Virus record (IMG/VR): IMGVR_UViG_3300010149_000008
DNA from: a virus
Taxonomy: Duplodnaviria; Caudoviricetes
Direction: 5' to 3' (one strand)
Length of the DNA: 64,000 bases
Of the stretch, positions 1 to 64,000 are shown piece by piece; positions within the stretch are counted from its first letter, which is position 1, and each line of letters opens with the position of its first letter. The notes beneath the pieces are model-generated. The model ran no database searches. It was not told where the DNA came from and saw only the letters and a program-made list of their open reading frames with translations. The translations under genes were made by a program, and so were the position numbers.

Positions 1-1389
1 TCCAGTGTTAACGAAGTAGAAATTTCAGCATCATCAGCGAAAATATTAAACAGGATGATTTCTAAAAAGAGAATGAAAGAAGCTGCTTCAAATAAATTAA
101 GTAAAATTAGTGAAAGTACTAGGTCGCTAAAAAAAGCTATTTTAATTGCTGAAAGCTCAAATAAAAGTAAAAAATTTAGTAAAAAATTCGTACAAGCGTA
201 TAAGACTTTGTTGAATGAGCTTAAAAATATTGGCAATAGCGATATAATTAAATCAGATAAAACATTATTAAGAGAATATTTAAAAATATCTAAGGAGTTA
301 AAGAATATGTCTACAAGACGCAGATCGAGAAAAAACTATCTTAACGAAAGTCTAGAAGACCTTCTAGAAATGAACATCTTCGAGGATGAAGATGAAGATG
401 AAGAATTAGATGATGAAAAAAGCGAAGTCGAAGCCGAAGACGACGACGAAGATGCTGATCTTGAATTAGATCTAGACGACGAAGGCGAAGACGACGACGA
501 AGGTGGAGAAGAATTAGATCTAGACGATGACGTAGACGATGACGATTATAGCTCTCTCATGTCAGAGCCTCTAGAAGACATACTTAAGTCAGCACTTAAA
601 GGTATGGGAGAAGGCGATGATGATCTAGACTTAGAAGTTGCTGAAGAAGGTGTTGACGAAGTCTATGAAATGGACGAGCTAGACGAAATGGACGAGCTAG
701 ACGAAATGGAAGAAGGACCCGGATGTGATGAAGATGATCAACAAGAAATGCATGCTGAGTCTAGACGCCGCGGAAAAGATCTCTTTTTAGAGATCGATGA
801 AAATATGCTTAAAAAAGAAATTACTAAAATGAGAAGACTTCGTGAAGGCGAAGCATCAGACATGGCATCACACTTTGGTGGTGGCAGTTTGGACAAGGAA
901 ATGTTCGTTGATGTAGACGACGGTGATCTTAATGTACATGCAGGTGTTTTAGGCCGCGAGGATGTACCGATGCCAAAGGTTGAAGCAGCACTCCGAAAGA
1001 CAGTACGCACAAATCGTATGTTAGAGAGCAAGATTCGACAATATAAAAATGCGGTTCGTGGAATGAAGACGCAATTAACTGAGATGAACCTGTTTAACGC
1101 TAAGCTTCTATACGCTAACAAATTGATGCAAAATAGAGATCTCTCTATGAAACAACAGCGTCACATTGTTGAGTCACTAGATGAAGCAGGTACTTTAAAC
1201 GAGGCGAAACTCTTGTTCGAGAGTCTCTCTAAGTCTTTGAGTAAACCTTCCAGAAGAAGCGGCAAAAATCTTTCAGAGGGTGCTAACAGAAGAACTCTTT
1301 CTTCAGCATCACGTTCTACAAAGAGTGCTCAAACACTCAAAGAGAACGTTGCTCTAGATCGATGGGCAACTTTAGCTGGAATTAAGTAA
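1..1389 (+). CDS. Prohead core/scaffold protein (T4 gp22-like position), 5' end truncated by the window
   Basis: Frame 1 is open from base 1 (SSVNEVEISASSAKILNR) into the Met at 55. Very acidic central region, C-terminal coiled coil ending LDRWATLAGIK, several L-x-E motifs (LNES, LREG, LSEG, LKEN); lies directly upstream of the capsid gene. Confidence 0.7.
   Translation, partial: SSVNEVEISASSAKILNRMISKKRMKEAASNKLSKISESTRSLKKAILIAESSNKSKKFSKKFVQAYKTLLNELKNIGNSDIIKSDKTLLREYLKISKELKNMSTRRRSRKNYLNESLEDLLEMNIFEDEDEDEELDDEKSEVEAEDDDEDADLELDLDDEGEDDDEGGEELDLDDDVDDDDYSSLMSEPLEDILKSALKGMGEGDDDLDLEVAEEGVDEVYEMDELDEMDELDEMEEGPGCDEDDQQEMHAESRRRGKDLFLEIDENMLKKEITKMRRLREGEASDMASHFGGGSLDKEMFVDVDDGDLNVHAGVLGREDVPMPKVEAALRKTVRTNRMLESKIRQYKNAVRGMKTQLTEMNLFNAKLLYANKLMQNRDLSMKQQRHIVESLDEAGTLNEAKLLFESLSKSLSKPSRRSGKNLSEGANRRTLSSASRSTKSAQTLKENVALDRWATLAGIK
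665..712 (+). repeat. Short 18-bp tandem repeat in the scaffold gene (MDELDE x2-3)
   Basis: gaaatggacgagctagac repeated; translates as EMDELDEMDELDEMEE. Bounds approximate. Confidence 0.8.
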
Positions 1390-1439
1390 TTAACCTTTAA
1401 AACACAGAATTTATATTAAGAAAGAAGGATAAAACAAAT

Positions 1440-3455
1440 ATGAGTTTTACACTTAAAACATTAACAGAAGGTATTAGAGACCGCCACGTAGGCCAGCAAA
1501 ATAAGCGCCTCGTTGAGAAATGGTCTCGCACTGGGCTCCTTAGAGGCATGGACGACGTAAACCGTGAGAACATGGCAACAATGCTTGAGAACCAGGCAGC
1601 ACAAGTTCTTCGCGAGAGCAACACAATGAGCAGCGGTGAGGTTGGTGGTTTCACTAACATCGCATTCCCAATCGTTCGTCGTGTTTTCGGTGGTCTTATT
1701 GCTAACGAGCTAGTTTCAATCCAACCAATGAGTTTACCATCAGGTCTTCTCTTCTACCTTGATTATACATACGGTGGTGATAGCGGTGGATATGGAAAAG
1801 GTGAGTCAATCTACGGTGGCCCAGCAGGCAAGGCAATCCAAAGTGGTGCTCTTGCTTCTGGCGGTCAATATGATCTAGTAGGTAGCGGCTTTTCTAGAAA
1901 ACCAAAAAGACTTTTAGTTTGTGACGGTGGTAATGAAGCACGTGCTGCTAATGCTGTGTTGGCTGATGATCGTGATGAGGTTGTTGCAAATATTAATGAT
2001 TTAGCAACTTTATTAGTTGACCAAAACCCAGCTTTTGTTGGTGCTCCTGCTGACGGTTCAAATGCTTTTGCAGCGTTTGGTACAAATAGTCAAGTAATTA
2101 AAATTGATCAAGCTGAGCATTTAAAGCTAATCCAGTTTGACTCACAGCTAGTTGATAGAATTACTGCTGTAGCTGATGGTGGTTTAGGCGAAAGATACGC
2201 ATTTATGGCACTTCTTTTAAGTGGTATGAGTAGCGTAGATAAGGCAATGGCAAAAGATATCGTTCTTCTTGGAGCATTTGACGACGGTGACGGTACAGAA
2301 GCACTCTCAGCAGTTCTTCCAGATGCAGTTCAAGCAGGACCTGCGCACAACGTGAGAAGACTCAATCAATTAGGAACTTTTGCAGGTGGAGTATTTACAC
2401 CTGATTCAATTGGCGGGACACACGTACTTATGGTTGTTCACTTAGGTGATAAAGATAGTACTGCGCATATATCAGGACAAATTGCTGGAAATAATGCGGC
2501 TGATAACTCTGTTGACGCGCTTACTCTTACTTTCGTGAGAGAGGACACAGTTGATCACCTTGATTCTGCAGGTGCAGCAACATTTGGTTCTGTAACTGGC
2601 GCTCCTGCATTTGAAGGTGACGGATCAGGTGGCACAGCAGATGCTTCTGATGGCACTGCGAATCTTGATATTCCAGAGATTGATATCAAGATTGAGTCAA
2701 TTCCTGTAACTGCTCAAACACGTAAGTTAAGAGCTCGTTGGAGCCCAGAGCTTGCGCAAGACCTCAACGCGTACCACTCAATGGACGCAGAGGTTGAGCT
2801 TACTCAGATCCTTTCAGAGCAAATTGCACTTGAGATTGACCGTGAGATCCTTGGTGATCTTCTTACTGGTGCTCAAGGCGCTAACTTCTTCTGGAGCCGT
2901 TCTCCAGGTAAGTTTGTTAACAAGCGTACTGGTAGTGAGATTGCTCGTACTTCAACTCTTAACCCTGGACCAGCTTTCACTGGTACAGTTCGTGAGTGGT
3001 ATGAGACTTTGACCGAGACAGTTATTGACGTAGCTAATGAGATTCACCGTAAGACTCTACGTGGTTCTGCTAACTTCATCGTGGTTTCACCTGACGTTGC
3101 AACAATCCTTGAGGCTTCAGTTCTTTATCGTCCTTCATATAGCATTGATGGTGACGGCCAAGTTGGTGCTCCTTTCACAATGGGTGCTGAGAAGGTTGGT
3201 ACACTTTCAAATCGTTTCACAGTTTATAAAGATCCTTACTTCCCACGCAACAAGATCCTTGTTGGTTATAAGGGTGGTTCTTATCTCGAGACTGGTTTCG
3301 TTTATGCTCCATATGTACCACTCATCGTTACACCGACTATCTTCCAGCCTGACGATTTCACCCCGAGAAAGGGTGTTATGACTCGTTACGGTAAGAAGAT
3401 GGTACGTGCGGACTTCTATGGTACAGTAACATGCCTCGATATGAACATTATCTAA
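1440..3455 (+). CDS. gp23: Major capsid protein, T4 gp23-like
   Basis: LVEKWSRTGLL, FPIVRRVFGGLIANELVSIQPMSLPSGLLFYLDY, TRKLRARWSPELAQDLNAYHSMDAEVELTQILSEQIALEIDREI, YAPYVPL, PRKGVMTRYG: all gp23 hallmarks. Confidence 0.96.
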   Translation: MSFTLKTLTEGIRDRHVGQQNKRLVEKWSRTGLLRGMDDVNRENMATMLENQAAQVLRESNTMSSGEVGGFTNIAFPIVRRVFGGLIANELVSIQPMSLPSGLLFYLDYTYGGDSGGYGKGESIYGGPAGKAIQSGALASGGQYDLVGSGFSRKPKRLLVCDGGNEARAANAVLADDRDEVVANINDLATLLVDQNPAFVGAPADGSNAFAAFGTNSQVIKIDQAEHLKLIQFDSQLVDRITAVADGGLGERYAFMALLLSGMSSVDKAMAKDIVLLGAFDDGDGTEALSAVLPDAVQAGPAHNVRRLNQLGTFAGGVFTPDSIGGTHVLMVVHLGDKDSTAHISGQIAGNNAADNSVDALTLTFVREDTVDHLDSAGAATFGSVTGAPAFEGDGSGGTADASDGTANLDIPEIDIKIESIPVTAQTRKLRARWSPELAQDLNAYHSMDAEVELTQILSEQIALEIDREILGDLLTGAQGANFFWSRSPGKFVNKRTGSEIARTSTLNPGPAFTGTVREWYETLTETVIDVANEIHRKTLRGSANFIVVSPDVATILEASVLYRPSYSIDGDGQVGAPFTMGAEKVGTLSNRFTVYKDPYFPRNKILVGYKGGSYLETGFVYAPYVPLIVTPTIFQPDDFTPRKGVMTRYGKKMVRADFYGTVTCLDMNII

Positions 3456-3510
3456 GATAATTAGTAAAGCATAAACCAGATTTATTCTGGTAACTCTAGT
3501 GATATCAATT

Positions 3511-3544
3511 AAACCGTTTAGATTGAATTTTAAGCGGTTTTTTT
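3511..3544 (+). terminator. Rho-independent terminator after the capsid gene
   Basis: Stem aaaccgttta / taagcggttt (one G-U pair) followed by a T-tract. Confidence 0.8.
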
Positions 3545-3615
3545 GTATTTGCAAATAGAATAGCTAAAAATACATACAATATAGCATAATTATAATTGAT
3601 TTTAAAGGTAAAGAA

Positions 3616-4782
3616 ATGTTTAAAAAAAGAGATACAAAAATATTATTAGAAAACTGGAGAAGGTTTTTAAATGGTGAAGTATTTGAAGATAAAAAAGTTA
3701 ACGAAATTTATCAAACTGTTTATGCAGGAGGCGGGGGATACGTAACAACTCAGACAGATATACCTAGAAACGATTATTTGATTTATGACGATTATTCTAT
3801 GATATTAGGAAGAGGCATGAACGAAAGTGCTGGAGGAGAAATTCAGATGCAAGCACTTACAAAAAAATTCGTAAAAGAAAATGGAAGCCCTGAACTTGAC
3901 ATTGTTGACTTTTTTTATGAAGTTATTGAATCTTCTTTTGGCAGGTCTAGTGGTGAGCAAAGAAAAAAAGAATTAGAGCTTATTAAGCAAAGAGCTGAAT
4001 TTTATAAAACTGTTTTTTCTCCTTCTATGTACACAGACGAAAAAACTATTATCTTTTTACCTTTGGCACATTTCGGTGACAGGGATTCAACGACTGAGTC
4101 ACAAAGACCTTACATAAAAAAAGACACATCGGGTAAACACGTAGACTTTGACATTTCAAATGAAGAACTTTCAGGAAAAAAAGATTTTAAACAAATAGAA
4201 ATGGATAATGTTAGTGATAATTTTGGTAAAGAAAGTGTACATGAATATTTAACGCTTAAAGATAATATTAACTGGTCAATGCATGATCTAGGACATGCTA
4301 TGATTGAGAGTGTATTTGATAACGATTCTATTATAGACTTTGAAGAGCATCACCCACAAGAAAAAGACAGTCATGAAGCATTTGACTTTATTTTCAAAGA
4401 CTTATCAGCAAGAGGAAAAAGAGAAATAGATTCACTAGAGAACGATGTTAAAAGAAGTGATGCTTTGCATATAAAAGAACTTTTAAATGCATTAACTCCA
4501 GGTGTTGGAGAAGGTGACTTAGAATTTTCTTTGTTTGCAAAACTTATAAAAAACCCTACAGACAAAGGCGTTCAAGAATTAGTTGATTTAATAACTAAGA
4601 ACATAAGAAACAATTTAAATCAGATACACCCTAAAATTATTAAAAGATTTAATATAGATAGCGAAATTTCTTCTGGACTTTCTACTTTAAAGAAATTTTT
4701 AGAAAAAGTATTACATGTTCATAAAGAAGTAGGAAATAGAGTTCATGATGTTTTTAAAATAATTTATGTACCTAAGAATTAA
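3616..4782 (+). CDS. Hypothetical protein, possible internal virion protein
   Basis: 388-aa ORF with SD (aagg); N-terminal ILLENWRRFL motif. Confidence 0.6.
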   Translation: MFKKRDTKILLENWRRFLNGEVFEDKKVNEIYQTVYAGGGGYVTTQTDIPRNDYLIYDDYSMILGRGMNESAGGEIQMQALTKKFVKENGSPELDIVDFFYEVIESSFGRSSGEQRKKELELIKQRAEFYKTVFSPSMYTDEKTIIFLPLAHFGDRDSTTESQRPYIKKDTSGKHVDFDISNEELSGKKDFKQIEMDNVSDNFGKESVHEYLTLKDNINWSMHDLGHAMIESVFDNDSIIDFEEHHPQEKDSHEAFDFIFKDLSARGKREIDSLENDVKRSDALHIKELLNALTPGVGEGDLEFSLFAKLIKNPTDKGVQELVDLITKNIRNNLNQIHPKIIKRFNIDSEISSGLSTLKKFLEKVLHVHKEVGNRVHDVFKIIYVPKN

Positions 4783-4840
4783 ATCGTAAAAACTAATAGT
4801 TATATTATATTTAAATACATAAATCAAATAAAGGATTATT

Positions 4841-5218
4841 ATGTTAAGCAACAGAAAAAATACTAGTGTAGTTGTTTCATCTTGGAGAGACTATTTAAGC
4901 GGAAAGCCTGCTAGAAAAAATTTAAACGAAGCAGTTCACAATGCAGACGGAGATAGAGAAGAATGTTTTAAAGCACTAATTTCAGACTTATTAGATCGTG
5001 GTTGGGATGATGATAGAGTTGATGTACTAGTTATTGATGTATTGAAAAAATGTAATATTTCTGATGAAGAGCTAGAGATGATTGCTTACGAACGACCTAG
5101 CAGTCATGAGCTTAACAACGACAAAGATATGGCAGAATATAATGATGATGATTACGACCCAGAGTATAATCCATTAGGCACAGAAGAAGATTCACTTTAT
5201 AATCCAGGCGATCGATAA
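4841..5218 (+). CDS. Hypothetical acidic protein
   Basis: 125 aa, SD aagga; N-terminal VSSWRDYL...LNEA resembles the N-terminus of the previous gene. Confidence 0.6.
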   Translation: MLSNRKNTSVVVSSWRDYLSGKPARKNLNEAVHNADGDREECFKALISDLLDRGWDDDRVDVLVIDVLKKCNISDEELEMIAYERPSSHELNNDKDMAEYNDDDYDPEYNPLGTEEDSLYNPGDR

Positions 5219-5252
5219 TTAATACTTTTTATTAGACTTACTAGGATTTAAA

Positions 5253-5618
5253 ATGAAGAAACCAAAATTCTATGAAAACAGCAGCGTACCTAAGATTTTA
5301 AGTAAGTTTGCGCCTATTGAAATATGGGCAATTACTTTAGGCCCTTGGGTTTTTTGTCGTGGCGAGTTAGCTGAAAAAACAAAGAGGCATGAAACAATTC
5401 ATTATTTACAGTATAAAGAGCTTTGGTTTATTGGTTTTCTATTAATATACATATTTGATTATCTATGGGCTGCAGTTTTAAGCAGAAAAGGGTTTTCTCG
5501 TGCGTCTTACCTTTCCATAAGGTTTGAGCAAGAAGCGTGGAACTGCGATGAATTTGAGGACTACTTAGAAAATAGAGAACCTTATGCATGGAAAAATTAT
5601 CCGTTAGGTGGTGAATAA
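5253..5618 (+). CDS. Small HExxH-motif (zincin-like) protein with a hydrophobic segment
   Basis: RHETIHYLQ motif, hydrophobic LWFIGFLLIYIFDYLW, downstream FEQEA that could supply a third ligand. Confidence 0.55.
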   Translation: MKKPKFYENSSVPKILSKFAPIEIWAITLGPWVFCRGELAEKTKRHETIHYLQYKELWFIGFLLIYIFDYLWAAVLSRKGFSRASYLSIRFEQEAWNCDEFEDYLENREPYAWKNYPLGGE

Positions 5619-6145
5619 TGCCTTTTATGAGACAATATAACAGTCAAAAAAAAGTTTCTAAAAGAATTAATACTAGTCCTTCTAAAAGTGATATCGATAC
5701 TGCTAAAAAGCTAGGAATTGATTTGGGTAAAAGCTGGAATGCGTATTCTAAAGAAGTAAGAGTTCACATTTACATAAAAAATATGGATGAAATGGTTAGG
5801 TTTTACAACAAAATACTAGAATTTCCTGTCGTAAGATATTGGAGGTATTCTGATGGTGATGGCACGCAAATAGACTTAGGTGGCAACGTTATAGAATTAT
5901 TTTCTAAAAGCAGTAGAAACTATTCAAATAAAAACTTTCATGGAAACGTTTCACTTTCAGTAAAAGTAAAAGATGTAAACAAGTTATATGAAAAATTTAG
6001 CAAGAAAAATATAAAGCTAGGTGAGTTAATAGAAAATCCTTGGGGTGATGCATCTTTTCACGTTGTTGATCCTGAAGGCAATCGTTTAGCTTTTTTTAGT
6101 CCGACGATTAAAAAAGAAAAATATTACAAAGTTAAAAAAAGCTAA
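5618..6145 (+). CDS. VOC (glyoxalase/bleomycin-resistance) family protein
   Basis: MVRFYNKILEF, VIELF, VKVKDVNKLYEKF, NPWGDASFHVVDPEGNRLAF; TAATG overlap with the previous gene. Confidence 0.85.
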   Translation: MPFMRQYNSQKKVSKRINTSPSKSDIDTAKKLGIDLGKSWNAYSKEVRVHIYIKNMDEMVRFYNKILEFPVVRYWRYSDGDGTQIDLGGNVIELFSKSSRNYSNKNFHGNVSLSVKVKDVNKLYEKFSKKNIKLGELIENPWGDASFHVVDPEGNRLAFFSPTIKKEKYYKVKKS

Positions 6146-6293
6146 TATAATTATTTAGTCAGTCCTATCTATGCGTTTTATACATTATGTGAAGAACAAG
6201 GGTGTCAGCGTATAAAAAGTGTAGTAATGCCAATTGACTTGCTGGATTTTCATCCTTTCTTCAGCGAGAAGGAAACGTAGGAGGGCAATTTTT

Positions 6294-6548
6294 ATGAAGT
6301 GGTATATGTACGTTATTCTCTGTTTTGACAATTCTTTTTATTGCGGTATTACCACAAATCTTGAAAAAAGATTAAAACAGCACAACGGTGCGATCAAAGG
6401 CGGGGCAAAATACACAAGAAGCCGGCGTCCTTGCAGATATATATACAAAGAAGATGCTCAAAATAGAAGTGATGCATCAAAAAAAGAAGCAACTTTTAAA
6501 AAATTAAATAGAAAACAAAAAGAAAAGTATATTAACTTTATTTCCTGA
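6294..6548 (+). CDS. Stand-alone GIY-YIG endonuclease (UPF0213/YhbQ/SLX1-like)
   Basis: WYMYVILC...FYCGITTNLEKRLKQHNG..KGGAKYTRSRRP. Start reassigned to the ATG at 6294 (SD aggaggg upstream) instead of the TTG at 6234. Confidence 0.88.
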   Translation: MKWYMYVILCFDNSFYCGITTNLEKRLKQHNGAIKGGAKYTRSRRPCRYIYKEDAQNRSDASKKEATFKKLNRKQKEKYINFIS

Positions 6549-7644
6549 ACTCTGGACTAATATAGTCAACGCCCAGAGCAGAAAAAACTTGCTTTTCATT
6601 TTTAGGCATTAAAAACTTTTGCTTATTCTTGTCATAAAGATAATCAAAAGAATAAATAACATCTCTTTTAAAACCTTCATATAACATCTTTACATTGTGC
6701 GCAGCGCTACCAGTCCAGTAACATCTTCTTGTTGGAATAGAAGTCGGACTACACATAAAGACGTCACATTGCATTCCTTCTTTTACAAACTGAACTATGT
6801 TCTTAAAAGATCTTGTTCTACTTTCAGAAACTATATTTCTTTTTAATGTGTTACCGAATAAAAAGCTATAATTCTCCATAAATCTTTTTTCATCCAGAGG
6901 ATGTCTATTTATTCTGCCGGCATCTTTATGACCTACAATATTAACAATTAGATCTAAGTCGCCTACAATGCTTTTCTTTCTACGAAGAGAGCCAGCATTG
7001 TATATATTTTCAACAATAAAGCCATTTTCTTCTAAAATATTGGTAACTTCTTCTTTAACAATGCCGAATACGTTTTTAGCATATTCGTAATCTTTTTTTT
7101 CGCAGCCTAGAGATGCACCTTCATTTAAGAGACTATTGCGATTATTTAGCTTAGATTCTTTAATTACATGATGAGATCCGTCCCAAAAGCCTTCTAATGC
7201 TTTAAAGTCACAAAGATGAATTGCTTCGTGAATAATGCTTTCTTTTAAAAACCTTATATGACTTTGTAAGTTAAATTTTGTCCAGTCAATTTTTAGCTGA
7301 CCGTTGTCTTCATATAAATGATTTGGTTTATAAACATATCCATTAACAACACGATCACAAATACTCTCACCAATTGTTTTCATCTTATTAATTGCTTTAA
7401 CATCAGAATACTTAAAAAGTTCTAAATCAATACTCTCAGCTAACAGTGAATCAAAGCTATATAGAAAATAGTCATAGTCTTTTACTTGATGAGATCTGTT
7501 TTCCATTAAAGCTTTATGATAGTTGACAATTGAAGCGCTATAATCAAAAACATATCTGTCTTTTTCAACATGATACATTACGTTTTCTAATGCCAACTCT
7601 TCTATGCCTTTTACTAACATTTTATGCTGTTGTTTAGTTAGCAT
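6538..7644 (-). CDS. polX: DNA polymerase X family nucleotidyltransferase with an unrelated ~175-aa N-terminal extension
   Basis: AGSLRRKKSIVGDLDLIV (GS and DxD), MQCDVF (third Asp), YWTGSAAHN, EKQVFSALGVDYISPEFR (PolX thumb). Confidence 0.88.
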   Translation of the reverse strand: MLTKQQHKMLVKGIEELALENVMYHVEKDRYVFDYSASIVNYHKALMENRSHQVKDYDYFLYSFDSLLAESIDLELFKYSDVKAINKMKTIGESICDRVVNGYVYKPNHLYEDNGQLKIDWTKFNLQSHIRFLKESIIHEAIHLCDFKALEGFWDGSHHVIKESKLNNRNSLLNEGASLGCEKKDYEYAKNVFGIVKEEVTNILEENGFIVENIYNAGSLRRKKSIVGDLDLIVNIVGHKDAGRINRHPLDEKRFMENYSFLFGNTLKRNIVSESRTRSFKNIVQFVKEGMQCDVFMCSPTSIPTRRCYWTGSAAHNVKMLYEGFKRDVIYSFDYLYDKNKQKFLMPKNEKQVFSALGVDYISPEFRK

Positions 7645-7654
7645 TTTAAGCTCC

Positions 7655-8443
7655 TTATAAAAGAACCTTGTTCATAGCTCTTTTAGACTCTTTAATAAAC
7701 CCATTGTTAAATTCCATAAAATATTCTTCAATAGAATAAATCTTTTTAGAGTCACGACCTTTTACACCAATTTCGCCTAACAACTCAGCATCAATGTCTT
7801 GTTGACTTAATAAGTCATAGTCCATTAAAATCTTTGTGACTTCTTTAGCTCTTTGCTGTCCGTTTTTTCTAGCTGACTTTTGAAAAGCTAGGTTTAAATC
7901 ACCTAATAAATTGCCACTATTACTTTTATCACCTTGAGCAGTAAAAATATTTCCACTCGGCACGTGCTCAATATCACCTTCAGTACCTCTAGTTACTTGT
8001 GAGTCAACAATTAAGAAAAAATCTTCTTTTGGCATGCCTCCGCCTTGCATGTTTGCATCTACAGCGTCGCCTACATCTTGTTGACCTGGGCTGTATGTTC
8101 CATGCCATATATTACCATTAGGATCAACCCATCCTACACCTTGAACATATGAACCACCAGGAGCAGCTAAGCCTTGTTGATTTCTATTGCTGTTGTAAGA
8201 TGATTGTGAAGATGAAGGGTCTTCAAATCCCATTTGTCTTCTCTCTTGTCTTTGTCCTGCCTGTCTATATAGCTCTTCGTCTGCAGCAGAGTGTCCAGGG
8301 AAAGAAGGACCTCGCGATGATCTTCCTCCTCTTACACCACCTCTAGCGTCACCTGCCATTCCATATCTGGTGTCACCCGGAGTAGAAACTTCTTCTATTG
8401 TTTCTCTTATAAGTCTTCGAAGATTTTTAATGCTAATTTTCAT
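7655..8443 (-). CDS. Hypothetical G/S/Q-rich protein, probable internal virion protein
   Basis: N-terminal MKISIKNLRRLIRETIEE amphipathic motif; low-complexity middle. Confidence 0.55.
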   Translation of the reverse strand: MKISIKNLRRLIRETIEEVSTPGDTRYGMAGDARGGVRGGRSSRGPSFPGHSAADEELYRQAGQRQERRQMGFEDPSSSQSSYNSNRNQQGLAAPGGSYVQGVGWVDPNGNIWHGTYSPGQQDVGDAVDANMQGGGMPKEDFFLIVDSQVTRGTEGDIEHVPSGNIFTAQGDKSNSGNLLGDLNLAFQKSARKNGQQRAKEVTKILMDYDLLSQQDIDAELLGEIGVKGRDSKKIYSIEEYFMEFNNGFIKESKRAMNKVLL

Positions 8444-8447
8444 TTAA

Positions 8448-9236
8448 CTAGTCCTTTTCTAGATTATCTTTTATTAAATATTCTCTAATTATGTCTTTTT
8501 TTGGTAGCACTACACATTTATTTGATTTTTCTTTTAAATAAATTCTTTTATTTTTTAGCGGATCTAAACTGTTTACAAACACTGGGTTTGATGTATATAG
8601 AATTTGTGCAGGTCTAAATATGCATTTGTCAACTCCTTCACAATGCTTTTCAAACCAAGGTTTAAGTGTTTCACCATCATACGCTTCGCTTAACATAAAC
8701 CAAAGATGTGCCTTAATTTTATTACTATTAAAAAACATGCCATTTGAAAACTGGCAAACGTAACTTGAATTGTGGAATGATTCATGAAGCGTTTTTACAA
8801 ACATTTCAACAGCTAGTTCTCTATGACTTTTTATCTGTAAGTTGCAATTTAGAGGTTTTTTAAAGTCATCAATGTCTAGCATAATCCATTTTTTTGGATG
8901 ATCAACTATTGTAGGCTTATGACAAATACCTTCTTCAATTTTCTCTTTAATTAGTCTTCTAATCTTATAACCTCGTGTCTTTAAGTTATAAGCATTTTCT
9001 GTTATTTTACCTCTAACAAAACAACAATTTCTTTTCCAAGCGTATTTTTCTACAAGCGAATTTAAGTCGTATATGTCTAAAATTGCTACTTCGTTAAAGC
9101 TATAGTACTTAGAAAAATTTTTATCTATAAGCTCATATTCTTGATTTTGATTTAAATACCAAGACTTGTGTTGTTGTGTATTACATTCTAGAATAGTAAC
9201 TAGATTATTGTTCTTTTTTTTCATTAATTTTGCCAT
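8448..9236 (-). CDS. Archaeo-eukaryotic primase (AEP)-like primase-polymerase domain
   Basis: WIMLDIDDF (DxD), QFSNG...KIKAHLWFML (S...H), VDKCIFRPAQILYTSNP (third acidic motif). Confidence 0.55.
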   Translation of the reverse strand: MAKLMKKKNNNLVTILECNTQQHKSWYLNQNQEYELIDKNFSKYYSFNEVAILDIYDLNSLVEKYAWKRNCCFVRGKITENAYNLKTRGYKIRRLIKEKIEEGICHKPTIVDHPKKWIMLDIDDFKKPLNCNLQIKSHRELAVEMFVKTLHESFHNSSYVCQFSNGMFFNSNKIKAHLWFMLSEAYDGETLKPWFEKHCEGVDKCIFRPAQILYTSNPVFVNSLDPLKNKRIYLKEKSNKCVVLPKKDIIREYLIKDNLEKD

Positions 9237-9282
9237 ATTGTTTTAAAATAATTATTACACAACATGACAAAATAAACAAATC

Positions 9283-9699
9283 TTACTCTTCTGAACTTTC
9301 TTCACCAGCTTGAGGCTCAACATTATCATCACAATCTTCTGGACATTCTTCTCCTTCACAAGGCTCACAAGCAGGATCTACAGCCGGCTGGGGCTCGTCA
9401 CATCCGTCTTCACCCTGAAACTCAGGCTCACAATCTAATTGGTCTTCACCACCAGATACATCTTGATCACTATTTGTTTCGCCTGCTTCTGAGCCTGCTT
9501 CTGCACCTGCTTCTGCACCTGCTTCTGCACCTGCTTCTGCACCTGCTTCTGCACCTGCTTCTGCACCTGCTTCTGCACCTGCTTCTGACATTCCCATGTC
9601 TGTTTCTTGTGCTTCTTTTTCATCATGATCGTCTTTTTCACAACCACTTACCAATAAAGATAAAGCTAACATTAAAAATAACAATGAGTTCTTGAACAT
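9283..9699 (-). CDS. Lipoprotein with EAGA repeats and an acidic Cys-rich C-terminus
   Basis: Signal MFKNSLLFLMLALSLLVSG-C (lipobox), SD aggag upstream on the minus strand. Confidence 0.75.
   Translation of the reverse strand: MFKNSLLFLMLALSLLVSGCEKDDHDEKEAQETDMGMSEAGAEAGAEAGAEAGAEAGAEAGAEAGAEAGSEAGETNSDQDVSGGEDQLDCEPEFQGEDGCDEPQPAVDPACEPCEGEECPEDCDDNVEPQAGEESSEE
9482..9589. repeat. 12-bp tandem repeat x9 (cctgcttctgca)
   Basis: Nine near-identical units encoding EAGA on the minus strand. Confidence 0.95.
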
Positions 9700-9778
9700 A
9701 AAAATTCTCCTTTTAATTAACTCAAACTAATAAATATATATTTGTTTGTATTATCTTAAATAAAAGGAAAAATTGTAA

Positions 9779-9973
9779 ATGAATTTTAAATTTTTAAATA
9801 TATTGATGTTGTTTGCTGTATCTTTTTTATTTTCTTTTGGTAAAAAAGAAAAAAAGCCTGCACTTGATGATTACTATATTATAGAAAACAGCAAAGATTT
9901 TCAAAATCTTGTTTATAAAAGCGACTATAAAACTTATCGTGATATTTTGTATACAAATGTAGTTTTTAATTAA
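9779..9973 (+). CDS. Small hypothetical protein with a signal-like N-terminus
   Basis: 64 aa, SD aagga, hydrophobic N-terminus followed by a basic stretch. Confidence 0.45.
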   Translation: MNFKFLNILMLFAVSFLFSFGKKEKKPALDDYYIIENSKDFQNLVYKSDYKTYRDILYTNVVFN

Positions 9974-10014
9974 ATTAATATTTATAATCATAAAACAAAG
10001 AAAAGAGTTAACTT

Positions 10015-10380
10015 ATGTCAATAAACAATCCTGAAAAATATATTGAGCTAGCAATTAAATACAAGACACATACAATGGTTTTGCTTTCTTTTTTGCTTCT
10101 TGTAATTGTATTTTTTATCGGTAGATCAACTGTTTCAATTCCACCTAAAGAGATTGTGTGTAAGAGTGAAATTACAACTATAGAAAATCTTTTTACAAAA
10201 ATAGAAGAATGTCAAAGTAAATCAACTAGTAATCTTAGAGATCAAATGGACAAAGATGAAGCTGAATGTAAAAAAAGAATTAAAGCAGGAATAATAGAAA
10301 ATAGAGGAACAGTAGAAATACTTTCATGTAGCGAAGCAAAAGCAATAATGCCTCAGTGCAAGAGAAGAAGAGAATGGTAG
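10015..10380 (+). CDS. N-terminally anchored membrane protein with several Cys
   Basis: TM MVLLSFLLLVIVFFIG, then a helical domain with multiple Cys. Confidence 0.6.
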   Translation: MSINNPEKYIELAIKYKTHTMVLLSFLLLVIVFFIGRSTVSIPPKEIVCKSEITTIENLFTKIEECQSKSTSNLRDQMDKDEAECKKRIKAGIIENRGTVEILSCSEAKAIMPQCKRRREW

Positions 10381-10895
10381 ACATGATAAACAAAATAACA
10401 ACAATAATTTTAATTGTACTTCTTTTAATTCCGGCAAGTTTAATAGCCCAGCCGTTAAAAGAAGTAAATGAAGATTGGGATCCAATATCACAAAGTATTG
10501 AATGGGAACCTGTAGAAATGAAAATAAAGCTAGGAGATGCTGAAGTTAAAGTCTGGCTTCTTCATTCAATGGTTCCAGCGCCAATATCTGGTTATATGTT
10601 AAAAAAACCAGACTTTGCTGATATGAAAAGAATATTAGACAATTTAGACAAAGAAGTAGAGAGAGTAAAGCAAAAAGAAAGGTCTTTTTGCGATAAACTT
10701 TTAGTAGAAAAAGATGTTTTTTGTAGAAGTTTAAATAAAGATCTTATAAAACAAATAGACAGCCAGAAAATTGTAATTGTAAGCAGAGATGACAAAATAA
10801 AAAGTCTAAACAGCGAGCTGTTTTGGACAAAAATAATTTCTGGGACTGTCGTTTTAGGCTTAAGCGCATTTTCAATATACTCATTGGCAAAATAA
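10356..10895 (+). CDS. Membrane protein: signal/TM, coiled coil, C-terminal TM
   Basis: ITTIILIVLLLIPASLIA, central coiled coil, C-terminal IISGTVVLGLSAFSIYSL. Confidence 0.6.
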   Translation: MQEKKRMVDMINKITTIILIVLLLIPASLIAQPLKEVNEDWDPISQSIEWEPVEMKIKLGDAEVKVWLLHSMVPAPISGYMLKKPDFADMKRILDNLDKEVERVKQKERSFCDKLLVEKDVFCRSLNKDLIKQIDSQKIVIVSRDDKIKSLNSELFWTKIISGTVVLGLSAFSIYSLAK

Positions 10896-10942
10896 TTGAG
10901 CTTATTTAGTATAATTAATTTTATAGTTTTAGGAGAATATTA

Positions 10943-11212
10943 ATGGAACCAAATTTAGTTCTTTCTTTAGGTAGCATTATTGGTTTAATGGGTCTTTTTT
11001 GGACATGGCATAAAGAACAAAAACATACAAGTAGTACAATTTCAGTATTGCAAAACAAAGTTGAAAATCTAGAAGAAAAAATAAAAGTTCAAGATGAAGC
11101 TATTGTAAAAGTGCAAGAAACTTTAATGAAGATGGATCTTAAACTTACTAGAATTGATACTCAGTTATCATTGCTTTTAGAAGAAAAAAAAATACAAAAG
11201 TCTGTAAGTTAG
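10943..11212 (+). CDS. Small single-TM coiled-coil protein (holin/XhlA-like architecture)
   Basis: TM LVLSLGSIIGLMGLFW followed by a heptad coiled coil; SD aggag. Confidence 0.55.
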   Translation: MEPNLVLSLGSIIGLMGLFWTWHKEQKHTSSTISVLQNKVENLEEKIKVQDEAIVKVQETLMKMDLKLTRIDTQLSLLLEEKKIQKSVS

Positions 11213-11257
11213 CAAATTAAATAATATTTATATTTAAACAATAAAGGAAATAAACAT

Positions 11258-11479
11258 ATGAGAATTACTGAGAATACATTAAGAAAAATGATTATTCAAG
11301 AGATGAGAAACGTTAGAAGACAAAAAAGACTTCAAGAAGGCACAGCTGAAAGGCCAATCGCTGTAACTCCTCAACTTTTAAATAGAATTATTCGCGAAGA
11401 ATACACAAGATTTCAAAGAAGACAAAGACTAACAGAGGCTAAAAGAAGAAGATTAGCAGCTGCTAAAAGAAGAAGATAA
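11258..11479 (+). CDS. Small, very basic protein, probable internal head protein
   Basis: MRITENTLRKMIIQEM, LNRIIREEY, LQEG, LTEA; Arg-rich C-terminus. Confidence 0.6.
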   Translation: MRITENTLRKMIIQEMRNVRRQKRLQEGTAERPIAVTPQLLNRIIREEYTRFQRRQRLTEAKRRRLAAAKRRR

Positions 11480-11572
11480 AAAAAGTTGTACAAATTGCAT
11501 ATTGTGTTTATTATATAGACACGTTTAATCAAGCGATAAATATCGAAAACAAAATCGAAAGGACACGAATTT

Positions 11573-11884
11573 ATGCAATTATCACCTGAACAAGTACAAT
11601 CTATCAATATTCTACTTTCTGCAGTACAAGTAGCGCAGAGACGAGGTGCTTATTCACTGCAAGATGCATCAACATTGCAAGAAGCTATTGATAAGCTTGT
11701 ACCTCGAGAGGAGCAAGAGAGACAAGCAGCAGAGGCGGCCGCTGCCGACGCAAGCCCTGAGGAGGCTGAGGCATCATTAAGCATGGGAGAAACAGATGAC
11801 TGTTGCGATGACGATGATGCTGACTGTTGCGATGACGATGATGCTGACTGTTGCGATGACCAGCCGGCTGCAGATTCTGAGTAA
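11573..11884 (+). CDS. Hypothetical protein with a Cys/Asp repeat tail
   Basis: N-terminal helix with AQRRGAYS; C-terminal DCCDDDDA repeats. Confidence 0.7.
   Translation: MQLSPEQVQSINILLSAVQVAQRRGAYSLQDASTLQEAIDKLVPREEQERQAAEAAAADASPEEAEASLSMGETDDCCDDDDADCCDDDDADCCDDQPAADSE
11797..11860. repeat. 24-bp tandem repeat x2.7
   Basis: tgactgttgcgatgacgatgatgc at 11797 and 11821, partial copy at 11845. Confidence 0.95.
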
Positions 11885-11941
11885 TATATTCTTAGCTTTG
11901 ATAGTTAATTAAATTAATAGTTAATTAAAAAGCGAGAATAT

Positions 11942-12730
11942 ATGCCATTAATAAAAAATTACATTGCAAATTATCTGTTAAGAGAAAACATACAAAAAAA
12001 CCAACAAGTATCAATGATGTTTATAAACAGTCTGCTTGTTAAAGATGAAGACGGTTATCTCTTAGAAGAAGCTTACATAGAAGAAGAACGAGAACTCAAT
12101 CAACTTATAGATACTGGAGTGTGTGAAGATACTTTTTTTCAAAAAGTGTATGAAAGCATATTAAGTTCTGGATTTAAATACTTTGCAAAAGGATCTGGAA
12201 GAATTGTATTTACGCACAATCAGGCACCAAACTTGATTTTTAAGTTAGTTATTCCTGGTGAAGAGCTAGATGGAAATATTGCTGAAACTAGAAAAGAAAA
12301 AGAAATGATGCTTAGACATCCTCATCTTTTTGGAGAGCTATATAATGTTAAAGGGAATATTCCTAGTTTGTTTAATAATTCTATAGACTATTTTATTATA
12401 GTCGAAAGATTAATACCCTTGTTTACAACAAACTTTGTGCCATTTTCTGATGATAAAGTTTTTAATAATTTAAAATCCCAGTTTGGATATAGTGGATCTT
12501 TGTCTGAATTTAAAACATTTCTTAAAGAAAAGCTTATAAAGTATTATGAGTTAGCGTTTGGACAGGAGACTGAAGACTATGCACATATAAAAGTGCCTGC
12601 TAGTCCTCCTGACATGCTTGATAATTTTTGTGAAGAAGTAATTAAATTTAGCAAAGAAGTTAAGCCAGATAACGTTGGTTTAAAGGTTATTGGAAGTAAT
12701 AGATATAAATTTGTAATGTTAGATGTGTAA
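11942..12730 (+). CDS. Protein kinase-like fold protein, atypical or pseudo-kinase
   Basis: KGSGRIVF (Gly loop), IFKL (beta3 Lys), VERL (hinge), EVKPDNVG (catalytic-loop-like), terminal VMLDV. Confidence 0.5.
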   Translation: MPLIKNYIANYLLRENIQKNQQVSMMFINSLLVKDEDGYLLEEAYIEEERELNQLIDTGVCEDTFFQKVYESILSSGFKYFAKGSGRIVFTHNQAPNLIFKLVIPGEELDGNIAETRKEKEMMLRHPHLFGELYNVKGNIPSLFNNSIDYFIIVERLIPLFTTNFVPFSDDKVFNNLKSQFGYSGSLSEFKTFLKEKLIKYYELAFGQETEDYAHIKVPASPPDMLDNFCEEVIKFSKEVKPDNVGLKVIGSNRYKFVMLDV

Positions 12731-12760
12731 AAACAGCAATTAAATAATATATAGAGATAG

Positions 12761-12838
12761 GCCCGATGCGAACATAACAGCTGACCCCGCCAGTGCATCG
12801 GAATCATGCGGACAAGTTTATCCTAAAAGGAGGAAGTT
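12761..12838 (+). promoter_or_regulatory. Candidate structured RNA leader (possible pseudoknot) including the RBS
   Basis: ccgatgc(12763-69)/gcatcgg(12795-801) stem; loop ccgc(12787-90) complementary to gcgg(12808-11); tcct-aaa-agga hairpin overlaps the SD. Confidence 0.5.
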
Positions 12839-13342
12839 ATGCCAGTAGTAGAATATACAGCCGAAAAAGGCTTAGTACAAAAATCAGGAACAACAGCAAG
12901 CCTTGACTTACAGGGACAATTATTTGGTCATCGTTCAGGAATTAAATCAGTAAGCGGAGCTACATCATTAACTGTAGCAGATTCTGGAAAGACCATATTA
13001 GTTACAGCTTCTCAAGCTGGAGCAGCATATGATATAGCATTACCAAGACTAAACGGAACAGGCGATGAAGGTACATGTTATAAGTTTATCTTAGTACAAG
13101 CAGGAAATGCAGCTGCATCGGATGTAACAATATCAGTAGGGCACGCTGACGATGACTTTGTTGGTCATATTGTTGCAACAGACGGCGTTGATACAGCAGC
13201 TGCTGGCGATGAAGATATTACATTTGACCAAAATGCCGGATCTTTAGCTGGTGATACAGTTGAATTATTTTCAGATGGAACAAAATGGTTTGTAAGAGGT
13301 CAGTCAGCTGCAGTAGCTGGTTTAGCATTTGTCGGCGCATAA
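12839..13342 (+). CDS. Probable virion decoration/fibre protein
   Basis: Ala/Gly/Thr-rich beta protein; ADSGKTILV...LP...GDTVELFSDGTKWFV; strong SD aggagg. Confidence 0.5.
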   Translation: MPVVEYTAEKGLVQKSGTTASLDLQGQLFGHRSGIKSVSGATSLTVADSGKTILVTASQAGAAYDIALPRLNGTGDEGTCYKFILVQAGNAAASDVTISVGHADDDFVGHIVATDGVDTAAAGDEDITFDQNAGSLAGDTVELFSDGTKWFVRGQSAAVAGLAFVGA

Positions 13343-13364
13343 TAAATAATAAAGGAGATATATA

Positions 13365-14294
13365 ATGCCAAGTTTAGAATATACCTTGTCAAAAGGTTTA
13401 ATTAGTAAAAAGTCTGGCGGCTCTGAAATTAATTTGCAAGGCGTCATTACTAATACAAGAAAAAAAGTTACAGCGCTTGGAGATGCAGCAGCTTTACAAA
13501 GTCCCGCTAAAGCGGACAGTGGAAGAGAATATCTAATTCCAGCACAAAGTCAAGGAAGTACTATTACATTACCAAACTTTGCTGGAAGAAAAACTTCTGG
13601 AAAAATTCACTTAAATGGAGCTAATGCTGGTATACTAACAGTAGGAGATAAATTTTCATTTAATAATGTCTTTGGTAGAACATTTGTATTGACAGCTGTT
13701 GCTGATGCTGGTGGCGCTGCAAATGGAGTTTTGCAAGCAGACGGTTCTTTTGGACTAGAAATAGGAGCAGCACCAAATGCAACACAAGCTATAGATCATT
13801 TAAACAACACATTAACCGGCGTAGGAGCAAATAATGTACTTACAGCTATGTCTGATGTGACTTTTACACAGACAGATGCAGGTGCCAGTTTGACAATAGA
13901 AGCTAACTCTGTAGGAGTTTCCAACAACGGCACAATAACTATGCCTACTTTTACAAATACACCAACAATTACAGGATTTGCCGACGGAGTTGATACAAGA
14001 GATTCTGACGCTTCTGGAGTTGAGCTTCGTTACATGATGAGTGCTACTGCAGCAAATACTATTGATATTATTTTGCCTGTTGACAATACGAATACAAAAG
14101 GTACTTTTGATGCAACATTTGTAGGTGGTACAGTTGCAACTGATGGTCATACACCTTTTGCTGCAACAGACACAAAAGTTACATTTGCTGCAGCTGCTGT
14201 TGCAGGTGACTATATGATACTTAGATACGATGGCACTAGCGTTTGGGCAGTCACAGGCGCTTCTGCAGCTGACGCTGGAATTACTAGCGCTTAA
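13365..14294 (+). CDS. Paralog of the previous gene with an inserted beta domain; probable decoration/fibre protein
   Basis: MPSLEYTLSKGLISKKSG vs MPVVEYTAEKGLVQKSG; ADSGREYL..ITLP and GDYMILRYDGTSVWAV match the previous gene; ~135-aa insertion. Confidence 0.5.
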   Translation: MPSLEYTLSKGLISKKSGGSEINLQGVITNTRKKVTALGDAAALQSPAKADSGREYLIPAQSQGSTITLPNFAGRKTSGKIHLNGANAGILTVGDKFSFNNVFGRTFVLTAVADAGGAANGVLQADGSFGLEIGAAPNATQAIDHLNNTLTGVGANNVLTAMSDVTFTQTDAGASLTIEANSVGVSNNGTITMPTFTNTPTITGFADGVDTRDSDASGVELRYMMSATAANTIDIILPVDNTNTKGTFDATFVGGTVATDGHTPFAATDTKVTFAAAAVAGDYMILRYDGTSVWAVTGASAADAGITSA

Positions 14295-14313
14295 AAACTA
14301 GAAAGGTTTAATA

Positions 14314-14625
14314 ATGAGTAAAAGAGAAGTTAAAGAATCAAAGAAGGTTGCTGAGCCAAAGAAAGTTGCTGAGCCAAAGAAAGTTGCTGAGTCAAAGAAG
14401 GTTGCTGAGCCAAAGAAAGTTGCTGAGCCAAAGAAAGTTGCTGAGCCAGTACCTGCTAAACTAAAACTAAATATTGATGATAAAGTTAAATTAGTTAAAG
14501 ATGGTCGACAAGGTGTTGTTACATATGTAAGAAATGATGAAGAAGGCTTTTTGATAAAAGCTGAAGTCTTACTAGAAGACGGTACTAAAAAAGTTTCTGG
14601 GTCATTATCTTTAGAACTTTTATAA
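14314..14625 (+). CDS. Small protein with KKVAEP repeats and a C-terminal SH3/KOW-like domain
   Basis: Six KKVAE(P/S) units, then IDDKVKLVKDGRQGVVTYV. Confidence 0.65.
   Translation: MSKREVKESKKVAEPKKVAEPKKVAESKKVAEPKKVAEPKKVAEPVPAKLKLNIDDKVKLVKDGRQGVVTYVRNDEEGFLIKAEVLLEDGTKKVSGSLSLELL
14341..14448. repeat. 18-bp tandem repeat x6
   Basis: Consensus aagaa(a/g)gttgctgag(c/t)ca. Confidence 0.95.
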
Positions 14626-14653
14626 AAAAACAATAATTAGCAATTATAGGCTT

Positions 14654-14697
14654 AAGCCTCTGTAGAATTCTTTACAATGTTTTTGCAGAGGTTTTTT
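14654..14697 (+). terminator. Rho-independent terminator
   Basis: cctctgtaga / ttttgcagagg stem followed by tttttt. Confidence 0.7.
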
Positions 14698-14779
14698 AGT
14701 ATTTGCTGTTTGATAATTTAGTTCTTTTATAAAGACTTTTATAATTAGATATGTATATAAAAGATTATAGGAGTTTTGT

Positions 14780-16279
14780 ATGGCTTCGTTTGCTAGTTTA
14801 GTATCATTAAATGATAAACCAACAGCGTTTGGAACATTTGATGACGACTTACATTTTCAAGAAGACGCTGATAAGATTATATTATATGTCAAACGACGCT
14901 TAGGCGATGATATAATGTCAGTAGAATTGACTAATCGTCAAATATGGACGAATTTTGAAGAAGCTTGTCTAGAATTTTCAAAGAATGTAAATGCTCACCA
15001 AGCTGAGTCTTACATGTCAAATCTTCTAGGTCTTAAGATAGGACCAACTGAAACGTTTAAAAAGAATTCCCATGGGCATTATTACTGGAATGACGTAGAT
15101 ATTGAAGGATCACCGCTTTTAATTCAAGATACTTTTGACCCTAGATTTCAAAGCTCAAACTTTAAAGGTAAATACGTTCAAGAAGGCAACGCTGATGTTA
15201 TTCCTAGACAAATTGAGGCTGAGCTAGACAACGATTCTAATAAAATATCAGCTAGTCCTATACTAGACAAAAGAATAGGACCTCACGGAAAAGAACAAAA
15301 ATTTCCTCGCGAGACATTAGAATATTTAGTAAGACGTGCAGAACCATATGCAGCTGAAGCTGTTGTAGGTGGTTCTACAGACTTTGTAAGAGCATTTATA
15401 CCTCTGACTTCTAAAGATCAAGATTACGATATTTACAAAGACATGGTTATACCTGGGAAAGATGCTAGTGGCGCAGGTGTCCAGCTTAAGCTAGAAGAGT
15501 GGAATGGACAAGATGATCATTTGAGTGCTTTTAATCCTTTGTACTCTTCATCGCTGCCTGCTAATATAACAAGCACAAAAATTAAAATACAAGAAGTATA
15601 TCATTTTTCGCCACAAGCAGCGTATCGCTTTTTTGATACGACTTCAGCAGTAAACTATTTAAATAATCAATTTGCTTTTGAATCTTTTACACCGGAAACT
15701 GTATTTTACGTATTACCAGTGTTTGAAGATCTACTTCGTGCAGGGCAGCTTGACATATCAAATAGAGTTAGGCGCAGCAATTTTAGTTATAAGATACAAG
15801 GTAAAAATATTAGAATATTTCCTAGACCAACACAGGAAAATCCTATGAACTTGTTTGTTAAGTTTAGTTTTCCAGCTGATCCTTATAAAACAAATTTACC
15901 TTATGAAGATGAAACAATTGATGGTGTATCAAATATTTCTAACGTTCCTTTTGCAAATGTAAAGTATAGCTCTATAAATTCTATGTGTAGACAGTGGATT
16001 AAACAGTACACTTTGGCTTTGTGTAAAGAGACTTTAGGAATGATAAGATCTAAGTTTTCTTCTGTACCAATTCCAGGCAGTGACCTTCAAATGAATGGGT
16101 CAGAGCTTATAAGTCAAGGGAGAGAAGACAAATCAAATCTTAACTCTTCTTTAACAGAAACTCTAGACAAACTAACATATCAAAAGTTATTAGAAGCAGA
16201 TGCAGCTCAGTCTGAACAAATGAGTCAAATACTTAAAAGAATTCCCATTCCTAATGGGAGAGCAATTATTATAGGATAA
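14780..16279 (+). CDS. Neck/head-completion protein, T4 gp13-like
   Basis: RRLGDDIMSVELTNRQI...EEA and WIKQYTLALCKETLGMIRSKFSSVPIPGSDLQMNGSELISQGRE; first gene of the neck-tail block. Confidence 0.75.
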   Translation: MASFASLVSLNDKPTAFGTFDDDLHFQEDADKIILYVKRRLGDDIMSVELTNRQIWTNFEEACLEFSKNVNAHQAESYMSNLLGLKIGPTETFKKNSHGHYYWNDVDIEGSPLLIQDTFDPRFQSSNFKGKYVQEGNADVIPRQIEAELDNDSNKISASPILDKRIGPHGKEQKFPRETLEYLVRRAEPYAAEAVVGGSTDFVRAFIPLTSKDQDYDIYKDMVIPGKDASGAGVQLKLEEWNGQDDHLSAFNPLYSSSLPANITSTKIKIQEVYHFSPQAAYRFFDTTSAVNYLNNQFAFESFTPETVFYVLPVFEDLLRAGQLDISNRVRRSNFSYKIQGKNIRIFPRPTQENPMNLFVKFSFPADPYKTNLPYEDETIDGVSNISNVPFANVKYSSINSMCRQWIKQYTLALCKETLGMIRSKFSSVPIPGSDLQMNGSELISQGREDKSNLNSSLTETLDKLTYQKLLEADAAQSEQMSQILKRIPIPNGRAIIIG

Positions 16280-16283
16280 TATC

Positions 16284-16943
16284 ATGGCTAGATTATTTGT
16301 AGGACAAAGAGAAGCTGACTTTTTTGCTGATTTAACTAAAGAAGTGATAAAAGACATTGCTGGCCAAAAAGTATATTACTATACAATTAGAGAAGACTTA
16401 TCAAATGTACATGAGCTATATGAAGAGTCTCCTCAGAAAATATTTAATCCTCCTGTCGAAATTGAATGTATGGTTGAATGGCAACCTTCAGAAGTTCGTA
16501 CTACAAACTTTGGTACTGAAACTATAAAAACACTTACGTTGTATCTTCACTATAGAGACTTGCTTGATAGAGAAATAGTTTTTAATGAAGGGGACTACTT
16601 TTCTTACGGCCCATACTTTTTTGAAGCAACTTCAATTATATACGACAAGATTGCATATGGTCAAATTGAAAGAATTATTTCTATAAAAGTTAATGGTAAA
16701 CAAACAAGAATGCATCAAGTTGCGCTCAGACCTCATGGGCCTATTGATGAAGCATATTCTGATCAAGATGCAATTCAAACAACATTTACACAGCAAAGAG
16801 GTATACCTGATCATGACGTAAGAAGATTACAAGATGATGGAATAATCGATAAACCAATTTCAGGCCCAAGGTCTGTAAAACCTGATGGTTCTGCAAGAAG
16901 TGTTAATGGCGTAGGATCTTCTTTCTATGGAGATGAAGACTAA
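16284..16943 (+). CDS. Neck protein, T4 gp14-like
   Basis: GQKVYYY...LYEES...EGDYFSYGPYFFEAT pattern; lies between gp13-like and gp15-like genes. Confidence 0.65.
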   Translation: MARLFVGQREADFFADLTKEVIKDIAGQKVYYYTIREDLSNVHELYEESPQKIFNPPVEIECMVEWQPSEVRTTNFGTETIKTLTLYLHYRDLLDREIVFNEGDYFSYGPYFFEATSIIYDKIAYGQIERIISIKVNGKQTRMHQVALRPHGPIDEAYSDQDAIQTTFTQQRGIPDHDVRRLQDDGIIDKPISGPRSVKPDGSARSVNGVGSSFYGDED

Positions 16944-18163
16944 TGGCAACAAAATATGATTTAGACAGTAATAAAAGATATGCACCTACAGGATATGAAG
17001 GATCTGGTAATACAGATTACATTATACCCTCGTGCGGTGTTGAAGACCTAGATCATTCTATTTTTAATCTTTTTGACAAACAGATACCTTTATATTATGA
17101 TCTTCATGGCGAAATAAAAAAAGTTCCTGTAATATTTGCTACAGGCGAACGATTTGCTTTGTTAAGAAGAAAACAACCGATAACTGACAGAAATGGTGCA
17201 TTAATATTGCCACTTATTTCTATAACAAGGACAGCAATAGAAAACGTACCTTCAAAAGGAATTGCTAATAATCAAATGTTTCCTAATATTGTGACAAAAA
17301 GAATATCAAAAAAAGATTTAGAATATAGACAACAAAAAAACATAGAAAATTTAAAAAACGTAAAAGGTGAAGATCTATCACAAGAAGGAGATATTTCTCT
17401 TAAGCCGAGAATAGAAAAAAATATTGTTGAAACAATCGAGATGCCTCCAGTTAAATATTTTGGCGCTAATTACGAGATTTCAATCTGGTCATCTTTTACT
17501 CAGCAAATGAACAAATTATTGGAAGCGATTATGAGTGCTTACACACTTAATCCTGGACAGCAGTTTAGATTAGAAAGTGACAAAGGCTACACATTTTCAG
17601 CATTTGTTGATGGGAGTATATCACAAGATACAAACTATAGCGACTTTACTGATGCAGAAAGATATATCAAATATAATATGACAATTAATGCAACAGGCTA
17701 TATTATTGCGCCAAATATTTTAGGAGGTAAAACTGCGTTAAGATCGTTTATGAGTGCACCTGAAGTATCTTTTGATGTATTAGAAGAATTTGTACAATTA
17801 GATCCTCAAGTAGGAGGTGTTGCTGATCCTGATCCTAATGCACATATGTTTGATGACTTAGCAACAGAGGATACATTAGTTGCTTCTACTAGAGTAGGTA
17901 TAGTCGGCGGTAGTAATGCAAAAGAGCTACAAGAAATAGACAGGTCAAAAGGATTTGCAGTTGATCTAAATATAGATAAATATAAGTCAGATGTTGTAGG
18001 CGAAAAATCTTCTGATAGTAAAAAGGTAAGAAAAACATTTGTTAGAGACTTGAACGGAAAACTTGTTCCTGTTATGGCTAAAGCTTCAAAAGGCAAAGGC
18101 GAAACTGTATACGATGCTAGATTAGGTGAAGTTTTATTTAATATTTCATCAATTGACGAATAA
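16943..18163 (+). CDS. Tail terminator/sheath stabilizer, T4 gp15-like
   Basis: IKKVPVIFATGERFA...LILPLISITR, ANYEISIWSSFTQQMNKLLEAI; immediately before the sheath gene. Confidence 0.7.
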   Translation: MATKYDLDSNKRYAPTGYEGSGNTDYIIPSCGVEDLDHSIFNLFDKQIPLYYDLHGEIKKVPVIFATGERFALLRRKQPITDRNGALILPLISITRTAIENVPSKGIANNQMFPNIVTKRISKKDLEYRQQKNIENLKNVKGEDLSQEGDISLKPRIEKNIVETIEMPPVKYFGANYEISIWSSFTQQMNKLLEAIMSAYTLNPGQQFRLESDKGYTFSAFVDGSISQDTNYSDFTDAERYIKYNMTINATGYIIAPNILGGKTALRSFMSAPEVSFDVLEEFVQLDPQVGGVADPDPNAHMFDDLATEDTLVASTRVGIVGGSNAKELQEIDRSKGFAVDLNIDKYKSDVVGEKSSDSKKVRKTFVRDLNGKLVPVMAKASKGKGETVYDARLGEVLFNISSIDE

Positions 18164-18222
18164 TTAAGAAATGACGAAATATTTAAAGATAGAAGATAAA
18201 ATAATATTAGGAGAATAATATC

Positions 18223-21200
18223 ATGGCAGAACAGACATTTAAGTCTCCAGGATTTTTCGAGCGAGAGATCGAAGTCATTAGTAGACCTCTTACACGAAAT
18301 ACAGCTACACCGGTTGGTGTAATTGGTCCTGCCCAAAAAGGACAAGCATTCGTACCTAAAACAGTAACAAGTGTTGATGAATTTATTAGAGAATTCGGTA
18401 TGCCAGATCAAGACACGTCTGCTGCCCATGCTGTCAGTGAATTCTTTACAAACGGCGGAAAAGCAGCAACATTCTGCCGCATCTTAGGCTCAGGAAAATC
18501 TGCAGCTGCAGGCACAAATAATTACGCAGGCTTTAAGATTGATGGAACAGCTCTTACAGCAGGAGGCGAAACAGATAGAGCACGTGGCGCAGTACAATTT
18601 ATTGTTGCAGAGCATGAAATTAACTTGGCAGAACACGTTACTTATGGTATTTTTAACGATAACGACTCACATAAGACATCAATGGATCCAGACCCATCAG
18701 ACAATGGCGGTGCTTTACAAGATGTCAATAGCTCTGATAGAGAAGTTCAATTAGTTCGTGCTATGATTTTTATGCATAAAGATTATACTCTTAGGATTAG
18801 TGAAGCCTCAGATACAACTGTTGGCCAATCGAGTGGTACTAATGATACTGCAACTCCAGCTTCCGGATTATTTAAGCTATGGATAATGAAGCATGATGAT
18901 GATACAGATGCTGATCCTTATACAGTATCATTAGACCCTTCTTCTACGCAATACATTGCAAAAGTTTTAAACACAGATCCTTATAGCTTTACAAAAGAAA
19001 AACACTTTTTATATGCAGACTTTCCTGTAGATAGCGAAATTGCTGAAGTTAAAGATGTAGCTGATCGTGTTGGTGTTGTAAGAGGTAATAGTGAAAATAT
19101 AGATTTGTATGGTGACTTTGTATCTAGGTTTACTGCACCTCAAACAACGTCTTTTATCTCCCAACCTTTTGGCAAGAAAGAATACGATCTTTTCCACTTT
19201 GAATCACTTGATGATGGTGCATATGCAAGTGGAAGTTATAAAATTTCTATTGCAAACATTAAGGCATCAACTCAAAAGAATTATAAGTATGGAACATTTT
19301 CTGTCCAACTTCGAAAAATTGATGATACAGATGAAGCACCAGTTATTCTCGAGTCATATAGCAGATGCTCTTTAGATCCTGACGCAAAAAATTATATTGC
19401 AAGATTAATTGGTGATCAAAAAGTAATGCTTTCTTTAGACGTTGATTCTGAAGATGAAAAGAGACTTGTAAGAGAAGGAACATTCCAAAGCAAGTCGTCT
19501 AGAATTCGTGTTGTTATGTCAAAAGACGTTATGAGAGGCGAAGCTCCAGATGACGCGCTTCCTTTTGGGTTTAGAGGCATACCCGCTTTAAAAACTACAA
19601 GTGACGGAAAAGATGCCAACGCAACAACAGTTAATAGTTTGCTTCTAGGCAAAGTAGTTGATTCATCATCAGTTTTAAATGCGTTAGGTAGTTCAATTTT
19701 GCCTCCTTTACCTTTTAGATCCAAGGTTACAAAAGGTAGCATGCTTAATAATGCAGGCGCATATTTTCAAGAATACTTTGGGCAAGCTCTTAACAAAGAA
19801 ACTGGTTTAAAGACTTCACAAGAAAACGTAAAGACATCTCTTTATTGGGGGCTTCATACTTCTAGAGTTTCAAATATTGATCGACCAAATGACAGTCTTT
19901 CTACAGACTTTAATCCTTTAATTAGATCTTTGACAAAATTTCTTGCAAAAAGAGACGAAGTTAAGTTTAGTGGAACAGCTGCAGATAAGTTTAACAATAA
20001 CAAATTTAGTCTTGCAAAAGTAGCATTCCCAGGAAGTACAGTAGCATCAATTCAAGGTAGTCCTCTTGATGCATTCTTGGAAGCTGTTTATGTAAGAAAC
20101 GCTGATGTTGACAGTGCATTTTATGATGCAGTTAATCATACAATTGATATGGATGCTGATTCTAGTGCTAACGATCCTTTCATAGGAGAATTAAGTACTG
20201 TAGCTTCAAATGCTTTAATTGTAGGTACAACTTATGAAATATTAACAACTCCTGACAACACAGCTGCAGGTATATCAAATAATGTTGTAGGCGAAATATT
20301 TACAGCAACCTTAACTTCTACAGGCGATGCTAATGGAACAATGAGACCATTTAGAAATACAAGAGCTACAATGGCTAAGTTGCTAGCTGAAGATATTACA
20401 AAGTTTAATAAATACAGCCAGATGGCTAAGTTTACTGCTCCTTTTTATGGTGGTTTTGACGGCGTTAACATTTTAAATAGAGACGATGCTTTCTTTACAG
20501 ATAGAGCAACATCAGTTGATTTAGGTGGACATGCAGGCGACGGTGGTTATACAAGTGGTCTAGACGGTACTGATGATGCTGATCCTATGCAAGGTAAAGA
20601 ATTAAATAACAATGCTGTTATATCATATAGAAATGCTATATTAGTTATGACTGATGAGATGATTATTGATCATAATGTCTTGGTTGTTCCGGGAATTCGT
20701 GAATCACTCATTTCAGATTATGCAGCACGTCGTGTAAGAGATTATGGCAAAGCAATTTATTTAATGGATATTCCTCATTACACTAAAGATAACGAAAGAA
20801 TATTTGTTTCATCTCGTGGTATTGCAACAGGAACAGCAGATGTTGATTTGACATCTTCTATCTTCGACCAGCGTGAGCTTGATTCATCATATGTTGCAAC
20901 GTATTTTCCTGATGTAATGATTAAAGACAGTGGTGATGATGAAAATGCTAGACAGACAAATCATAGAGCTAAGCGTGTACCATCATCAGCTGTTGCTTTA
21001 GGTGCACTTGCAAGAACAGACGCAAACCAAAGTCCTTGGTTTGCTCCTGCAGGATTTTCTCGTGGTGCTCTACCTAATGTTACAAGTCTTGATGTAAGAT
21101 TAAACGCAGCAGATCGTGATACTCTTTACGAGGCACGAATCAATCCAATTGCGAACTTCCCAAATAATCAGTTTGTTATATTTGGTCAGAAGACAACGCA

Positions 21201-21534
21201 AATTGCAAGAACAGCACTTGATAGAGTTAACGTTAGACGATTAATGATTAATATCAAGAGAAGAATTCAGAAAGTTGCACAAGGTTTGCTATTTGAGCAA
21301 AATGATGCAGCAACAAGAAACCGTTTTATTTCAAGAACATCTTCGATTTTGGCAGACGTTAGAGTTCGTCAAGGTATTGAAGATTTCCGCGTAATCATGG
21401 ACGACACAAATAACTCTGCTGAGGATGTGGATAACAATAGATTGAATGGTCGTATTGTTGTTGTACCAACTCGAGCTGTTGAGTTTATTGCAATGGACTT
21501 TGTAATTACAAATAGCGGTGTAGAATTCCCTTAA
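18223..21534 (+). CDS. Tail sheath protein 1
   Basis: SPGFFEREI, GVIGPAQKG.AFVP, PWFAPAGFSRG, RINPIANFP..FVIFGQKT, ALDRVNVRRL, LFEQND, VPTRAVEFIAMDF. Confidence 0.93.
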   Translation: MAEQTFKSPGFFEREIEVISRPLTRNTATPVGVIGPAQKGQAFVPKTVTSVDEFIREFGMPDQDTSAAHAVSEFFTNGGKAATFCRILGSGKSAAAGTNNYAGFKIDGTALTAGGETDRARGAVQFIVAEHEINLAEHVTYGIFNDNDSHKTSMDPDPSDNGGALQDVNSSDREVQLVRAMIFMHKDYTLRISEASDTTVGQSSGTNDTATPASGLFKLWIMKHDDDTDADPYTVSLDPSSTQYIAKVLNTDPYSFTKEKHFLYADFPVDSEIAEVKDVADRVGVVRGNSENIDLYGDFVSRFTAPQTTSFISQPFGKKEYDLFHFESLDDGAYASGSYKISIANIKASTQKNYKYGTFSVQLRKIDDTDEAPVILESYSRCSLDPDAKNYIARLIGDQKVMLSLDVDSEDEKRLVREGTFQSKSSRIRVVMSKDVMRGEAPDDALPFGFRGIPALKTTSDGKDANATTVNSLLLGKVVDSSSVLNALGSSILPPLPFRSKVTKGSMLNNAGAYFQEYFGQALNKETGLKTSQENVKTSLYWGLHTSRVSNIDRPNDSLSTDFNPLIRSLTKFLAKRDEVKFSGTAADKFNNNKFSLAKVAFPGSTVASIQGSPLDAFLEAVYVRNADVDSAFYDAVNHTIDMDADSSANDPFIGELSTVASNALIVGTTYEILTTPDNTAAGISNNVVGEIFTATLTSTGDANGTMRPFRNTRATMAKLLAEDITKFNKYSQMAKFTAPFYGGFDGVNILNRDDAFFTDRATSVDLGGHAGDGGYTSGLDGTDDADPMQGKELNNNAVISYRNAILVMTDEMIIDHNVLVVPGIRESLISDYAARRVRDYGKAIYLMDIPHYTKDNERIFVSSRGIATGTADVDLTSSIFDQRELDSSYVATYFPDVMIKDSGDDENARQTNHRAKRVPSSAVALGALARTDANQSPWFAPAGFSRGALPNVTSLDVRLNAADRDTLYEARINPIANFPNNQFVIFGQKTTQIARTALDRVNVRRLMINIKRRIQKVAQGLLFEQNDAATRNRFISRTSSILADVRVRQGIEDFRVIMDDTNNSAEDVDNNRLNGRIVVVPTRAVEFIAMDFVITNSGVEFP

Positions 21535-21578
21535 TCAGAATAGTTATAATAAAGTAAAAACATAGGAGAAAAATCAAT

Positions 21579-24500
21579 ATGGCTGGACAAGGCTCAGCGA
21601 GAGTAACTCTACGTGAAATCGATTTATCACAAGTAAGAAATCCTCAACAACTACCACAGGGTGTCCCAGCTGCTGTTGTTGGTCCTGCGAGAAAAGGTCC
21701 AGCCTTTGTCCCGCAAACATTTGCAACAATGCAGCAGTTTAATGAGGTCTTTGGAAATATGCTTGAAGTGGGACGAGAAGGCAACTCAAACCAATTTGGA
21801 CCTTTAGCTCTTAACGAGTGGATGCGTTCTGCGCAAGCAGGAACGTATCTTCGCGTTTTAGGCGTTGGTAATGGTTTGCCATCAAGCAGCGGCAAAACAT
21901 CTGAAGCAGGTTTTGTTGTAGGTGAAAAACAGCTTCAATTGCAATCAACAGGTCTTGCAAAAGTTGGTGACAACGAAAATGCAGCTATTACAGACTCAAC
22001 TGCAGCTTTAGCTTTAGGCAGAACTCATATGCTTGGCTGCTTTATGAAAGATGCAGAAGGTAGCACATATCTTGCAGATGCAGGAATGGCTTCAGAAGAT
22101 GCTGCAGCTTCTATTGTTATAGACTTTGGTGATCAAGTGCCTGAAGATGGCAGTACTCTTTCTTTAATCGCAGACGATGGTGACGGCACATTTACAACTA
22201 GAGTTTATGGTTTTGATAATGGCGGCGGCGCTGTTGCAAACACTAATCATGTTATTAACACAGTGGGTGGTGCAAATGCAATTGCTGCACTTCTAGCTAC
22301 AGAAATTCAACAAAATCATGCAAATTTAAATGCTGTAGCTGCAGCAAATACTGGGCGACTAACGATTACACAAGTCCAGTCAGGCGCAGCAGGTAATACA
22401 GAAGTTAAAGCAACACTTAATAATGCTGTTACAAATAAAATTACAATTACTTCTGCAGACGGCACAAGCATTACAAATAGTACATCTGGCGCAACGTTTA
22501 GATTTAGAGAAGGAACAGGCGGAACCAAAGCTTCAGGTAAAATTTCAGGACAAGATGCAGCAATTACAGATGGACAAAACATTGTAATTAAAAGTCCAGA
22601 CGTTACAGGTACAGAAAAAACTGTAACATTTACTTTTAATACACAGGCAACAATTGATACTGCAATTGATAATGATGGAGCTGTTGCTGTAGGACAAGAC
22701 AAAGCTGATGCTAAAGCAGCTGCAGCAACTGCAGGATTTTATAGAGTTGCTGCAGCAACTGGTGCGATTACTGTGTTAAATGTTACTGGAGGCTCAAATG
22801 CAGAAAATAATGCAGCATCTTTACAAAATCTGTTAAATGCTATTAACTCTTCTGGACATGATATCTCTGGTCTTATTACAGGAGAACGATCAGACGACGA
22901 CCTTGTTTTAACTCAGGTACTTCAAGGAACTGAAGGTAATCTAGCTTTAACTACAACAGCTGCTGCTGCCTTTACTATTGGTGGTTTAGAAGATGGTAGC
23001 GGTAACGCTAATGTCATAGAAGGCGGCACAGCAGCTGCTAACGCTAATGTAACGTTAAAGTTTAACGGTCAACCAAACGCAGGTGACGTTATAAGACTTC
23101 CTAATCTAAATGGCTCAACAGATGGAGAAGCTTTTCACTTTATAGCAACGCTAACAGGAGATCTCATTGGTGGTCTAAATGCTACAAGACCAGGTGGTCT
23201 AGATGATACAATTGGCGGAAATACTGCTATAGCTGTTGAGTTAGGTGAGTCAATTGATGTAACACTAGATAATTTAAGACATGCATTACTACAAAACGGT
23301 GGCGCAGACCCTGATAATAATGCAGGTCATGGATTAGATAAAGATAATATATCAGTTGTTATTGATTTCTCAAGCAAAGAATTAAAAATTGCTGCTGATG
23401 GTGCAAACGGTTTGGCAGACAACAAAGAATTAATCTTTAACGTGTCTTCAAACGTAACAGTTTCTAATCCTGCAGGTGAGAGTTTAGTTGGTAACTTTGG
23501 TGAAAAGACAATCAACTTTTCAGGTGGCGAGACAAATGCTGCACAACCAGTTATTCGTGGCGTTTTAATGACTCCACAAGGTGTAAGAGCTTCTTTAGAG
23601 GTCAATGATAATTTAGGAGACGATGATGCAGATATTTTAGTTCCATTAAAAGACTTATCATCTCATGATAAAGTTAGGCTTCGTGCACATGGAAAAACAT
23701 TTGGTAATACAGCTGATAATAATCTTGCAGGATACGTTGTAGGTGAAGTTGATAGCAGTCAAGGATTTAAATTAATTTTAAATGGCTATTCTAATATAGA
23801 GAACCCTGCAGTTTTGGACTGTTCATTCGATCCTAATTCACCATCATATTTTGCAAAAGTATTAAACACAGATCCAACAAAGATGGAAGAGTTAGGACAT
23901 TATTTATACGCTAACTGGGATATTAATCCAGCCGTTGCTGCTCCTTCAAATGCAGGCTTAAAGCATAGTGGTGCGAGTGTTATTGGTACAAACTATGAAG
24001 ACATGAAGGGTTTCTTGGTTGCAGGTGCAGCAGGAAGAAACACATCAGATACAGGTAAACCTGACTATGAAGACTTTAGAAGCAAATTTGCAACTGCAAG
24101 AACGCCATGGATTGTTTCGCAATTTTATAGTGCAGGTGTAAATACTGCTGCTAGACCTGGGACGGCAGCCTCGGGCGGCGCAGTTAAGCTATTTAGACTT
24201 TACTCAGTAGATGACGGTGTAATTTCTAATGGCAAATTTAGATTGTTAATTTCAAACTTAAGATACGGTGGACAAAATGATTATGGATCATTTGATATGT
24301 CACTTGAAAGTTTTGCGTCAGATCCTATTAGAGGAACTGTTGTAGCTTCATGGAAAAATGCAAACTTAGATACTAATAGCAGAAACTTTATCGGTCGACT
24401 TGTTGGTGATAAACACATTTATTATGATTTTGAGAGTGACTTAGGAAAACAAAGACTACGTGAAGAAGGTCAATATGACAGAAAAAATCCTTACGTAAGA

Positions 24501-26138
24501 ATTGAACTTTCAGATGCACTTAAGCAAGGTGACGTCGAAATCGATGCTTTACCAACAGGTTTCCAAGGTCATGCACACTTATTTACTAAGAGTAATGGCA
24601 ACTTCTTAGAACTTGATGTAGCTGAAGGTAATAGAGTTTTTACAGACTCTGCTAATCTAGTTACAGAAACTTTATCACAAGCGCAGGTTTTACCTCTTGA
24701 CTTTGTAACAAGCATTAATAGAATTGAAGGTGCTTCTTCTTTAGCTTCTGATGATGATTTAGCTTGGGGCGTTAAATTTGCTTTAAGAGAAAACAATCAT
24801 ATAAGTTATACTGATTCGAATGGCAATTTAGTTAAAGGTCACAAAGAGTTAACAGAGCAAGTATTTAACAAATCAATTAGTTCATGGGCTAAGTTCTTTC
24901 CTTCGTTTGGATCGAATCCTGCTTGGATTACAGATGATGCTGCAGACTCAAGTCAAAATTCTTTCTTCTCATTAGAAAAAATTGCAATACCAACAGCTTC
25001 TTTAGACACTGATAGCAATATATCTACTTGGGATGGAGCTACTTATAAGAGAAAACCAGCAGACACGCCAAGTGGTAGATTTGTTAAAATTTCTAAAGAC
25101 GCGTTAGGCGGAAATGCTAAATATCTTAAGTTCCGATGTATGTTCCAAGGTGGATTTGATGGTGTTAATATATTTGATGAAGAAAAAGCTGAATTATCAG
25201 GCGTGGCATCTTTAAGAGAAGGTGAAGACGAGACAAATTCTCAAAAGTTTACTGGTCCTACAGTTATGGCATATCAAAGAGCAGTTGATGTTTTAACTGA
25301 TAAGTCTGCAACTGAGTTCCAATTGCTAGCTATTCCTGGCCAAAGATCACCACGAGTTACTGACTATGCAATTACAGCTTGTGAAGATAGATTTGATGCA
25401 ATGCTTATTATTGATATTGTTGAGAAAGATGCTTTAAACAGCTTAATTGAAGACAGTGATGTTAAGCCACATGTTAGAAATACTATTTCGTTATTTTCTG
25501 ATCGTGTTTTAGATACATCATTTGCTGCAGCTTATTTTCCAGATGTAGTTGTACGTCGTCCTTCTGACAATGCACCAATTGTTGTCCCACCATCTGTTGG
25601 AATGCTTGGTGTAATGAGTAGAAACGACTCGATTGCAGATCCATGGTTTGCTCCTGCAGGCTTAAATAGAGGTCGTCTAAGTGCTATTGATTCTAGAGTT
25701 CAAATGAACAGAGACTTGTTAGATGATCTTTATGATGCTGACATTAATCCAATTTACGTTCCAGCTGGACGTAGTGGTGAGGTTTACGCATTTGGTCAAA
25801 AGACACTTCTCCAAGATCAGTCAGCGCTCGATAGAATTAATGTACGTCGTCTTCTTATTGACATTAGACGCAAGGTTAAGAAAGTTGGCGAGCAGTTATT
25901 ATTTGAGCCAAATAGATCATCTACATTATCTAGATTTTCTTCATTGGTTGAACCAATCATGGCAAACGTTCAGGAACGAAGAGGTGTTACTCGTTATAAG
26001 GTTCAAATTGACTCTTCAACGACGACACAAAACGACATTGAGAACAATACAATTCGTGGCAAGATCTACTTGCAACCTACTAAGTCTGTAGAGTTTATTT
26101 CTTTAGACTTTGTGGTCACAAATACAATTCAGCAATAA
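21579..26138 (+). CDS. Tail sheath protein 2, with three inserted beta-rich domains
   Basis: VTLREIDLS, VVGPARKGPAFVP, PWFAPAGLNRG, INPI...FGQKTL, ALDRINVRRLL, LFEPN, LQPTKSVEFISLDF. Confidence 0.93.
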   Translation: MAGQGSARVTLREIDLSQVRNPQQLPQGVPAAVVGPARKGPAFVPQTFATMQQFNEVFGNMLEVGREGNSNQFGPLALNEWMRSAQAGTYLRVLGVGNGLPSSSGKTSEAGFVVGEKQLQLQSTGLAKVGDNENAAITDSTAALALGRTHMLGCFMKDAEGSTYLADAGMASEDAAASIVIDFGDQVPEDGSTLSLIADDGDGTFTTRVYGFDNGGGAVANTNHVINTVGGANAIAALLATEIQQNHANLNAVAAANTGRLTITQVQSGAAGNTEVKATLNNAVTNKITITSADGTSITNSTSGATFRFREGTGGTKASGKISGQDAAITDGQNIVIKSPDVTGTEKTVTFTFNTQATIDTAIDNDGAVAVGQDKADAKAAAATAGFYRVAAATGAITVLNVTGGSNAENNAASLQNLLNAINSSGHDISGLITGERSDDDLVLTQVLQGTEGNLALTTTAAAAFTIGGLEDGSGNANVIEGGTAAANANVTLKFNGQPNAGDVIRLPNLNGSTDGEAFHFIATLTGDLIGGLNATRPGGLDDTIGGNTAIAVELGESIDVTLDNLRHALLQNGGADPDNNAGHGLDKDNISVVIDFSSKELKIAADGANGLADNKELIFNVSSNVTVSNPAGESLVGNFGEKTINFSGGETNAAQPVIRGVLMTPQGVRASLEVNDNLGDDDADILVPLKDLSSHDKVRLRAHGKTFGNTADNNLAGYVVGEVDSSQGFKLILNGYSNIENPAVLDCSFDPNSPSYFAKVLNTDPTKMEELGHYLYANWDINPAVAAPSNAGLKHSGASVIGTNYEDMKGFLVAGAAGRNTSDTGKPDYEDFRSKFATARTPWIVSQFYSAGVNTAARPGTAASGGAVKLFRLYSVDDGVISNGKFRLLISNLRYGGQNDYGSFDMSLESFASDPIRGTVVASWKNANLDTNSRNFIGRLVGDKHIYYDFESDLGKQRLREEGQYDRKNPYVRIELSDALKQGDVEIDALPTGFQGHAHLFTKSNGNFLELDVAEGNRVFTDSANLVTETLSQAQVLPLDFVTSINRIEGASSLASDDDLAWGVKFALRENNHISYTDSNGNLVKGHKELTEQVFNKSISSWAKFFPSFGSNPAWITDDAADSSQNSFFSLEKIAIPTASLDTDSNISTWDGATYKRKPADTPSGRFVKISKDALGGNAKYLKFRCMFQGGFDGVNIFDEEKAELSGVASLREGEDETNSQKFTGPTVMAYQRAVDVLTDKSATEFQLLAIPGQRSPRVTDYAITACEDRFDAMLIIDIVEKDALNSLIEDSDVKPHVRNTISLFSDRVLDTSFAAAYFPDVVVRRPSDNAPIVVPPSVGMLGVMSRNDSIADPWFAPAGLNRGRLSAIDSRVQMNRDLLDDLYDADINPIYVPAGRSGEVYAFGQKTLLQDQSALDRINVRRLLIDIRRKVKKVGEQLLFEPNRSSTLSRFSSLVEPIMANVQERRGVTRYKVQIDSSTTTQNDIENNTIRGKIYLQPTKSVEFISLDFVVTNTIQQ

Positions 26139-26160
26139 TTAAATAAATTAGTTAGATATA

Positions 26161-26168
26161 TATAAATA
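26161..26168 (+). promoter_or_regulatory. TATAAATA, T4 late-promoter consensus, upstream of the tube gene
   Basis: Exact match ending 21 nt before the ATG at 26190; context is AT-rich, so chance is possible. Confidence 0.4.
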
Positions 26169-26189
26169 AAGAATTAGGAGTTTTTAAAC

Positions 26190-26678
26190 ATGGCTGAGAC
26201 ACTATCCGTTACAGAGATGATACCTAATAAGTTTGAACCAAAGAGAAAAAATCGATGGGTCTTTGCTATTGAGGGTATCGACGCTTTTCTTATGAAGACG
26301 GCGAACCGTCCTTCGTATTCAACAAATGAGACAACAATACCTTTTATTAACAGTACTCGTTACCTTGCTGGTAAGACAACTTTTGATACAATGTCTGTGA
26401 CACTTCATGACCCAATTGCACCTTCAGGCGCACAACAGGTTATGGAATGGATCAGAACTCACTTCGAGTCTGTATCAGGTCGTGCAGGTTACGCTGACTT
26501 TTACAAGAGAGACTGCCAGCTTAAGATGCTTGATCCAGTTGGTACAGTTGTTGAGCTTTGGGACATCAAAGGTTCATTTATAACACAAGCAGGTTTTGGT
26601 GACCTTTCTTACGATGGAGATGATCCACAAGAAATTTCATTGACTTTGCGATTTGACAACTGCGTTCTACAATACTAA
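26190..26678 (+). CDS. Tail tube protein (gp19-like)
   Basis: FEPKRKNRW, YLAGKTTFDTMSVTLHDP, YKRDCQLKMLDPVGTVVELWDIKGSF, ISLTLRFD. Confidence 0.9.
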   Translation: MAETLSVTEMIPNKFEPKRKNRWVFAIEGIDAFLMKTANRPSYSTNETTIPFINSTRYLAGKTTFDTMSVTLHDPIAPSGAQQVMEWIRTHFESVSGRAGYADFYKRDCQLKMLDPVGTVVELWDIKGSFITQAGFGDLSYDGDDPQEISLTLRFDNCVLQY

Positions 26679-26732
26679 TTTAGATATTGCAACTTAATTG
26701 TTGCTAGCAATAATCTTGGTGTCGTCTTAAAC

Positions 26733-26765
26733 AAAAGAGTGGCTTTCGGGCTGCTCTTTTTTGTT
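26733..26765 (+). terminator. Rho-independent terminator after the tube gene
   Basis: aaaagagtggct-ttcg-ggctgctctttt stem-loop with a TTCG loop and a T-tract. Confidence 0.9.
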
Positions 26766-26875
26766 TTCGTTTAATTTATTTAACGACAAAGTATTTCTTA
26801 TCAATAATTAAGTAAAAGTCAAAACAGCAAAAAACAGTGAATAATACTTATTTAATATAATGCGATAGGATTACT

Positions 26876-29800
26876 ATGTCAAATAACGATTTAGTTAGAG
26901 TAGAATTTGGAACAGTAACAAACACTGATGATCAAACCATATACAAAGATTTAAATGCCCAATCAGCAAACATAATAGGCACTGCTTTTAAAGGCCCAGC
27001 ATTTGTTCCCCAAGTTTTGTTTAACAGAGCAACCTTAAACGGTGAAATCGTTAGGAATACTATGACTAACGTTTTGGGCACTCATAGACAAAACTTTAGG
27101 GCACATCTTTTTGATGATTATCTTTGCTATCCTGATAGTGAAGCTTATGATGCTGCTTCTACTTGGTTTTCTGGTGGTGGAGAATATGCATATTTTACAA
27201 GAGTTTTAGGTATTGGTAGCGGCGTAAGAAGTAACACGACAGGCAAAATGATAGGTAGTGGATTTAATCTATCTAAAAATATTTCTAGCGGAACACTTGA
27301 TAATAAAATAGGAAGAAATATAAATGCAAATGATGGAGGTGATCCAGGTTCTGTTGGCTTTGTTGTAAGAAAAATTAACGAAGTTGGCAAATCAGATCCT
27401 ACTCCTGATGATTCAACACCTACAAATAATTTAGATTATTTTTCAGAATTAGGATTACCTGATAATTCTTTTATACTAACAGATGTTTATATGTTTGCAG
27501 GAGGCGTTTTGCCTGATTTCCCTTCAACAATATCAGCAGAAAATTCTACTAGCTATGATACAACTACTAAAAATTTTACAGATATAACTTCCCAATTTTT
27601 AGATGCTAGTCTTGATGACACTCAAAGATTACAAGATGTCTTGATGCTAAATTTTAATCCTTATCAAAGTATCAAAGAAGAAGAAGACGCAGAAACTGAT
27701 CTTAACGTTAAAAAGGCGTTTTCTATAAGCACTTCAAGTCAAAATATAAAAACAAAAGAAAACCATTATAACGACGCATCTAGAAGATCGAATCAGTTTT
27801 TTAATAATTTTATTAATAGAGGACATGTTTTATATTCAAAATACCCTACATGTGGTTTATCTGCAGTTGAAAATAAGACAGCTATATTAAATACTAGACA
27901 ATACCCACAAGATCCAGTCAACTATCCAGACTATAATTCTTTTGAATGTGAGTACCAAACAGCTAAAACACCATGGGTTACTTCACAACCTATCAACAGA
28001 TCAGGATTTAGTACTGCTAATAATGACAATAGATTAAACATACACGATAAAGTTGTTGATTTGTTTAGACTTTGGTCGTTAGATGATGGAGAAATAGGAA
28101 ATCGATTTAGAATAAAAATAAACATTAAAGAGTGTGGTGATACTAGTTACGTAAAGCCTAATAAAGTTGATCCTGATTTTAATATCTTAAAAGCAGATGA
28201 TGACATGTATTCTTCTTTTGACCTGTATATTTTTGAATATGACCCTAGAGTAAATGCTTATATTGATTTACAAGTACCTGATGGTGATGACGGTTCTGGT
28301 AGACTTTATAAACCTGTAGAAACTTATCTTGATTTAAACTTAAACCCAGACTCAGACAAGTATATTGGACGTGTTATAGGGACAAAGCATACATTTTATG
28401 ATTTTGATAGTGACATGATAAAAGTTACAGGCAAGTATGAAAATAAAAGCAAATATTTAAGAGTAGAAATACATGAAGATATAGAGGCAAAAAAGTATGA
28501 CACAGAAGATGGACCTATACAACATCGATTATTACCAGCAGGATTTAAATCTTACCCACATATTGAATTAAACAAAGCTGCTTTTAGTGGACATTACAAC
28601 GCAGGTGATACACCTATAACTACAACTCAGCTAGACAATATTTTTGTTGGTGAAAAGGTTTATCATTTGCCGCCACAGTATGCTTTACACTATCACATTG
28701 ACGATGCACTTGCTTCTGAAGGTGGTGATATACAAAACAATTGGGGTGTATTGTTTTGCCCGTCGATGTTAGAAAATACTAATAATAAGTTTTTTTTAGA
28801 CAGAGTGCAAGAAGAAAATAGAGAATCTGGCGGTACTGGTGAAGAACATGTTTTTCCTCTTTCACCTCATTTTTACTATTCAAAATATTTCTTATCAGGA
28901 ATTCAGGAAACAAACGCAGACGGAGATCTAGTACAATCACTAACAAAAAACGTGTGGATTGAAGAAAATAACTACTTAAATTCATTTTTTCACTTAGAAA
29001 AGATCGTTTTTAAAAATGAATTAGATACCGATAGCGTACTAATAAGTTCTTTTGTAGGTGATGAAAGAAAAGATATGAGTTATAAACATTCTGGAAGAGC
29101 AGTAATAGGTAATGACAATTACGAGTACATAAATTTATCAGAGGACAATAGTTTAATATGGGACAATAACAATAGACTGTTAAAAGATAAATTTAGAAAT
29201 AAGCTTTCTTTTGACTTTTTTACTTACGGTGGCTTTGATGGAGTTGATTTAAGAGATAATGATAAAAGGTTGTTAAGAAATGATGCAATAATAAGAGAGA
29301 TAGCAGGTGAAGAACAAGGATCAGAAACAAATGGTGCAACATATAATTCATATAAAAAAGCAATAAGCATAGCAACAGACGATGCATATACTACAGCTGA
29401 TCTTTTAGTTGTTCCCGGGATTAAAGAAATACCGCTGATTAGACAATGTGTAAATGCTTGTGAAGACTCAAGAACACAAGACATGTTTTTTATAGGTGAC
29501 GTTTCTGGTGCATGCTCTTCAGTCGACATAACTTTTGCAAATCAAACAATTGTTCTAGTTGAAGATGCAACGCCTGATGATGAAATTGACAATAATGTTT
29601 ATAGTAATAAGCCTGTTAAGGTTTCGAAAGGTGTAATGGGCAATTATACAATACTTAATAGCAATTTAAACAACAGTTACAGAAGAGACACATCAAAAAC
29701 AAGAGCTGAAGGTAGATTTATTCTTACTGATAAGAATGTTCCTTTATTGGGAGATGTACAAACATTTTATTCTTATAAAAATGTAGTTAAAAGTCAATTT

Positions 29801-30571
29801 AATAATATAGTAAATTTATGGCCAACATTTTTTATTGAAAGCAGATATTTTCTACCTGTATTAGGTGATGTTATTGCAACTAATGCAGATAGTGAGTTAG
29901 ATAAAAAGATTGGACCAGAAACTGTTGCCTTAGGATTGATTGCAAAAAATGGTCTAAGAGATAGTTTAGTTAATTCAACTACACCTTCTTTTTTAGAAAA
30001 CTTTAATGTTAGCATGCGTCTATTAGATGATGTAAACTTAAATGCAAGAGACATTAATTTTGAAACAAATTCTGATCGTGCAAAAAAAGCAGGAATAAAT
30101 TTGTTGTATAACAATACTGAAGCAGATACATTTAAGCTATTGAGTCAAAATACAGCTTATGTAGAAAGAGGATCTTTGTTCAAAGATCAAGGTGTTGTAA
30201 GAACAATTCAGCAAATTAAAAAAAGAATAATGTTTGACATGTTTTTAAATCAACAGTTTGTTGAAGGAGGATTCTTTTTTGGACAGAATTCTAATTTAAC
30301 AAATATGTATCAAAAGCTAGAGATACAATTAAACAATATACTGACTACTTTTATTGAAGAAGGTTTGATTACAGACTATAAAGTAAGAATACCACAAAGT
30401 GATGATGATCAAACTATGTTAGATATGCAAAACTATATACTTAGAGGAAATATTATTTTACAAATGGGCATCTCAGATACAATAGACATAACACTAGACG
30501 AGATATTACAAGATCTGAGTTTGACTGCAGATCCAGTCAATGGTGCTGTTTTAGTACCTAGAATACCTTGA
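26876..30571 (+). CDS. Tail sheath protein 3 (divergent paralog)
   Basis: IIGTAFKGPAFVP, AKTPWVTSQP, LFRLWSLDDG, LNPDSDKYIGRVIG, TYGGFDGVDL are shared with sheaths 1 and 2; C-terminal motifs are degenerate. Confidence 0.85.
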   Translation: MSNNDLVRVEFGTVTNTDDQTIYKDLNAQSANIIGTAFKGPAFVPQVLFNRATLNGEIVRNTMTNVLGTHRQNFRAHLFDDYLCYPDSEAYDAASTWFSGGGEYAYFTRVLGIGSGVRSNTTGKMIGSGFNLSKNISSGTLDNKIGRNINANDGGDPGSVGFVVRKINEVGKSDPTPDDSTPTNNLDYFSELGLPDNSFILTDVYMFAGGVLPDFPSTISAENSTSYDTTTKNFTDITSQFLDASLDDTQRLQDVLMLNFNPYQSIKEEEDAETDLNVKKAFSISTSSQNIKTKENHYNDASRRSNQFFNNFINRGHVLYSKYPTCGLSAVENKTAILNTRQYPQDPVNYPDYNSFECEYQTAKTPWVTSQPINRSGFSTANNDNRLNIHDKVVDLFRLWSLDDGEIGNRFRIKINIKECGDTSYVKPNKVDPDFNILKADDDMYSSFDLYIFEYDPRVNAYIDLQVPDGDDGSGRLYKPVETYLDLNLNPDSDKYIGRVIGTKHTFYDFDSDMIKVTGKYENKSKYLRVEIHEDIEAKKYDTEDGPIQHRLLPAGFKSYPHIELNKAAFSGHYNAGDTPITTTQLDNIFVGEKVYHLPPQYALHYHIDDALASEGGDIQNNWGVLFCPSMLENTNNKFFLDRVQEENRESGGTGEEHVFPLSPHFYYSKYFLSGIQETNADGDLVQSLTKNVWIEENNYLNSFFHLEKIVFKNELDTDSVLISSFVGDERKDMSYKHSGRAVIGNDNYEYINLSEDNSLIWDNNNRLLKDKFRNKLSFDFFTYGGFDGVDLRDNDKRLLRNDAIIREIAGEEQGSETNGATYNSYKKAISIATDDAYTTADLLVVPGIKEIPLIRQCVNACEDSRTQDMFFIGDVSGACSSVDITFANQTIVLVEDATPDDEIDNNVYSNKPVKVSKGVMGNYTILNSNLNNSYRRDTSKTRAEGRFILTDKNVPLLGDVQTFYSYKNVVKSQFNNIVNLWPTFFIESRYFLPVLGDVIATNADSELDKKIGPETVALGLIAKNGLRDSLVNSTTPSFLENFNVSMRLLDDVNLNARDINFETNSDRAKKAGINLLYNNTEADTFKLLSQNTAYVERGSLFKDQGVVRTIQQIKKRIMFDMFLNQQFVEGGFFFGQNSNLTNMYQKLEIQLNNILTTFIEEGLITDYKVRIPQSDDDQTMLDMQNYILRGNIILQMGISDTIDITLDEILQDLSLTADPVNGAVLVPRIP

Positions 30572-30592
30572 TATTGAGGAGAAATTTAATTT

Positions 30593-31441
30593 ATGAGCAA
30601 TTCTTTAGACACACCAATTAATCCAAACCAAATTAAAAGCGAAGGACCAATTCAGGTTTCTAACGTTATGAAAGATGATTTTGGTTTTGAGATACCCCAA
30701 GAAAGTGTACCTTTGCCTTCTAAAGGGATTATTTATCCTGTTGATGGACCACTTTATGGACAAGAAACAATTGATATTAGACCAATGACAGCAAGAGAAG
30801 AAGACATACTTACGTCTCGTGCTTATATTAAGAATGGATCTGTATTAACTAAGCTTTTAGGTTCATGTATCGTTAACAAAACAATTGACCCAGATAATCT
30901 GATTAGTGGTGATAGGAATGCACTTCTTGTTTCATTAAGAATTACAGGCTACGGAGCAGACTATGATGTCGAAGTTGATTGTCCTGAGTGTGGTACTAAG
31001 AGTAAACAAACTTTTGATTTATCACAGTTATCAATTAAAAGATTAGATGTTGAGCCTGTTATTGAAGGAGACAATCTTTTTGAGATTGAGCTACCTGTTA
31101 CAAAAAGAAGCGTTCGAGTAAAGTTCTTGACTGGCCATGACGAGCGTGAAATGATGGTTATTAATGAAAGAAAGAAAAAGAGCGGAATGAAAGTTGAAAC
31201 TGCAATTACTGACAGACTAACACGTTCAATAGTTTCAGTTAATGGCATTACAGACAGAAATAAGCTTACTTTCTTTGTTAAAAACTTGCCAGCTCGAGAT
31301 TCTTTAGCTCTTCGAAGATTTCTAGACAAGCATGAGCCAGGAATTATAATGAAGTCTTGGATGAATTGCCCTTCATGTCATGAGCAAAGCGAGGTGGGCC
31401 TACCTATGGGAGCGTCGTTTTTTTGGCCTGACACCGAATAA
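30593..31441 (+). CDS. Tail/baseplate-hub assembly chaperone (T4 gp26-like)
   Basis: IDIRPMTAREEDILTS, DRNALLVSLRITGYG, CPEC and CPSC Zn-ribbon pairs, ends SFFW. Confidence 0.75.
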   Translation: MSNSLDTPINPNQIKSEGPIQVSNVMKDDFGFEIPQESVPLPSKGIIYPVDGPLYGQETIDIRPMTAREEDILTSRAYIKNGSVLTKLLGSCIVNKTIDPDNLISGDRNALLVSLRITGYGADYDVEVDCPECGTKSKQTFDLSQLSIKRLDVEPVIEGDNLFEIELPVTKRSVRVKFLTGHDEREMMVINERKKKSGMKVETAITDRLTRSIVSVNGITDRNKLTFFVKNLPARDSLALRRFLDKHEPGIIMKSWMNCPSCHEQSEVGLPMGASFFWPDTE

Positions 31442-31652
31442 TAAAGATTTATATTTGGAACAAATATTTATCTTAATGTATCATCTAGGCTTTACGTATT
31501 ATGATGCTTATAAGTGCCCCGTCTGGCAAAGGTTTTGGTTTATAAATAGATTTAAGAAGGAACTAGACGTAGCTAAAGAAAACAATCAAAATCCATACTC
31601 AACATCAAAAAGAAATAATAGCGGAAGTAGATCATATCGTAAAGCTTTTTAA
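31380..31652 (+). CDS. Short chaperone partner (gp51-like); probably made as a frameshift extension of the previous ORF
   Basis: EQIFILMYHLGFTYYDAYKCPVWQRFWFI; overlaps the previous ORF in the +1 frame across a T7 run at 31418-31424. Confidence 0.6.
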   Translation: MSKARWAYLWERRFFGLTPNNKDLYLEQIFILMYHLGFTYYDAYKCPVWQRFWFINRFKKELDVAKENNQNPYSTSKRNNSGSRSYRKAF

Positions 31653-31686
31653 TATATAATTACAATAAAGGATTAGAGGCTTTTAA

Positions 31687-31944
31687 ATGAAATACATTAA
31701 CGAAAAAGAATTGTTTTTACATAATATTGCAGCAAAATACATCATAGGCGAAAATGTTGAAGTTGAGCTAGATGGAAACTATGCTGAGCTTGTTTGTCTC
31801 AAAGAACTACTTGATATTTCTAAAGAACTAAAAATTTCATTAGATGAATGTAATTCTTTAGACGTCATTATAGACATAATGCAAAAAAAGAAAGATATTA
31901 CATGTAAATTTGAAAGCTTAACAGGTATTTCCTGGAGACTCTAA
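31687..31944 (+). CDS. Small hypothetical protein before the tape measures
   Basis: 85 aa with SD; TAATG coupling to the next gene. Confidence 0.55.
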   Translation: MKYINEKELFLHNIAAKYIIGENVEVELDGNYAELVCLKELLDISKELKISLDECNSLDVIIDIMQKKKDITCKFESLTGISWRL

Positions 31945-34900
31945 TGAACGTTATTCAACAACAGCTAGATGTATCAAAAAGTCTGCTTTCTGCATTAGAT
32001 TCTTTGCTCACTTCTTACGGAGGCTTATCAGCTAAAAGTTCTGATCAGACTCAGATTGCTTCTCAAGCTGTTGAAAACATGGCTAGTCAGTCTAAAAAAA
32101 TTGATCAAGCTGCTTCAAAGTCTCAAAGCATGTCAAACGAGTTAAACGAAGTTGCTAATACAAAATCTGTTATTGATAATATAACATCAAATAGCAAAAA
32201 AGTTAGTACAGACATTTCACAAAGTATGGAAACAGCAGCTAAGTCTGTAGATAAATCAAAAATAGATATATCAAAGTCTTCTATGCAATCTAAAAAGTCA
32301 AATGAAGATATTTTAAAAACAGGCGACTTGCTTAATGCTACAGGTGATATACACAAAAACTTAGACAAGACAAGCAAAGAAATTTTAGAAATAAAAGATA
32401 CTGTTAAAGGACAGTCTACTTTATTAAAAGTATGGACTAAAATAGTATCAATGCTAGTTAAGGTAAAAGATGCGCTATTTACAGGTGGCTTATCTTTATT
32501 TAAAGATATACCAATGATGTTAATTAATTTTGCAAAATCAGCATTAAATATTTTTACATCTTTAATAGGCTCATTGACAAAATTTCTTGCATTTACAACC
32601 ACACTACCTTTTACAATCGCAAAAATTGCTGTAGGTATAGGTAATCAAATAAGAACTGATTTAGTTGAAACTATACAGGGTGCTGGTGAAGAAGCAAAAG
32701 AGTCTTTTGATTTAACATCAGCTATTGGTAAAAATGCAGATAAAATGACACAAACTGCTAAGGGCCTTCTTAAAACTTTTCAAAACCCTAAGTCTAGACT
32801 AGTAAAACTTTTTGGTCTAGGCGCTTCAGGTGCTGCAACATTTCTCAAAGAAACTTTTAAAGCTGTCGATGATATGGGTCACTATGCTGAAATTTTTGGT
32901 CCATCTATCTTAGGGAGTACAGAGAACGGTCAATTTGTTATAGAAATGCAACGAGCAATGGGAATAGGCTCAAAAGAAATGGCATATTACGCACTAGAAG
33001 CATATAACGCAGGTGAGCATCCTATTGATACTCTTACTAGAACTAGTGAAGTTATAAAAGCTGTTGCTGATAGGAATGATCAAGACTTTAAAGCACTTAC
33101 AAAAGACTTTCATGCACTTAGGACAAATATATCTGAATTTGGACATTTATCTTCAAATGAAATTGCTGATTTGACAGGCAAACTTAGGTCAATGAAAGTT
33201 AAAACAGAAGATGCTGTTAATGTATTTAAAAAGTTTACTACTTTTGAAGAAGCTGCAAAAACTTCTGCAATGCTTTTTCAAACTTTTGAAATGAACATAG
33301 ACGCATTTGATTTATTAAATTCAAGAGATCCAGGCGAAATGCTACAACAATTTAGAGACGCAATGTTTCAGTCAGGCAAAGCGTTTAAAGATCTAAATAG
33401 ACATGAAAAATCTTTAATGGCATCTATAACAGGAGTATCTGAGCAAGGTCTTTCCTCATTAATGAACTATATGAATTTAGGATTAACTCAAGACGAAGCT
33501 AGAAAAAAGCTAGAAGCTCAAGATCCAACTAAAGAACAAGAAAAAATGATTAAAGGTCTAACTTCTACAATAAAATTAGTTCAAAAAACAATGACTTTTT
33601 CAAACCCATTCCAAGCTTTCTTTGCAGGTCTAAGCGACAACGCAATGAACCAAAAAGAGTTGCAAAAAAAATTAATTTCTTTAAGCACAATATATTCTAA
33701 AATTAGAGATATGGGAGCTAGCTTAAATTTATCAAGTGTAAGTGCAGCTTTAAATCCAATAATCAAGGTTTTAAAAAATTTCGATGAAACAGTAAACGGT
33801 GACGGATTTAAAAAAGTCATGGCGATAACAGTAGGTACTGCTAGCAGATTTTTAACACATTTTTCTCATGATATAGAAACTGATCCTAATAAGCTTAAGA
33901 CAATAAACAAGATGTCTGTAGAAGAGAGAGTCAATGAACTCTATAGAGATCTTAGCAGCATGACAAGTTCTGGCGGTTCTCTCTTTCAAAACATGGTTAC
34001 AGTTGGTGGAAAAATAATGGGTGGAATTATTAAAGGTGCAATTTACGGAATTACTGCAGCATTTCATTTATTAGCAGGAGGCACAGATAAGGCAGTTACA
34101 TCGTTAGGTCTTACAATGACAGATCAAATGAAAGAAGATGCTGCTAAAAAAGGAATTCCAGTAAAAGAATACACAATATTAAATTGGTTAGGCATTAGCG
34201 AAAATGATGCTGATGGTATAAGTAATTCATTAGGCACAGCTGTAGGTGACTTTGTAACAAAACTGCCTTCTTTGATGTCAATGGCTTCTTCAGTTTTAGA
34301 AGATTTGTCTGAAGTACTATTACAATTTGCAGGTTCTTTGTTAGGAATTCTTGGTAGCATGACTTCAGAATACTATGACAGCTCAAATAGATTTACACAG
34401 GCAGGTCTTAGAGCAATGGGTTTTGATATTGAAGCAGCAAGATATGCAAAAGACGGTGTTGGTTCTGGAGAAAGTCTAAATATGGACATGTCAGAGCTTA
34501 TAAGTAAAACGCATGTAAAAGGAGAGTTAAAAGAAGGTTATATAGGCACATACATAAGTTATATCGAAGACTTGCAAAAATCATTTCCTCAAGGATCTCC
34601 TGCTCATAACTTTTTAAACAGTCCAAAAACTTCTCAAAATATAAACTATATTAAAAATACTGGAAATTTTAAATTTGATACGCTTGGCAGTATAATTGAT
34701 GATGCAGAAGAACCGCAAAGAGCACAGGCAATACTTGACATAGCAAAGAACGCATACAAAGTAAACTCTTATATGCCTTACGAAGTTTTCAATTTGTTTA
34801 AAGGAGTTGAAAATAAACCGAAGTGGTACGATAAAGATGCTAATTTTGCGAATAAAAAATCAAAAGAACTATCAAATGCTTTAATAAAAGGACCAGATAT

Positions 34901-35429
34901 TGATGGACATTATAGCAGTGATGAAAATTTAGTCTTTAGTTCTGCAAATAATGTAATTAAGTCTCAAGGTCTTGCAATTAATACTTTACAAAGACTAATT
35001 GATTCTAAAAAAATTATTAATAATAAAGGAAAATACGAATTGCCTCAAAGCGTACAAGACTTAGAGTACACAGGTAAAAATACAGTTCTTGTTACACCTG
35101 ATAAAAATTATTTTTTAGATGATTTTGACACAGTATTAGCAGCTAAAAAAGGCGGATTTTTAAATAACTTGTTTATTGGATTAACAGACTACTTCGGTCA
35201 GTCAAAAGAAATTAGTGAAATAAAAATTATAGGTTTAAAAAAAGAGCTAAACAAAGCTGAAGCTTCTGTAAACAAACTTTCAGACAATATTTTAGATAGA
35301 AAAAGTTTGGACTACGAAGCAGACGAAGAAGATTTTGTTAAATTGTTTGATTTATATGACAATATAATAAGTATAATTACAAATAAAGAAAACAAACCAG
35401 TAAAGACAAAAGTAGCATTTGACGTATAA
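31944..35429 (+). CDS. Tape measure protein paralog 1
   Basis: Long helical Ser/Ala/Lys-rich ORF after the chaperones; core shared with the next gene (GNQIRTDLVE, TFEEAAKTSAMLFQTFEMNIDAFD). Confidence 0.7.
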   Translation: MNVIQQQLDVSKSLLSALDSLLTSYGGLSAKSSDQTQIASQAVENMASQSKKIDQAASKSQSMSNELNEVANTKSVIDNITSNSKKVSTDISQSMETAAKSVDKSKIDISKSSMQSKKSNEDILKTGDLLNATGDIHKNLDKTSKEILEIKDTVKGQSTLLKVWTKIVSMLVKVKDALFTGGLSLFKDIPMMLINFAKSALNIFTSLIGSLTKFLAFTTTLPFTIAKIAVGIGNQIRTDLVETIQGAGEEAKESFDLTSAIGKNADKMTQTAKGLLKTFQNPKSRLVKLFGLGASGAATFLKETFKAVDDMGHYAEIFGPSILGSTENGQFVIEMQRAMGIGSKEMAYYALEAYNAGEHPIDTLTRTSEVIKAVADRNDQDFKALTKDFHALRTNISEFGHLSSNEIADLTGKLRSMKVKTEDAVNVFKKFTTFEEAAKTSAMLFQTFEMNIDAFDLLNSRDPGEMLQQFRDAMFQSGKAFKDLNRHEKSLMASITGVSEQGLSSLMNYMNLGLTQDEARKKLEAQDPTKEQEKMIKGLTSTIKLVQKTMTFSNPFQAFFAGLSDNAMNQKELQKKLISLSTIYSKIRDMGASLNLSSVSAALNPIIKVLKNFDETVNGDGFKKVMAITVGTASRFLTHFSHDIETDPNKLKTINKMSVEERVNELYRDLSSMTSSGGSLFQNMVTVGGKIMGGIIKGAIYGITAAFHLLAGGTDKAVTSLGLTMTDQMKEDAAKKGIPVKEYTILNWLGISENDADGISNSLGTAVGDFVTKLPSLMSMASSVLEDLSEVLLQFAGSLLGILGSMTSEYYDSSNRFTQAGLRAMGFDIEAARYAKDGVGSGESLNMDMSELISKTHVKGELKEGYIGTYISYIEDLQKSFPQGSPAHNFLNSPKTSQNINYIKNTGNFKFDTLGSIIDDAEEPQRAQAILDIAKNAYKVNSYMPYEVFNLFKGVENKPKWYDKDANFANKKSKELSNALIKGPDIDGHYSSDENLVFSSANNVIKSQGLAINTLQRLIDSKKIINNKGKYELPQSVQDLEYTGKNTVLVTPDKNYFLDDFDTVLAAKKGGFLNNLFIGLTDYFGQSKEISEIKIIGLKKELNKAEASVNKLSDNILDRKSLDYEADEEDFVKLFDLYDNIISIITNKENKPVKTKVAFDV

Positions 35430-35443
35430 AACAAGGATAAAAA

Positions 35444-38400
35444 ATGGCAGACGAAACAGAAAACAATCCTAATGATCCTAATTCAAGTAATACGTCAGCT
35501 ATAGATGCAAGTCAAACTGACTTGGCTAAAGAGCTAAATAGTGTTCTTGAACAAGTTGCAAACAGACTTGAAAAAATAAATGAAATTACAAAAAGTCAAG
35601 CAGACATGATGATTAACATGGCTCAGACATTCCAAGGTGTTCAAAGTAGTGTTTCAAATATGTCTCAAAGTGCTGAAATAATAACTGAAAGTATTGCACA
35701 AGCTGCTGAGACTGTTATAACTAATATTGATTCTCAATCAATGCAAAACGTTTCACAAAGTCTAGAGGAAGTAAGTGAAACTGCATCTAAAGGCTTGACT
35801 GCAAATTCAAAAAGCTTGACAGGCTTAAAAGAAAGTGTAACTAGCGCTGCAGCTAGCTGTCAAAGTGTGTCTGAAAGTTTATCTGGTGTTAGCGATGACA
35901 TAAGCGGTAACATGTCACAAATTAGTGATGACATACTGACTTTTAGAGAAAATACAAAAGGTTTAAAAGTAGAATCAAGAAGCTTTGTTGAAGCAATTAA
36001 AGAGTTAGATGAAAAAATATCCAATTTAGTAGGAGGTATTGCGTCTACATTTAAAAATATATTTATGGGTGCTTTTGGCATGATAAAAACTGTTGTAAGC
36101 TCTATAGGTTCTCTTGTAGGCGCTGCAACTCAATTTGTTAAATTTTCTTTAACAATACCTTTTACCATAGTGCAAGAAGCTGCAAAGCTAGGTAATCAAA
36201 TAAGGACAGATCTTGTAGAAGTCATTCAACAGTCTGCCGAAGATCTTAAAGAAAGCTTTGACTTTGAATCAAGCATAGGCCAAGGAATTCAAGAAATGAC
36301 TGCTAGAGGAAAAGGAATGCTATTAGAATTCCAAAACCCATCAAGCGAGTTAGTCAAGTTATTTGATATGGGTGCAAGTGGTATTGCTAATATGATCAAA
36401 GAAGTTGGGACAAATGTTGCTGCAATGGGACATTTTTCTGAAATATTTGGAAGAAGTATTATGGGCGACGAAAAAAGACTTAAAAATTTTACTAAAATGG
36501 TTAGAGGTTTTGGTTTTTCTTCAGAGGACATCCAGTATATGGCGTTAGATGCATCAGTCAACTTAGAGCATATTAATGTTAGAATGGCAAAGTTAGGTGT
36601 AACTTTAGAATCAACAGCTAAAGAGTTTGGTGTTGATAGAAAGAGGCTTTCAAAAAACTTTATGATCATGCGTAAAAACATTACGCAATTCGGTCACCTG
36701 TCAGATGAAGAAATTGCTTCAACAACAGCAAGATTAACGCAAATGAGAATTAAGCTAGAAGACGCTGTCGCTGTATTCGATAAGTTTAAAACTTTTGAAG
36801 ACGCTGCAAATTCTGTTGCAATATTATCACAAACTTTTGGTATGAATCTCGATGCGTTTGATATGATACAAGCTAAAAATCCAGAAGATATTATTAATAT
36901 GTTTAGAAATTCTATGCTTGAAACTGGCAGGGCTTTTGAAGATTTAAATAGGTTTGAGAAAGACTTGATGGCACAGCATACAGGAATGTCTGCAGAGTCT
37001 TTAGCAGCGCTTATGAATTATAGAGACTTAGGTTTAACACATCAAGAAGCAGTTGACAAAATGGCTTCTGAAAGACCTGAGGCTAAGCAAATGGCTTCAC
37101 TTAAAAAACTTAATAGCGCAATAAAAGAAGTTCAAAAAGTCATGACTTTCGATAGCCCTTTTAAAGCATTTGCATCAGGTGTCGCAGATAGCACAACTCT
37201 TACGGGAGAACTAAAAGATGTAATGGTTTCTCTAAGTCAAGGATACGAAGGAATATACAATTACGCTAAAAAACTAGATCCTAAAACATGGAGTGGACTA
37301 GTTAAACCTATAAACAGTATTATTAATATAATGTTAGGAATTTTTAAGAGTAAAGCATTTAAAGGAGGACTAACAAAAACTGTAGAAGTTATGTCTCATT
37401 TCATAGGTCAGCTTTTTAATTTTGATGAACCTACAAAAGCTTTACAAAATAGTGCAGTTGCAGCATCAAATGCAGGTAAAGAGCTAAGTGATGGAATGAA
37501 ATCAATTGGCGCAGCAAATGAAAAAAATGTAGGTGTCTTAGTCAATTTGAGTGGTAGAATAATGGGTGGTATTATTAAAGGAGCAGCAATTGGCTTTACA
37601 GCATTACTAATGACTGCAAATGATGGTATTGACACGCTTAAAACAAAGATGGATGCAAGAAACCCTTATAAGAACATAATTGAAACGTTTTTTGGATGGA
37701 ATCCGGGTGATGTTACAAAAATGGGCGACTCATTAAAGAATGCAGTTACTGACTTCTTTTCAAAGTCAGACGGTATGATTAGTTTAACCGGTTGGTTAAT
37801 GGAAGGCTTTGGTGATATTTTTGAAGTAGTTATTGGCATTTTTGGAGGTGCTCTAGCTGCTGGAATTGATAAGATTTTTGGTACACAATTTGGTGCAAAG
37901 CCAAGTGTTGCTTTAGCACAAACTTCTTTGAAAAGTCAAAGAAAACCAGCTAGTGAAACAATGCAAGAAATATCTGAAACTTTAGGTAAAGAAGGGACAG
38001 TTAATAGAAAAAATCTAGCTTCAATGATACACGACTTAAATGACAGAGCATCAACTGTAACTGACAAAGGACAAAAAGCACAGCTACAAACTGTAATAGA
38101 AAGTCTTAAGACAAGATTTACAGAAGAAGGTAATTCTGAGGATGATTTTAGAAATATTGCACTTCAAACAGCTGCAGTTATGCAAGGAATAAGTCAAGGT
38201 GCTTATAAAGGAAGAGATCTTTCTACTATACAGCAAATTAATGCACAAGACGATTTTGCAAACGCTGATGATCATGCTGTACATGGTAATATTGCAACTG
38301 CAGGTTTAGCAGGCGCTGGAGGAGTGCTTTTAGCTTCAAAAATGGCAGCAATGCTTCCGTTCCTTTCAGCAATACCTGGTGTTAATGTAGTTGCAGCAGG

Positions 38401-39304
38401 TGCACTCGGATTGGCTGGAGCAGGAATGATGGCTTACGGCTTGTATGATTGGTTTACAAGTAAAGAAACAAAATCAGTAACTACAGCCCGAGAATTTGAT
38501 AAGTACATGGAAAATAAAATAACTTCAAAGTTAATGGGTAGTCTTGTACAAGGCAGTGATTTTGCGCCTTATTTTAATAATATCTACTTTAAATCTTTCT
38601 GGGCAAATTATGGTGAAGAAATAACAGCTGCAGCTAAAAAATCTAAAGATTCAGGATATATGAACAGCATAAGCCCAGAATTTGAAGTAGGTAATTTTGC
38701 GGGTAGTCCTTATTACCAAAAAATATTTAAAAATACACTTAAAGGTGGACTTACGACTTACGAAGAACAATCAAATACTATTTTAGAACAAAAGCCAAGT
38801 GGTCCTAGTGAAGAGATGGTAAAAGATGGACAATCAGTTGGTGACTTAGAGTTTTTAAACAAGTATATAAATGTAAGTCAAAGCAAAAACATTTTAAACA
38901 ATTTACTAGCATCTGTATCTTTACCTAGTCTTTTTGAAGAAGAAACAAGCGCTACAACAATTGCTGCTTCAAATTATTCAGGTGCAAAAGAAATTAAAAT
39001 AAATAGAAGTAATCGATTGACTAAACAAAAAGTTGAAGATCAAAATCAAAAGCTAACTCAACTTAAAAAGAAGTTAGAAGAAGAAAATATTGAAGTTACA
39101 GCAGACTTTGTCTTTACAAACGAAATTATAGACAAGCTAATGAAGTCGATGGCAAAGAGTAATCTTGTTAGAATATTAGGCATGCCTGAGTATACAAATG
39201 GTGTCATGAGCTTAACAGAGAGTGCATTAGGGTCTAGATGCTTTAACATTGGCAGTGATGGTACTGCTGCGACAATAGAAACAGTCCAGCCTTCTGGAAG
39301 TTAA
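35444..39304 (+). CDS. Tape measure protein paralog 2
   Basis: GNQIRTDLVE, TFEDAANSVAILSQTFGMNLDAFD; extra Gly/Ala-rich hydrophobic segment near the C-terminus. Confidence 0.7.
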   Translation: MADETENNPNDPNSSNTSAIDASQTDLAKELNSVLEQVANRLEKINEITKSQADMMINMAQTFQGVQSSVSNMSQSAEIITESIAQAAETVITNIDSQSMQNVSQSLEEVSETASKGLTANSKSLTGLKESVTSAAASCQSVSESLSGVSDDISGNMSQISDDILTFRENTKGLKVESRSFVEAIKELDEKISNLVGGIASTFKNIFMGAFGMIKTVVSSIGSLVGAATQFVKFSLTIPFTIVQEAAKLGNQIRTDLVEVIQQSAEDLKESFDFESSIGQGIQEMTARGKGMLLEFQNPSSELVKLFDMGASGIANMIKEVGTNVAAMGHFSEIFGRSIMGDEKRLKNFTKMVRGFGFSSEDIQYMALDASVNLEHINVRMAKLGVTLESTAKEFGVDRKRLSKNFMIMRKNITQFGHLSDEEIASTTARLTQMRIKLEDAVAVFDKFKTFEDAANSVAILSQTFGMNLDAFDMIQAKNPEDIINMFRNSMLETGRAFEDLNRFEKDLMAQHTGMSAESLAALMNYRDLGLTHQEAVDKMASERPEAKQMASLKKLNSAIKEVQKVMTFDSPFKAFASGVADSTTLTGELKDVMVSLSQGYEGIYNYAKKLDPKTWSGLVKPINSIINIMLGIFKSKAFKGGLTKTVEVMSHFIGQLFNFDEPTKALQNSAVAASNAGKELSDGMKSIGAANEKNVGVLVNLSGRIMGGIIKGAAIGFTALLMTANDGIDTLKTKMDARNPYKNIIETFFGWNPGDVTKMGDSLKNAVTDFFSKSDGMISLTGWLMEGFGDIFEVVIGIFGGALAAGIDKIFGTQFGAKPSVALAQTSLKSQRKPASETMQEISETLGKEGTVNRKNLASMIHDLNDRASTVTDKGQKAQLQTVIESLKTRFTEEGNSEDDFRNIALQTAAVMQGISQGAYKGRDLSTIQQINAQDDFANADDHAVHGNIATAGLAGAGGVLLASKMAAMLPFLSAIPGVNVVAAGALGLAGAGMMAYGLYDWFTSKETKSVTTAREFDKYMENKITSKLMGSLVQGSDFAPYFNNIYFKSFWANYGEEITAAAKKSKDSGYMNSISPEFEVGNFAGSPYYQKIFKNTLKGGLTTYEEQSNTILEQKPSGPSEEMVKDGQSVGDLEFLNKYINVSQSKNILNNLLASVSLPSLFEEETSATTIAASNYSGAKEIKINRSNRLTKQKVEDQNQKLTQLKKKLEEENIEVTADFVFTNEIIDKLMKSMAKSNLVRILGMPEYTNGVMSLTESALGSRCFNIGSDGTAATIETVQPSGS

Positions 39305-39319
39305 AAGTGAGAATGTATT

Positions 39320-39577
39320 ATGAATAAATTAGATGTAAAAGAAGTGATTACAAAACTTGGACTTGACAAGGCACTATGCAAAGCATTTGCTAAAAAGACT
39401 GGAAAGACCGAGGAAGAATATTTAAAAATGTTTAACGAAATTGCAGAAAAAGAACTTAATGCTATTGGAAAATCACTAGTTGAAGGTCAAATAGATGAAA
39501 CTAAGTTCTCTCGATTACGAGGTTTGTCTCTGCAAGATTTTATGAAAGATAATGATAATATTATCAAGGACAAATAA
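39320..39577 (+). CDS. Small hypothetical protein in the tail operon
   Basis: 85-aa ORF fills the gap between tape measure 2 and the baseplate gene. Confidence 0.5.
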   Translation: MNKLDVKEVITKLGLDKALCKAFAKKTGKTEEEYLKMFNEIAEKELNAIGKSLVEGQIDETKFSRLRGLSLQDFMKDNDNIIKDK

Positions 39578-39579
39578 AA

Positions 39580-42423
39580 ATGGCAAACAAGTATATTCTC
39601 AATCCTGATGGGTCGATACAAAAATATAAAGAAGATGCAAGCCAAGAGCTTGAAGGAAAAATATATCCAGACAAATTAACTGATGATGATGAGAGTTCTT
39701 ATTTAAGTGATTTACCTGCAGCAAAACAACTCAATAATACTATTTATGATGGTGTTCAAGCAGATATAGACTTTGGTTCGTTGTCAGATGATGCTGATTC
39801 AGGACATAAAAAAATAATATCTAATATCGAAAACGACAAGAGTTTTGGTTTTATTGACACAGATGGCAATGTAAAAGATACTCCTGGGAAAATATCTTCT
39901 TATACCCCCTTTAATTCTTATAGCGAAGTCAACGAAAAAGATGAAAAAATAAAAACAGTTGTCTTTGCAGATGAACTAGAAATGTTAGGAGGAATTAGAC
40001 TTGATGCGGATGCTCTAGACATTTCAGGGAAATTATTAGGTGCACTTTTTTCTTACTTTGCCGAGTCTATACTAAGAATAGTACTTGTTGAAGTAATTGT
40101 AATAGCAAATAAAGCTTTTGTTGCAGCAAATGGAAGTCAAACATCTACTTTTGAAAGATATAGCCTTAGAATAGGCAGATATGATTTTACAGAATTTGAT
40201 TTGTTTTCTAGATATGTCTTTAATGTTTTAAACTATCCACACGAAAGTTCAGGCACTGTTCAAAGAATTCTTGCTTATTTTGCAGGGTTTACGCAATGGC
40301 TAGCACCAGATATGTTAATAGACTTTGATGAAATTTTAAAAGAAACTAAAAAACAAAACAATAAGCTAGAGTTTGCTGTTAGCGCTTTTGATCCTAATTG
40401 GGCTAAGGCTTTAATGGTTATTGCAGAAAGTCTTGTAAGTATTGGGCTTGCTGCGTTATCAAATCAAACAGTCAATAATAGAGCAAACCTCCTATTTAGA
40501 AAATTTTATCAAGAAAGACACTGGAATCAAGAAATACTCTACAAAGCTAAAGAAAAAGAAGCTGCTGTTCCAGACTTATTTACAGACTTAAACTATTATT
40601 ACTTTAAGTTTTATATAGAAAGAATACAAATTGGCTTAAAATATATCAATAAGTACGTTTATAAATACACGTATCTTAGAGATAATGCAATAGATTCACC
40701 TTTCAATAGAGTTTCAGGAAACAAATCAAACAAAAATATTGATGCTGCTATTGAATTAATGACTTTTGATGGAAAAGCACTTACAGGTGACATCGCAGAA
40801 ATATTAACTCAAGGTGAATATAAACCAGAGAAAAGTACTGTGAAACCCACAGCTGTAGCTGCAGCAGCTGCAGCTGCAGCGGCTATAGGCTTAGATGCAC
40901 CTGCAGACGCAAGTTCACGTTCTCAGCAAGCAATAAAGTCTTATAGCTGGTTATATAAAGACTCTGATGGAGAGAAAACAGACGATGAAATATCTATAGC
41001 TAAAGGTAAAAAACCTGGCCAATCTACGAGAATAAGAGCTTTGCCGCAGATGTTTTCAATGCATCCGTCACTTTATAGAGCGTTAGCAGCAAATGGAAAG
41101 ACAGATATAAAATTAGGTAAAGATTTAATGCAAAATTTTTATACACTTTCTGATGATGAAAAAAGAATTCCTGATTATGCTGTGACTGAAATTGAAAATG
41201 CATTAGAGGCAGAGTATATGCCTTTTTACTTGCATGACATTAGAACGAACGAGATTTTGTCTTTTCATGCTTTTATAGAAAGTATAACTGACTCTTTTAA
41301 TCCAGAATACAACTCTAGCAGCGGTTTTGGTAGAATTGATGATGTTCGAACATATGTAAAAACAACAAGAAATATTAATGTATCTTTTACACTAGCATCA
41401 ACATCAGAGTCTGATCATGATTTAATGTGGTATCAAATAAATAAAATTGTTGCAATGGTATATCCACAATGGTCTGATGGCTTTAATGTCTTAGAGAGAA
41501 AAGAAGGTGAAGTTGTATTTGACAAAAGCGGCAATCCAAAAATAGATTTTAAATATCCTTTTACACAAGTACCAAATGCTTCACCTTTAGTAAGACTAAG
41601 AGTTGGTGACGTTATTAAAAGCAACTATAGTAGAACAAACCTTTCTAGACTTCACGGAGTAGGCGAAAGACAGGCAGACTTAGGTGCTGAAAAAGCATTA
41701 GATGCAAGCAATCGACATTATGAACTATTACCGGGAAATTACAAAGTAGATCAAGGAGGCTCAGATATTTTAGGCTTAACTCTTTCTTTTGGTAAAAGAC
41801 CAATGATGGTTACAATAGATTCTCCTGTTAAAATAGCAGAACTTATAGATAGTGCAGCTGATGAAGACAACTTTTATAAAGTTAAAATTGCTAATCCTTT
41901 TTATAGTGAAAACGAAGCAAAGTCAGTTGCAGATATTTTTAAACTACCTCCTGAGATACCAGCTGATGAAACAATCGAAGTTTATGCAGATGCATCAAAA
42001 ATAGTTGCAAGTCAAATTCACAAACTCAGTAAAGGAGGAGCTGCAGACGATCTTATGAAGCCTATGAAAGATGGAAAAGTTAATAATCCTATAACTAAGT
42101 CTTATGAAAGTGGAATGAGTAGAGGCTTGGCAGGATTTATAACGCAGTTAGATGTTAATTACAATGAAGTGCCTTGGGAGACTAGTAGAGTAGGTTCGAA
42201 AGCGCCAATGTTAGTAAAGTTAACCATAAACTTTGCACCAATTCATGATATACCTCCTGGGTTAGATCATAATGGAATGCTTAGAGCACCTGTTTATAAT
42301 GTAGGTAGAATAAACAACGAGTTTTTTGGAGACCCTAAGGATCACACGTATACAGGTTCTGGAAGAGACTTAGCAATGGCTAAATATAAATTTTTAAAAT
42401 ATAAAGAAGGATCAGGTAATTAA
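39580..42423 (+). CDS. Baseplate/tail-tube initiator protein (gp48/gp54, P2 gpU or CIS tube-initiator-like C-terminal domain)
   Basis: FHAFIESITDSFNPEYN..SGFGRIDDVRTY..TTRNINVSF, SPLVRLRVGD, GFITQLDVNY, APMLVKLTINF. Confidence 0.7.
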   Translation: MANKYILNPDGSIQKYKEDASQELEGKIYPDKLTDDDESSYLSDLPAAKQLNNTIYDGVQADIDFGSLSDDADSGHKKIISNIENDKSFGFIDTDGNVKDTPGKISSYTPFNSYSEVNEKDEKIKTVVFADELEMLGGIRLDADALDISGKLLGALFSYFAESILRIVLVEVIVIANKAFVAANGSQTSTFERYSLRIGRYDFTEFDLFSRYVFNVLNYPHESSGTVQRILAYFAGFTQWLAPDMLIDFDEILKETKKQNNKLEFAVSAFDPNWAKALMVIAESLVSIGLAALSNQTVNNRANLLFRKFYQERHWNQEILYKAKEKEAAVPDLFTDLNYYYFKFYIERIQIGLKYINKYVYKYTYLRDNAIDSPFNRVSGNKSNKNIDAAIELMTFDGKALTGDIAEILTQGEYKPEKSTVKPTAVAAAAAAAAAIGLDAPADASSRSQQAIKSYSWLYKDSDGEKTDDEISIAKGKKPGQSTRIRALPQMFSMHPSLYRALAANGKTDIKLGKDLMQNFYTLSDDEKRIPDYAVTEIENALEAEYMPFYLHDIRTNEILSFHAFIESITDSFNPEYNSSSGFGRIDDVRTYVKTTRNINVSFTLASTSESDHDLMWYQINKIVAMVYPQWSDGFNVLERKEGEVVFDKSGNPKIDFKYPFTQVPNASPLVRLRVGDVIKSNYSRTNLSRLHGVGERQADLGAEKALDASNRHYELLPGNYKVDQGGSDILGLTLSFGKRPMMVTIDSPVKIAELIDSAADEDNFYKVKIANPFYSENEAKSVADIFKLPPEIPADETIEVYADASKIVASQIHKLSKGGAADDLMKPMKDGKVNNPITKSYESGMSRGLAGFITQLDVNYNEVPWETSRVGSKAPMLVKLTINFAPIHDIPPGLDHNGMLRAPVYNVGRINNEFFGDPKDHTYTGSGRDLAMAKYKFLKYKEGSGN

Positions 42424-42425
42424 CT

Positions 42426-42728
42426 ATGTCAAAATTTATAAGTAGGAAAGGTGGCATACCAAATCTTTCGTCTGCTATTTACTATGCTGTTGAAAATGGT
42501 ACAATAAGATTTAATACAGTTGTAGCAGATGGTAGAAGACTTGATCACTATGCTCAAGAATTTTATGGTAATGGTTTAAACTGGTGGATTATTGCAGCTG
42601 CAAGTGGAATTAGATGGCCTCTTGGAATTGGAGCAGGAGTAGCAAACAAAGGATCCATAGGAGACGACAGTATAGTGTTGTTTATACCGAACATAGAAGA
42701 CGTAATAAAACTCAAAGCAGGTAGATAA
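42426..42728 (+). CDS. LysM-like baseplate protein (P2 gpX-like)
   Basis: DGRRLDHYAQEFYGNGLNWWIIAAASGI...LFIP. Confidence 0.8.
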   Translation: MSKFISRKGGIPNLSSAIYYAVENGTIRFNTVVADGRRLDHYAQEFYGNGLNWWIIAAASGIRWPLGIGAGVANKGSIGDDSIVLFIPNIEDVIKLKAGR

Positions 42729-45700
42729 TGTCTTACGTAAATTATTTAAGAGAATCAAATATAAGCAAGTATACAAATATTATGTCCAATGAAGATGTAA
42801 TAAAAGAATTACTTAAACAATCTTCAGACGAAACATCAAAACTTGCAGCTGAAAAGCCTGAAGTTATAAAAGCAATTTCAGATGTATTTCAATCAATAAC
42901 GACAGAAGCTAAAACTGTTAATGAAATGATTGAAGATGTATACTTGAATTATTGCAAAGTTGTTCCTGGCGATGCAGAAGCAGAAGCAAAAGCAAAAGCA
43001 GAAGAAGTCTTAACAGAATTATCTTCATTTATAACAATAATACACGATGATGCAGAAAACAAGTTTTCTACTAGCACAGAAAATGTTTATACTTTTGATA
43101 ATAGAATAGATATAGGTGATCCTACAACTAAGCCTACTTTGTCTCCTAAAAAACTTAAAGATGTATTTAAGTTCCAAACTCCTTTTGTGTCTTTTAAGAG
43201 TCGTCCAAAACAAAATAAAATAGCAGGTGGAACTACAAAGTATGAACACTATAACAAATACGGATTACTTAACGCTGGCGCTGCAGAAGTTGGTACTATT
43301 TTTACAGCAGGAGGAGTAGCGTCTAGAACAATAAATTCTTCTTTTAAGAACATTTATAATACACATGAAATCTGTCACGCAAAAGCTGATGAAGCAACAG
43401 CTTCATCAAGAGGCGTTGAGGACGCAAGTCAGCTTAATTTAGTTAATGCAACTGGAAGTGGCTCTATACGTAATATTTGTGCAGCTACAAAAGATAAGCC
43501 TAGTCTTGCTTACATACTGATTGATCATCCAGACTTGCGTATAGGAACAAGAAATAGTTTAGAACTATCTACTTTTTTTAACTTATTAAATACAGTAGAA
43601 CTTAGCAAATGCCAACCTTATTTAGACGCTGTATTTGTATTGCCTTCAAATATATCATCAAATAATAATGGTAGAGTTTTTAAAACAGCTTCAATAACAC
43701 AGTTTTTTGAAGGAACGCCTGTATCGCCAAATGTTACAACTGATAATTTTAAAAAAATTGAAGCAAATTTTAAAAGAAAAGTAGGATCTGGTAAAACTGC
43801 AAAAATACAAGATGCTGTTGATACAAACATGTCAGCTTTTACAATGCCACAAACTATAAACAATTTTAACGAAAAGTTTATCGGGCATGGAGAAAACGTA
43901 CAGTTTAACACGGATATGAATTTTGCTAGACAAAACGCAGTTCATGATATCACGAGGCCTTTTTTAACTATAAAGAGTTTTAACATAGATGTTGCTCCAA
44001 CTCAAGGTCTCATGTCTTTTAAGACAGGAAAGCTTTCTTTAGTGCTTCATGATAGAACTCGCATGGTCGATATTGCTCCTTTCATCAAGCCTGATCTTTT
44101 TGGTTCATTTGGCGCTGAAATTTCTATTGAATATGGATGGAGTCATATCGACGGCAAGGTAGAAAATCCTGATGATAAAAAAGCTAGTTACTTAGGGCAA
44201 TTTTTAGAAAAATCTAGAGTAACAGAAAAATACATTATTACAAACTCTTCTTTTACAATGGATGCAACAGGACAAGTTAATATAGAGCTTTCAATAGCAA
44301 TGAGAGGGCCAGTTGACATAAGAAGTGTAAAGCTTCATTCTAATCCTATGCAAAACATTAAAACAAACTCAGTTTTAAAAAGCGAAAAAACTTTTCAAGA
44401 CATTGTAAGCATATTTAATGATCCTGCTCATAAGTATATTTTAGATAAAACTGATGGATATACGCACACAGATGAAAGTGGAGCCAATCCTCAATATATT
44501 TATTATGGAAAGCAGGTATTTCCTATAATTGAAAATTTAGTAACTGCAATTAGAAGTGAAACAAATCAAGTCCAGCTTGATGATCCTAAGTCTATTAAAG
44601 AAGCAAAATATGAAGTTATTAAATCAATTGCTGCAAATTTAACTAAAAGTGTAAGAACAAAATGGCTTAAAGCAAATACTGTTAAGCAAATAATCGAGGC
44701 TTTTAATCTTCTTGATCCAAAGCCTACACAAGAAGGCAAACTTTATTTAAGCGGAAAGTCGCGGCCTTTACTTTATATTCAAACTCATGAAGCTGATATA
44801 AATAATCTCGTAATTAATGCCTTTAGAAAAGATGAGATAAAAATACTCATGAGTAGCATTTTAAATTATATTGATAATGTCTACAATACATACGTTGTAA
44901 ATCAAGATAGTTTGCAACAAAAAGAAAGCACTTTAATAAACAAGATAATTGGTGGTCTAGATAAAATTGATCCTTTTATTAATACTGAGTTTTTAAAGCA
45001 ATATGAAAGAATAATACTAGGTGATGACACATCATCAGGCATATCTGTTAATAACTTAGGGGAAGAAGGAGAAAACGTAGGCTATGTTAGCTTTGGTTCT
45101 TTTATAACTGGTCTTATTGGTACACATATGGCTGCAGTAGGAAAATTTGATGAAATACAAATTGTAAGCTATACTTGTAATGAAAATTGTGGTCTTTTTT
45201 CAAACATGAACGTTTCTTCAATTTTGCTGCCTAAAGATGAATTAAGAGACTTTTTAGGTGACTTATTTGAAGATGGCACAACTATGACGTTAGAAGGAAT
45301 TATTTCTCAAATAATTAATAGATTTATAAATACTAGAACAAATATTTGTTATGGTCTTGCAGAATTTTATGTTATTGATGAAGAAACTGGGAACGTTGAA
45401 GCAGTTTTTAAAGAAGATGCGCAAAAAAAGAACATTAATGACAAACTAAGTACAATTTACCAAATGCTAGCTAATTCAGGTAAATCTCAACAAAGCCAGC
45501 AAACAACAGAAATTTCAGATGTTAGATTTGTTATGCCAAAAATTAAATTTACATTTGATACGCTTACAAGCAAAGATAGCAGTTTTGAAAAAACAATCTC
45601 TAGAATTTCTATATTTGATCAAAATGATAATCCTTTCGGTTCAGTTAACACTATAATGAAAGACGTTTATGATAGACAAATAGTTGCAACAGCTGCAAAA

Positions 45701-47431
45701 TTAAACAAAATTCGTCGTGATCATAAGTCTACTTATATTGATAAAAAAACAAAAAAAATAAAAAAGAAAACAACAAAAAACGTAGCAAGTGATATGCATG
45801 TTGCTGTTAGAGAAAGATTTTATCAAAAAAGTTGGTCTTTAATAAAAGATTTAATAAATCAAGGTGTCTTAATAGAAATTTCTGAAGGTGTTTATGAAAT
45901 TGGAGGTCAATTTAAATTACAAGGTCTTAAAAATAGCTTTAAATCAATTATGCCTTCTATAACTTACGGAACACAAAATTCTGCTGTAATAGAAGCTTCA
46001 GTTTCTACTGTTAATGAAGCCAAGCTTAATACAGTCTATTTAACAAGATCAGATAGAGCTGTAGATGGGAAAAATAAAATAGCAACAAAAGTAGCTTTCT
46101 CAAAAGACTTACCTCTTAGAGTTTTACCCTCGCAAGCAAACGTAACAATATACGGCTGTCCTTTTGTTAATTTTGCTCAATATATTTTCTTAGACTTTGA
46201 AACAGGAACAACTATTGACAATTCATATGCAATTACAGGCATTAAGCATGATTTATCTCCTGGGAAATTTACAACACAACTAACACTTTCTTACGGTGAT
46301 GTATACGGTAAATACGAAAATTCAGCTCAAACAATTGCAAGAACAATTAATGACATTGTAAAGCCTAAATCAATAGTAAGTGCTGTAGATGATGTGAGTA
46401 CTATTAAGATTAATTCATTTAAGAAAAGAGGAGATAAGCTAGGCAAAAAAGCAGCACTTATAGAAGTTACAAAAACATTTAATGGGAATATTAATTTTAA
46501 CATTAAGATTGTAGCTTCAAGAAGTAACGAAGTAGTCATTAAAAAAACTGGTGTCGTTAGCGATTATGATATGATTATATATGTTAACGAAAATAAACAA
46601 GGCAACCCTGCTGAGCTAGCTGATGGGAAATCTATAGATATATCTTTAGACATGACAAACGGATCTAATGATATTAAATTTTTCCAAGGAACAGCAGCTG
46701 ACTTTGGCATGCATGCTTATGCAAAAGCTAAGAATCTTTTTAAAACCCCGAATAGAATACCTACAGGTGGATTTGGCTTTGATACAAAAAGTCTTGCAAA
46801 CTTTAAGTCAATGGGTGTGAATGTGTTTAACAAAATTAGTGGTGATTTTATTAAAAACAGTTCAGCTGAAAGACTAAAATTTTTGAAAGATGCATTAACT
46901 CAACATGTTGGTTTCTTTTTTAAATTAAAATTTAAGTATAATGGTGTTGGCACTAATATTGAGCCTGATGCTATAAATCCTTCTTTAACAATAGACTGGA
47001 ATTTATTTGACAAAGTAAAAGTAGCTAATTTATTTAAAGCGTATGAAGATGTCAATGAAACAAACAACATTAGTTTAAATCCAGAGTACATTAATAAAGT
47101 ATCTAAAATATTAACTGACAACAACATACAAACAATTGAAGGTAGAAAAGAAAGTGTAAGTTTTTATACTAGCACTATAAAAAACATTAAAAGAAAACAA
47201 AAACTAAGTGCGTATGCAAAGCCTGGAAGTATAATGTTTACAACTGCTGGTTTAGAATTTGAAGTTATTGATGGATTTAAGTTTATTGGAAAAAAGAAAG
47301 TTAAAGTGGGTAAAAAAACAGTCGAAAAGATTGTAGCTGAATTTTCTTATAAAAAAGGCTCAATATCACTTAAGGATTTATTAGACAATATTACAGATCC
47401 TAAGAAACTTTATAATTTAAAGTCTAGATAA
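42728..47431 (+). CDS. Large baseplate hub protein (gp27/gpD/VgrG-like) with extensions
   Basis: ISIEYGWS, ANVTIYGCPFVNFAQYIFLDF, YAITGIKHDLSPGKFTTQLTL; follows the gpX-like gene. Confidence 0.65.
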   Translation: MSYVNYLRESNISKYTNIMSNEDVIKELLKQSSDETSKLAAEKPEVIKAISDVFQSITTEAKTVNEMIEDVYLNYCKVVPGDAEAEAKAKAEEVLTELSSFITIIHDDAENKFSTSTENVYTFDNRIDIGDPTTKPTLSPKKLKDVFKFQTPFVSFKSRPKQNKIAGGTTKYEHYNKYGLLNAGAAEVGTIFTAGGVASRTINSSFKNIYNTHEICHAKADEATASSRGVEDASQLNLVNATGSGSIRNICAATKDKPSLAYILIDHPDLRIGTRNSLELSTFFNLLNTVELSKCQPYLDAVFVLPSNISSNNNGRVFKTASITQFFEGTPVSPNVTTDNFKKIEANFKRKVGSGKTAKIQDAVDTNMSAFTMPQTINNFNEKFIGHGENVQFNTDMNFARQNAVHDITRPFLTIKSFNIDVAPTQGLMSFKTGKLSLVLHDRTRMVDIAPFIKPDLFGSFGAEISIEYGWSHIDGKVENPDDKKASYLGQFLEKSRVTEKYIITNSSFTMDATGQVNIELSIAMRGPVDIRSVKLHSNPMQNIKTNSVLKSEKTFQDIVSIFNDPAHKYILDKTDGYTHTDESGANPQYIYYGKQVFPIIENLVTAIRSETNQVQLDDPKSIKEAKYEVIKSIAANLTKSVRTKWLKANTVKQIIEAFNLLDPKPTQEGKLYLSGKSRPLLYIQTHEADINNLVINAFRKDEIKILMSSILNYIDNVYNTYVVNQDSLQQKESTLINKIIGGLDKIDPFINTEFLKQYERIILGDDTSSGISVNNLGEEGENVGYVSFGSFITGLIGTHMAAVGKFDEIQIVSYTCNENCGLFSNMNVSSILLPKDELRDFLGDLFEDGTTMTLEGIISQIINRFINTRTNICYGLAEFYVIDEETGNVEAVFKEDAQKKNINDKLSTIYQMLANSGKSQQSQQTTEISDVRFVMPKIKFTFDTLTSKDSSFEKTISRISIFDQNDNPFGSVNTIMKDVYDRQIVATAAKLNKIRRDHKSTYIDKKTKKIKKKTTKNVASDMHVAVRERFYQKSWSLIKDLINQGVLIEISEGVYEIGGQFKLQGLKNSFKSIMPSITYGTQNSAVIEASVSTVNEAKLNTVYLTRSDRAVDGKNKIATKVAFSKDLPLRVLPSQANVTIYGCPFVNFAQYIFLDFETGTTIDNSYAITGIKHDLSPGKFTTQLTLSYGDVYGKYENSAQTIARTINDIVKPKSIVSAVDDVSTIKINSFKKRGDKLGKKAALIEVTKTFNGNINFNIKIVASRSNEVVIKKTGVVSDYDMIIYVNENKQGNPAELADGKSIDISLDMTNGSNDIKFFQGTAADFGMHAYAKAKNLFKTPNRIPTGGFGFDTKSLANFKSMGVNVFNKISGDFIKNSSAERLKFLKDALTQHVGFFFKLKFKYNGVGTNIEPDAINPSLTIDWNLFDKVKVANLFKAYEDVNETNNISLNPEYINKVSKILTDNNIQTIEGRKESVSFYTSTIKNIKRKQKLSAYAKPGSIMFTTAGLEFEVIDGFKFIGKKKVKVGKKTVEKIVAEFSYKKGSISLKDLLDNITDPKKLYNLKSR

Positions 47432-47438
47432 AATTTTT

Positions 47439-47467
47439 TTGTAAATTTTTCTATATAGTATTATACT
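47439..47467 (+). promoter_or_regulatory. Sigma70-like early promoter
   Basis: TTGTAA-N17-TATACT upstream of the PolA gene. Confidence 0.7.
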
Positions 47468-47473
47468 CATATT

Positions 47474-48523
47474 ATGAGTGAATTATATAGATTATATAGA
47501 ATAGAAAATTTAAGTAAGTGGACAAAATATATTTCTATGTTTGACTTAAAAAAGTTTTATGATATAGAAAGTGTTTTACCTAATCATTTAGTAGAAAAAT
47601 ACAAAGAGGATGTTGAAAATGCAAACAGTATCTTAACAGAAAAAGATTTAACTTTAAATTATATAGACAAGTTTAAATCAAATCAGAAAATCTTTAAGAC
47701 AATAGAACCTGCAAAAATAAATTTAATATCTTATAGAGTTTTTAAAGAGCTAGAGAAAAACGAGACAATACTAAGTAATCTTCTTTCTTTTAAGCCTGTT
47801 AATGGCTTTGCTAATAAAGCAATGTATAAACAGACGTCTACAATTACAGGTAGACTAACAGACCAATCAGGATGCCCTAAGATCTTAACTTTGCCGGCTA
47901 GATGTCGTAAAATATTTGAAAGTAGATGGCAAAGAAATGGTGATCTTTTATACATTGATTTTAAAAACCTAGAACCACGTGTTATAAGAAAGATAAATGG
48001 TAAAGAAGCAGGTGATGACATATACAACGAAATTTCAGATGGTTTAGACTTTGAGGTTGATAGAGTTATTATTAAAAGAGGAATTATTTCAACTTTATAC
48101 GGTTCTTCTTCACAAATAGAAGGTTTAAGCAAAGATAGAAGCGAAGCAGTATTAGAAGCAACAAAGAGCTACTTTGATCTAAAAGCTATATTAAATAAAG
48201 CATCTATTGTCAACGAGATTGGCTGCAGAAACAACTATTATGGTAGACCAATATGGAATATCGAAGAAACAAAAGAAAACAAACTGATAAACAATTATGT
48301 ACAATCAACAGCTGTTGATATTGCACTTTCATATTTTTCAGAGTTATGTGATAAAATAAATCTAGAACTGTGCAAACCAGTTTATATTATTCATGATGCT
48401 TTAATATTAGACGTGCACAACGATTATATAAGTGATATTATGAACATCCTGGACACAGGATATAATTGCGAAAAACTTGGACATTTTCCTGTTGAAATAG
48501 AAAAATTATCGGAGACATTTTAA
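47474..48523 (+). CDS. Short family A DNA polymerase (polymerase domain only)
   Basis: TITGRL, LYIDFKNLEPRV (motif A), IKRGIISTLYG (motif B), NYYGRPI, NNYVQSTAVD, IIHDAL (motif C). Confidence 0.85.
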   Translation: MSELYRLYRIENLSKWTKYISMFDLKKFYDIESVLPNHLVEKYKEDVENANSILTEKDLTLNYIDKFKSNQKIFKTIEPAKINLISYRVFKELEKNETILSNLLSFKPVNGFANKAMYKQTSTITGRLTDQSGCPKILTLPARCRKIFESRWQRNGDLLYIDFKNLEPRVIRKINGKEAGDDIYNEISDGLDFEVDRVIIKRGIISTLYGSSSQIEGLSKDRSEAVLEATKSYFDLKAILNKASIVNEIGCRNNYYGRPIWNIEETKENKLINNYVQSTAVDIALSYFSELCDKINLELCKPVYIIHDALILDVHNDYISDIMNILDTGYNCEKLGHFPVEIEKLSETF

Positions 48524-49128
48524 TGTATAAACAAAGAGACGTAGAAAAGCTATGGTCAAAGTATGAAGGACTTTTACATAAGCTTCAAGACCCTAGCATA
48601 AACAGCCTTTTAGAAAAACAAGGGCAGAGAATTATAATGGGAACATTTTCTCAAAGAGAAAAAGAGCAATTCTGTGGAATTGGAGGTTTAGTTGAATATG
48701 CCCTAGAGTTAGTAAAAACAAGTAGTCTTATCACGAAAGCATTAAATTATGACATAAACAAAGGATCACTTATTAAGTGCTCACTACTTTCAGTTTTAGG
48801 TAGAGTAGGAACTCCAGAGATTGATAGGTTTATAGATACTACTTCGGAGTGGCATAAAGAAAAGTTAGGACAATATTTCGATTGGAATGAACAATGTCCA
48901 AAGTATCAAGTAAATGATATGTCTCTTTATTGGCTGCAAAAATTTAATATCTCACTTACATGGGACGAGTGGAATGCAATATTATTACTTAGAGAAAACT
49001 CTTCAGAAGTTAGTAAGTTTTATGGTTCACATAAGTCAAGGTTAGCAACAGTACTTTGTTTATCAAGTGAAGCTGTACTTAAAGATGAATTAGATAAAAT
49101 TGCTGGAACTTATACTGTACCTTTTTAA
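48523..49128 (+). CDS. HD-domain-like protein with degenerate metal ligands
   Basis: GGLVEYALEL and LLSVLGRVG align by eye to the GG(L/Y)xxH and HDLGKxG motifs of YhaM-type HD proteins, but His and Asp are replaced. Confidence 0.55.
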   Translation: MYKQRDVEKLWSKYEGLLHKLQDPSINSLLEKQGQRIIMGTFSQREKEQFCGIGGLVEYALELVKTSSLITKALNYDINKGSLIKCSLLSVLGRVGTPEIDRFIDTTSEWHKEKLGQYFDWNEQCPKYQVNDMSLYWLQKFNISLTWDEWNAILLLRENSSEVSKFYGSHKSRLATVLCLSSEAVLKDELDKIAGTYTVPF

Positions 49129-49155
49129 TATATATGATAAACAAAAGGAACAACA

Positions 49156-49476
49156 ATGAACAGCGATTTATATTATCTTGTTTTAGAGGCTCTTTTAGAT
49201 GAAGCTGAAATTAATGAGTTTAGTGGTGTAGGTGCAATTGGTGTCGTTGCGACACCTTTAGGCACAGGTCCTACAGGAAAAGTTAAGTACAGAAGTGGCA
49301 AAAGTAAAAGTGACTCAGACTATAAGAAAAAAACAAGATCTAAAAAGTCTAAAACAAAATCACCTTCTTTCTATCTAAAAAATGGACCGGCAAAAAAAAG
49401 GTTGCAAGAGCAAAAAGCAATTGAAATGGAAACATTATTGCATAATGCTGTTGAATTAGTTCTAAGTAGTTATTGA
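49156..49476 (+). CDS. Small basic hypothetical protein, possibly virion-associated
   Basis: LLDEAEINEFSGVGAIG; Lys-rich; SD aagga. Confidence 0.55.
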   Translation: MNSDLYYLVLEALLDEAEINEFSGVGAIGVVATPLGTGPTGKVKYRSGKSKSDSDYKKKTRSKKSKTKSPSFYLKNGPAKKRLQEQKAIEMETLLHNAVELVLSSY

Positions 49477-49505
49477 AATTAAAAAAAACAAAATTAAAAT
49501 TTAAC

Positions 49506-49534
49506 GTGTAAATTTAAAACAATCATTATATAAT
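49506..49534 (+). promoter_or_regulatory. Sigma70-like early promoter
   Basis: GTGTAA-N17-TATAAT upstream of the SSB gene. Confidence 0.75.
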
Positions 49535-49608
49535 TCATCATGATTGGTTCAAACAAATAAAATTAATTATTACCAATTAAAAATTAAACAATTAGGAAGG
49601 TATTATTT

Positions 49609-50418
49609 ATGGCTATCGATTTAGCAGCAATCCGCAAGAAACTTAATCAAATTAGTGGACAAAACTCTCGTAAAAACGTTATGTGGCGACCAGAAGAAGG
49701 CTCTGAGACAACAGTTCGACTTATTGCTTATCCAGACAATGATGGGCAACCTTTTAAGGAGCTTATGTTTTACTACAACATTGGAAACAATCCTGGCTTG
49801 TTGTCCCCGTATCAATTTGGAAAAGCAGACCCTATTCAAGAGCTTATTACTAAGCTTAGAGATGAAGGATCTAAAGAGTCTTATGAGTTAGCAAAGAAGC
49901 TATATCCAAAAATGCGATGTTACGCTCCAGTTATTGTTAGAGGTGAAGAAGATAAAGGTGTTAGACTTTGGGCATTTGGAAAGCAAGTTTATCAAACATT
50001 ATTAAACTATATGTTAGATGAAGACTACGGTGACATTACAGATCCTACTGAAGGTCGTGACGTACGTATTACTTGTACTAAAACTCCAGGAAAGATGTGG
50101 GCTACAACAGATGTTCGACCAAGAGGGAAAGATACACCACTTAGCGAAGATAGTAGTAAAGCAAAGAAATGGTTAGATAATATTCCCGATGTAAATGATA
50201 TGTTTGAACTCAAGTCTTACGAAGAGTTAGAAAGAATTATTAACGAGTGGCTCAGCGGAGACGAAGAAGACAGTAAACAAACAGAGACAACACGCGGCGG
50301 TTCTTCTAACAGCTTCAATAGTACGACTAGCTCAATATCTAATGATGACTCACCAGACGCAATTAACAGCAAATATAATTCACTTGATGACGCATTTGCT
50401 GACCTTGAAAGCCTTTAA
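49609..50418 (+). CDS. Single-stranded DNA-binding protein, gp32-like
   Basis: MAIDLAAIRKKLNQ, VRLIAYP, DPIQEL, EDKGVRLWAFGKQVY, YGDITDPTEGRDV, acidic tail DDAFADLESL. Confidence 0.85.
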   Translation: MAIDLAAIRKKLNQISGQNSRKNVMWRPEEGSETTVRLIAYPDNDGQPFKELMFYYNIGNNPGLLSPYQFGKADPIQELITKLRDEGSKESYELAKKLYPKMRCYAPVIVRGEEDKGVRLWAFGKQVYQTLLNYMLDEDYGDITDPTEGRDVRITCTKTPGKMWATTDVRPRGKDTPLSEDSSKAKKWLDNIPDVNDMFELKSYEELERIINEWLSGDEEDSKQTETTRGGSSNSFNSTTSSISNDDSPDAINSKYNSLDDAFADLESL

Positions 50419-50436
50419 TCAGAGAGAATTAAATAA

Positions 50437-51636
50437 ATGGCAAAAAAGAAACCTAAAGAACCATTAGACGACTTTACGTCAGATCTAATTAAATCATTAA
50501 ATAAAGAAAGAGGTTCTCGAGTTGCTTATAATCTTAGCACAGATGAGTCTCCTACACATGTTAATAGATGGATTAGTACAGGATCTAAGCAATTAGACTA
50601 TATTATTGCAAATCAAAGAGATGGAGGTTTACCTGAGGGTAGGATTGTAGAAATATTTGGTCCTCCTAGTATAGGTAAATCTCATATTGCAACGCAAATT
50701 GCAAAGTCTACACAGAAAATGGGAGGAATTGTTGTATACATTGATACAGAAAACGCAACTTCAGTTGAAAATCTTAGGTTGCTTGGTGTAGATATTACAA
50801 AGAGATTTGTATATGTTGACACCCATTGTACAGAAGAAGTATTATCTATTGCAGAGTCTACAATTATTAAGGCAAAAGCAATGAACAAAGATGTGCCTGT
50901 AACAATTATATGGGATTCAGTTGCAGCAACTTCACCAAAAGCAGAATTATCAGGAGATTATGATCAAAACTCTATAGGTCTACAAGCTCGAGCGATTTCT
51001 AAAGGTATGCGAAAAATTACAGGTGTTATTGCTAACGAAAAAGTTCTTATGGTTTGTTTAAATCAGATTAGAACTAAAGTAGGCGTTTTATATGGTGATC
51101 CTACAACAACACCCGGCGGAATGGCAATACCTTTTCACAGTTCAGTACGTATTAAGCTAGGAGCAGGCTCTCAAATTCTAAATAAAGAGAAAGAGCCAAT
51201 TGGTATAAACGTGTCTGCAAAGACAATTAAAAACAAAGTATCAGCACCTTTTAGGAAGTGTGACTTTGAGATCCACTTTGGCAAAGGCATTAGAGAGCAT
51301 GAACAAGTTTTTGATTTGTTGAGAAAGAATGGACCAGAAGAAATTAATAATTACCACATTGAAGTTTCTGGAAACGGTGCATGGAAAAATCTTCTTGTTT
51401 CGACGTTAGACTCAGGCGAAGTAATTGTTGATAAGAAGTTTTATAAAGCTGAGTTTGATCAAATTATGAAGCATCCAGAGTTTGGACAATATGTCGATAT
51501 GCTATTAGAAAAAGCAATGATTAGAAAAAACGAAGTAGATGATCCAGACATTGATCCAGAAAGTTATACAGAAATACAAGAAGTTGCTCGACAAGTTATG
51601 GATGTACACTCAGACGCATTTGAAGCACTAAAGTAA
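50437..51636 (+). CDS. recA: RecA/UvsX recombinase
   Basis: GRIVEIFGPPSIGKS (Walker A), VYIDTENA, IIWDSVAAT, LNQIRTKVG, TPGGMAIPFHSSVRIKL. Confidence 0.96.
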   Translation: MAKKKPKEPLDDFTSDLIKSLNKERGSRVAYNLSTDESPTHVNRWISTGSKQLDYIIANQRDGGLPEGRIVEIFGPPSIGKSHIATQIAKSTQKMGGIVVYIDTENATSVENLRLLGVDITKRFVYVDTHCTEEVLSIAESTIIKAKAMNKDVPVTIIWDSVAATSPKAELSGDYDQNSIGLQARAISKGMRKITGVIANEKVLMVCLNQIRTKVGVLYGDPTTTPGGMAIPFHSSVRIKLGAGSQILNKEKEPIGINVSAKTIKNKVSAPFRKCDFEIHFGKGIREHEQVFDLLRKNGPEEINNYHIEVSGNGAWKNLLVSTLDSGEVIVDKKFYKAEFDQIMKHPEFGQYVDMLLEKAMIRKNEVDDPDIDPESYTEIQEVARQVMDVHSDAFEALK

Positions 51637-51637
51637 T

Positions 51638-52606
51638 ATGAACAATAAGCCTGATATTTATATTGATGGCTTAAACGTTTTTATGAGACACTTTGCCGCC
51701 AATCCAGCTAAGTCTTTAAACGGACAGTTGTGTGGCGGCATTTTTGGTATGTTAAGAAATATTCAGCATCTCACGGAAAAGTTTAAGCCTTCTAATGTTT
51801 TTGTTGTATGGGAAGGCGGAGGCTCTCCTAGAAGAAGAAATATTGACCCTAACTATAAACAAGGTCGTAGACCAATTAGACTTAATAGAAGTGAGTTTCA
51901 TGAAGACATACCTGATACTCAAGAAAATAGAGATTGGCAACTTAAAACTTTAGTTAATATTCTTTATAAGACGCCTGTTACACAAGTTTACGTATCAGAT
52001 TGTGAAGCAGATGATGTAATAGCTTATTTGACGTCGACCAAGTCATCGACTAAAGAAAAAATAATTGTAACTTCTGACAAAGATTACTATCAGCTAATAA
52101 GTAATAGTGTTAAAATATGGAGTCCTAATAAAAAGATTTTGATTGATGAAGACTATGTACTTGAAAAGTGGGGTGTAATGCCTAAGAATTTTTGTGCTAC
52201 AAGATGTTTTAGTGGAGATCAGAGTGACGGTATTAAAGGTGTTAAAGGCGCCGGATTTAAAGTAATGACCAAGAGGTTTCCAGTTTTAGGTACGTGCAAA
52301 GATATATCCGTGAATGATATAATAAAAGAGGCCGGCAAAGAAGTAAAAAACGGCAGCAAGCTTAAGCTGTTTAAGAACATTGTAGATGCTTCAAATGACA
52401 TCAATAAAAACTGGAAGCTTATGTATTTAGATTCTATGATGTTAAGTGCTGATCAAATTAAAAAGATCAATTATCAAATTGAAAACAAAGAAAACAGAAT
52501 AAATAAGTTTGATTTGCTTAAGACTTTAAATAAGCAAGGTCTAAATGCTTTTGACATACACACCTTTCTGTTAACAATAAAATCTAGTTTAAGGACACAA
52601 ACATAA
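51638..52606 (+). CDS. 5'-3' exonuclease/flap endonuclease (T4 RNase H-like)
   Basis: IDGLNVF, VVWEGG, YKQGR, CEADDVIAY, IVTSDKDYYQL, GDQSDGIKGVKGAG. Confidence 0.92.
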   Translation: MNNKPDIYIDGLNVFMRHFAANPAKSLNGQLCGGIFGMLRNIQHLTEKFKPSNVFVVWEGGGSPRRRNIDPNYKQGRRPIRLNRSEFHEDIPDTQENRDWQLKTLVNILYKTPVTQVYVSDCEADDVIAYLTSTKSSTKEKIIVTSDKDYYQLISNSVKIWSPNKKILIDEDYVLEKWGVMPKNFCATRCFSGDQSDGIKGVKGAGFKVMTKRFPVLGTCKDISVNDIIKEAGKEVKNGSKLKLFKNIVDASNDINKNWKLMYLDSMMLSADQIKKINYQIENKENRINKFDLLKTLNKQGLNAFDIHTFLLTIKSSLRTQT

Positions 52607-52607
52607 T

Positions 52608-53984
52608 ATGAGCTTAGAAAAAAACTTTTCAAAATTCGGCAAACCTTTTCAAGAAAAAGTATTTCAAGGAATGCTAACAGACCCCATGTGGTCAGGACAA
52701 ATGGTAGAAGTAGTCAGTCCAGACTATTTTGACTTGAAATATCTTAGCTTCTTATGCGACAAGTATTTTTCTTATTACAAGAAGTATAAAACTTTTCCAA
52801 CACTTACAATTTTAATTACAATTATTAAAGAAGATTTATCAAAATCTAAAGATTCAATACTAAGAGATCAAATAATAGAGTATCTTCATCGTATGAAAAC
52901 AAATCCTGACATTGGTGATCTACAATATGTAAAAGATAAGTCACTAGAGTTTTGCAAGAGACAGGCATTTAAAGAAGCGCTAGAACAAAGTGTTGATCTA
53001 ATTCAAACTGAAAAATATGAGTCTGTTATTAATATAATGAAAGAAGCAATTTCTGTTGGTATGCCTAATACCGCCGGGCACAATTTCTTTGACGATATTG
53101 AAGCACGTTTTGTCCAAATTAATAGGCAAGTTTGTCCAACAGGATTGACTAGAATTGATGCACAAGACATTTTAAGAGGTGGTTTAGGCAGAGGAGAGCT
53201 AGGAGTAATTGCAGCAAATACAGGAGTTGGTAAATCACACTTCTTAGTAGCAATGGGATGTGCTGCAATGTTAGCGGGTAAAAATGTAATCCATTATACA
53301 TTTGAGCTATCAGAGCATGAAACTGGAAAGAGATATGACTCAAATCTTTGTGACATACCTTCAAATGAAGTTATTGAAAGAAAGCGAGAAGTAGTTGGAA
53401 AATATGAAAAAATGGAACTAGGCAAATTAATAATTAAAGAGTATGCTACAGGCTCTGCTTCTGTCATGACTTTAAGAAATCATATAGAAAAATTAACGCT
53501 AAAAGGTTTTAAACCTAGCTTAGTAACAGTTGACTATGCTGATGTTATGAAAAGTTCTAGAGCTTATGACTCTTTAAGACATGAATTAAAACTTATATAT
53601 ACAGAATTAAGAAATCTTGCTGTAGAGCTTAACATACCGATATGGACAGCTTCACAAGCAAACAAAGATTCTTCAAAGTCTGATATTGTTGGTCTAGAAA
53701 ACTTAGGAGAGTCATATGGTAAGGCACAAGTAGCTGATGTTGTGTTGTCCATAAGCAGAAAGCCTATGGAAAAAAGCGAAGGTACTGGTAGAATATTTGT
53801 AGCAAAAAACAGAGCGGGAAGAGATGGTCTTCTATTCCCTATAAATATTGACACAGCAAAGTCTAAGTTTAAAATTTTGGATGAAAGTGAACTGACGCTT
53901 AATGAAGCTGTTACTCAAGACAATAGTGACATGAAAAACAAATTAAGAGAAAAGTGGAAAGAGGTAAACAAAAAAGATGATTAG
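52608..53984 (+). CDS. Replicative DnaB-like helicase (T4 gp41-like)
   Basis: GELGVIAANTGVGKS, YTFELSE, VTVDYAD, IWTASQAN, AQVADVVL, AKNRAGRDG. Confidence 0.93.
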   Translation: MSLEKNFSKFGKPFQEKVFQGMLTDPMWSGQMVEVVSPDYFDLKYLSFLCDKYFSYYKKYKTFPTLTILITIIKEDLSKSKDSILRDQIIEYLHRMKTNPDIGDLQYVKDKSLEFCKRQAFKEALEQSVDLIQTEKYESVINIMKEAISVGMPNTAGHNFFDDIEARFVQINRQVCPTGLTRIDAQDILRGGLGRGELGVIAANTGVGKSHFLVAMGCAAMLAGKNVIHYTFELSEHETGKRYDSNLCDIPSNEVIERKREVVGKYEKMELGKLIIKEYATGSASVMTLRNHIEKLTLKGFKPSLVTVDYADVMKSSRAYDSLRHELKLIYTELRNLAVELNIPIWTASQANKDSSKSDIVGLENLGESYGKAQVADVVLSISRKPMEKSEGTGRIFVAKNRAGRDGLLFPINIDTAKSKFKILDESELTLNEAVTQDNSDMKNKLREKWKEVNKKDD

Positions 53985-54489
53985 TATTTTTCTTAGTGAC
54001 GAGTTAAAAGATGTTTTAAAAGAAAACAACATTAGTGTACATAATTATATTCCTGCATATAATGGTGAAAGTGCAGGTCTAGATTTGTTTAATTGTAATA
54101 AAGATATTTCGTTAATACCTACGCAGTATAAAAATGTTACAAATGAAAAACACTACACACAGCATAAATTTAAGACGTTAATATCAACAGGTTTAAGATT
54201 GATTGTTCCTAAGGGATATGTTGCACTAGTTCAAGAACGCGGTTCTATTACAAAAACTCCTCTTAAGGTTAGAGCAGGCGTTATAGATAGCGGTTATACA
54301 GGCGAAATATTTGTTAATTGTATTAACATTGGTTCGAAACCTTTTAACTTAAAAAAAGGGCAGAAGTTACCTTTTCAAATTGTAGTAGTTAAATGTGACA
54401 ACAATTTTAGAGTAATAGATGAAAAAGAATATTTAACATTATCATCAGCTTCTCAAAGAAAAGAAGGAATGGTGGGAAGTTCAGACTAA
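53977..54489 (+). CDS. dut: Trimeric dUTPase
   Basis: SAGLDL, STGL, ERGS, GVIDSGYTGEI, RKEGMVGSS (motifs 1-5). Confidence 0.88.
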   Translation: MISIFLSDELKDVLKENNISVHNYIPAYNGESAGLDLFNCNKDISLIPTQYKNVTNEKHYTQHKFKTLISTGLRLIVPKGYVALVQERGSITKTPLKVRAGVIDSGYTGEIFVNCINIGSKPFNLKKGQKLPFQIVVVKCDNNFRVIDEKEYLTLSSASQRKEGMVGSSD

Positions 54490-54501
54490 AAAGGAATTTA
54501 A

Positions 54502-56289
54502 ATGAAAAAACAATGCTATGGTATTACTATAGATTTAAAAAAAGATGATAAATTAAGTGACTTTGCTAAAAATCTTTTAAAAGATTACTATATGAGTGAA
54601 GATGAGAAATCACCTCAAGAAAGCTTCGCAAGAGCAGCAACAGCATTTTCAGAAGATAAAAAATTAGCGCAAAGAATATATGATTATGCAGCAAGTGGTT
54701 GGTTTGTTTTTAGTTCACCTATTTTGTCAAATGCACCAAAACCAAATCAAAAGTCTAGAGGCATGCCTATATCTTGTTTTTTAACTTATGTAGATGATTC
54801 GCTTGAAGGATTAGTTTCTCATACAGAAGAGTTAAGGTGGATGTCAGTAAAAGGAGGCGGTGTTGGAGGTCACTGGAGTGATATTAGATCAAATAGTGAT
54901 ATATCACCTGGCCCTATTCCTTTCTTAAAAACAGTAGACAGTGATATGACAGCATATCGTCAAGGAAAAACTAGAAAAGGAAGCTATGCAGCTTACATGG
55001 ACATTAGTCATCCTGATATATTAGAATTTTTAAACCTTAGAGTTCCTACTGGAGGAGATGTTAATAGAAAATGCTTTAATCTAAATAACGCTGTAAATGT
55101 TACAGATGAGTTTATGGAAGCAGTATTAAATGGTGACAATTGGGATCTTAAAGATCCTAATGACAGTTCTGTAAGAGAACAAATTGACGCTAGAAAGCTC
55201 TGGCAAAGAATAATTCAAGTTAGATTTAGAACAGGAGAGCCTTATGTTAACTTTATAGATGAAGCTAACAGACATTTACCAAAGTTTCAAAAAGACCTAG
55301 GTTTAAAAATTCATGGAAGTAACCTTTGCAATGAAATACATTTAGCAACTTCTAGTGAAAGAAGTGCTGTTTGTTGCTTAAGCTCTCTTAATATTGAAAA
55401 ATATGATGAATGGAAAAACACGAGTATTGTTGCTGATCTTATAGAGTATTTAGACAACGTAATTTCTTATTTTGTTAATAACTCTCCTAAAACTTTGTCT
55501 CGAGCAATAAAGTCTGCTAGAGCTGAAAGAAGTCTAGGCTTAGGCGCTATGGGATTTCATGCTTACTTGCAATCAAAAAACATACCATTTGAATCCAGTA
55601 TTGCTGTTGCTGCAAACAAAGGAATATTTATGGATATCAAAGAAAAGGCAAAACAACAAACACATAAGTTGGCAAAAGTTAAAGGTGAGTGTCCAGATGG
55701 TAAGGGATACGGTGTAAGAAACTCTCATCTTCTTGCAATAGCACCTAACGCAAACTCTTCAATTATAGCAGGAACATCTCCTTCTATAGAACCTTGGAAG
55801 TCAAATGCATATACACATAGAACAAGAGTTGGTTCTTACTTAGTTAAAAATCCACACTTAGAAAAAGTTTTAAAAAGTTACTGGTCTAAAGATTTCTATA
55901 GTATAGATTATAATGAGTGGCTAAGTAAACAATGGAAGTCCATAATTCTATCAGAAGGTTCTGTTCAACATTTAGATTACATGTCAGACTGGCATAAGGA
56001 AGTATACAAAACAGCTTTTGAGCTCGATCAACGGTGGATAGTAGATCATGCAGGTGACAGACAACAATTTATATGTCAAGGACAGAGTGTTAATTTGTTT
56101 TTTCCAGCAGGCACTGAAAAGTCTGTTGTCAATGCAGTTCATATTCGAGCCTGGAAAAAGAAGTTAAAAGGGCTGTATTATCTTAGAACAAATGCAGGAG
56201 CATCAGCTGAAAAGGTTAGTCAAAAAGTAGAGCAAAACAAGCTTCAAGATTTTGCTGATCCTGATGATTGTTTGAGTTGTCAAGGATAA
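54502..56289 (+). CDS. nrdA: Ribonucleotide reductase class Ia alpha subunit
   Basis: SSPILSN, ISCF, GGGVG, GSNLCNEI, CCLSS, LGLGAMG, IAPNANSS, LYYLR, C-terminal CLSCQG. Confidence 0.97.
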   Translation: MKKQCYGITIDLKKDDKLSDFAKNLLKDYYMSEDEKSPQESFARAATAFSEDKKLAQRIYDYAASGWFVFSSPILSNAPKPNQKSRGMPISCFLTYVDDSLEGLVSHTEELRWMSVKGGGVGGHWSDIRSNSDISPGPIPFLKTVDSDMTAYRQGKTRKGSYAAYMDISHPDILEFLNLRVPTGGDVNRKCFNLNNAVNVTDEFMEAVLNGDNWDLKDPNDSSVREQIDARKLWQRIIQVRFRTGEPYVNFIDEANRHLPKFQKDLGLKIHGSNLCNEIHLATSSERSAVCCLSSLNIEKYDEWKNTSIVADLIEYLDNVISYFVNNSPKTLSRAIKSARAERSLGLGAMGFHAYLQSKNIPFESSIAVAANKGIFMDIKEKAKQQTHKLAKVKGECPDGKGYGVRNSHLLAIAPNANSSIIAGTSPSIEPWKSNAYTHRTRVGSYLVKNPHLEKVLKSYWSKDFYSIDYNEWLSKQWKSIILSEGSVQHLDYMSDWHKEVYKTAFELDQRWIVDHAGDRQQFICQGQSVNLFFPAGTEKSVVNAVHIRAWKKKLKGLYYLRTNAGASAEKVSQKVEQNKLQDFADPDDCLSCQG

Positions 56290-56325
56290 TTTATATTATA
56301 CGAATATTTTACAAAGGTTAAAGAC

Positions 56326-57294
56326 ATGTCATTATTAAAATATAATACAACATACAAGCCCTTTAAGTATCCTTGGGCCATGGAGATTGCTGAGTCACAT
56401 GAGAAGATACATTGGGGTAGCTGGGAAGCTAAGCTAGCAGAAGACGTAAATCAGTGGAAAGGTGGTAAAATTTCTTCTATAGAAAAAAACCATATTACAC
56501 AAATCCTTAGACTGTTTACACAAAGTGATGTTCAAGTAGGCGGAAACTATTGTGATTTGTTTATTCCTAAGTTTAAGAATAATGAAATTAGGAGTATGCT
56601 ATTAAGCTTTGCAAATCGTGAAGGCACACATCAACGTAGTTACGCTCTGCTCAATGATACGTTAGGTTTACCTGAAGAAGAGTACAGTGCTTTCTTAGAG
56701 TATAAAGAGATGAGTGACAAGATAGAGTTTATGCAGCAGAATGATGTGTCTACTCGAAAAGGTTTAGGATTAGCATTAGCACAATCAGCATGCAATGAAG
56801 GAATGAGTCTTTTCTCTGCTTTTGTCATGCTTCTTAATTATCAGCGATATGGTAAGATGAAAGGAATGTGTGAGATTGTTGAATGGTCTATTCGAGACGA
56901 AACAATGCATGTTCAAGGAATGACTAGATTATTTAGAGAATATGTTGCTGAACATCCTCGAGTTGTAAATGATGACTTTAAAAAATCAATTTACAAAATG
57001 TACCGAGAAGCTGTTAAGCTTGAAGATAAAGTTATTGACTTAGCGTATGAAATGGGTGCAATTGAAGGTTTAGATAAAGATGAGGTAAAAATATACATTA
57101 GATATCTAGCTGATAGAAGGCTTATTCAGCTAGGATTGAAGCCTAATTTTAAAGTAAAGACAAATCCTTTAGACTGGCTTGACTGGATTATTAACGGCGA
57201 CAGCTTTAAGAATTTTTTCGAAGGGACTGTAACTGATTATAACGCTGACGGTATGGGCGGGTCAGATTGGGGTTGGGAAATAATTGGAGGATAA
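56326..57294 (+). CDS. nrdB: Ribonucleotide reductase class Ia beta subunit
   Basis: FTQSDVQVG, EGTHQRSY, EGMSLFSAF, WSIRDETMH, NFFE. Confidence 0.96.
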   Translation: MSLLKYNTTYKPFKYPWAMEIAESHEKIHWGSWEAKLAEDVNQWKGGKISSIEKNHITQILRLFTQSDVQVGGNYCDLFIPKFKNNEIRSMLLSFANREGTHQRSYALLNDTLGLPEEEYSAFLEYKEMSDKIEFMQQNDVSTRKGLGLALAQSACNEGMSLFSAFVMLLNYQRYGKMKGMCEIVEWSIRDETMHVQGMTRLFREYVAEHPRVVNDDFKKSIYKMYREAVKLEDKVIDLAYEMGAIEGLDKDEVKIYIRYLADRRLIQLGLKPNFKVKTNPLDWLDWIINGDSFKNFFEGTVTDYNADGMGGSDWGWEIIGG

Positions 57295-57538
57295 AATGAA
57301 TAAAGAAATATTGTTTTTTAGCTCACCTTGGTGTGGGCCATGTAGACAAATAAAATCAATGTTAAGCAAAGAAATTATTAGCGAGCTCGGCATAAGAATT
57401 GTTGATATAGCTGATGACATGGAGACAGCTACAGCTCATGAAGTAATGAACGTTCCTACTTTTGTTAAAATCGTAGAAGGTGTTGAAGTTGCTCGAGTAA
57501 TAGGAATGACAACTATTGATACACTAAGAAAGTTGTAA
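57284..57538 (+). CDS. Thioredoxin
   Basis: FSSPWCGPC, VMNVPTFV. Confidence 0.92.
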   Translation: MEDKMNKEILFFSSPWCGPCRQIKSMLSKEIISELGIRIVDIADDMETATAHEVMNVPTFVKIVEGVEVARVIGMTTIDTLRKL

Positions 57539-57561
57539 ATAATAGATAATAGTAATATAAT
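57533..57561 (+). promoter_or_regulatory. Sigma70-like early promoter
   Basis: TTGTAA-N17-TATAAT; the -35 box is the last two codons of the thioredoxin gene. Confidence 0.75.
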
Positions 57562-57592
57562 ATAACTTATATTTAAGGAGGGAATTAAATAT

Positions 57593-58195
57593 ATGAATTT
57601 TCTAACAGAAATATCACCATTAATAAAAACAATTGAGTTAAAGCAAGAACCTATAATTATTGTTGTCAATGAGTTTAATGAAGAAGCAGCGACAGAGTTT
57701 TCTACAGCTATGAGCTTAGCACAAAATACTGGACAAAAAGTTGTGCCTGTTGTAATTGATTCTTACGGCGGACAAGTTTATTCACTTATGTCAATGATTT
57801 CTTCAATAAAATCTTCAACTATTCCTGTTGCTACTATTGTGCAAGGCAAAGCAATGAGTTGTGGTGCAATATTATCTTCTTTTGGCTCTGATGGTCTTAG
57901 GTTTATGGATAAAGATGCCACAATGATGATACACGACGTATCAGGATACGCTTTTGGAAAAGTAGAAGAATTAAAGGCAGATGCTAGGGAGTCAGAAAGA
58001 TTAAATAAAAAGGTTTATAAAATGATGGCTAGAAATTGTGAAAAGCCTGATGAATATTTTTCAAACTTAATTCATGATAAAGGTCATGCAGATTGGTTTT
58101 TAGATGCAGAAGAAGCGAAAGAACATAATATTATTAATCAAATTAGAGTTCCACATTTAAAAGCTTCTGTTGTTGTTGAAATAGATATGGAATAA
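57593..58195 (+). CDS. clpP: ClpP-family serine protease
   Basis: IDSYGGQV, GKAMSCGA (Ser), MIHDV (His), DWFLDAEEAKEHNII (Asp). Confidence 0.9.
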   Translation: MNFLTEISPLIKTIELKQEPIIIVVNEFNEEAATEFSTAMSLAQNTGQKVVPVVIDSYGGQVYSLMSMISSIKSSTIPVATIVQGKAMSCGAILSSFGSDGLRFMDKDATMMIHDVSGYAFGKVEELKADARESERLNKKVYKMMARNCEKPDEYFSNLIHDKGHADWFLDAEEAKEHNIINQIRVPHLKASVVVEIDME

Positions 58196-58294
58196 AGTAA
58201 TATATAATATAAATTAATTTTAAGACCATGACAAAAAGTCCAGATCAACATGGCATTATAAAGAAAGTTTTCTTTATACTAAAAGGAATATAAA

Positions 58295-59089
58295 ATGGAA
58301 CAGTTTAAAACATTAAACAAAGATAAAGATTATGTGATATCGCTCCAACAAGAAGTAGGTGTTACTGCAGACGGTGTTTACGGTCCTAATACACATAGAG
58401 CTGTAAGGAATTACTATGGCATGCCTATTATGATGCATATGGGCAAAGTTGTACCTATAGACTCACCTTTAGAGATAGACTGGTCTACGTCTCTATACGA
58501 GCTAGATGACGGAACAAAAAACTGGTATAACAGAAAATCAGATCCTAGCACGATTTGTGTTCACTGGGGTGGTTTAAATACAAGACATTGCTATAATGTT
58601 TTTAACTTAGCTAAGGGTAGACATGTATCATCACACTTTCTTATTGGTAAAAATCATAAGACAGACGAATATGAAATTTTGCAATGTCTAGACACAGGAT
58701 TAGTTGCATATCATGCAGGTAAATTCAATAAACATTCTATAGGTATCGATATTTGTATGCATCCAGAAGAAAAGTATTGGGAACGTACAAAAAAATGGTA
58801 CCCAGATGCTAGACTTGAAGTTTGTAAAATTCCTGATAGACGTGTTAAAGGTAGAAAAACTGTAATGATTGGAGAAGAATTATCTGAACTTTCAAGAGAC
58901 TTTTTGCAATCATTAAGAGAATCAACAGGTTTGTTAGAAAAGCCGGTATGCGAAAGCTTAGAAGTAATGCCTGTAGCTGAAGCATCAAAATTTAGCATTG
59001 TAGGACATCACAATATATCAGCAAAAAAGTGGGATGTTATACCATGGGCAGAAAAGTTATACTACGGATTAGACAAGGAACTTTTTTAA
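58295..59089 (+). CDS. Endolysin: peptidoglycan-binding domain plus N-acetylmuramoyl-L-alanine amidase (Amidase_2)
   Basis: LQQEVGVTADGVYGPNT; ICVHW, SSHF, AYHAG, NKHSIGID, VGHHNI..KKWD. Confidence 0.85.
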   Translation: MEQFKTLNKDKDYVISLQQEVGVTADGVYGPNTHRAVRNYYGMPIMMHMGKVVPIDSPLEIDWSTSLYELDDGTKNWYNRKSDPSTICVHWGGLNTRHCYNVFNLAKGRHVSSHFLIGKNHKTDEYEILQCLDTGLVAYHAGKFNKHSIGIDICMHPEEKYWERTKKWYPDARLEVCKIPDRRVKGRKTVMIGEELSELSRDFLQSLRESTGLLEKPVCESLEVMPVAEASKFSIVGHHNISAKKWDVIPWAEKLYYGLDKELF

Positions 59090-59098
59090 AGGTTATTT

Positions 59099-59815
59099 AT
59101 GGAAAAATTACGTTATTTATACAATGATAAAATTGGCAGTGTAGAATTAGTTCAACATATGGGAGAAGATATAACTGTAGTTAATTCTGCGAGAGTATCA
59201 TTTGGTGTACAAAAACAAAAAATAGACGAAAAAGATAAAAAGCTAATTAGCTATCTTATTAAGCATAGACACACTTCTACTCTCGAGCATAATATTGCAA
59301 CTTTTAGAATTAAAGTTCCTTTGTTTGTTAGGTCTCAACATCATAGACACAGAACGTGGAGTTATAACGAAATATCTAGAAGATATACAGACGCTGATAT
59401 ACAGTTTTATGAGCCTTTGAGCTTTAGAACTCAACACAAAAGTAATAGACAAGCTTCAAATGCAGAAGATACAATCAACCCAGAAATAGAAATTAAAAGT
59501 GACATATGCTCAAAACCTTTAATTAAACTAGCTTCTAAAGCTATTGTTGATCATCATGACAGCTGTATAAAGCTTTTTGATAACTTACTTGCAGCAGGTG
59601 TCTGTAGAGAGCAGGCAAGAGGAATATTACCTCAAAACTTATACACAGAATATTATGCAACTGCAAATCTAAACAATATTTTAAAATTTATTGACTTAAG
59701 AACACACGAAGGTGCACAATGGGAAATACAACAGGTTGCATTGGCAATGTTAGATATTATAAAAGATCTGTGGCCAGAAACAGTAAATGCTTATAGAGAA
59801 ACTAGAGGCGTGTAA
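59099..59815 (+). CDS. thyX: FAD-dependent thymidylate synthase
   Basis: VVNSARVSF, HTSTLEH, RHRTWSYNEISRRY, REQARGILP, LRTHEGAQWEI. Confidence 0.97.
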   Translation: MEKLRYLYNDKIGSVELVQHMGEDITVVNSARVSFGVQKQKIDEKDKKLISYLIKHRHTSTLEHNIATFRIKVPLFVRSQHHRHRTWSYNEISRRYTDADIQFYEPLSFRTQHKSNRQASNAEDTINPEIEIKSDICSKPLIKLASKAIVDHHDSCIKLFDNLLAAGVCREQARGILPQNLYTEYYATANLNNILKFIDLRTHEGAQWEIQQVALAMLDIIKDLWPETVNAYRETRGV

Positions 59816-59838
59816 ATATTAAATTAATATTATATAAT
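59810..59838 (+). promoter_or_regulatory. Sigma70-like early promoter
   Basis: GTGTAA-N17-TATAAT; the -35 box overlaps the thyX stop codon. Confidence 0.72.
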
Positions 59839-59879
59839 TAATCCATAATTATTATTATATTCTACACGAGGTTATAATA

Positions 59880-60254
59880 ATGATTATAGAAGAAAAAAGA
59901 CGTCTTATTCTCGAGAGACATAAAGATTTAATCAATGCGTTAGTAAGATGCAGAATAATGATTGAAGACAGAGAAGATCCTACTGTATTAGACATAATGA
60001 CAGATATGAGGGCTCTTGAAGGAATTGTTACTGTTAGACAAACCCGACCAATCAGTGATCCAGTTACAAATGCAGGGCATAGAATAGTAGAGCTAAATGT
60101 CTCATATATTCCAAAGTTCATAAGTGAAGAAAACAAATTAAAAAAAGTAGCAAAATTAATAAAATCAGTTGAAGGTGTTGATATGATTAAGGTTATGGAG
60201 CACGACAACGATATTATTAATCAAAGATTACAAAAAAGACCAATGATTTTATAG
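59880..60254 (+). CDS. Hypothetical protein (possible ferredoxin/ACT-like fold)
   Basis: IMTDMRALEGIVTV...LIKSVEGVDMIKV repeated beta-alpha pattern. Confidence 0.5.
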   Translation: MIIEEKRRLILERHKDLINALVRCRIMIEDREDPTVLDIMTDMRALEGIVTVRQTRPISDPVTNAGHRIVELNVSYIPKFISEENKLKKVAKLIKSVEGVDMIKVMEHDNDIINQRLQKRPMIL

Positions 60255-60261
60255 GATAAAA

Positions 60262-60483
60262 ATGGAAAATAAAGATTTTAAATTAGATGACAATGTTATT
60301 GCACACATTGCAAGAATTTTACAGGTTTCAATGCTTACTGGAACTGATATTATTGATCATATGAGAATGATTAGATTTACTTGTAAAGATGAAAAGTTAG
60401 TATTGCAAGATGAGTACGCAAAAATTTTTGATGGATCTTTAGACAACATGCTTAAAAATGCGCAAGAAAAGAAAGATGACTAA
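60262..60483 (+). CDS. Small hypothetical protein
   Basis: 73 aa, SD agga, TAATG overlap with the next gene. Confidence 0.6.
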   Translation: MENKDFKLDDNVIAHIARILQVSMLTGTDIIDHMRMIRFTCKDEKLVLQDEYAKIFDGSLDNMLKNAQEKKDD

Positions 60484-60860
60484 TGAACAAAGACAAATTG
60501 TTTGATATTTTTGAAAAGCGTGAAAGTTTTATGCATTTAATTAAGCAAAAATTTGAAGACTCTTACCCACAGTGGCCAGTTGATTTATCAACAAAAAAAG
60601 CACAGCATACATGTAGAGAGACAGCGCTTAAAGGTGTTGAAGAAATGTTTGAAGCACTTGGTCATCTAAAAAACTGGAAGCCTCATCGCGAAACAGAAAT
60701 GCCTGAAATTGATAGAGAAGAGTTCTTAGAAGAAATTGTAGACGCTTTTAATTATTTTTTCTCTCTAATGATTTTAATCGGAGTTGACGTTGAAGAATTC
60801 TATACAGCTTTTTTAAGCAAGGATGAGATCATAAGAAATAGAATTATTCAAGGATACTAG
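60483..60860 (+). CDS. All-alpha NTP pyrophosphatase (MazG/dimeric dUTPase/T4 gp56 dCTPase-like)
   Basis: VEEMFEAL, KNWKPHR, EEFLEEIVDAFNYF. Confidence 0.8.
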   Translation: MNKDKLFDIFEKRESFMHLIKQKFEDSYPQWPVDLSTKKAQHTCRETALKGVEEMFEALGHLKNWKPHRETEMPEIDREEFLEEIVDAFNYFFSLMILIGVDVEEFYTAFLSKDEIIRNRIIQGY

Positions 60861-60862
60861 AT

Positions 60863-61534
60863 GTGATAAGTAAGCATGACACAATTAGTTTGTTTGGCAA
60901 CAAAAGCCTAAGAGCGTCATGCTTTGTATCATATGTGTGGAATATAATAGAAGACAAAATATTATATGTTCTAGGTATGACAAACAGTAATACAATTACT
61001 GTTTATATTGACAATGACAGCATAATATTTTCAGCTACTTCTAATCATAACATATTATGCGTTGAAAGATTTAACTTTTTTTACGATCATGTTTTAACAT
61101 CAATGACAGACTTATGCATAACTTTAACTGTAAACTTTATATCTTCTAAAATAAAAAAAATAAATTATGACATGTGCTCTTTTTACTATGACATAGAAAA
61201 CAAAGAAGATGATGGTATGATAGAAATATACTGTGACGCTTACTATGACATTGAAAGCTATAAAGATTTTAAGACAGAAATTACAATTCAACTAGCAAGA
61301 GAACTGCAGTATCTTATACATAGGAATATTATTGAAAGCAACATCGATACATGTGAAGTTGCAAAAATAGATTCAGTTTTTGAATGTGTTAATATTGTTA
61401 GAAAAGTAAAGAGTATAAGTTTTAAATCAGCAGCTGATTATTTACTTAATATAGATAAAGTGTCTATAGAAGAATATCAAGAAGTGTGTAATATAAACAA
61501 AGAGGTTGAACATGAAATCAGAAAACAACAATAA
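60863..61534 (+). CDS. Hypothetical protein
   Basis: 223-aa ORF with a GTG start; no motif recognised. Confidence 0.5.
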   Translation: MISKHDTISLFGNKSLRASCFVSYVWNIIEDKILYVLGMTNSNTITVYIDNDSIIFSATSNHNILCVERFNFFYDHVLTSMTDLCITLTVNFISSKIKKINYDMCSFYYDIENKEDDGMIEIYCDAYYDIESYKDFKTEITIQLARELQYLIHRNIIESNIDTCEVAKIDSVFECVNIVRKVKSISFKSAADYLLNIDKVSIEEYQEVCNINKEVEHEIRKQQ

Positions 61535-61880
61535 AACTAGGCGAAGCGATTTAGCTTATGAGGCAAAAGATCTTTTACAAAAAGCTTCACGTGTTCCTAC
61601 AAAATGGTTAGATATTTTTAATGCTATAGAAATGTTTAGAAAAAAAGTACAAGCAGGAAGAGATTCATACGACTCTACAGCTAACGATTCGCAAGTAGGT
61701 CTAATGTCACCAATGCTTGTCATGTTTGCTTTAATGCTTGAGACTAACATGTTAATGGAACCATTAGACACAAACATAATAATAAACATACTTTCAGATA
61801 ATTTCCGTGAAGAAAGGCACATTGAAACGCTTAAAGAGCTACTGCGTACACTTCACCCAGAAAAAAAAGAGTTTAAATGA
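61506..61880 (+). CDS. Hypothetical protein
   Basis: 124-aa ORF overlapping both neighbours; SD gagg. Confidence 0.5.
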   Translation: MNMKSENNNKTRRSDLAYEAKDLLQKASRVPTKWLDIFNAIEMFRKKVQAGRDSYDSTANDSQVGLMSPMLVMFALMLETNMLMEPLDTNIIINILSDNFREERHIETLKELLRTLHPEKKEFK

Positions 61881-62803
61881 AAAATAATTTAACTATTAAA
61901 AGCTTACTAAAGCTTCAAGACAATTTTTCTTCTACATTTTATGATAAAAAAACAATGTCAGCAAAACAAAAAGAAGAAATGTTAAAAACAATTACATTAG
62001 CAATGCATCATGAAGTATCAGAAATTGTTTCTTCTTCTAACTTTAAAGTTTTTGATAAAACTGACTATGAAGTAGATAAAGATAAGATTTTATATAATTC
62101 TATAGATGTGTTTAGATATCTAATGGCAATAATGAATCTTTATGAAATATCTAGCGAAGAATTTATTTCTTCATTTGACGAGAGAGATATTCATTTAAAA
62201 GTAAGCAAGAACATTAAAAGCCCAGAAACATCTCAAAAGGTTATTGTTGTTGACATAGATGACGTTGTTTGTGACTTTCGTAACTATTTTAATAATTGGT
62301 TGTATAAGACTTACGGTGTTTACGTAGATCAAAATAATACTTCTTACTATTCTTCAAAAGAAGTAAAAAATAAAGGTTTGAGTCCTGAAGGTGTTTTTGA
62401 AAATTTCATTTCATGTAATGAATTTCTTAACATTCCACCAATAGATAGCATGGTAAAATTTCTAAGGTTGGCAAAAGAAGAAAATATATACATTCAGCTC
62501 CTTACTTCTAGACCAAGCAGCAATTTAAAATGTAAATATCAAACTTATGCTTGGCTAGAAAATAACAATATACCTTTTGACAATTTAGACTTTGCGGCAG
62601 AAAAATATATTTGGGTTGCAAAACGTGACTTTTATTTAAACGGGAATTTAATGTGTGCTATAGATGACAGTCCTAAACATGCAATGGAGTACGCAACTCA
62701 CGACATTAAAGTCTTTGTACCAAAAATGCCATACAATGATCAAATAAGTCATGAAAACATACATCACTACGTTCTTGAAGACTTAGAAAAATTTAAATTT
62801 TAA
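61877..62803 (+). CDS. Fusion of a degenerate MazG-like domain and a HAD 5'(3')-deoxyribonucleotidase-like domain
   Basis: N-terminus MHHEVSEIV...ILYNSIDVFRY; C-terminus VIVVDIDDVVCDF (DxD), LLTSRP, CAIDDSP. Confidence 0.8.
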   Translation: MKNNLTIKSLLKLQDNFSSTFYDKKTMSAKQKEEMLKTITLAMHHEVSEIVSSSNFKVFDKTDYEVDKDKILYNSIDVFRYLMAIMNLYEISSEEFISSFDERDIHLKVSKNIKSPETSQKVIVVDIDDVVCDFRNYFNNWLYKTYGVYVDQNNTSYYSSKEVKNKGLSPEGVFENFISCNEFLNIPPIDSMVKFLRLAKEENIYIQLLTSRPSSNLKCKYQTYAWLENNNIPFDNLDFAAEKYIWVAKRDFYLNGNLMCAIDDSPKHAMEYATHDIKVFVPKMPYNDQISHENIHHYVLEDLEKFKF

Positions 62804-62807
62804 TTAC

Positions 62808-62836
62808 GTGTAAATATTGTCAACACGTATTATAAT
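62808..62836 (+). promoter_or_regulatory. Sigma70-like early promoter
   Basis: GTGTAA-N17-TATAAT upstream of the second ThyX-like gene. Confidence 0.75.
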
Positions 62837-62895
62837 ATTAAAGTAATAAGAAAAAATACTTTATATGATATTAAAAACAAATCACGGAGAAATAT

Positions 62896-63882
62896 ATGCC
62901 TGTTAACAACAATCTTGAACCAGTAGCACTTCCTATGCAGCTTAAGTTTGGACAAGATCCAGTTACAAATTACATTAACAATCTAGAATCACTAAAAGTA
63001 GAAGTAATTGATGCGCCTACAAGAGAACAAGCACAAAATATTGCTTGGCACATGACAAAAGCAACATGGGCAGATTCACCTTCTGAAACTGATTTTAAGA
63101 ACTCAACACCCGAAGAGGCTTCTACAAATCTTCAAGATGTACTTAATTTTCGTGCACTTCCTACTCCAATGGAGTGTTTAGGATTTACATTTAAGATTAG
63201 TGGTATTGATGTACAAACTGTTACACATCTTATTCGTCATAGAGCAGGATCTTTTGCAGCACAATGTACAGGTGACAGAGACTTGAGACACGATAATGCA
63301 CTAGTTCCTGAGTCAATTGAAAACTGCAGAAAAGATGATGATGACTTTTATTTTAGGTATTTAGATATTGTCAAGGAAGCAAAACTACTATACTCTGAAA
63401 TGGTTGATAGCAAAAAAGTTTCAATGATGGACGCAAGAGTAATACTTCCTAAGTGCATGGAGACTTTTTATATTGCAAGATTTAATCTTAAAGACTTGAT
63501 CGGTTTTATTAAACAACGTCAAGACGTTCAAATCCAACCTGAGGTTGATAATATTTTAGCAACGCGCATCGCACGTGCTGTTTGTGAAGCAATTCCAGAA
63601 GTATCAACTTGTCTAGACTTTAACAAGCCTGATATGCACTACGTAAGAACTTTTAGAGTTAAATTGCCAGATGGAACTTACACTTCTCGTGGAACAAATC
63701 TATATCAGCCAGAACCTAAAAATGATTTATTTGATTATAATGAAAATGATTCAATATACCAGTGCAAAAGAGAAGACTTAAATGGTAATAAGTCAGGTGA
63801 AGAAAAAGTATTTACACGAATGTGGAATGACGATGTAAAAGCTGTAAGTTTAATTAAACAAAAACTTAATAGCGAATTTTAG
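62896..63882 (+). CDS. Second, divergent ThyX-like flavoprotein
   Basis: FTFKISGID..TVTHLIRHRAGSFAAQC, DARVILP, NLKDLIGFIKQR; motif Ser replaced by Cys. Confidence 0.8.
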   Translation: MPVNNNLEPVALPMQLKFGQDPVTNYINNLESLKVEVIDAPTREQAQNIAWHMTKATWADSPSETDFKNSTPEEASTNLQDVLNFRALPTPMECLGFTFKISGIDVQTVTHLIRHRAGSFAAQCTGDRDLRHDNALVPESIENCRKDDDDFYFRYLDIVKEAKLLYSEMVDSKKVSMMDARVILPKCMETFYIARFNLKDLIGFIKQRQDVQIQPEVDNILATRIARAVCEAIPEVSTCLDFNKPDMHYVRTFRVKLPDGTYTSRGTNLYQPEPKNDLFDYNENDSIYQCKREDLNGNKSGEEKVFTRMWNDDVKAVSLIKQKLNSEF

Positions 63883-63961
63883 TGTAAAACTGTTATAGAC
63901 AGTACATATTAATGAAAAATAATTAAAAACTTGGTAATTTATTTATAAAAGGAACAATTCA

Positions 63962-64000
63962 ATGAAAAAGATTTATCTTGCTAGCGGTTGGTTTAATACT
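63962..64000 (+). CDS. Start of a probable nucleoside 2-deoxyribosyltransferase-family protein (truncated by the window)
   Basis: SD aagga, then MKKIYLASGWFNT, which resembles the KIYLAGPxF N-terminus of the NDT/MilB fold; only 13 codons visible. Confidence 0.5.
   Translation, partial: MKKIYLASGWFNT

What the first reader, a model, noticed from the sequence alone, without database searches (positions are those of the whole stretch)
6538..7644. PolX with a cleavable-looking leader: a polymerase that may be packaged and injected with the genome
Seen: residues 1-175 are unrelated to PolX and hold six L/I-x-E sites (LME, LAE, LYE, LKE, IKE, LNE). Directly after LNE-G begins a ~190-aa palm and thumb PolX with intact catalytic Asp residues and no lyase or HhH domains. 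Known: African swine fever virus PolX is a similarly minimal enzyme, and gp21-type proteases cut after LxE. Inference: the leader targets it to the prohead and is removed, delivering an active repair or terminal-transferase enzyme at the moment of infection.
Basis: partly seen in the sequence, partly recalled or inferred. Interest (0 to 1): 0.72.

Follow-up and report, generated by a model that had tools for sequence, protein, structure and literature searches.

The report
Phage PolX with protease-cuttable pro-domain
An uncultured marine jumbo phage encodes a small, catalytically intact family-X DNA polymerase behind a conserved 150-residue domain of unknown fold, and the head-protease cut motif is so over-represented in it that it may be trimmed and loaded into the capsid, though no protein data show this.

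Summary
The ORF (6538-7644, minus strand, 368 aa) is real and has about 28 full-length metagenomic homologues.

**PolX core (178-368).** It superposes on Pol beta palm and thumb (Z 18, rmsd 2.5 A). All catalytic residues are invariant.

**N-terminal part (1-150).** This is not a loose leader. It is a confidently folded, conserved helical domain with no match in Pfam, PDB, AFDB, BFVD or the ESM Atlas. HEAIH is not conserved, so it is not a metalloprotease.

**Linker (151-177).** It is conserved but predicted flexible. It ends in hydrophobic-hydrophobic-x-Glu followed by Gly or Ser in all 25 family members.

**Evidence for protease processing.**
- The phage encodes a T4 gp21-type head protease.
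- An unbiased scan of residue pairs found LxE and IxE most over-represented in the head-assembly module (2.0x). IxE ranked first and LxE fifth in the three-gene PolX cassette (3.0x). The rest of the record is at 1.1x.
- PolX is the most enriched of 108 proteins.
- In T4 the same metric singles out the scaffold and core proteins that gp21 degrades.

**Verdict.** I put about 0.45 on PolX being a head-protease substrate cut in the linker, most likely as capsid cargo. I put about 0.38 on an uncleaved cytoplasmic repair polymerase. Other agents of this scan noted leader-tagged cargo elsewhere in this genome.

The parts
6538..7644 (-). Whole ORF, 368 aa plus stop; PolX-family protein P0001
   Evidence: about 28 full-length homologues at 42-85% identity, two more at 36-39%
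7195..7644 (-). N-terminal domain, residues 1-150: helical bundle plus a beta-hairpin (110-119). It matched no known fold in any library searched. Invariant or near-invariant residues: L10, E15, L17, L19, E20, H43, Y103, P107, H109, W121, F124, H129, K134, E135, S136
   Evidence: AF2 pLDDT 86, pTM 0.81; no significant fold or profile match; conservation
7216..7230 (-). HEAIH (residues 139-143), a chance HExxH
   Evidence: All three key positions vary among homologues
7114..7194 (-). Linker, residues 151-177: conserved (58% mean pairwise identity) but pLDDT below 50. Carries two conserved cut-motif sites
7156..7164 (-). I-K-E (161-163), preceded by V160; [LI]xE in 19 of 23 homologues
7117..7128 (-). 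L-N-E-G (173-176), preceded by L172: proposed maturation cut after E175. [LI]xE in 23 of 23, next residue G (20) or S (3); also kept in the two 36-39% relatives
6541..7113 (-). PolX core, residues 178-368: palm plus thumb, bacterial-type motifs
   Evidence: Superposes on Pol beta 143-334, Z 18, rmsd 2.5 A, about 170 residues; PF14791; Thermus PolX and TdT by sequence
6952..6960 (-). D229-L-D231, the two palm carboxylates
   Evidence: Invariant; aligned to GDIDI of canonical PolX; coordinates checked
6763..6765 (-). D294, third catalytic Asp
   Evidence: Invariant; coordinates checked
7655..8443 (-). Upstream operon gene, 262 aa: conserved N-terminal leader (MK..LR.IIRETIEE-VSTPGD), Gly-rich middle, conserved C-terminal domain. 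Candidate head-internal protein. 10 nt before the PolX start
8448..9236 (-). First enzyme gene of the cassette, 262 aa: primase-polymerase-like (AEP), with a DxD motif in WIMLDIDDF
   Evidence: phrog_16950 DNA primase, E 5e-13; no Pfam hit; family [LI]xE enrichment 2.64x
9283..9699 (-). Lipoprotein-like acidic repeat protein, first gene of the only minus-strand block in the record. Its position relative to the cassette varies among relatives

Best explanation
[quoted passage not shown] Its C-terminal 190 residues are a complete, catalytically intact palm-and-thumb core. That core starts at the same place as stand-alone minimal PolX enzymes (31-36 residues before the GS-RR motif, against 41 here). 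It is preceded by a conserved, folded, lineage-specific 150-residue domain and a conserved flexible linker. The gene is the last in a tightly spaced, conserved operon: AEP primase-like gene, leader-tagged protein, PolX. The phage is a T4-like jumbo phage with a gp21-type head protease. Inferred: the precursor enters the prohead and the protease cuts it in the exposed linker, after I-K-E163 and/or L-N-E175. This frees a minimal polymerase that begins GASLGC. The N-domain acts as a long pro-domain for docking or targeting, possibly holding the enzyme inactive. It is further fragmented at its other conserved sites (LLAE70, FLKE135). The core would then stay in the head and enter the cell with the DNA, where it could fill gaps or extend ends before phage genes are expressed. 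The steps from entry into the prohead onward are inference from motif statistics and precedent, not observation.
For: 1. gp21-family protease present: Peptidase_S77 at 100.8 bits and phrog_207 at E 4e-50, in a T4-like portal-protease-scaffold-capsid module. 2. The junction motif is invariant in 25 of 25 relatives. The constraint pattern fits a cut site: P4 and P3 hydrophobic, P2 free, P1 Glu, P1' Gly/Ser. It sits in a linker with pLDDT below 50. 3. [LI]xE observed/expected: head module 68/34 = 2.0, PolX cassette 28/9.4 = 3.0, tail 1.15, remainder 1.09. PolX is the most significant of 108 proteins (14 vs 4.2, P 1.4e-4). 4. An unbiased scan of 400 residue pairs at gaps 0-4 ranks LxE and IxE first and second in the head module. 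It ranks IxE first and LxE fifth in the cassette, and neither in the top eight elsewhere. 5. The sharper motif hydrophobic-[LIM]-x-E raises the contrast: head 2.75, cassette 4.43, rest 1.05. 6. The enrichment holds across families: PolX 2.64, AEP 2.64, middle protein 2.50, against 1.33 in 141 other PolX proteins. It holds in a 55%-identical relative and, more weakly, in a 43% one. 7. Calibration on 100 kb of T4: the metric's top hit is scaffold gp22; gp21, gp68, Inh and gp23 follow; background is 1.13. 8. The operon neighbour carries a conserved leader that also matches small proteins beside the protease. 9. Precedent: propeptides of 124-275 residues with multiple cut sites on ejected proteins of giant phages, including a vRNAP subunit cut at TFE-275 (PMC5694885; PMC9026906).
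Against: 1. The N-domain is folded and under clear constraint: 47% mean pairwise identity, with invariant His43, His109, His129, Trp121, Pro107 and Glu135. This suggests a function beyond targeting. The full-length model has pTM 0.80, so the domain may dock on the core. 2. It lies where canonical PolX enzymes carry their 8-kDa and HhH DNA-binding domains. Weak leads point to descent from them: co-linear BLASTP alignments into residues 62-176, a language-model search of residues 1-178 returning only PolX N-terminal clusters at 0.83-0.87, and hhalign placing 70-104 on the first HhH at E 0.11. 3. T4's injected cargo (IPI-III, Alt) is not motif-enriched; only degraded proteins are. 4. The excess in PolX comes mainly from six conserved sites, which could be kept for structural reasons. 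5. The PolX N-terminus ranks 42nd of 108 against the neighbour's leader model. 6. The signal is weaker in the most distant clade. 7. There are no virion data, and no cultured phage carries a homologue.
Confidence: 0.45

Rival explanations
1. Uncleaved cytoplasmic repair polymerase. The N-domain is this lineage's replacement for, or a heavily diverged form of, the 8-kDa/HhH DNA-binding module. The whole 368-residue protein does gap filling or end processing during replication, together with the AEP primase-polymerase. The cut-motif excess is incidental or structural.
For: The N-domain is folded, conserved and in the canonical position, with canonical size. Weak leads link it to PolX N-terminal regions. 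It shares an operon with a primase-like enzyme. Its N-terminus does not match the neighbour's leader tag. The KES and EG..LGC.KK motifs around two of the sites are conserved beyond what a cut site needs.
Against: It leaves unexplained why all three cassette families carry 2.5-2.6 times the expected [LI]xE, the same motif that tops the head module, when the rest of the genome and other PolX proteins do not. The N-domain is near neutral (mean net charge -0.9), whereas the core is +5.8 and canonical PolX N-terminal regions average +3. No HhH family is found by Pfam in any of 20 members or by fold search.
Confidence: 0.38
2. Protease-gated enzyme that is not packaged. The head protease cuts the exposed linker in the cytoplasm late in infection. 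This switches the polymerase on or off, much as T4 gp21 cuts a disordered loop of a CD-NTase.
For: gp21 is reported to cut an LPE-bearing disordered loop of a Pol-beta-fold nucleotidyltransferase in vivo (PMC12991175). PolX has two conserved motif sites in a flexible linker.
Against: A single switch site does not need a motif excess along the whole protein and its operon mates. gp21-type proteases act mainly inside proheads and inactivate themselves (PMC12991175; PMC5694885).
Confidence: 0.07
3. The N-domain is a second catalytic domain, for example a metal-dependent end-cleaning activity standing in for the PHP domain of bacterial PolX. This is compatible with either fate of the protein.
For: Invariant His43, His109, His129, Glu135 and Asp155.
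Against: There is no family, fold or motif match of any kind. HExxH is not conserved.
Confidence: 0.1

Closest known systems
African swine fever virus PolX (minimal palm-plus-thumb family-X polymerase)
   Same: The proposed mature core (176-368) has the same two-subdomain layout and nearly the same start point. All catalytic residues are intact. Weak sequence match over 210-366 (E 0.1-0.2).
   Different: As encoded it carries an extra 175 residues. Its motifs (GS-x-AHN) are of the bacterial PolX type, closest to Thermus PolX. It is a phage protein, not a eukaryotic-virus one.
Bacterial PolX (Thermus thermophilus, Bacillus subtilis YshC)
   Same: Best sequence relatives of the core (E 2e-5). 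N-terminal extension of similar length before the palm.
   Different: No detectable 8-kDa or HhH domains and no PHP domain.
T4 internal proteins IPI-III and Alt, with capsid targeting sequences removed by gp21
   Same: Same protease family in the phage. I/L-x-E cut motif at the boundary between the removed part and the mature part.
   Different: T4 targeting sequences are 10-20 residues (PMC5694885; PMC9026906). Here the removed part would be a 175-residue folded domain. T4 cargo is not motif-enriched.
Long propeptides of ejected head proteins in giant phages (SPN3US gp47, gp50, gp53, gp54; 201phi2-1 vRNAP beta cut at TFE-275)
   Same: Propeptides of more than 100 residues with several redundant cut sites, removed by a gp21-like protease. 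One sits on a packaged polymerase subunit (PMC5694885).
   Different: Those phages use A/S/G-x-E motifs and package RNA polymerases. No DNA polymerase or primase cargo is described in the papers I read. No sequence or fold relation to this N-domain.
CD-NTase EcCdnG activation loop cleaved by T4 gp21
   Same: A Pol-beta-fold nucleotidyltransferase with a disordered segment bearing an L-x-E site for the head protease (PMC12991175).
   Different: That is a host defence sensor cut in the cytoplasm. This is a phage protein with many sites.

Membership tests
Family X DNA polymerase (PolX) | Palm with GS-x-RR nucleotide-binding motif and three catalytic Asp | tested here: met
   G218 S219 R221 R222, D229, D231 and D294 are invariant in 23 homologues and aligned to the same motifs of canonical PolX
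Family X DNA polymerase (PolX) | C-terminal thumb subdomain (PF14791) above the curated cut-off | tested here: met
   40.3 bits against a cut-off of 25, residues 308-367
Family X DNA polymerase (PolX) | Fold superposes on Pol beta palm and thumb | tested here: met
   Z 18.3, rmsd 2.6 A, 171 residues, model 175-368 on Pol beta 143-334
Family X DNA polymerase (PolX) | N-terminal 8-kDa and HhH fingers domains (present in canonical members, absent in ASFV PolX) | tested here: inconclusive
   No Pfam hit in 20 members. hhalign E 0.11. No fold match. However, co-linear alignments and language-model neighbours point that way
Family X DNA polymerase (PolX) | Template-directed DNA synthesis | not testable with these tools
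   Needs an enzyme assay
Head-internal proteins processed by a gp21-type prohead protease | Phage encodes the protease | tested here: met
   Peptidase_S77 at 100.8 bits; phrog_207 at E 4e-50
Head-internal proteins processed by a gp21-type prohead protease | Conserved I/L-x-E at the boundary of removed and mature parts, in an accessible segment | tested here: met
   25 of 25 relatives; linker pLDDT below 50
Head-internal proteins processed by a gp21-type prohead protease | Several redundant cut motifs in the removed part | tested here: met
   9 against 2.5 expected in residues 1-175; four conserved, all with a hydrophobic residue at P4
Head-internal proteins processed by a gp21-type prohead protease | N-terminal targeting tag shared with other cargo of the same phage | tested here: not met
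   A leader model built from the neighbour gene's family scores the PolX N-terminus at -1.4 bits, rank 42 of 108. Only one tag type was modelled, and T4 Alt also differs from the IP tag
Head-internal proteins processed by a gp21-type prohead protease | Protein, with a processed N-terminus, present in purified particles | not testable with these tools
   Uncultured phage; no homologue in 50,697 phage records
HExxH zinc metalloprotease | Conserved His-Glu-x-x-His | tested here: not met
   Positions 139, 140 and 143 all vary among 23 homologues

The most novel reading that the evidence does not exclude
The whole cassette is a DNA-synthesis kit loaded into the capsid: AEP primase-polymerase, leader-tagged protein and PolX. 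The kit is trimmed by the head protease and injected with the genome. Priming, gap filling or end repair of the incoming DNA could then start before any phage gene is expressed. That would be a DNA-polymerase counterpart of the injected RNA polymerases of N4, phiKZ-like and crAss-like phages.
Probability: 0.3. Interest if true: 0.85.

Novelty: new variant of a known kind. Interest (0 to 1): 0.62.

Why it matters
Phages are known to inject RNA polymerases, ADP-ribosyltransferases and anti-restriction proteins. Among the papers and phage records I searched I found no injected DNA polymerase or primase.

If this PolX and its operon mates are capsid cargo, incoming phage DNA would arrive with its own repair or priming enzymes. 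That bears on how jumbo phages survive host nucleases and how they start replication.

Independent of packaging, the family is a compact PolX with an N-terminal domain that matched no known fold in any library searched. It is abundant in marine metagenomes and could be of enzymological interest.

The motif-enrichment test used here, calibrated on T4, is a cheap way to nominate protease substrates in uncultured T4-like phages.

Tried and rejected
- **HExxH protease idea:** rejected, because the motif is not conserved.
- **Fold of the N-domain alone:** nothing significant. Foldseek PDB E 0.7 or worse, AFDB clusters E 0.3 or worse, BFVD E 0.4 or worse, VIA-align over 48,161 chains Z 6.1 or lower, which is noise for helical bundles, ESM Atlas TM 0.43 or lower.
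- **Profile tests for a hidden 8-kDa/HhH module:** hhalign E 0.11. An HMM of canonical N-terminal regions scored family members at 7 bits or less, with the median at the shuffle level. Pfam on 20 members found nothing recurrent.
- **Paralogue of the N-domain elsewhere in the 133-kb record:** none.
- **Leader-tag similarity of the PolX N-terminus:** a hand-made pattern matched, but the key basic position is not conserved in the family. An objective model gave no score.
- **Complex prediction of the PolX N-domain with the C-terminal domain of the leader-tagged neighbour** (to test a piggy-back loading idea): no verdict, score 0.01.
- **T4 late-promoter TATAAATA:** not enriched, 12 against 9.4. 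Sigma-70-like promoters and terminators around the cassette are at chance level, so I could not infer timing of expression.
- **Strand argument:** the cassette is the only minus-strand block, but in T4 alt, ipI-III, inh and hoc are also on the opposite strand to the head genes, so I dropped it.
- **ATP-ligase and PolB searches in the record:** no hits, but the record is only about half the genome.
- **Charge and evolutionary rate of the N-domain:** near neutral; 46% identity to a relative where enzymes are 63-68% and the scaffold is 52%. Not decisive.

Full report
**The object.** The ORF at 6538-7644 on the minus strand encodes 368 residues. A word-indexed search found 28 relatives, nearly all full-length, at 42-85% identity, all from metagenomes. 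An exhaustive search added two at 36-39%. No cultured phage record carries a homologue beyond weak matches to the polymerase core.

**The phage.** The window lies in a 133-kb viral record judged about half complete. A neighbouring protein occurs on a 256-kb contig. The phage is a distant T4-like myovirus:
- gp23-type capsid protein at 1440-3455
- sheath and tube
- upstream of the window, large terminase, portal, a gp21-family head protease and an acidic scaffold-like protein

By capsid protein, the nearest cultured relatives are Flavobacterium phage immuto and Microcystis phage Mel-JY01.

**The polymerase half.**
- Pfam finds the PolX thumb above its cut-off and the palm weakly.
- The closest solved relatives by sequence are Thermus PolX and TdT. 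ASFV PolX matches weakly.
- With a 23-sequence alignment, AlphaFold2 gives pLDDT 85.5 and pTM 0.80.
- Model residues 175-368 superpose on Pol beta 143-334 at Z 18 and rmsd 2.5 A over about 170 residues.
- The GS-x-RR motif, D229, D231, D294 and YWTGS..N317 are invariant.

The core starts 41 residues before the GS motif, much like stand-alone minimal PolX proteins of 167-175 residues found in the same search.

**The N-terminal half.**
- It is not a loose leader. Residues 1-150 fold confidently (pLDDT 86 when modelled alone) into helices plus one beta-hairpin.
- Mean pairwise identity is 47%, against 64% for the core.
- Many polar and aromatic residues are invariant.
- HEAIH varies at all three key positions, so the metalloprotease idea falls.
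- No library recognises the domain: Pfam on 20 members, PHROGs, Foldseek on PDB, AFDB and BFVD, an exhaustive VIA-align pass and the ESM Atlas.

Three weak leads suggest it might descend from the canonical 8-kDa/HhH region:
- BLASTP alignments with canonical PolX run co-linearly into residues 62-176.
- hhalign's only hit places 70-104 on the first HhH, at E 0.11.
- A language-model search with residues 1-178 returned only PolX N-terminal clusters, at 0.83-0.87, below the level that counts.

I treat descent as open.

**The linker.** Residues 152-177 have pLDDT below 50, yet mean pairwise identity is 58%. The linker holds V-I-K-E163, present as [LI]xE in 19 of 23 homologues. It ends in L-L-N-E175 followed by G. 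In all 23 aligned homologues, and in the two distant ones, this site reads hydrophobic-hydrophobic-x-Glu followed by Gly or Ser.

**Is the motif count more than chance?**
- Residues 1-175 hold nine [LI]xE sites against 2.5 expected, and none of 5000 shuffles reached nine. The core holds five against 1.8.
- The excess is specific to Glu at +2.

Over the whole 133-kb record, observed/expected by group is:

| Group | [LI]xE | hydrophobic-[LIM]-x-E |
|---|---|---|
| Head-assembly module | 2.0 | 2.75 |
| PolX cassette (three genes) | 3.0 | 4.43 |
| Tail genes | 1.15 | not computed separately |
| Remainder of the record | 1.09 | 1.05 (all genes outside the two groups above) |

- PolX is the single most significant of 108 proteins.
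- A scan of all 400 residue pairs at gaps 0-4, blind to the hypothesis, ranks LxE and IxE first and second in the head module. It ranks IxE first and LxE fifth in the cassette, and neither among the top eight elsewhere.
- The excess holds across families: PolX 2.64, AEP 2.64, middle protein 2.50, against 1.33 for 141 other PolX proteins.
- It recurs in a relative at 55% identity, and more weakly in one at 43%.

**Calibration on T4.** On 100 kb of T4 the same metric puts scaffold gp22 first, followed by gp21, gp68, Inh and gp23. Background is 1.13. The metric does find gp21 substrates. However, it finds the ones that are chopped up. It does not find the injected cargo IPI-III and Alt, which carry one site each.

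**Limits of the motif signal.** In PolX the excess comes mostly from six conserved sites (E70, E135, E163, E175, E212, E252). The other sites occur at about the expected rate. The signal is therefore real, but it could in principle be carried by structurally conserved residues.

**Context.**
- PolX is the last gene of a tight operon, with gaps of 4 and 10 nt and a good ribosome-binding site.
- Upstream lie an AEP primase-like gene (phrog_16950) and a 262-residue protein.
- That protein has a conserved N-terminal leader, a Gly-rich middle and a conserved C-terminal domain.
- The three-gene order is kept in relatives down to 43% identity.
- A model of the leader also picks out three small proteins, two of them beside the protease. 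It does not pick out the PolX N-terminus.
- Notes by other agents of this scan describe many leader-tagged enzymes elsewhere in this genome. I used them only as leads.

**Literature.**
- T4 gp21 cuts after Glu in I/L-x-E (PMC12991175).
- T4 targeting sequences are 10-20 residues. Giant phages with gp21-like proteases have propeptides of 124 to 275 residues with redundant cut sites, one on a virion RNA polymerase subunit (PMC5694885; PMC9026906).
- gp21 can also cut a disordered loop of a nucleotidyltransferase in the cytoplasm (PMC12991175).

**Weighing.**
- For processing: the protease, the invariant junction site in a flexible linker, the motif excess shared only with the head module, the leader-tagged operon mate, and the giant-phage precedent.
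- Against: a folded, conserved N-domain in the canonical DNA-binding position, no shared tag, the T4 cargo counter-example, and no protein data.

Starting from a prior of about 5%, I arrive near even odds:

| Reading | Probability |
|---|---|
| Prohead-protease substrate cut in the linker, most likely as capsid cargo | 0.45 |
| Uncleaved cytoplasmic two-domain repair polymerase | 0.38 |
| Cytoplasmic protease-gated switch | 0.07 |

A second catalytic activity in the N-domain (0.1) is compatible with any of these.

Noticed in passing
7655-8443 (-); also 11258-11479 (+) and genome C1:60480-60923 and C1:61000-61278 (upstream of the window): A conserved N-terminal leader (MK..LR.IIRETIEE then VSTPGD) is kept in 17 homologues of the 262-aa protein. 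A model of it also scores three small proteins, two of which lie beside the head protease. It is a candidate capsid-targeting tag.
   Followed up: partly
8448-9236 (-): AEP primase-polymerase-like protein with a DxD motif and 9 [LI]xE sites against 3.2 expected. Its family of 30 averages 2.64x. Pfam and PDB sequence searches find nothing.
   Followed up: partly
genome C1:58611-59447 (between portal and protease, upstream of the window): This 278-aa protein of no known family has the strongest excess of hydrophobic-[LIM]-x-E in the record (10 against 1.8), so it is probably a core or scaffold component.
   Followed up: no
3616-4782 and 4841-5218 (+): The two genes after the capsid gene share an N-terminal W-R-x-[FY]-L motif. 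Unlike the head module they are depleted in [LI]xE (3 against 7 expected).
   Followed up: no
5618-6145 (+): Glyoxalase/bleomycin-resistance fold behind a basic extension of about 48 residues. [LI]xE is 4 against 1.1 here and 4 against 1.6 in a relative.
   Followed up: no
6294-6548 (+) and 6538-7644 (-): A short GIY-YIG gene converges on PolX, and the two coding regions overlap by 11 nt at their 3' ends. The arrangement is kept in relatives L002-L004.
   Followed up: partly
18223-21534, 21579-26138, 26876-30571 (+): Three very large ORFs (1103, 1519 and 1231 aa) begin with a similar G-P-A-x-K-G-x-A-F-V-P motif. The first is a tail sheath, so the phage may carry three sheath paralogues.
   Followed up: no
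1440-3455 (+): The capsid protein is 671 aa, but the Gp23 family match covers only residues 375-661, leaving a large N-terminal part unexplained.
   Followed up: no
L002:3224-4009: In one relative the AEP gene as called contains an in-frame stop near its 3' end, where it overlaps the start of the leader-tagged gene.
   Followed up: no
6538-9699 (-): This four-gene block is the only sizeable minus-strand block in the 133-kb record. All other genes of 60 aa or more, bar two doubtful ORFs, are on the plus strand.
   Followed up: partly

Follow-up and report, generated by a model that had tools for sequence, protein, structure and literature searches.

Long-tailed phages, like related injection devices, are taken to have their tail length set by the product of one tape-measure gene. 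The window analysed here (64,000 nucleotides) belongs, with its open reading frames, to a 133-kb record of an uncultured marine T4-like jumbo phage and carries two adjacent genes, c1 and c2, encoding putative tape measures. This raises the question of how the two genes arose and whether both products could act in a single tail. Both reading frames were recovered exactly as in the preliminary description, which had claimed two tandem, full-length paralogs of 1161 and 1286 aa, and both are intact. The locus is arranged as follows:

30593..31441, + strand: gp26/gp51-like baseplate hub or hub-assembly gene, 282 aa (PF12322 T4_baseplate, 1.2e-18; phrog_150, 5.5e-23)
31380..31652, + strand: 90-aa ORF overlapping the gp26/gp51-like gene, present in nearly all related loci (weak DUF6760 match, 0.0046)
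31687..31944, + strand: small conserved 85-aa ORF, recognized by its orthologs, the stop of which overlaps the c1 start (TAATG)
31944..35429, + strand: putative tape-measure paralog c1 (P0001, 1161 aa; ORF call, BLASTP, AF2 model, BFVD Foldseek)
35430..35443, + strand: c1-c2 spacer of 14 nt containing AAGGA, the ribosome-binding site for c2
35444..39304, + strand: putative tape-measure paralog c2 (P0002, 1286 aa; ORF call, BLASTP, weak phrog_305 match, ESM Atlas)
39320..39577, + strand: small conserved 85-aa ORF right after c2 (synteny)
39580-47431, + strand: conserved genes of 947, 100 and 1567 aa, presumed baseplate genes (synteny)

The gene order sheath, sheath, tube, (third sheath), gp26/51-like gene, small ORFs, c1/c2 family, small ORF, and genes for proteins of approximately 900, 100 and 1500 aa was found in all related loci. 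The gp26/gp51-like gene, whose families PF12322 and phrog_150 include gp26 and gp51 of T4, is located directly upstream of c1/c2 and its place is kept throughout. The overlapping 90-aa ORF may be a frameshift extension of this gene in a chaperone-like arrangement. Relatives with the duplication, and several that have one copy, carry orthologs of the upstream 85-aa ORF. Family searches with this ORF, with the downstream 85-aa ORF and with the 947-, 100- and 1567-aa genes gave no match, and the two flanking 85-aa ORFs, when compared as possible paralogs of each other, proved unrelated. Neither T4 gp27 (phrog_1135) nor gp28 was detected in the 133-kb record; gp48 (phrog_230) was not found there either, a result of little weight, as its model matched none of the control genomes. 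The genes c1 and c2 are predicted to be co-transcribed, judging from the short spacer with its AAGGA motif, overlaps of 1–8 nt between the two genes in three relatives (L005, L006 and L008) and the lack of a detectable + strand terminator between them, with promoter and terminator scans at chance level.

P0001 and P0002 are true paralogs. In a pairwise BLASTP alignment they share 35% identity over 805 columns (E 1e-128). The motif strings quoted earlier for a collinear core of about 450 aa all lie in this alignment, but the collinear region is considerably larger, comprising approximately 800 aa (P0001 2–799, P0002 40–804) with the best-conserved stretch at residues ~200–640. Both proteins contain three hydrophobic segments (~205–240, 690–725 and 785–812). 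Beyond the common region they differ, and the following parts can be distinguished:

31944..32456, + strand: c1 N-terminal S/K/Q-rich long-helix region, residues 1–171, of varying length among relatives
32457..34301, + strand: c1 region common to c2, residues 172–786, with a confidently folded helical domain at 230–510
34302..35426, + strand: c1-specific C-terminal module, residues 787–1161, with a folded helical domain at 870–1020 (profiles, AF2)
36008..37834, + strand: c2 region common to c1, residues 189–797
37835..39301, + strand: c2-specific C-terminal module, residues 798–1286, with folded helical domains at ~820–935 and 1010–1110
38276..38452, + strand: Gly/Ala-rich hydrophobic hairpin, P0002 residues 945–1003, a lineage-specific insertion of low model confidence

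Two copies are present in 11 related viral contigs and in two ENA genomes (L084 and L087), while a single copy occupies this position in about 25 more distant, well-flanked relatives. In the phylogenetic tree, c1 and c2 form two sister clades of mirrored topology (supports 1.0 for c1, 0.96 for c2 and 0.97 for their union). The pair goes back to a single ancient tandem duplication, which took place in a subclade of T4-like jumbo phages that are marine and uncultured. Neither copy has been lost or disrupted, their spacing is close or overlapping, and dN/dS values between the window and L084 (0.22 for c1, 0.21 for c2) indicate similar purifying selection on each. A connection of the pair with the multiple sheath genes of this phage, suggested previously, turned out to be weak. 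Three sheath genes together with a single tape-measure gene are common among relatives (L011, L012, L015, L027, L030, L034, L040 and L041), and therefore the sheath triplication is older than the duplication and uncoupled from it.

The lengths of c1 and c2 change in step. They were correlated among 10 genomes (r 0.93, permutation p 0.00035), and the correlation persisted with phylogenetically independent contrasts (r 0.958, n = 9), although it is based on these 10 genomes only and is driven by three or four large contrasts. The length ratio ranges from 0.99 to 1.11, and the variable N-terminal and C-terminal parts both add to the co-variation. Lengths of neighbouring genes did not co-vary with that of c1 (r 0.09, −0.68 and −0.37). 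Gene conversion was considered as the origin of the parallel N-terminal extensions of c1 and c2 in L004 and was rejected, since the extensions are only 22% identical. This length co-variation, which is new here, favours two chains lying parallel in one tail, and because the lengths change in step, c1 and c2 probably act together in one tail.

The C-terminal parts behave differently from the common region. No similarity between the last 375 aa of c1 and the last 490 aa of c2 was detected in profile-profile comparison beyond a shared IMGGIIKG segment. Each module is conserved only within its own clade, and profiles of the two tails, used to ask which module is ancestral, did not match any single-copy relative. 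In all, 27 c1-type and 39 c2-type proteins were collected. The folded domain of the c1 module (870–1020) was modelled with a pLDDT of 82–95. The Gly/Ala hairpin, described earlier as exclusive to the second paralog, is indeed present in P0002 and absent from P0001. It is an insertion of 60–80 aa found in P0002, P0003, P0005 and P0010, and is lacking in the close orthologs P0004, P0006–P0009 and P0011 as well as in all remoter c2 proteins; some c1 orthologs have hydrophobic C-terminal segments of their own. Because it occurs sporadically and most c2 orthologs lack it, the hairpin was rejected as the reason for the duplication, and the idea that one chain forms a membrane channel by means of the hairpin found no support for the same reason.

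The explanation to which we give an even chance is that, after one tandem duplication, both chains were kept and form a hetero-oligomeric ruler in one tail tube. A ruler of this kind had been put forward in the preliminary description; it now gains support from the length co-variation, while its membrane-channel component does not. In the mechanism that we infer for co-assembly, which extends to the presence of both chains in the virion, their stoichiometry and their C-terminal roles, c1 and c2 would lie side by side and in register via the shared N-terminal ~800 residues, as one hetero-oligomeric ruler inside the tail tube, and both would have to fit one tail length. The unrelated C-terminal modules (375 and 490 aa) might perform different tasks, either at the end near the baseplate hub or, once ejected, in the host envelope. 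A stricter version, in which the hetero-oligomer is obligate and two diverged, co-evolving parallel chains of equal length each deliver a different C-terminal module to hub or envelope, is plausible but is proposed more tentatively, at somewhat below an even chance. Complex prediction with c1 170–640 and c2 190–659 returned a score of 0.00, a "no answer" that speaks neither for nor against binding.

The same length correlation would be expected if one copy was a co-assembling scaffold and not a ruler. A division of labour has to be considered, in which only one copy is the ruler and the other is either a passenger of the tail lumen or baseplate that is ejected, or an assembly scaffold that departs. 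The wholly different, clade-restricted C-terminal modules are typical of functional divergence, and in Staphylococcus jumbo phages the second copy of a comparable pair is annotated as tail lysin. A passenger or helper has, however, no obvious need to track the length of the ruler, yet the ratio of both lengths stays close to unity as given above. Moreover, both copies retain the common 800 aa, with the long-helix N-terminus, under similar constraint, and neither P0001 nor P0002 contains an enzymatic Pfam domain. We regard this division of labour as unlikely.

Less probable still is that the locus encodes no tape measure, and that c1 and c2 are large helical proteins of a different kind, belonging to the tail, the baseplate or a membrane. 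In favour of this, no curated tape-measure family matches: hmmscan of P0001 and P0002 against Pfam (including PF06791, PF10145, PF20155 and PF25671), PHROG and NCBIfam gave no match. Parts of the P0001 and P0002 models are compact helical domains, not one extended helix, and distant members of the family contain 10–15 membrane-like segments. Further searches identified no specific relative: tblastn with the two proteins as queries matched none of 50,697 phage records, profile searches among PDB sequences hit nothing beyond designed helical bundles and similar fortuitous helical matches, and comparison of the P0001 model with the PDB (Foldseek) and with 48,161 representative chains (VIA-align) gave only generic helical hairpins (Z<8).

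Several lines of evidence stand against this. The c1/c2 position is between the tube and gp26/51-like genes and the large conserved downstream genes in all related loci, and the 133-kb record yielded no further candidate for a tape measure. The AF2 model of P0001 is almost entirely alpha-helical with very long N-terminal helices (47–69 residues within the first 254 aa, modelled with the low confidence usual for such proteins), and that of P0002 700–1286 is almost all helix as well. P0001 gave 52 matches in BFVD (Foldseek, E<=1e-3), and the named ones among the matches listed are all tape measure or minor tail proteins. The TM-scores of these matches are low (0.1–0.3), as the helical models are floppy, and hence the fold evidence relies on labels and probabilities instead of tight superposition; the C-terminal model of P0002 had no BFVD match at E<=1e-3. 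With ESM Atlas features of P0002, 94 of 100 named neighbours belonged to PF10145 or PF20155 tape-measure clusters. The tape-measure model phrog_305 gave weak hits in the genome scan, on P0002 (residues ~25–268, 19.5 bits) and on the distant family member P0221, but 10 of the 14 bacterial and archaeal control genomes were matched by it as well. Position, the almost all-helical predicted fold, Foldseek, language-model neighbours and the syntenic genes of cultured relatives agree in indicating that c1 and c2 probably set tail length. The tape-measure-like family to which they belong is very large, with 2279 representative clusters at E<=1e-3.

If both are tape measures, they might still not work in parallel. 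An end-to-end arrangement, with the tail length being the sum of two rulers, would be in line with the long proteins (1500–1900 aa) of distant single-copy relatives, which demonstrate that long rulers occur in this group. The proteins of the sister single-copy lineages are much shorter (1000–1250 aa) and thus resemble each copy and not their sum; furthermore, near-equal lengths and the same N-terminal and core regions are better compatible with an in-register parallel arrangement, and in series both chains would need both end-docking functions, which makes this possibility very improbable. The least probable of all is the use of c1 and c2 as alternative rulers producing two virion populations with slightly different tail lengths, for which we know of no precedent: even though c2 is longer than c1 by 34–130 aa in nine of the 10 genomes, the order is reversed in L087, the difference (−12 to +130 aa) has no conserved offset, and the tight or overlapping gene spacing suggests joint production.

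The existence of a conserved, diverged pair with jointly evolving lengths suggests that rulers can be built as hetero-oligomers. If this is true, the ruler of these phages would be the first demonstrated case of a heteromeric tape measure, and nature would have provided a system for studying the number of chains, and the portion of a chain, that determine tail length; the co-variation itself offers a comparative handle on which chain parts measure. Genes of this family are currently termed "hypothetical" in marine viromes, because no Pfam, PHROG or NCBIfam model covers them. The significance is limited in that the phage is uncultured and in that tandem tape-measure-like pairs have already been noted, without explanation, in Staphylococcus jumbo phages.

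In the literature on two or second tape measures in one phage, no direct precedent was found. The most similar case is that of the Staphylococcus jumbo phages MarsHill, Madawaska, Machias and vB_SauM-UFV_DC4, in which a gene for a "tape measure protein" stands in tandem with one for a "tail lysin" (1962 and 1990 aa in DC4; bioRxiv 10.1101/2020.12.14.422802; PMC10638138). In both cases a jumbo myovirus has two adjacent tape-measure-like genes of nearly the same length, whose products are helical and contain membrane-like segments. The Staphylococcus pair, in contrast, is related to the marine one neither by phage lineage nor by protein family, and its copies contain peptidoglycan-hydrolase domains (PF18013, PF00877 and peptidase M23), none of which is found in the marine pair. 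No analysis of length co-variation or duplication history was found in the accessible text on these phages.

Compared with T4, c1 and c2 occupy a place like that of gp29 (PF25671, baseplate hub subunit, tail-length determinator), downstream of a PF12322 (gp26/gp51) gene. Unlike c1 and c2, gp29 is a single-copy protein of 590 aa, and the T4 order is gp51-27-28-29, with the two genes that were not detected in the marine record between gp51 and gp29. The PF25671 T4_Tape_measure model (27-bit cut-off) matched nothing in the 133-kb record, even with the threshold relaxed to E<=10, and the A1 profile detected nothing significant in T4 gp29, the immuto tape measure or the Mel-JY01 proteins. PF10145 PhageMin_Tail and PF20155 TMP_3 are the nearest named families by language-model neighbours and BFVD fold likeness, yet without an HMM match. 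Among cultured phages, the hub gene led to Flavobacterium phage vB_FspM_immuto (NC_055915) and Microcystis phage Mel-JY01 as the closest relatives. A 1006-aa gene annotated as tail tape measure is located at the c1/c2 place in immuto, without detectable sequence similarity to the c1/c2 family, and a gene for a 1348-aa protein in Mel-JY01, with a weak BLAST match to the family (23% identity over 409 aa, E 1e-4). The latter protein matches three tape-measure PHROGs (1.8e-9 to 8e-6). Both phages share the order sheath, tube, PF12322 hub gene, small ORF(s), the gene in question, small ORF and genes for proteins of ~700–2200 and ~100 aa, and in both a single copy stands at the place of the marine pair.

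Both open reading frames of the tandem pair were recovered at exactly the coordinates given in the preliminary description. The upstream protein (P0001) is referred to as c1 and the downstream protein (P0002) as c2.

31944-35429, + strand, ORF of c1 (1161 aa)
35444-39304, + strand, ORF of c2 (1286 aa)
31687-31944, + strand, small conserved 85-aa ORF, TAATG-coupled to c1
39320-39577, + strand, small conserved 85-aa ORF directly 3' of the pair

The start of c1 is joined to the small upstream ORF by a TAATG overlap, while the 14-nt spacer between c1 and c2 contains AAGGA. No terminator-like site was found between the two genes on the + strand in consensus scans, which overall were at chance level. 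The two small ORFs bracketing the pair are not paralogous to one another. BLASTP aligned P0001 and P0002 over 805 columns (35% identity, E 1e-128), which places their paralogy, as judged from sequence, far beyond chance. The collinear core noticed earlier is real, but it extends over about 800 residues instead of 450. The C-terminal 375 residues of c1 and 490 of c2 were unalignable, also in profile-profile comparison, and their sole resemblance is an IMGGIIKG-type hydrophobic segment where the unalignable parts begin.

Neither protein had a match in hmmscan searches of Pfam, PHROG and NCBIfam, and PF25671, the T4 tape measure, was absent from the whole 133-kb viral record containing the window (contigs with identical proteins reach 256 kb). 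In the genome scan, phrog_305 (tail length tape measure) matched residues ~25-268 of P0002 with 19.5 bits, a match treated as weak because the same model also hits 10 of the 14 control genomes; P0221, a remote member of the family, was matched at 3.7e-5. Upstream of the pair, a gp15-like gene, two tail-sheath-domain genes, the tube gene and a third large gene (putative sheath 3) are followed by a 282-aa hub gene (30593-31441, + strand). The latter belongs to the T4 gp26/gp51 family (PF12322, 1.2e-18; phrog_150, 5.5e-23), both models taking in gp26 as well as gp51; the order in T4 itself is gp51-gp27-gp28-gp29 (tape measure)-gp48-gp54. In the hub-gene region (30593-31652), an ORF overlapping the end of the hub gene, with a weak match to DUF6760, is kept in nearly all relatives. 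Together they fit a chaperone-with-extension arrangement upstream of a tape measure.

The position of the family was identical in 79 of 79 related viral loci, with the tube gene, an optional sheath 3, the gp26/51-like gene, the small ORF that overlaps it and a further small ORF on the 5' side, and a small ORF followed by genes of ~900, 100 and 1500 aa on the 3' side. In the window, the downstream genes (39320-47431; 85, 947, 100 and 1567 aa), whose order is kept in every relative, had no match in the family searches; from their position they would be expected to encode proteins of the hub, spike and wedge, with the ~100-aa gene at the expected place of a spike-tip protein. Cultured relatives, located via the hub gene, have the same gene order as the family loci. 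The syntenic gene of Flavobacterium phage immuto is annotated as tail tape measure protein, and the syntenic 1348-aa protein of Microcystis phage Mel-JY01, a weak BLAST match of P0001, is matched by three tape-measure PHROGs (1.8e-9, 1.6e-8 and 8.3e-6). The 2255-aa protein encoded after it (L083:17355-24122) shows a match to the WDGH domain (4.3e-16) and weakly matches the 947-aa protein of the window.

An AlphaFold2 model of P0001, based on a 66-sequence alignment, is almost entirely alpha-helical:

residues 2-254, four very long predicted helices, low confidence
residues 230-510, confidently folded helical domain (pLDDT 80-92)
residues 510-870, further long helices
residues 870-1020, second confident helical domain

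Foldseek returned 52 matches among predicted viral structures (E<=1e-3) with low TM-scores, as expected since such helical models are floppy; all named matches among the best 50 of the 52 are tape measure or minor tail proteins. For P0002, 67 of 100 named neighbours in the ESM Atlas fall into PF10145 clusters and 27 into PF20155 clusters, both tape-measure families. This support from synteny, cultured relatives, fold, Foldseek matches and ESM neighbours is indirect yet consistent, and c1 and c2 are very probably tape measures. With 2279 representative clusters at E<=1e-3 (821 at E<=1e-30), the family is large, but none of the three libraries searched seems to hold a model of it. It is apparently an extensive group of tape measures, from myoviruses of marine and other environments, that lacks a model.

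Relatives were found to carry both genes as well. When all ORFs of the related loci were scored with a profile of the shared core, two tandem copies were detected in 11 loci (L001-L009, L014 and L020) and one copy in all others, about 25 of which extend for several kb beyond it in both directions. Two more pair-bearing genomes (L084 and L087) came from ENA assemblies. In a maximum likelihood tree of the core, rooted on distant long members, the upstream copies form one clade and the downstream copies its sister clade (SH-like support: c1 1.0, c2 0.96, the two united 0.97), and both repeat the same branching order of genomes. By this topology the gene was duplicated once, in an ancestor from which a subclade descends, and both copies persist in all descendants sampled. 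The C-terminal modules are conserved, clade-specific and mutually exclusive (27 c1-type and 39 c2-type among 232 collected proteins), and neither was recognisable in single-copy relatives. Compared with L084, the nearest relative with DNA sequence, the window gave Nei-Gojobori dN/dS values of 0.22 for c1 and 0.21 for c2, at a dS of about 1.4 where synonymous sites are near saturation; both copies are therefore constrained, and about equally so.

The lengths of the two proteins change together. The pair is complete in 10 genomes, where c1 spans 1077-1490 aa and c2 1111-1564 aa (ratio c2/c1 0.99-1.11), and the two lengths correlate with a Pearson r of 0.93 (permutation p 0.00035) and, for phylogenetically independent contrasts, of 0.958 (n = 9). 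Both the variable N-terminal part (r 0.98) and the C-terminal part (r 0.87) contribute to the co-variation, while the core is invariant in length. In L004, both copies gained 70-100 residues N-terminally and more C-terminally; since the two N-terminal extensions are only 22% identical, recent gene conversion was ruled out in favour of parallel change. Neighbouring genes did not co-vary with c1 (947-like gene, r 0.09; sheath 3, -0.68; 1567-like gene, -0.37). Joint length change after separation is expected if both proteins must fit one structure of given length, and it is the main support for c1 and c2 chains that would lie parallel and in register as one hetero-oligomeric ruler. A hetero-oligomer is the best-supported mechanism for the pair. 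For the full parallel, in-register model, the case for and against is evenly balanced, because the genomes are few and most of the signal comes from three or four contrasts. The same co-variation argues against an end-to-end arrangement of c1 and c2, and against one copy being a free passenger protein.

The hetero-oligomer had been proposed together with a division of labour in which the chain bearing a Gly/Ala hairpin forms the membrane channel, and this second part found no support.

38276-38452, + strand, Gly/Ala-rich, uncharged, hydrophobic double segment (hairpin; P0002 residues 945-1003)

The hairpin, modelled with low confidence, is indeed present in P0002 and absent from c1. In an alignment of 39 c2-type proteins it is an insertion in P0002, P0003, P0005 and P0010 only, and is missing from most close orthologs (P0004, P0006-P0009 and P0011; the core of P0004 is 90% identical to that of P0002) and all remoter c2 proteins. 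Among very close orthologs it acts as an insertion/deletion cassette of 60-80 aa. Some c1 orthologs (L004, L006 and L008) have hydrophobic C-terminal segments of their own, and Gly/Ala blocks occur in some single-copy relatives. Distant single-copy members (1500-1900 aa) have, from residue ~680 to ~1290, a block of about 10-15 membrane-like segments of strong hydrophobicity, far above the usual number for a tape measure:

L054:9641-14986, member with hydrophobic block
L063:9716-15259, member with hydrophobic block
L064:9371-15091, member with hydrophobic block
L077:9653-15304, member with hydrophobic block
L078:9368-15073, member with hydrophobic block

The phages of these five members have no third sheath gene. 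As in many tape measures, hydrophobic modules thus vary across the whole family, and they do not set c2 apart from c1.

A connection of the pair to the multiple sheath genes, also suggested earlier, was not borne out. Relatives with sheath 3 and a single tape-measure gene are common (L011, L012, L015, L027, L030, L034, L040 and L041), so that the sheath triplication predates the tape-measure duplication and is uncoupled from it. In L087 (a 138-kb ENA contig), the position of the third sheath-like gene, elsewhere one gene of 1050-1340 aa, holds two called genes (1982-4925; 512 and 428 aa), for which a split, a frameshift or an assembly error may be responsible.

No direct precedent for two tape measures emerged from the literature searches. 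The general tandem arrangement is already on record in an unrelated lineage, the Staphylococcus jumbo phages (MarsHill, Madawaska, Machias and vB_SauM-UFV_DC4; bioRxiv 10.1101/2020.12.14.422802, PMC10638138), where two neighbouring DC4 genes, of 1962 and 1990 aa, are listed as tail lysozyme and tail tape measure protein. The marine pair, in contrast, belongs to a different protein family, lacks any enzymatic domain and, on the comparative evidence, stems from a genuine tandem duplication of a tape-measure-like gene that is both old and conserved, and for which its history and the co-evolution of the two lengths were shown as well.

Follow-up and report, generated by a model that had tools for sequence, protein, structure and literature searches.

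Gene content of the locus

The window, which is the whole 64,000-nucleotide stretch of DNA that was analyzed, comes from an uncultured marine jumbo phage (IMGVR_UViG_3300010149_000008) with a GC content of approximately 33%. The features considered here are listed below, with the supporting match or conservation in parentheses.

53977..54489, plus strand: trimeric dUTPase (dUTPase/DCD-like) of the canonical dTMP route (PF00692, E 1e-12)
54502-56289, plus strand: nrdA, ribonucleotide reductase large subunit (PF02867, E 2.8e-107)
56326-57294, plus strand: nrdB, ribonucleotide reductase small subunit (PF00268, E 3e-67)
59099..59815, plus strand: ThyX1, canonical flavin-dependent thymidylate synthase (Thy1, E 1.9e-48; motif RHRxxSxNExSRRY)
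59811..59838, plus strand: promoter motif TGTAAA-N16-TATAAT, at the head of the second cluster's first transcription unit (exact match)
59880..60254, plus strand: conserved 124-aa ORF (synteny kept in 45/80 related loci)
60262..60483, plus strand: conserved 73-aa ORF, always 5' of the NTP pyrophosphatase gene (65 of 80 loci, the most distant included)
60483..60860, plus strand: all-alpha NTP pyrophosphatase of the MazG/dimeric-dUTPase superfamily (phrog_12184, E 4.6e-16)
60863..61880, plus strand: two poorly conserved ORFs of 223 and 124 aa (found with low identity in 31/80 and 13/80 loci, respectively)
61877..62803, plus strand: MazG-like/HAD fusion gene (PF08761, E 1.2e-6; NT5C PF06941, E 1.9e-6)
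62809..62836, plus strand: promoter motif TGTAAA-N16-TATAAT directly 5' of ThyX2 (exact match)
62896..63882, plus strand: ThyX2, class-A ThyX-fold flavoenzyme paralogue (Thy1, PF02511, E 1.9e-20)
63962..64000, plus strand: start of a nucleoside 2-deoxyribosyltransferase (NDT) gene that runs to 64411, past the window (PF05014, E 8e-13)

An earlier, sequence-only reading proposed that a complete route to dTMP lies upstream of a second cluster of nucleotide-metabolism genes. Profile matches agree: dUTPase, nrdAB, and canonical ThyX are all present, and ThyX1 scores 173.2 bits against the TIGR02170 thyX equivalog model, above its curated cut-off of 87.9 bits. A dCMP deaminase and TK are also encoded within the same genome group. 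The genes that this reading named in the second cluster are likewise all there, intact and on the plus strand. Profile searches returned no family match for the 124-aa ORF at 59880..60254, the 73-aa ORF, or the 223-aa and 124-aa ORFs at 60863..61880.

The all-alpha NTP pyrophosphatase is placed in its superfamily by its profile match and by paired ExxE ... ExxD metal-binding motifs. It retains intact, conserved acidic motifs, EEMFE and EEIVD (pattern EExxE...EExxD), matches PF08761 weakly (E 0.0056), and occurs in 67 of the 80 related loci. Judged from its sequence, it is a candidate analogue of gp56, acting as a dCTPase or dNTPase.

The fusion gene encodes a diverged MazG-like domain (residues 1-115) followed by an NT5C-type HAD 5'(3')-deoxyribonucleotidase domain (residues 116-300). 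The N-terminal domain is a paralogue of the NTP pyrophosphatase (BLASTP E 2e-7), and the residues at its acidic motif sites differ between orthologues. This divergence makes the earlier label of "pseudo-MazG" plausible, if unproven. The HAD motifs DxDD, LTxRP, K, and DDxxK are conserved in the C-terminal domain, and the PF06941 score of 28.3 bits (cut-off 24.8) places the protein among NT5C-type enzymes. The substrate of the HAD domain is possibly a sugar-phosphate, by comparison with RB69 gp51 (PMC13326640).

The ThyX2 gene was thought to have its own promoter, and the exact motif at 62809-62836, followed by a GGAG ribosome-binding site at 62887, is indeed a recurrent one in this phage. Further exact copies occur at 59811, 57534, and 49507, and when one-mismatch matches are included, 7 are observed versus 2.2 expected. 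The NDT gene, recognized earlier from its start alone, scores 49 bits against PF05014 (cut-off 28.8) and keeps the catalytic motifs Tyr / D-GT-WE-G / NLM, including DIGTIWEAGYA. Its closest solved relative is 6evs (E 2.3e-11), whereas DNPH1 is matched only with an E value of 0.29. By these sequence comparisons, the gene is genuine and its product nearer to transferases than to dNMP N-hydrolases.

ThyX2 and its substituted active site

ThyX2 carries the signature RHRAGSFAAQCTGDRDLR and a conserved C-terminal extension of 85 residues. In Foldseek searches, its AF2 model (pLDDT 78.8) matched ThyX and PolB structures with target-normalised TM-scores of up to 0.75, and the probability of 1.00 against ThyX structures assigns it to the ThyX fold. 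Its TIGR02170 score is 54.6 bits, which lies below the cut-off given above and leaves the protein outside the equivalog.

In an alignment with T. maritima ThyX, ThyX2 departs from the catalytic triad, with Cys for Ser88, Gly for Arg90, and Asp for Tyr91; it also has Leu for the folate His53, and both Asn85 and Glu86 are replaced by Ala. The RHR and first Ser of the ThyX motif RHRxxSxxxxSxRY are thus kept, and the residues at 88, 90, and 91 are not. The substituted Cys/Gly/Asp are invariant in 20 ThyX2 orthologues, as is the longer stretch THxIRHRAGSFAAQCTGDRDLR in 20 ThyX2 sequences down to 60% identity; ThyX2 is under strong constraint. The equivalents of Arg78, Arg80, Arg147, Arg174, and Glu58 are invariant throughout the family, and the arginines that bind FAD and phosphate in ThyX are retained.

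The description of ThyX2 as a Cys variant is supported both by the alignment and by a PDB sequence search, in which the top match is the S88C mutant 3g4c. By itself this Cys proves nothing, because T. maritima ThyX with the S88C change is reportedly still active. Mutagenesis has established that S88, R90, and Y91 are needed for methylene transfer in ThyX (PMC8316439, PMC11940539). The equivalent of Arg174, which deprotonates N3 to activate dUMP, does not vary, and one class-A ThyX2 gene overlaps a dCMP deaminase gene. Taken together, these two observations would fit dUMP as the substrate, and even plain dTMP synthesis.

One alternative is that the cluster performs ordinary salvage and rebalances the nucleotide pool of a phage whose genome is AT-rich and whose DNA is canonical. 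The pyrophosphatases and the HAD nucleotidase would make nucleosides of surplus dNTP and dNMP, NDT would swap bases, TK would re-phosphorylate the products, and ThyX2 would be a second dTMP synthase, genuine though divergent, that may differ in reductant, one-carbon donor, or oxygen tolerance. We consider this account unlikely. In its favor, all parts are of salvage type, the nearest relative of the NDT is a bona fide transferase, dCMP deaminase is coupled to one class-A gene, the dUMP-activating and phosphate-binding arginines are invariant, and GC content is low both in this phage and in the cultured Geobacillus phage GR1 (32%; PMC10237291). However, it offers no reason for the joint replacement of Ser88, Arg90, Tyr91, and His53, and the score of ThyX2 below the equivalog cut-off also counts against it.

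Conservation and coexistence with canonical synthases

The ThyX2 family has approximately 1200 representatives, almost all of them uncultured. As the sequence-only reading presupposed, the second cluster is conserved, being found at 80 IMG/VR loci with ThyX2 identity down to 59%. The window phage encodes ThyX2 together with canonical ThyX, and two complete genomes do so as well, one from a 239.5-kb relative and the other from an unrelated phage of 95.9 kb. Of 37 syntenic loci, 2 have ThyA in situ instead of the canonical gene and retain ThyX2. The retention of a canonical ThyX or ThyA beside ThyX2 over deep divergence is left unexplained by simple salvage. Given this coexistence, the constraint on the family, and the score below the cut-off, it is very unlikely that ThyX2 is a redundant or spare dTMP synthase. 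The earlier proposal, in which a ThyX-fold enzyme may make a non-canonical pyrimidine and HAD and NDT would recycle bases, is supported in part; the non-canonical base, dCMP as the substrate, and the recycling are putative.

Among 50,697 cultured phage records, GR1 is the only class-A carrier. ThyX2, NDT, and the kinase of the module recur in GR1 with identities of 45%, 40%, and 31%, as does the mini-TS described below. Next to these genes, GR1 encodes a flavin reductase of the nitroreductase type, a glycosyltransferase, and an HD protein. In GR1 and in the complete 70-kb phage G005, ThyX2 is the sole TS-like enzyme, a point in favor of the salvage account; because no other such enzyme is encoded there, ThyX2 may make dTMP in these two phages.

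Genes associated with ThyX2 classes

Class-A ThyX2 genes have at least one partner gene within 3 kb in 17 of 17 loci (MazG/HAD in 12, mini-TS in 7, NDT in 5, kinase in 5, and SDR in 2), and class B has MazG-HAD at 14 of 17 loci. The corresponding numbers are 5 of 37 loci for short-class ThyX and 1 of 11 for canonical ThyX. The long ThyX2 classes nearly always adjoin a MazG-like pyrophosphatase, whether HAD is present or not. On genome contigs, MazG, kinase, and mini-TS occur together in 6 of 7 class-A loci; none of the three was found in the other 73 genome-contig loci, where NDT plus HD was seen once and dCMP deaminase three times. Co-occurrence, which had been suggested as a check, therefore shows module genes that track ThyX2 classes A and B and are mostly absent beside short-class and canonical ThyX. 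The comparison supports treating the cluster as a functional unit that has been conserved and is built like the T4 scheme of dCTPase, TS homologue, and kinase.

The genes beyond 64 kb had been suggested as a place to look for a kinase or a glycosyl- or aminotransferase. A dNMP kinase, a mini ThyA-fold protein, and an SDR ("epimerase") gene were found downstream, and these three, absent from the earlier reading, show the most telling co-occurrence with this ThyX class. Glycosyltransferases do not track the module, and no linkage of a DNA glycosyltransferase or other DNA-acting transferase to it was seen in the loci compared. This lack of a linked DNA-acting transferase would suit a modified product that stays out of DNA, be it nucleotide, nucleoside, or free base, and serves, for example, as an inhibitor of a host enzyme or as a decoy against nucleotide-based defences. 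In nucleoside-antibiotic pathways, MilA and MilB form a pair of TS homologue and NDT-like protein, and a TS-like enzyme with an adjoining nucleotidase and NDT-family protein resembles this logic. MilA is also one of the structures that the mini-TS matched. We nevertheless see only a slim chance of such a role. The dedicated dNMP kinase and the site among replication genes (at one locus, L106, a DNA polymerase gene lies directly 3' of the module) suggest a DNA precursor, and the NDT resembles transferases (2e-11) and not nucleotide hydrolases such as DNPH1.

A mini ThyA-fold partner protein

The mini-TS is a mini ThyA-fold protein of approximately 160 residues, which in the jumbo group is fused to the dNMP kinase; the fusion gene lies approximately 11 kb downstream of ThyX2, beyond the window. 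The residues and the model described here are those of relatives' copies. Its gene directly follows ThyX2 in GR1 and at seven loci of small phages; the two genes are adjacent or overlapping in eight unrelated loci. A profile comparison with PDB thymidylate synthases identifies the protein as a homologue of the ThyA core (E 2e-5). The catalytic Cys and the Arg are nearly invariant, the SRR and RS columns are present, and the position of Asn177 is occupied by Asp, as in dCMP-type enzymes. The top Foldseek match is the dCMP 5-hydroxylase AfhB (9iqu; E 3e-9, query-normalised TM-score 0.73), which is approximately 50-70 residues longer. With a ThyA core, the Cys, the phosphate Arg, and Asp at Asn177, the mini-TS is thus predicted from sequence and model to be of the AfhB type. 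That a kinase and an AfhB-like, dCMP-type mini-TS accompany class A only is not explained by salvage.

Because the mini-TS is present, ThyX2 may not be the sole, or even the main, C5-modifying enzyme. ThyX2 might instead reduce or carry flavin for the mini-TS in a two-component flavin monooxygenase that yields 5-hydroxy-dCMP, as AfhB does, with the mini-TS supplying Cys-activated dCMP. The adjacent or overlapping genes fit this arrangement, as do the similarity of the shorter mini-TS to AfhB, the loss from ThyX2 of the folate His and of carbinolamine-handling residues, and the use of loosely bound flavin and O2 by AfhB-type enzymes (PMC13326640). We assign this possibility a small probability, for GR1 already has its nitroreductase-type flavin reductase beside ThyX2, and ThyX2 keeps the equivalents of the nucleotide-binding Arg147 and Arg174. 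Moreover, some class-A loci have no mini-TS nearby, and in two genomes (G001 and G002) the mini-TS lacks the Cys, Arg, and His, SDR is absent, and ThyX2 is still present. Because ThyX2 outlasts the decay of the mini-TS in these genomes, the partnership is not obligatory.

Proposed pathway

The module recurs in many unrelated phages with a kinase and a mini-TS, and therefore probably makes an unusual pyrimidine for phage DNA. We conclude with moderate confidence that the module, of which about half lies in the window, reshapes the deoxypyrimidine pool before replication and most likely supplies a C5-modified pyrimidine nucleotide. Gene identities, active-site substitutions, fold, conservation, and the class-specific neighbourhood are observed here, and the substrates, the product, and the modified base in DNA are all inferred.

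The all-alpha NTP pyrophosphatase would convert a canonical dNTP, most likely dCTP as with T-even gp56, to the dNMP. ThyX2, which keeps its flavin and nucleotide-phosphate binding and the Arg174 equivalent, would then modify C5 of this dNMP through a rebuilt methylene-transfer corner, in which Cys/Gly/Asp replace Ser88/Arg90/Tyr91 and the folate His53 is lost. It would act jointly or serially with the AfhB-like mini-TS, and the fused dNMP kinase would phosphorylate the modified product. The MazG-like/HAD fusion and NDT would drain the unwanted canonical nucleotide to nucleoside and shift deoxyribose to other bases, TK would return nucleoside to the pool, and the downstream SDR may give a sugar donor. 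Points against this pathway include the fit of the Arg174 equivalent and the dCMP deaminase overlap to dUMP, the phages in which ThyX2 is the sole TS-like enzyme, its persistence beside a decayed mini-TS, and glycosyltransferases that do not track the module. In addition, HAD, NDT, and TK are ordinary salvage enzymes, and the AT-rich genomes of this phage and GR1 favor pool rebalancing.

A more specific and rather doubtful version is a hybrid enzyme, in which dCMP would be activated by the Cys of the truncated ThyA core and the rebuilt ThyX2 flavoprotein would provide the electrophile, which could be a flavin hydroperoxide or a one-carbon unit bound to flavin. If true, such an enzyme would join two unrelated thymidylate-synthase folds in one reaction, and it would equip an abundant group of marine phages, along with phages of candidate-phyla bacteria, with an undescribed DNA pyrimidine.

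Comparison with known systems

Literature searches found no characterised system of the same composition, in agreement with the earlier statement that none was known. In the hmU/U phages, thymine is excluded by the dTTPase-dUTPase of SPO1/phi-e and the dTMP phosphatase of PBS2. These phages resemble the present one in pairing a dNTP pyrophosphatase with a dNMP 5'-nucleotidase, which there remove the canonical nucleotide from the pool, but in the window phage both domains are fused in one protein. Because this phage keeps canonical ThyX and TK, thymine is probably not the excluded base.

ThyX2 shares with canonical ThyX (T. maritima TM0449, M. tuberculosis) the fold, RHR, and the equivalents of Glu58, Arg147, and Arg174, but differs at positions 53, 85, 86, 88, 90, and 91, in its C-terminal extension, and in its low equivalog score. 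PolB (PDB 4p5b), a ThyX-fold C5-methylase of UMP/dUMP in polyoxin biosynthesis, is likewise a paralogue of this fold that has been put to use on a pyrimidine nucleotide beyond plain dTMP supply, as is proposed for ThyX2. However, PolB is a bacterial methylase with the ThyX catalytic apparatus, whereas ThyX2 is only 14-17% identical to it and has another signature motif.

The dCTPase of T-even phages is also MazG-like, and its partners there are a dNMP kinase and a TS homologue (PMC13326640). Their replacement of cytosine uses gp56 dCTPase, gp42 dCMP hydroxymethylase, and gp1 dNMP kinase, along with td, cd, and tk; within the group, the TS homologue is gp42 or AfhB, the 5-hydroxy-dCMP synthase of RB69/DLP3/HY126. 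Several features set the window phage apart from these systems: its enzyme has the ThyX fold, which is unrelated; the partner with the ThyA fold is only approximately 160 residues and fused to the kinase; and the module adds an NT5C-type HAD fusion and NDT without a linked DNA glycosyltransferase. The two nevertheless have in common a MazG-like all-alpha dNTP pyrophosphatase, a TS-superfamily enzyme in addition to a canonical thymidylate synthase, a dedicated dNMP kinase, dCMP deaminase and TK within the genome group, and, in the mini-TS, a protein whose closest structural relative is AfhB.

Gene organization and phage genome

All of the genes named in the sequence-only reading are present. 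They comprise an upstream dTMP block and a second cluster containing a separate all-alpha pyrophosphatase (NTP-PPase), a fusion of a diverged MazG-like domain with a HAD domain (MazG-HAD), a second, Cys-variant ThyX-fold gene (ThyX2) and the start of a nucleoside 2-deoxyribosyltransferase (NDT) gene.

Features in the window
53977-54489: trimeric dUTPase, dTMP route, upstream block
54502-57294: nrdA and nrdB, upstream block
57593-59089: ClpP-family protease and N-acetylmuramoyl-L-alanine amidase, between nrdB and thyX1
59099-59815: ThyX1, canonical, above the NCBIfam thyX equivalog cut-off
59811: exact promoter motif TGTAAA-N16-TATAAT, heading the second cluster
60483-60860: all-alpha NTP pyrophosphatase, 125 aa, acidic motifs intact
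61877-62803: MazG-HAD fusion, 308 aa; MazG-like domain paralogous to NTP-PPase, plus NT5C-type HAD domain
62809: second exact copy of the promoter motif, preceding ThyX2
62896-63882: ThyX2
63962 onward: NDT, a full 149-aa protein when the contig is read past the window

Two small conserved ORFs follow the promoter at 59811 and precede NTP-PPase, and two variable ORFs separate NTP-PPase from the MazG-HAD fusion. The promoter attributed earlier to ThyX2 corresponds to the exact copy at 62809. Reading beyond 64 kb, as had been suggested, completes NDT, whose closest solved structure is a genuine deoxyribosyltransferase, and reveals small ORFs, an extended-SDR 'epimerase/dehydratase' (SDR), a conserved 259-aa protein and a VWA protein; in relatives, it also reveals a kinase with a minimal ThyA-fold (mini-TS) domain. 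The ClpP-family protease and amidase sit inside the nucleotide-metabolism block, and a separate copy of the promoter motif precedes them at 57534. The 259-aa protein (L002:10464-11243; by extrapolation 66459-67238, beyond the window) has weak matches to HNH-endonuclease PHROGs, and it keeps its position after SDR in 52 of 80 related loci. Such a fixed place is unusual for a homing endonuclease.

The window corresponds to positions 64005-128004 of an IMG/VR fragment of 133 kb, whose completeness is put at ~53%, from an uncultured marine myovirus that is AT-rich (~33% GC) and encodes a gp23-type capsid, PolA, RecA, DnaB and gp32. Near relatives have genomes of up to 200-240 kb, and one of them, G001 (239,550 bp, with terminal repeats), is rated complete. 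The stretch is present in marine metagenomes of many studies, and a nucleotide search of cultured phages gave no match to it. Two GT1-family glycosyltransferases of ~417 aa each are encoded in tandem ~50 kb upstream of the window (G000:C1:12821-14472), and similar pairs occur in the compared phages G002 and G011. Co-occurrence of glycosyltransferases with the module follows no clear pattern: GT1 genes are found in the source phage, G002, G003 and G011, and none in G001.

ThyX2 sequence and fold

The AlphaFold model of ThyX2 (pLDDT 78.8) adopts the ThyX fold, with PolB among its structural matches. Alignment with Thermotoga maritima ThyX shows that ThyX2 retains RHR along with residues equivalent to Glu58, Arg147 and Arg174, while Ser88 is replaced by Cys, Arg90 by Gly, Tyr91 by Asp, His53 by Leu, and Asn85/Glu86 by Ala/Ala. 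The top PDB sequence match is the S88C mutant. In studied ThyX enzymes, Ser88, Arg90 and Tyr91 are conserved, their mutants consume the flavin carbinolamine up to >100-fold more slowly, and Arg174 is the dUMP-activating residue (PMC8316439, PMC11940539). ThyX2 scores 54.6 bits on the thyX equivalog model, against a cut-off of 87.9; this score and the altered signature indicate a protein that has the ThyX fold but lacks two defining sequence features of the family.

Among 20 orthologues with identities down to 60%, little or no variation is seen in the signature THxIRHRAGSFAAQCTGDRDLR or in an extension of 85 residues at the C-terminus (GTNLYxPEPKND...). This strong constraint, together with only distant kinship to ThyX1, leads us to reject the reading of ThyX2 as a pseudogene or a recent duplicate.

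Conservation and ThyX classes

Orthologues of ThyX2 were found in 80 IMG/VR loci. The sequence-only reading had tied its proposal to conservation of the cluster, and the order o73 (a 73-aa ORF), NTP-PPase, (MazG-HAD), ThyX2, NDT, SDR is kept even in the most distant of these loci, where RNR and ThyX1 no longer adjoin it. A profile search covering 1.84 billion representative sequences found 1197 relatives, counted as representatives at 50% identity, 69 of them below E 1e-30. In a 22-sequence sample of the family, the equivalents of Glu58, Arg78, Arg80, Arg147 and Arg174 and the Cys at the Ser88 position are invariant, and Asp at the Tyr91 position is nearly so. Matches in the protein atlas are solely to viral 'FAD-dependent thymidylate synthase family' clusters.

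Four ThyX classes can be told apart in a further 80 viral loci. Partner genes accompany classes A (to which ThyX2 belongs) and B, and most loci of classes C and D lack them.

ThyX classes, with signature, mean length and loci with a partner gene within 3 kb. Loci from one lineage are not independent, and weak partner genes can go undetected because classing relied on motifs and home-made HMMs.
Class A: FSQQC[TS]GDxDxR; ~325 aa; 17/17 (MazG-like/HAD 12, mini-TS 7, NDT 5, kinase 5, SDR 2)
Class B: MQHGGRDNDWR; ~355 aa; 14/17 (MazG-HAD fusion directly upstream)
Class C: short, Tyr-less; ~270 aa; 5/37
Class D: canonical SQRY; ~230 aa; 1/11

Pfam analysis of genes upstream of ThyX-like genes confirms dUTPase_2/MazG as a stand-alone domain, as a fusion to NT5C, or as the end portion of a ~430-aa protein. 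Class B members (including L125, L126, L136, L143, L147, L148, L160, L168-L174 and L183) lack the Cys and keep the Asp. A MazG-HAD fusion directly precedes the class B gene in 14 of 17 loci. Because no mini-TS or kinase is nearby, class B is probably a separate uncharacterised enzyme. Among family representatives P0145, P0160 and P0278, one ThyX2-like protein has a domain at its N-terminus that matches GT2 below threshold (22.1 bits, cut-off 23.3), and two others are split by, or joined to, an HNH endonuclease and an intein.

On prokaryotic genome contigs, MazG, kinase and mini-TS genes accompany six of seven class-A loci. The remaining 73 loci include one with NDT and HD genes and three with dCMP deaminase; MazG, kinase and mini-TS are absent from all 73. 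Contigs as long as 454 kb (L189-L194) carry MazG-like, kinase, class-A ThyX and mini-TS genes. The class-A loci lie mostly in Patescibacteria-type MAGs, including Saccharimonadales and Shapirobacteria, and may be prophages, binned phage DNA or cellular genes.

Kinase and mini-TS partners

The downstream region of G001 encodes a split DNA polymerase III alpha, thymidine kinase, dCMP deaminase and a 294-aa P-loop kinase with an extra C-terminal domain. Iterative searches place this domain in the same family as ~170-aa mini-TS proteins encoded directly after ThyX2-like genes in seven small-phage loci and in Geobacillus phage GR1. The fusion is described from relatives, since the source phage's own copy lies beyond the 133-kb record. 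In locus L106, overlapping stops and starts join a Tmk-like kinase, an unknown ORF, SDR, a ThyX2-like gene, mini-TS and DNA polymerase B.

The mini-TS family matches the ThyA core in a PDB profile search (E 2e-5), and the L106 member reaches 25.9 bits on Pfam Thymidylat_synt. A Pfam ThyA search of the source contig and four jumbo relatives gave no match because the jumbo-group mini-TS is too diverged; iterative search alone found it. The family retains the SRR, Cys and RS(S)xV motifs and has an invariant Asp at the position of ThyA Asn177, a switch that favors dCMP in the ThyA fold (PMC13326640). The nearest structures to a mini-TS model are those of the phage HY126 dCMP hydroxylase AfhB (PDB 9iqu and 9iqc). 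A predicted complex of two ThyX2-like copies with the L106 mini-TS scored 0.00, which argues neither for nor against binding.

In G001 (L086:14155-15039, - strand) and G002 (L184), the mini-TS domain no longer has its Cys, Arg and His, and there is no SDR gene, possibly through co-loss; ThyX2, NDT and NTP-PPase are still present. G010, G012 and G013 have both an intact mini-TS and SDR. Because ThyX2 persists where mini-TS has decayed and SDR is gone, it performs a function independent of them, and the closer tie of mini-TS may be to SDR.

Substrates and alternative readings

Of 37 syntenic jumbo loci, 35 have ThyX1 as the canonical enzyme and two have a full, Asn177-bearing ThyA in its place; ThyX2 downstream is unaltered in those two. 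These ThyA genes (L046:3716-4513 and L055:3423-4256; matching window position ~58295-59815, the amidase and ThyX1 slot) are in-situ non-orthologous replacements. An unrelated complete phage of 95.9 kb (G008) likewise carries canonical ThyX and a class-A gene together, and in GR1 and the complete phage G005, ThyX2 is the sole TS-like gene. Ordinary salvage and pool rebalancing, with ThyX2 a true dTMP synthase, is the main rival reading, and we consider it rather unlikely. As to the substrate, the invariant Arg174 equivalent and one coupling to dCMP deaminase would point to dUMP. Asp at the Tyr91 position and the lost folate His would point to dCMP, as do the AfhB-like partner, its dCMP-type Asp and the flavin reductase beside ThyX2 in GR1; if dCMP is the substrate, a hydroxyl-bearing product is plausible.

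The GR1 cluster (L003, OK896991: 23909-30175) encodes NDT, thioredoxin, an HD protein, a glycosyltransferase, a P-loop kinase, RNase H, a nitroreductase/flavin reductase adjoining ThyX2, ThyX2 itself and a mini-TS annotated as hypothetical. ThyX2 might instead be a reductase or flavin carrier, or the module's product might not be destined for DNA; both are lesser alternatives, and the T-even-like layout of the module favors a route to C5-modified pyrimidines. We consider that reading somewhat more probable than all others together: ThyX2 would be a catalytic component of a route that makes a C5-modified pyrimidine dNMP before replication, and the canonical nucleoside displaced by it would be left to the HAD fusion and NDT for disposal and recycling. 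The modification pathway proposed from sequence is supported in part.

Comparison with known pathways

To our knowledge, every characterised phage route to C5-modified pyrimidine nucleotides uses ThyA-fold enzymes, and a literature search for a characterised ThyX-fold hypermodification enzyme, which also covered the AfhB text, found no such paper. If the favored reading is true, C5 modification by a ThyX-fold enzyme that has a minimal protein of the ThyA fold as its partner would be new to enzymology. A widespread lineage of marine jumbo phages would then be marked as having modified DNA, with bearing on restriction and CRISPR evasion, virome sequencing bias and new DNA-modifying tools. With about 1200 representatives at 50% identity, none of them studied, the ThyX2 family is a large one, and a cultured carrier, GR1, makes it testable now.

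Cytosine replacement in T-even phages has the same layout as the module: its dCTPase is MazG-like, a further enzyme of the TS superfamily accompanies the normal thymidylate synthase, a dNMP kinase is dedicated to the route, and dCMP deaminase and TK form the background (PMC13326640). The module differs from T-even-type pathways in its ThyX class, which is uncharacterised, and in the minimal ThyA fold of the partner protein, and is a previously uncharacterised form of the known phage dNTPase/TS-homologue/kinase pathways.

Follow-up and report, generated by a model that had tools for sequence, protein, structure and literature searches.

What does a phage make with a second ThyX-like protein when it also encodes a normal flavin-dependent thymidylate synthase? 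This question is raised by a large marine phage from which we analyzed a stretch of 64,000 nucleotides (the window), where a canonical ThyX (P0002) and a ThyX-like paralog (P0001) are both encoded (Table 1). Our main reading, to which we would give about an even chance, is that P0001 may be a neofunctionalised flavoenzyme that produces a C5-modified pyrimidine nucleotide other than dTMP, inside a conserved module that rewires the nucleotide pool.

Table 1. Features of the ThyX-like locus in the window.
Feature	Position	Strand	Basis or remark
Trimeric dUTPase / dCTP-deaminase-like gene	53977..54489	+	Pfam dUTPase 48.4 bits, DCD 28.8 bits
Canonical ThyX P0002, 238 aa, motif RHRTWSYNEISRRY at 59345-59386	59099..59815	+	Pfam Thy1 165 bits
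73-aa ORF directly ahead of pyrophosphatase gene	60262..60483	+	Conserved position
All-alpha NTP pyrophosphatase (MazG / dimeric-dUTPase-like), 125 aa	60483..60860	+	phrog_12184, E 4.6e-16
dUTPase_2-like all-alpha + NT5C-type 5'-deoxynucleotidase fusion, 308 aa	61877..62803	+	Pfam
ThyX-like paralog P0001, CTGD clade	62896..63882	+	ORF, 328 aa; Pfam Thy1
Altered ThyX motif RHRAGSFAAQCTGD, residues 114-127, RHR kept	63235..63276	+	Compared with canonical RHRTWSYNEISRRY
Cys124 codon TGT	63265..63267	+	Within motif RHRAGSFAAQCTGD
C-terminal extension, residues 237-328, past Thy1 domain	63604..63879	+	Pfam domain boundary, AF2 model
Nucleoside 2-deoxyribosyltransferase (NDT) start, 149 aa	63963..64000, past window end	+	Full gene L004:1167-1616

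The paralog has a ThyX fold with additions at both ends

The paralog ORF starts with ATG, with GGAG 6 nt upstream, and a scan for promoters and terminators gave no signal above chance. Thy1 (PF02511) is the sole Pfam match of P0001, at 73.9 bits (E 1.9e-20; cut-off 24.8), and the ThyA fold family PF00303 (Thymidylat_synt) does not match it. The AlphaFold (AF2) model of P0001 has a pLDDT of 95.3, and Foldseek searches with this model returned ThyX structures at a probability of 1.00 and a TMt of about 0.75, with ThyX and PolB at the top. When scored against the NCBIfam thyX equivalog TIGR02170 (cut-off 87.9), P0001 reached 54.6 bits, below the cut-off, whereas the canonical P0002 reached 173.2 bits.

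Since the Pfam Thy1 domain stops at residue 235, the C-terminal extension amounts to about 93 residues, in agreement with the roughly 90 that an earlier note on this DNA had proposed. The extension is conserved across the clade (P272 in 86%), is modeled with high confidence, and finishes in a long helix (residues 305-327), while the N-terminus carries a further 25-30 residues or so.

The serine, arginine, and tyrosine of the ThyX motif are replaced

Alignment with Thermotoga maritima ThyX (HMMER) places Cys124 at Ser88, Gly126 at Arg90, and Asp127 at Tyr91, so P0001 retains RHR but lacks both the serine of RHRx7S and the Arg and Tyr of S-x-R-Y. The earlier note had read a cysteine in place of this serine at codon 63265-67, where TGT indeed encodes Cys124. 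At the His53 position P0001 has Leu88, a Leu shared by 72 of the 82 diverse clade members, Arg165 is replaced by Lys in P0001 and is Arg in none of the 82, and the Asn169 and His178 positions are also changed. On the other hand, R78, H79, R80, R147, R174, and Asn163 (T. maritima numbering) are kept; the Arg147 and Arg174 equivalents, R181 and R208, are 97% and 98% conserved in the family, and R114 is 100% conserved. We take Arg147 of ThyX to hold the nucleotide phosphate, Arg174 to contact the uracil O4, and His53 to stack on folate. The closest PDB sequence match to P0001 is the T. maritima S88C mutant (3g4c), the sole chain with Cys at the Ser88 column among the matches listed; since this mutant reportedly retains activity, Cys alone is compatible with dTMP synthesis, but the mutant is an engineered single change with Arg90 and Tyr91 intact, unlike the paralog. 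Ser88 and Tyr91 of ThyX are strictly conserved and critical, and Arg90 is conserved (PMC11940539).

The earlier note had also claimed that the following Arg is lost. Gly126 occupies the column in P0001, and Arg was found there in 0 of 82 diverse clade members, compared to 14 of 16 outgroup sequences. However, the loss may be less than complete in effect, as R128 and R131 could partly make up for the missing Arg90: R128 lies two positions past the column and is R or K in about half of the clade, and R131 is conserved in 67%.

The altered motif marks a constrained, mainly phage-borne clade

By sequence, P0001 is a member of a distinct, mainly viral or phage-borne clade in which S-x-R-Y has become C-[ST]-G-D. 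We found CTGD in all 120 close homologues and in all 79 marine IMG/VR relatives (199/199), and purifying selection is indicated by dN/dS values of about 0.15 in the core and 0.19 in both extensions. The motif change is thus neither chance nor decay. The clade has a new and strongly conserved motif of its own, QC[ST]GD-x-D-x-RH, and the nearest subfamily holds more than 1000 clusters at 90% identity. Database entries label the clade proteins 'FAD-dependent thymidylate synthase', and our literature search found no description of the CTGD clade. A search for related loci with three single distant clade proteins as queries found none.

Within the 82 diverse members, the Ser88 column holds Cys in 61, Ser in 10, Gly in 4, Thr in 4, and other residues in 3. 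As to whether the cysteine marks a clade, a C-[ST]-G-D clade exists, but the feature common to all 82 is the loss of Arg and not the Cys. The Cys has given way to Ser, Gly, Thr, Ala, or Asn in 21 members, independently about ten times, and a ThyA-like Cys nucleophile finds no support as a general feature of the clade.

Several catalytic residues are missing, as they would be if the ThyX fold of P0001 had lost catalysis and now bound nucleotides or flavin in a regulatory or scaffolding role. We find this scarcely credible: the remaining active-site arginines and the clade motif are strongly conserved, dN/dS is low, and the gene sits among enzyme genes, which fits an enzyme.

The ThyX-like gene keeps specific nucleotide-handling neighbors

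Across 16 lineages, genes at most 5 kb from the ThyX-like gene include an NTP pyrophosphatase in 12, NDT in 12, DnaE in 11, and a 5'-deoxynucleotidase (YfbR-HD) in 8. In the source phage, the trimeric dUTPase / dCTP-deaminase-like gene belongs to the same replication and nucleotide block as the paralog. The 125-aa protein, whose family phrog_12184 is a nucleotide pyrophosphohydrolase and whose match to Pfam dUTPase_2 is weak, occurs in 67 of 80 related loci; the 73-aa ORF ahead of it holds a fixed place in 65 of the 80 and has no family match in Pfam and PHROG searches. The 308-aa fusion (dUTPase_2 29.3 bits, NT5C 28.3 bits) is present in 44 of the 80 loci and varies within the lineage, and a similar dUTPase_2/NT5C-type fusion adjoins a distant ThyX-like gene (locus L006). 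It should be noted that dUTPase, Tmk-like kinase, nucleotidases, and thymidine kinase also accompany genuine thymidylate synthases, which runs counter to our main reading.

NDT lies immediately downstream of the paralog in 78 of 80 related loci and matches Pfam Nuc_deoxyrib_tr at 49 bits. Its nearest PDB relative is the N-deoxyribosyltransferase 6evs (E 2.3e-11), compared to E 0.29 for DNPH1, and we therefore rejected a DNPH1/MilB-type nucleotide N-glycosidase. NDT of this true type is rare in phages: among 50,697 records of cultured phages it turned up in 8, with the best match in Geobacillus phage GR1. GR1 is also the only cultured phage that encodes a CTGD protein (UDY80709.1). In the complete genome of GR1, a nitroreductase (reductase-like) gene stands beside the ThyX-like gene.

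With NDT and a nucleotidase at hand, the locus might instead serve salvage or pool rebalancing, turning G/C into A/T deoxynucleosides for an AT-rich genome (genome GC 31.9%) with no non-canonical DNA base. The true-type NDT partner is consistent with this, as are the PurA-like and GuaC-like genes of two relatives (G001 and G003) and the thymidine kinase present in relatives; in the source phage itself, the 133-kb record (about 53% complete) yielded no thymidine kinase, dCMP deaminase, or thymidylate kinase. However, such rebalancing fails to explain why NDT is tied to the remodeled rather than to the canonical ThyX, or why distant members have the glycosyltransferase and radical-SAM links described below, and we consider it very improbable.

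The paralog coexists with conventional thymidylate synthases

A conventional thymidylate synthase is also found in three of the five complete or near-complete genomes with the ThyX-like gene. Ten genomes carry canonical ThyX together with the ThyX-like gene (G001-G004, G013-G015, G017, G020, and G023), and one (G018) pairs it with ThyA; in the 133-kb, about 53% complete record of the source phage, PF00303 gave no match. At 59-89% divergence, the paralog is still stably retained next to a ThyX that is fully canonical. On the other hand, the ThyX-like gene is the only thymidylate synthase homologue in the complete genomes of GR1 and G019, and since it stands alone there, it could be a plain thymidylate synthase in these two phages.

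This last observation favors the view that P0001 is a divergent but genuine thymidylate synthase that converts dUMP to dTMP, a second enzyme supplying dTTP for a 32% GC genome and perhaps kept for another reductant or for different regulation. The ThyX fold, the retained RHR, Arg147, and Arg174, and the low GC content are consistent with it; the dUTPase-like, Tmk-like, nucleotidase, and thymidine kinase neighbors suit dTTP supply, and the reductase-like gene of GR1 fits as well. However, Ser88, Arg90, Tyr91, and His53 are all gone clade-wide (PMC11940539), the TIGR02170 score lies under the thyX equivalog cut-off, the gene is kept beside canonical ThyX over long divergence and beside ThyA in G018, and the specific link to the rare NDT is left unexplained. 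We therefore regard a genuine thymidylate synthase, and with it these reasons for keeping one, as possible but unlikely.

Distant members are linked to base-tailoring genes

A TET-associated glycosyltransferase (TAGT) gene lies two genes from a distant ThyX-like member, a radical-SAM gene adjoins another, and one distant member carries at its N-terminus a fused domain that weakly resembles GT2 (22.1 bits, slightly under the Pfam cut-off). GR1 has a glycosyltransferase gene inside its ThyX-like block. Such neighbors would be in keeping with the tailoring of hydroxylated bases and count in favor of our main reading. Glycosylation is not general in the marine lineage, since the complete relative G001 has neither TAGT nor GT2, the two glycosyltransferase families searched.

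The TAGT family is linked to 5hmC, and its presence near a distant member raises the question of whether the enzyme is specific for cytosine, converting dCMP to 5-methyl- or 5-hydroxymethyl-dCMP in a T4-like pathway built on a ThyX scaffold, with the pyrophosphatase as dCTPase. Cys124 would then act on C6 and Asp127 on N3/N4, as in C5-cytosine methyltransferases. The change from S-x-R-Y to C-x-G-D, which costs a hydrogen-bond donor and places a thiol and an acidic group beside the pyrimidine, is in keeping with this, as is the all-alpha NTP pyrophosphatase partner, and the canonical ThyX alongside argues for continued thymine synthesis. However, 21 of the 82 members have another residue instead of the Cys, and since the equivalent of Arg174, presumably the residue that contacts the uracil O4, is 98% conserved, a 4-oxo base is favored. 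A cytosine-specific enzyme thus seems improbable.

Known systems share parts of this arrangement

The known ThyX/FDTS enzymes (EC 2.1.1.148; T. maritima TM0449, M. tuberculosis ThyX) have the fold, RHR, and Arg147/Arg174 in common with the paralog, which differs in having Cys, Gly, Asp, Leu, and Lys at Ser88, Arg90, Tyr91, His53, and Arg165, in its N- and C-terminal additions, and in coexisting with a canonical ThyX. PolB (PDB 4p5b), the polyoxin UMP/dUMP C5-methylase, is one of many ThyX matches to P0001 by Foldseek, a comparison of structure only, and its query TM-score of 0.55 is among the highest of the matches listed. PolB is a neofunctionalised ThyX paralog beside a housekeeping copy (PMC5954106), but it is still a uracil-nucleotide methylase, belongs to a Streptomyces antibiotic cluster, and comes without CTGD, NDT, or the pyrophosphatase module.

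Phage SP-15, whose T is hypermodified, has two Thy1 proteins, one of them, gp130, a hypothesized hydroxymethyl-dUMP synthase (PMC5977210), which offers a precedent for our main reading. Like the source phage, SP-15 (gp130) and Listeria phage LIS04 (gene 124) each have a canonical and an aberrant Thy1. Their group resembles the CTGD context, with NDT about 1 kb upstream of the aberrant copy, as we found for gp130 in the SP-15 record, and an HD/YfbR nucleotidase in the genome. However, gp130 is not a direct relative of the CTGD clade (hhalign probability 6.3%) and is alike in gene context alone, while LIS04_124 is a remote match (93%, 17% identity) whose T-S-R-T motif still contains the Arg; a tblastn search with LIS04_124 gave no SP-15 match. 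Both are other lineages of the fold than the CTGD clade, with hypothetical roles.

Pathways of the T4 (gp56/gp42/gp1) and SPO1 type, which employ a dNTP pyrophosphatase, a ThyA-fold pyrimidine hydroxymethylase, a dNMP kinase, and glycosyltransferases, share a logic with the proposed module, in that the canonical nucleotide is destroyed and a C5-modified one is made, phosphorylated, and sometimes glycosylated; the surroundings of ThyX-like genes hold genes for a pyrophosphatase, a nucleotidase, a Tmk-like kinase, and a glycosyltransferase. In T4 and SPO1, however, the modifying enzyme has the ThyA fold (gp42, gp29) and NDT is not known to take part, whereas the fold here is the unrelated ThyX. 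The dZ module (MazZ/DatZ/PurZ) also combines an all-alpha NTP pyrophosphatase, a YfbR-like HD protein, and NDT near a replicative polymerase, and a preprint proposes that the NDT found with dZ depletes the canonical nucleoside (10.1101/2025.10.22.683976). We rejected dZ/PurZ as a general explanation for the CTGD loci: PurA-like genes are confined to G001 and G003, 43-48 kb off and beside a GuaC/IMPDH-like gene, and none was found in GR1 or in the incomplete records G002 and G004-G008.

Proposed function and implications

The earlier note had suggested a changed substrate or chemistry, and this receives indirect support from the clade-wide replacement of Ser88, Arg90, and Tyr91, the sub-threshold TIGR02170 score, the coexistence with thymidylate synthases, and the specific neighborhood. 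Since key residues are replaced and nucleotide-handling neighbors are shared in many unrelated phages, the product is probably something other than ordinary thymidylate and perhaps an unusual DNA pyrimidine. As judged from these comparisons, the clade, which has the ThyX (Thy1) fold, is probably functional but not an ordinary thymidylate synthase.

Returning to our main reading of a neofunctionalised flavoenzyme, we infer from the retained RHR flavin-phosphate motif and Arg147/Arg174 that P0001 would still bind flavin and a uracil-type deoxynucleotide. Ser-x-Arg-Tyr, which aids methylene transfer from flavin, has given way to Cys-Thr-Gly-Asp, with His53 and Arg165 also gone, and the product may be C5-modified but not dTMP, most likely 5-hydroxymethyl-dUMP or a related hydroxylated pyrimidine nucleotide. 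The all-alpha NTP pyrophosphatase and the 5'-deoxynucleotidase (NT5C here, YfbR-type HD elsewhere) may degrade the competing canonical nucleotide, NDT may recycle its deoxyribose, and the phage DnaE polymerase may put the new nucleotide into DNA. We hold more tentatively, a little short of an even chance, that the CTGD clade as a whole, in marine jumbo phages and GR1, would use flavin on the ThyX fold to synthesize a non-canonical DNA pyrimidine, with NDT draining the canonical nucleoside. In one attractive version that does without folate, oxidation or hydroxylation by the flavin would target the pyrimidine C5 position or the methyl group of thymine, a chemistry that would suit the loss of His53, Ser88, and Tyr91.

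The clade proteins are annotated as thymidylate synthase even though they lack residues of the ThyX mechanism and have been retained next to true thymidylate synthases. If our reading is true, standard annotation overlooks DNA chemistry in a large group of abundant ocean phages, and the clade would be a second, non-homologous counterpart to the ThyA-fold hydroxymethylases of T4 and SPO1. It would then matter for sequencing bias and for how phages evade restriction and CRISPR, give phage deoxyribosyltransferases a role, offer the ThyX field a natural test of what Ser88, Arg90, and Tyr91 do, and represent a new flavin chemistry on nucleotides.

Results

Two Thy1-family genes lie 3 kb apart on the + strand of the window, a canonical ThyX and the ThyX-like P0001, and the proteins share scant similarity (BLASTP E 1e-4, 41 residues). 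We read TGT exactly where the earlier note had placed a cysteine in the P0001 motif, and P0001 extends about 93 residues past its Thy1 domain, which agrees with the C-terminal extension of roughly 90 residues described there. An inverted repeat precedes the ThyX-like gene.

Positions of genes and sequence elements
Feature	Location	Strand	Details
Canonical ThyX	window 59099-59815	+	238 aa; Pfam Thy1 165 bits; TIGR02170 173 bits (cut-off 87.9)
Canonical ThyX motif	window 59345-59386		RHRTWSYNEISRRY
Small ORF	window 60262-60483		73 aa; no family match
Inverted repeat	window 62806-62830		ACGTGT-N12-ACACGT then TATAAT; in 92-bp gap 5' of P0001 gene; single occurrence in window
P0001	window 62896-63882	+	328 aa; Pfam Thy1 73.9 bits, residues 45-235
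P0001 motif	window 63235-63276		RHRAGSFAAQCTGD
P0001 Cys codon	window 63265-67		TGT
ThyA-fold homologue	G018 C1:76045-76806		TS or hydroxymethylase
Adenylosuccinate-synthetase homologue and IMPDH/GuaC-like gene	L092:1321-3587 (G001:C1, ~11.4-13.6 kb)		402 aa and 352 aa, adjoining
phiKTN6 (Pseudomonas phage) "thymidylate synthase"	L102:4854-5768		Pbunavirus-like
MATE2 (Xylella phage) "thymidylate synthase"	L103:4037-4792		Pbunavirus-like
Extended-SDR NDP-sugar epimerase/dehydratase	L004:2619-3608		1.5-7 kb downstream of ThyX-like gene, 65/80 loci
HNH-endonuclease-like gene	L004:3664-4443		after extended-SDR gene
DnaE-type Pol III alpha (PHP)	L141:7365-10724; GR1 L001:13802-17590		
Fpg/Nei-type DNA glycosylase	L173:3380-4189		also within 5 kb of ThyX-like genes at 32 other loci

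Residues 72-234 of P0001 align with Thermotoga maritima ThyX (HMMER against PDB chains); the top match, 3g4c, is the sole one among the chains listed with Cys where the others have Ser. In T. maritima numbering (12-residue tag subtracted), R78, H79 and R80 are kept, and R147, N163 and R174 correspond to R181, N197 and R208. The replaced positions are H53 (L88 in P0001), R74 (T110), Q75 (H111), E86 (A122), S88 (C124), R90 (G126), Y91 (D127), R165 (K199) and H178 (Q212). A very confident AlphaFold2 model (pLDDT 95.3, pTM 0.91), computed from 60 homologues, matches, among the matches listed, structures of ThyX and of PolB, a methylase derived from ThyX (TM ~0.75, target-normalised); in it the extension is largely well-packed coil and finishes with a long helix (305-327).

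A word-indexed search returned 1068 homologues, the best 120 of which (77-89% identity) were recovered from metagenomes, marine ones among them, and, where labeled, are called thymidylate synthase. Exhaustive searching of 50%-identity representatives gave 499 proteins at E < 1e-3 and 130 at < 1e-10, and alignment of the full-length representatives gave the motif R-x-R-x6-7-[SA]Q-C-[ST]-G-D-x-D-x-R-H. CTGD is present in all of the best 120 and in 79/79 full-length IMG/VR relatives. When the motif columns were left out and a maximum-likelihood tree was rooted on S-x-R-Y-type sequences, every C-[ST]-G-D protein fell within one 82-row clade (SH-aLRT 90), with S/T-x-R retained on branches closer to the root. 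Loss of the arginine after the motif serine, also claimed in the note, holds throughout this clade (Arg at the Arg90 column in 0/82 members vs 14/16 outgroup sequences); the Arg165 column likewise lacks Arg, and R78, R80, R147, R174, E58 and Y166 are nearly invariant. As to whether the cysteine marks a clade, it is the motif switch that does so; the cysteine itself occurs in 61/82 members and gave way to S, G, T, A or N on some ten occasions. A quarter of the diverse members thus do without it, which speaks against an obligatory Cys nucleophile, and we regard a cytosine-specific enzyme with a Cys nucleophile as unlikely. Median pairwise dN/dS was 0.14 in the core and 0.19 in either extension, so the gene is under purifying selection over its full length.

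The ThyX-like representative P0151 (515 aa) carries a C-terminal HNH/His-Me endonuclease domain and is probably a homing-endonuclease fusion, and P0175 (346 aa), another such representative, joined to a GH92 domain, is probably an assembly chimera. The Pbunavirus-like "thymidylate synthases" are non-canonical, with R-T-R for RHR, T-S-R-A without Tyr91 and a C-terminal extension, and phylogenetically they take an intermediate place, with canonical ThyX to one side and the CTGD clade to the other.

No ThyA homologue was found in the 133-kb virus record (an estimated 53% complete) containing the window. Canonical and ThyX-like genes occur together in the genomes G001 (239.5 kb, terminal repeats, 100% complete) and G015 (284 kb, 100%), and in the incomplete G002-G004, G013, G014, G017, G020 and G023; G018, a 98% complete relative of the cultured Geobacillus phage GR1, pairs the ThyX-like gene with a ThyA-fold homologue. 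That the two genes have been retained together over 59-89% protein divergence suggests non-redundant roles and weighs against P0001 being a genuine second thymidylate synthase (TS). That reading is kept alive by GR1 (complete) and G019 (100%), where the ThyX-like gene is the only TS-type gene, and we hold it as a minority possibility. In G001 and G003, the adjoining adenylosuccinate-synthetase and IMPDH-like genes could point to G-to-A conversion of purines in the service of an AT-rich genome, or to a PurZ-like enzyme.

Among 80 related IMG/VR loci, a 149-aa nucleoside 2-deoxyribosyltransferase (NDT) gene lies directly 3' of the ThyX-like gene in 78, and the other two stop before the next gene would begin. 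Upstream, a 125-aa all-alpha NTP pyrophosphatase gene and the 73-aa ORF are found in 65-67/80 loci; the ORF (65/80), always 5' of the pyrophosphatase gene, may act as a small partner protein or a regulator. A pyrophosphatase-like/NT5C fusion is clearly optional (44/80).

Homologues of the window NDT occur in only 8/50,697 cultured-phage records, the best of them in GR1, which alone among cultured phages encodes a CTGD protein. The nearest solved relative of the window NDT is the bona fide N-deoxyribosyltransferase 6evs (E 2e-11), and a DNPH1-type nucleotide hydrolase was rejected (E 0.29). From this similarity, the NDT probably acts on nucleosides, which would fit the recurring 5'-nucleotidase neighbor. 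We consider a role for P0001 purely in salvage or pool rebalancing improbable.

Within 5 kb of the gene in 16 ThyX-like lineages (< 65% mutual identity), we counted all-alpha NTP pyrophosphatase and NDT in 12 each, DnaE-type Pol III alpha in 11, YfbR-like HD 5'-deoxynucleotidase in 8, SDR in 5 and Fpg/Nei glycosylase in 4. The glycosylases, unusual for phages, may bear on oxidized or modified pyrimidines. Distant members have these gene orders: dUTPase_2, NDT, YfbR-type HD 5'-deoxynucleotidase, ThyX-like (L010); NDT, Tmk-like kinase, then ThyX-like with an N-terminal fusion that weakly resembles GT2 at 22.1 bits against a cut-off of 23.3 (L005); dUTPase_2/NT5C fusion, P-loop protein, ThyX-like (L006); ThyX-like, radical-SAM (L104); and NT5C-like, Tmk-like, ThyX-like, small ORF, TET-associated glycosyltransferase (34.7 bits, above cut-off), dUTPase/DCD (L106, L107). 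GR1 has NDT, thioredoxin, HD, glycosyltransferase, P-loop NTPase, RNase H, nitroreductase and ThyX-like, and the nitroreductase, immediately 5', is a possible flavin reductase partner. The GR1 block (24.9-kb piece) has the GC content of the marine phage (31.9%) and also carries amidoligase and gamma-glutamylcyclotransferase genes. Neither of two glycosyltransferase families sought (TAGT, GT2) was found in the complete marine relative G001, so sugar tailoring, if any, is lineage-specific.

Discussion

P0001 is best read as a neofunctionalized ThyX paralog, in principle like PolB, and we found no description of its clade in the literature. In ThyX, the nucleotide phosphate is bound by Arg147 and the pyrimidine O4 by Arg174, and the RHR motif anchors the flavin pyrophosphate; since these arginines are kept, they suggest that a 4-oxo pyrimidine nucleotide would still stack on the flavin in P0001. 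In the methylene-transfer step, the flavin carbinolamine forms hydrogen bonds with Ser88 and Tyr91, and Tyr91 is in turn tuned by Arg90 (PMC11940539). Because the replaced residues are those to which methylene transfer is at present assigned, we think an altered product likelier than an altered fold or an inactive protein, and we judge inactivity very improbable. We give about an even chance to P0001 yielding a non-dTMP pyrimidine-nucleotide product, most likely from dUMP. Flavin-based pyrimidine nucleotide hydroxylation to 5-hydroxy-dCMP was recently shown for ThyA-fold enzymes (PMC13326640), so folate-independent flavin chemistry on a ThyX scaffold is conceivable.

By analogy, the ThyX-like module would share the logic of known base-replacement systems. 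T4 and SPO1 remove the canonical nucleotide by pyrophosphatase and nucleotidase. In SP-15, thymine is only partly replaced, so that phage can run a modified-T pathway alongside a canonical TS. In dZ (2-aminoadenine) phages, NDT reportedly accompanies the HD enzyme DatZ and is proposed to drain dA (preprint 10.1101/2025.10.22.683976). The T-hypermodified SP-15 has two Thy1 proteins, gp9, a proposed TS, and gp130, a hypothesized hydroxymethyl-dUMP synthase (PMC5977210). In its record, we found that an NDT gene (SP15_127) and an SDR precede gp130, the NDT 1 kb upstream and the SDR between the two, and that a YfbR-type nucleotidase (SP15_090) lies elsewhere. Listeria phage LIS04, grouped with SP-15 by DNA polymerase in the Carin-5 paper (PMC12686479), carries HD and NDT genes together with a ThyX variant whose motif reads T-S-R-T. 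The SP-15 and LIS04 variants belong to other lineages than the CTGD clade, and the recurring combination of aberrant Thy1, NDT and nucleotidase is therefore a convergent context rather than common descent. With GR1 in culture, a putative new DNA-modification pathway could be approached experimentally.
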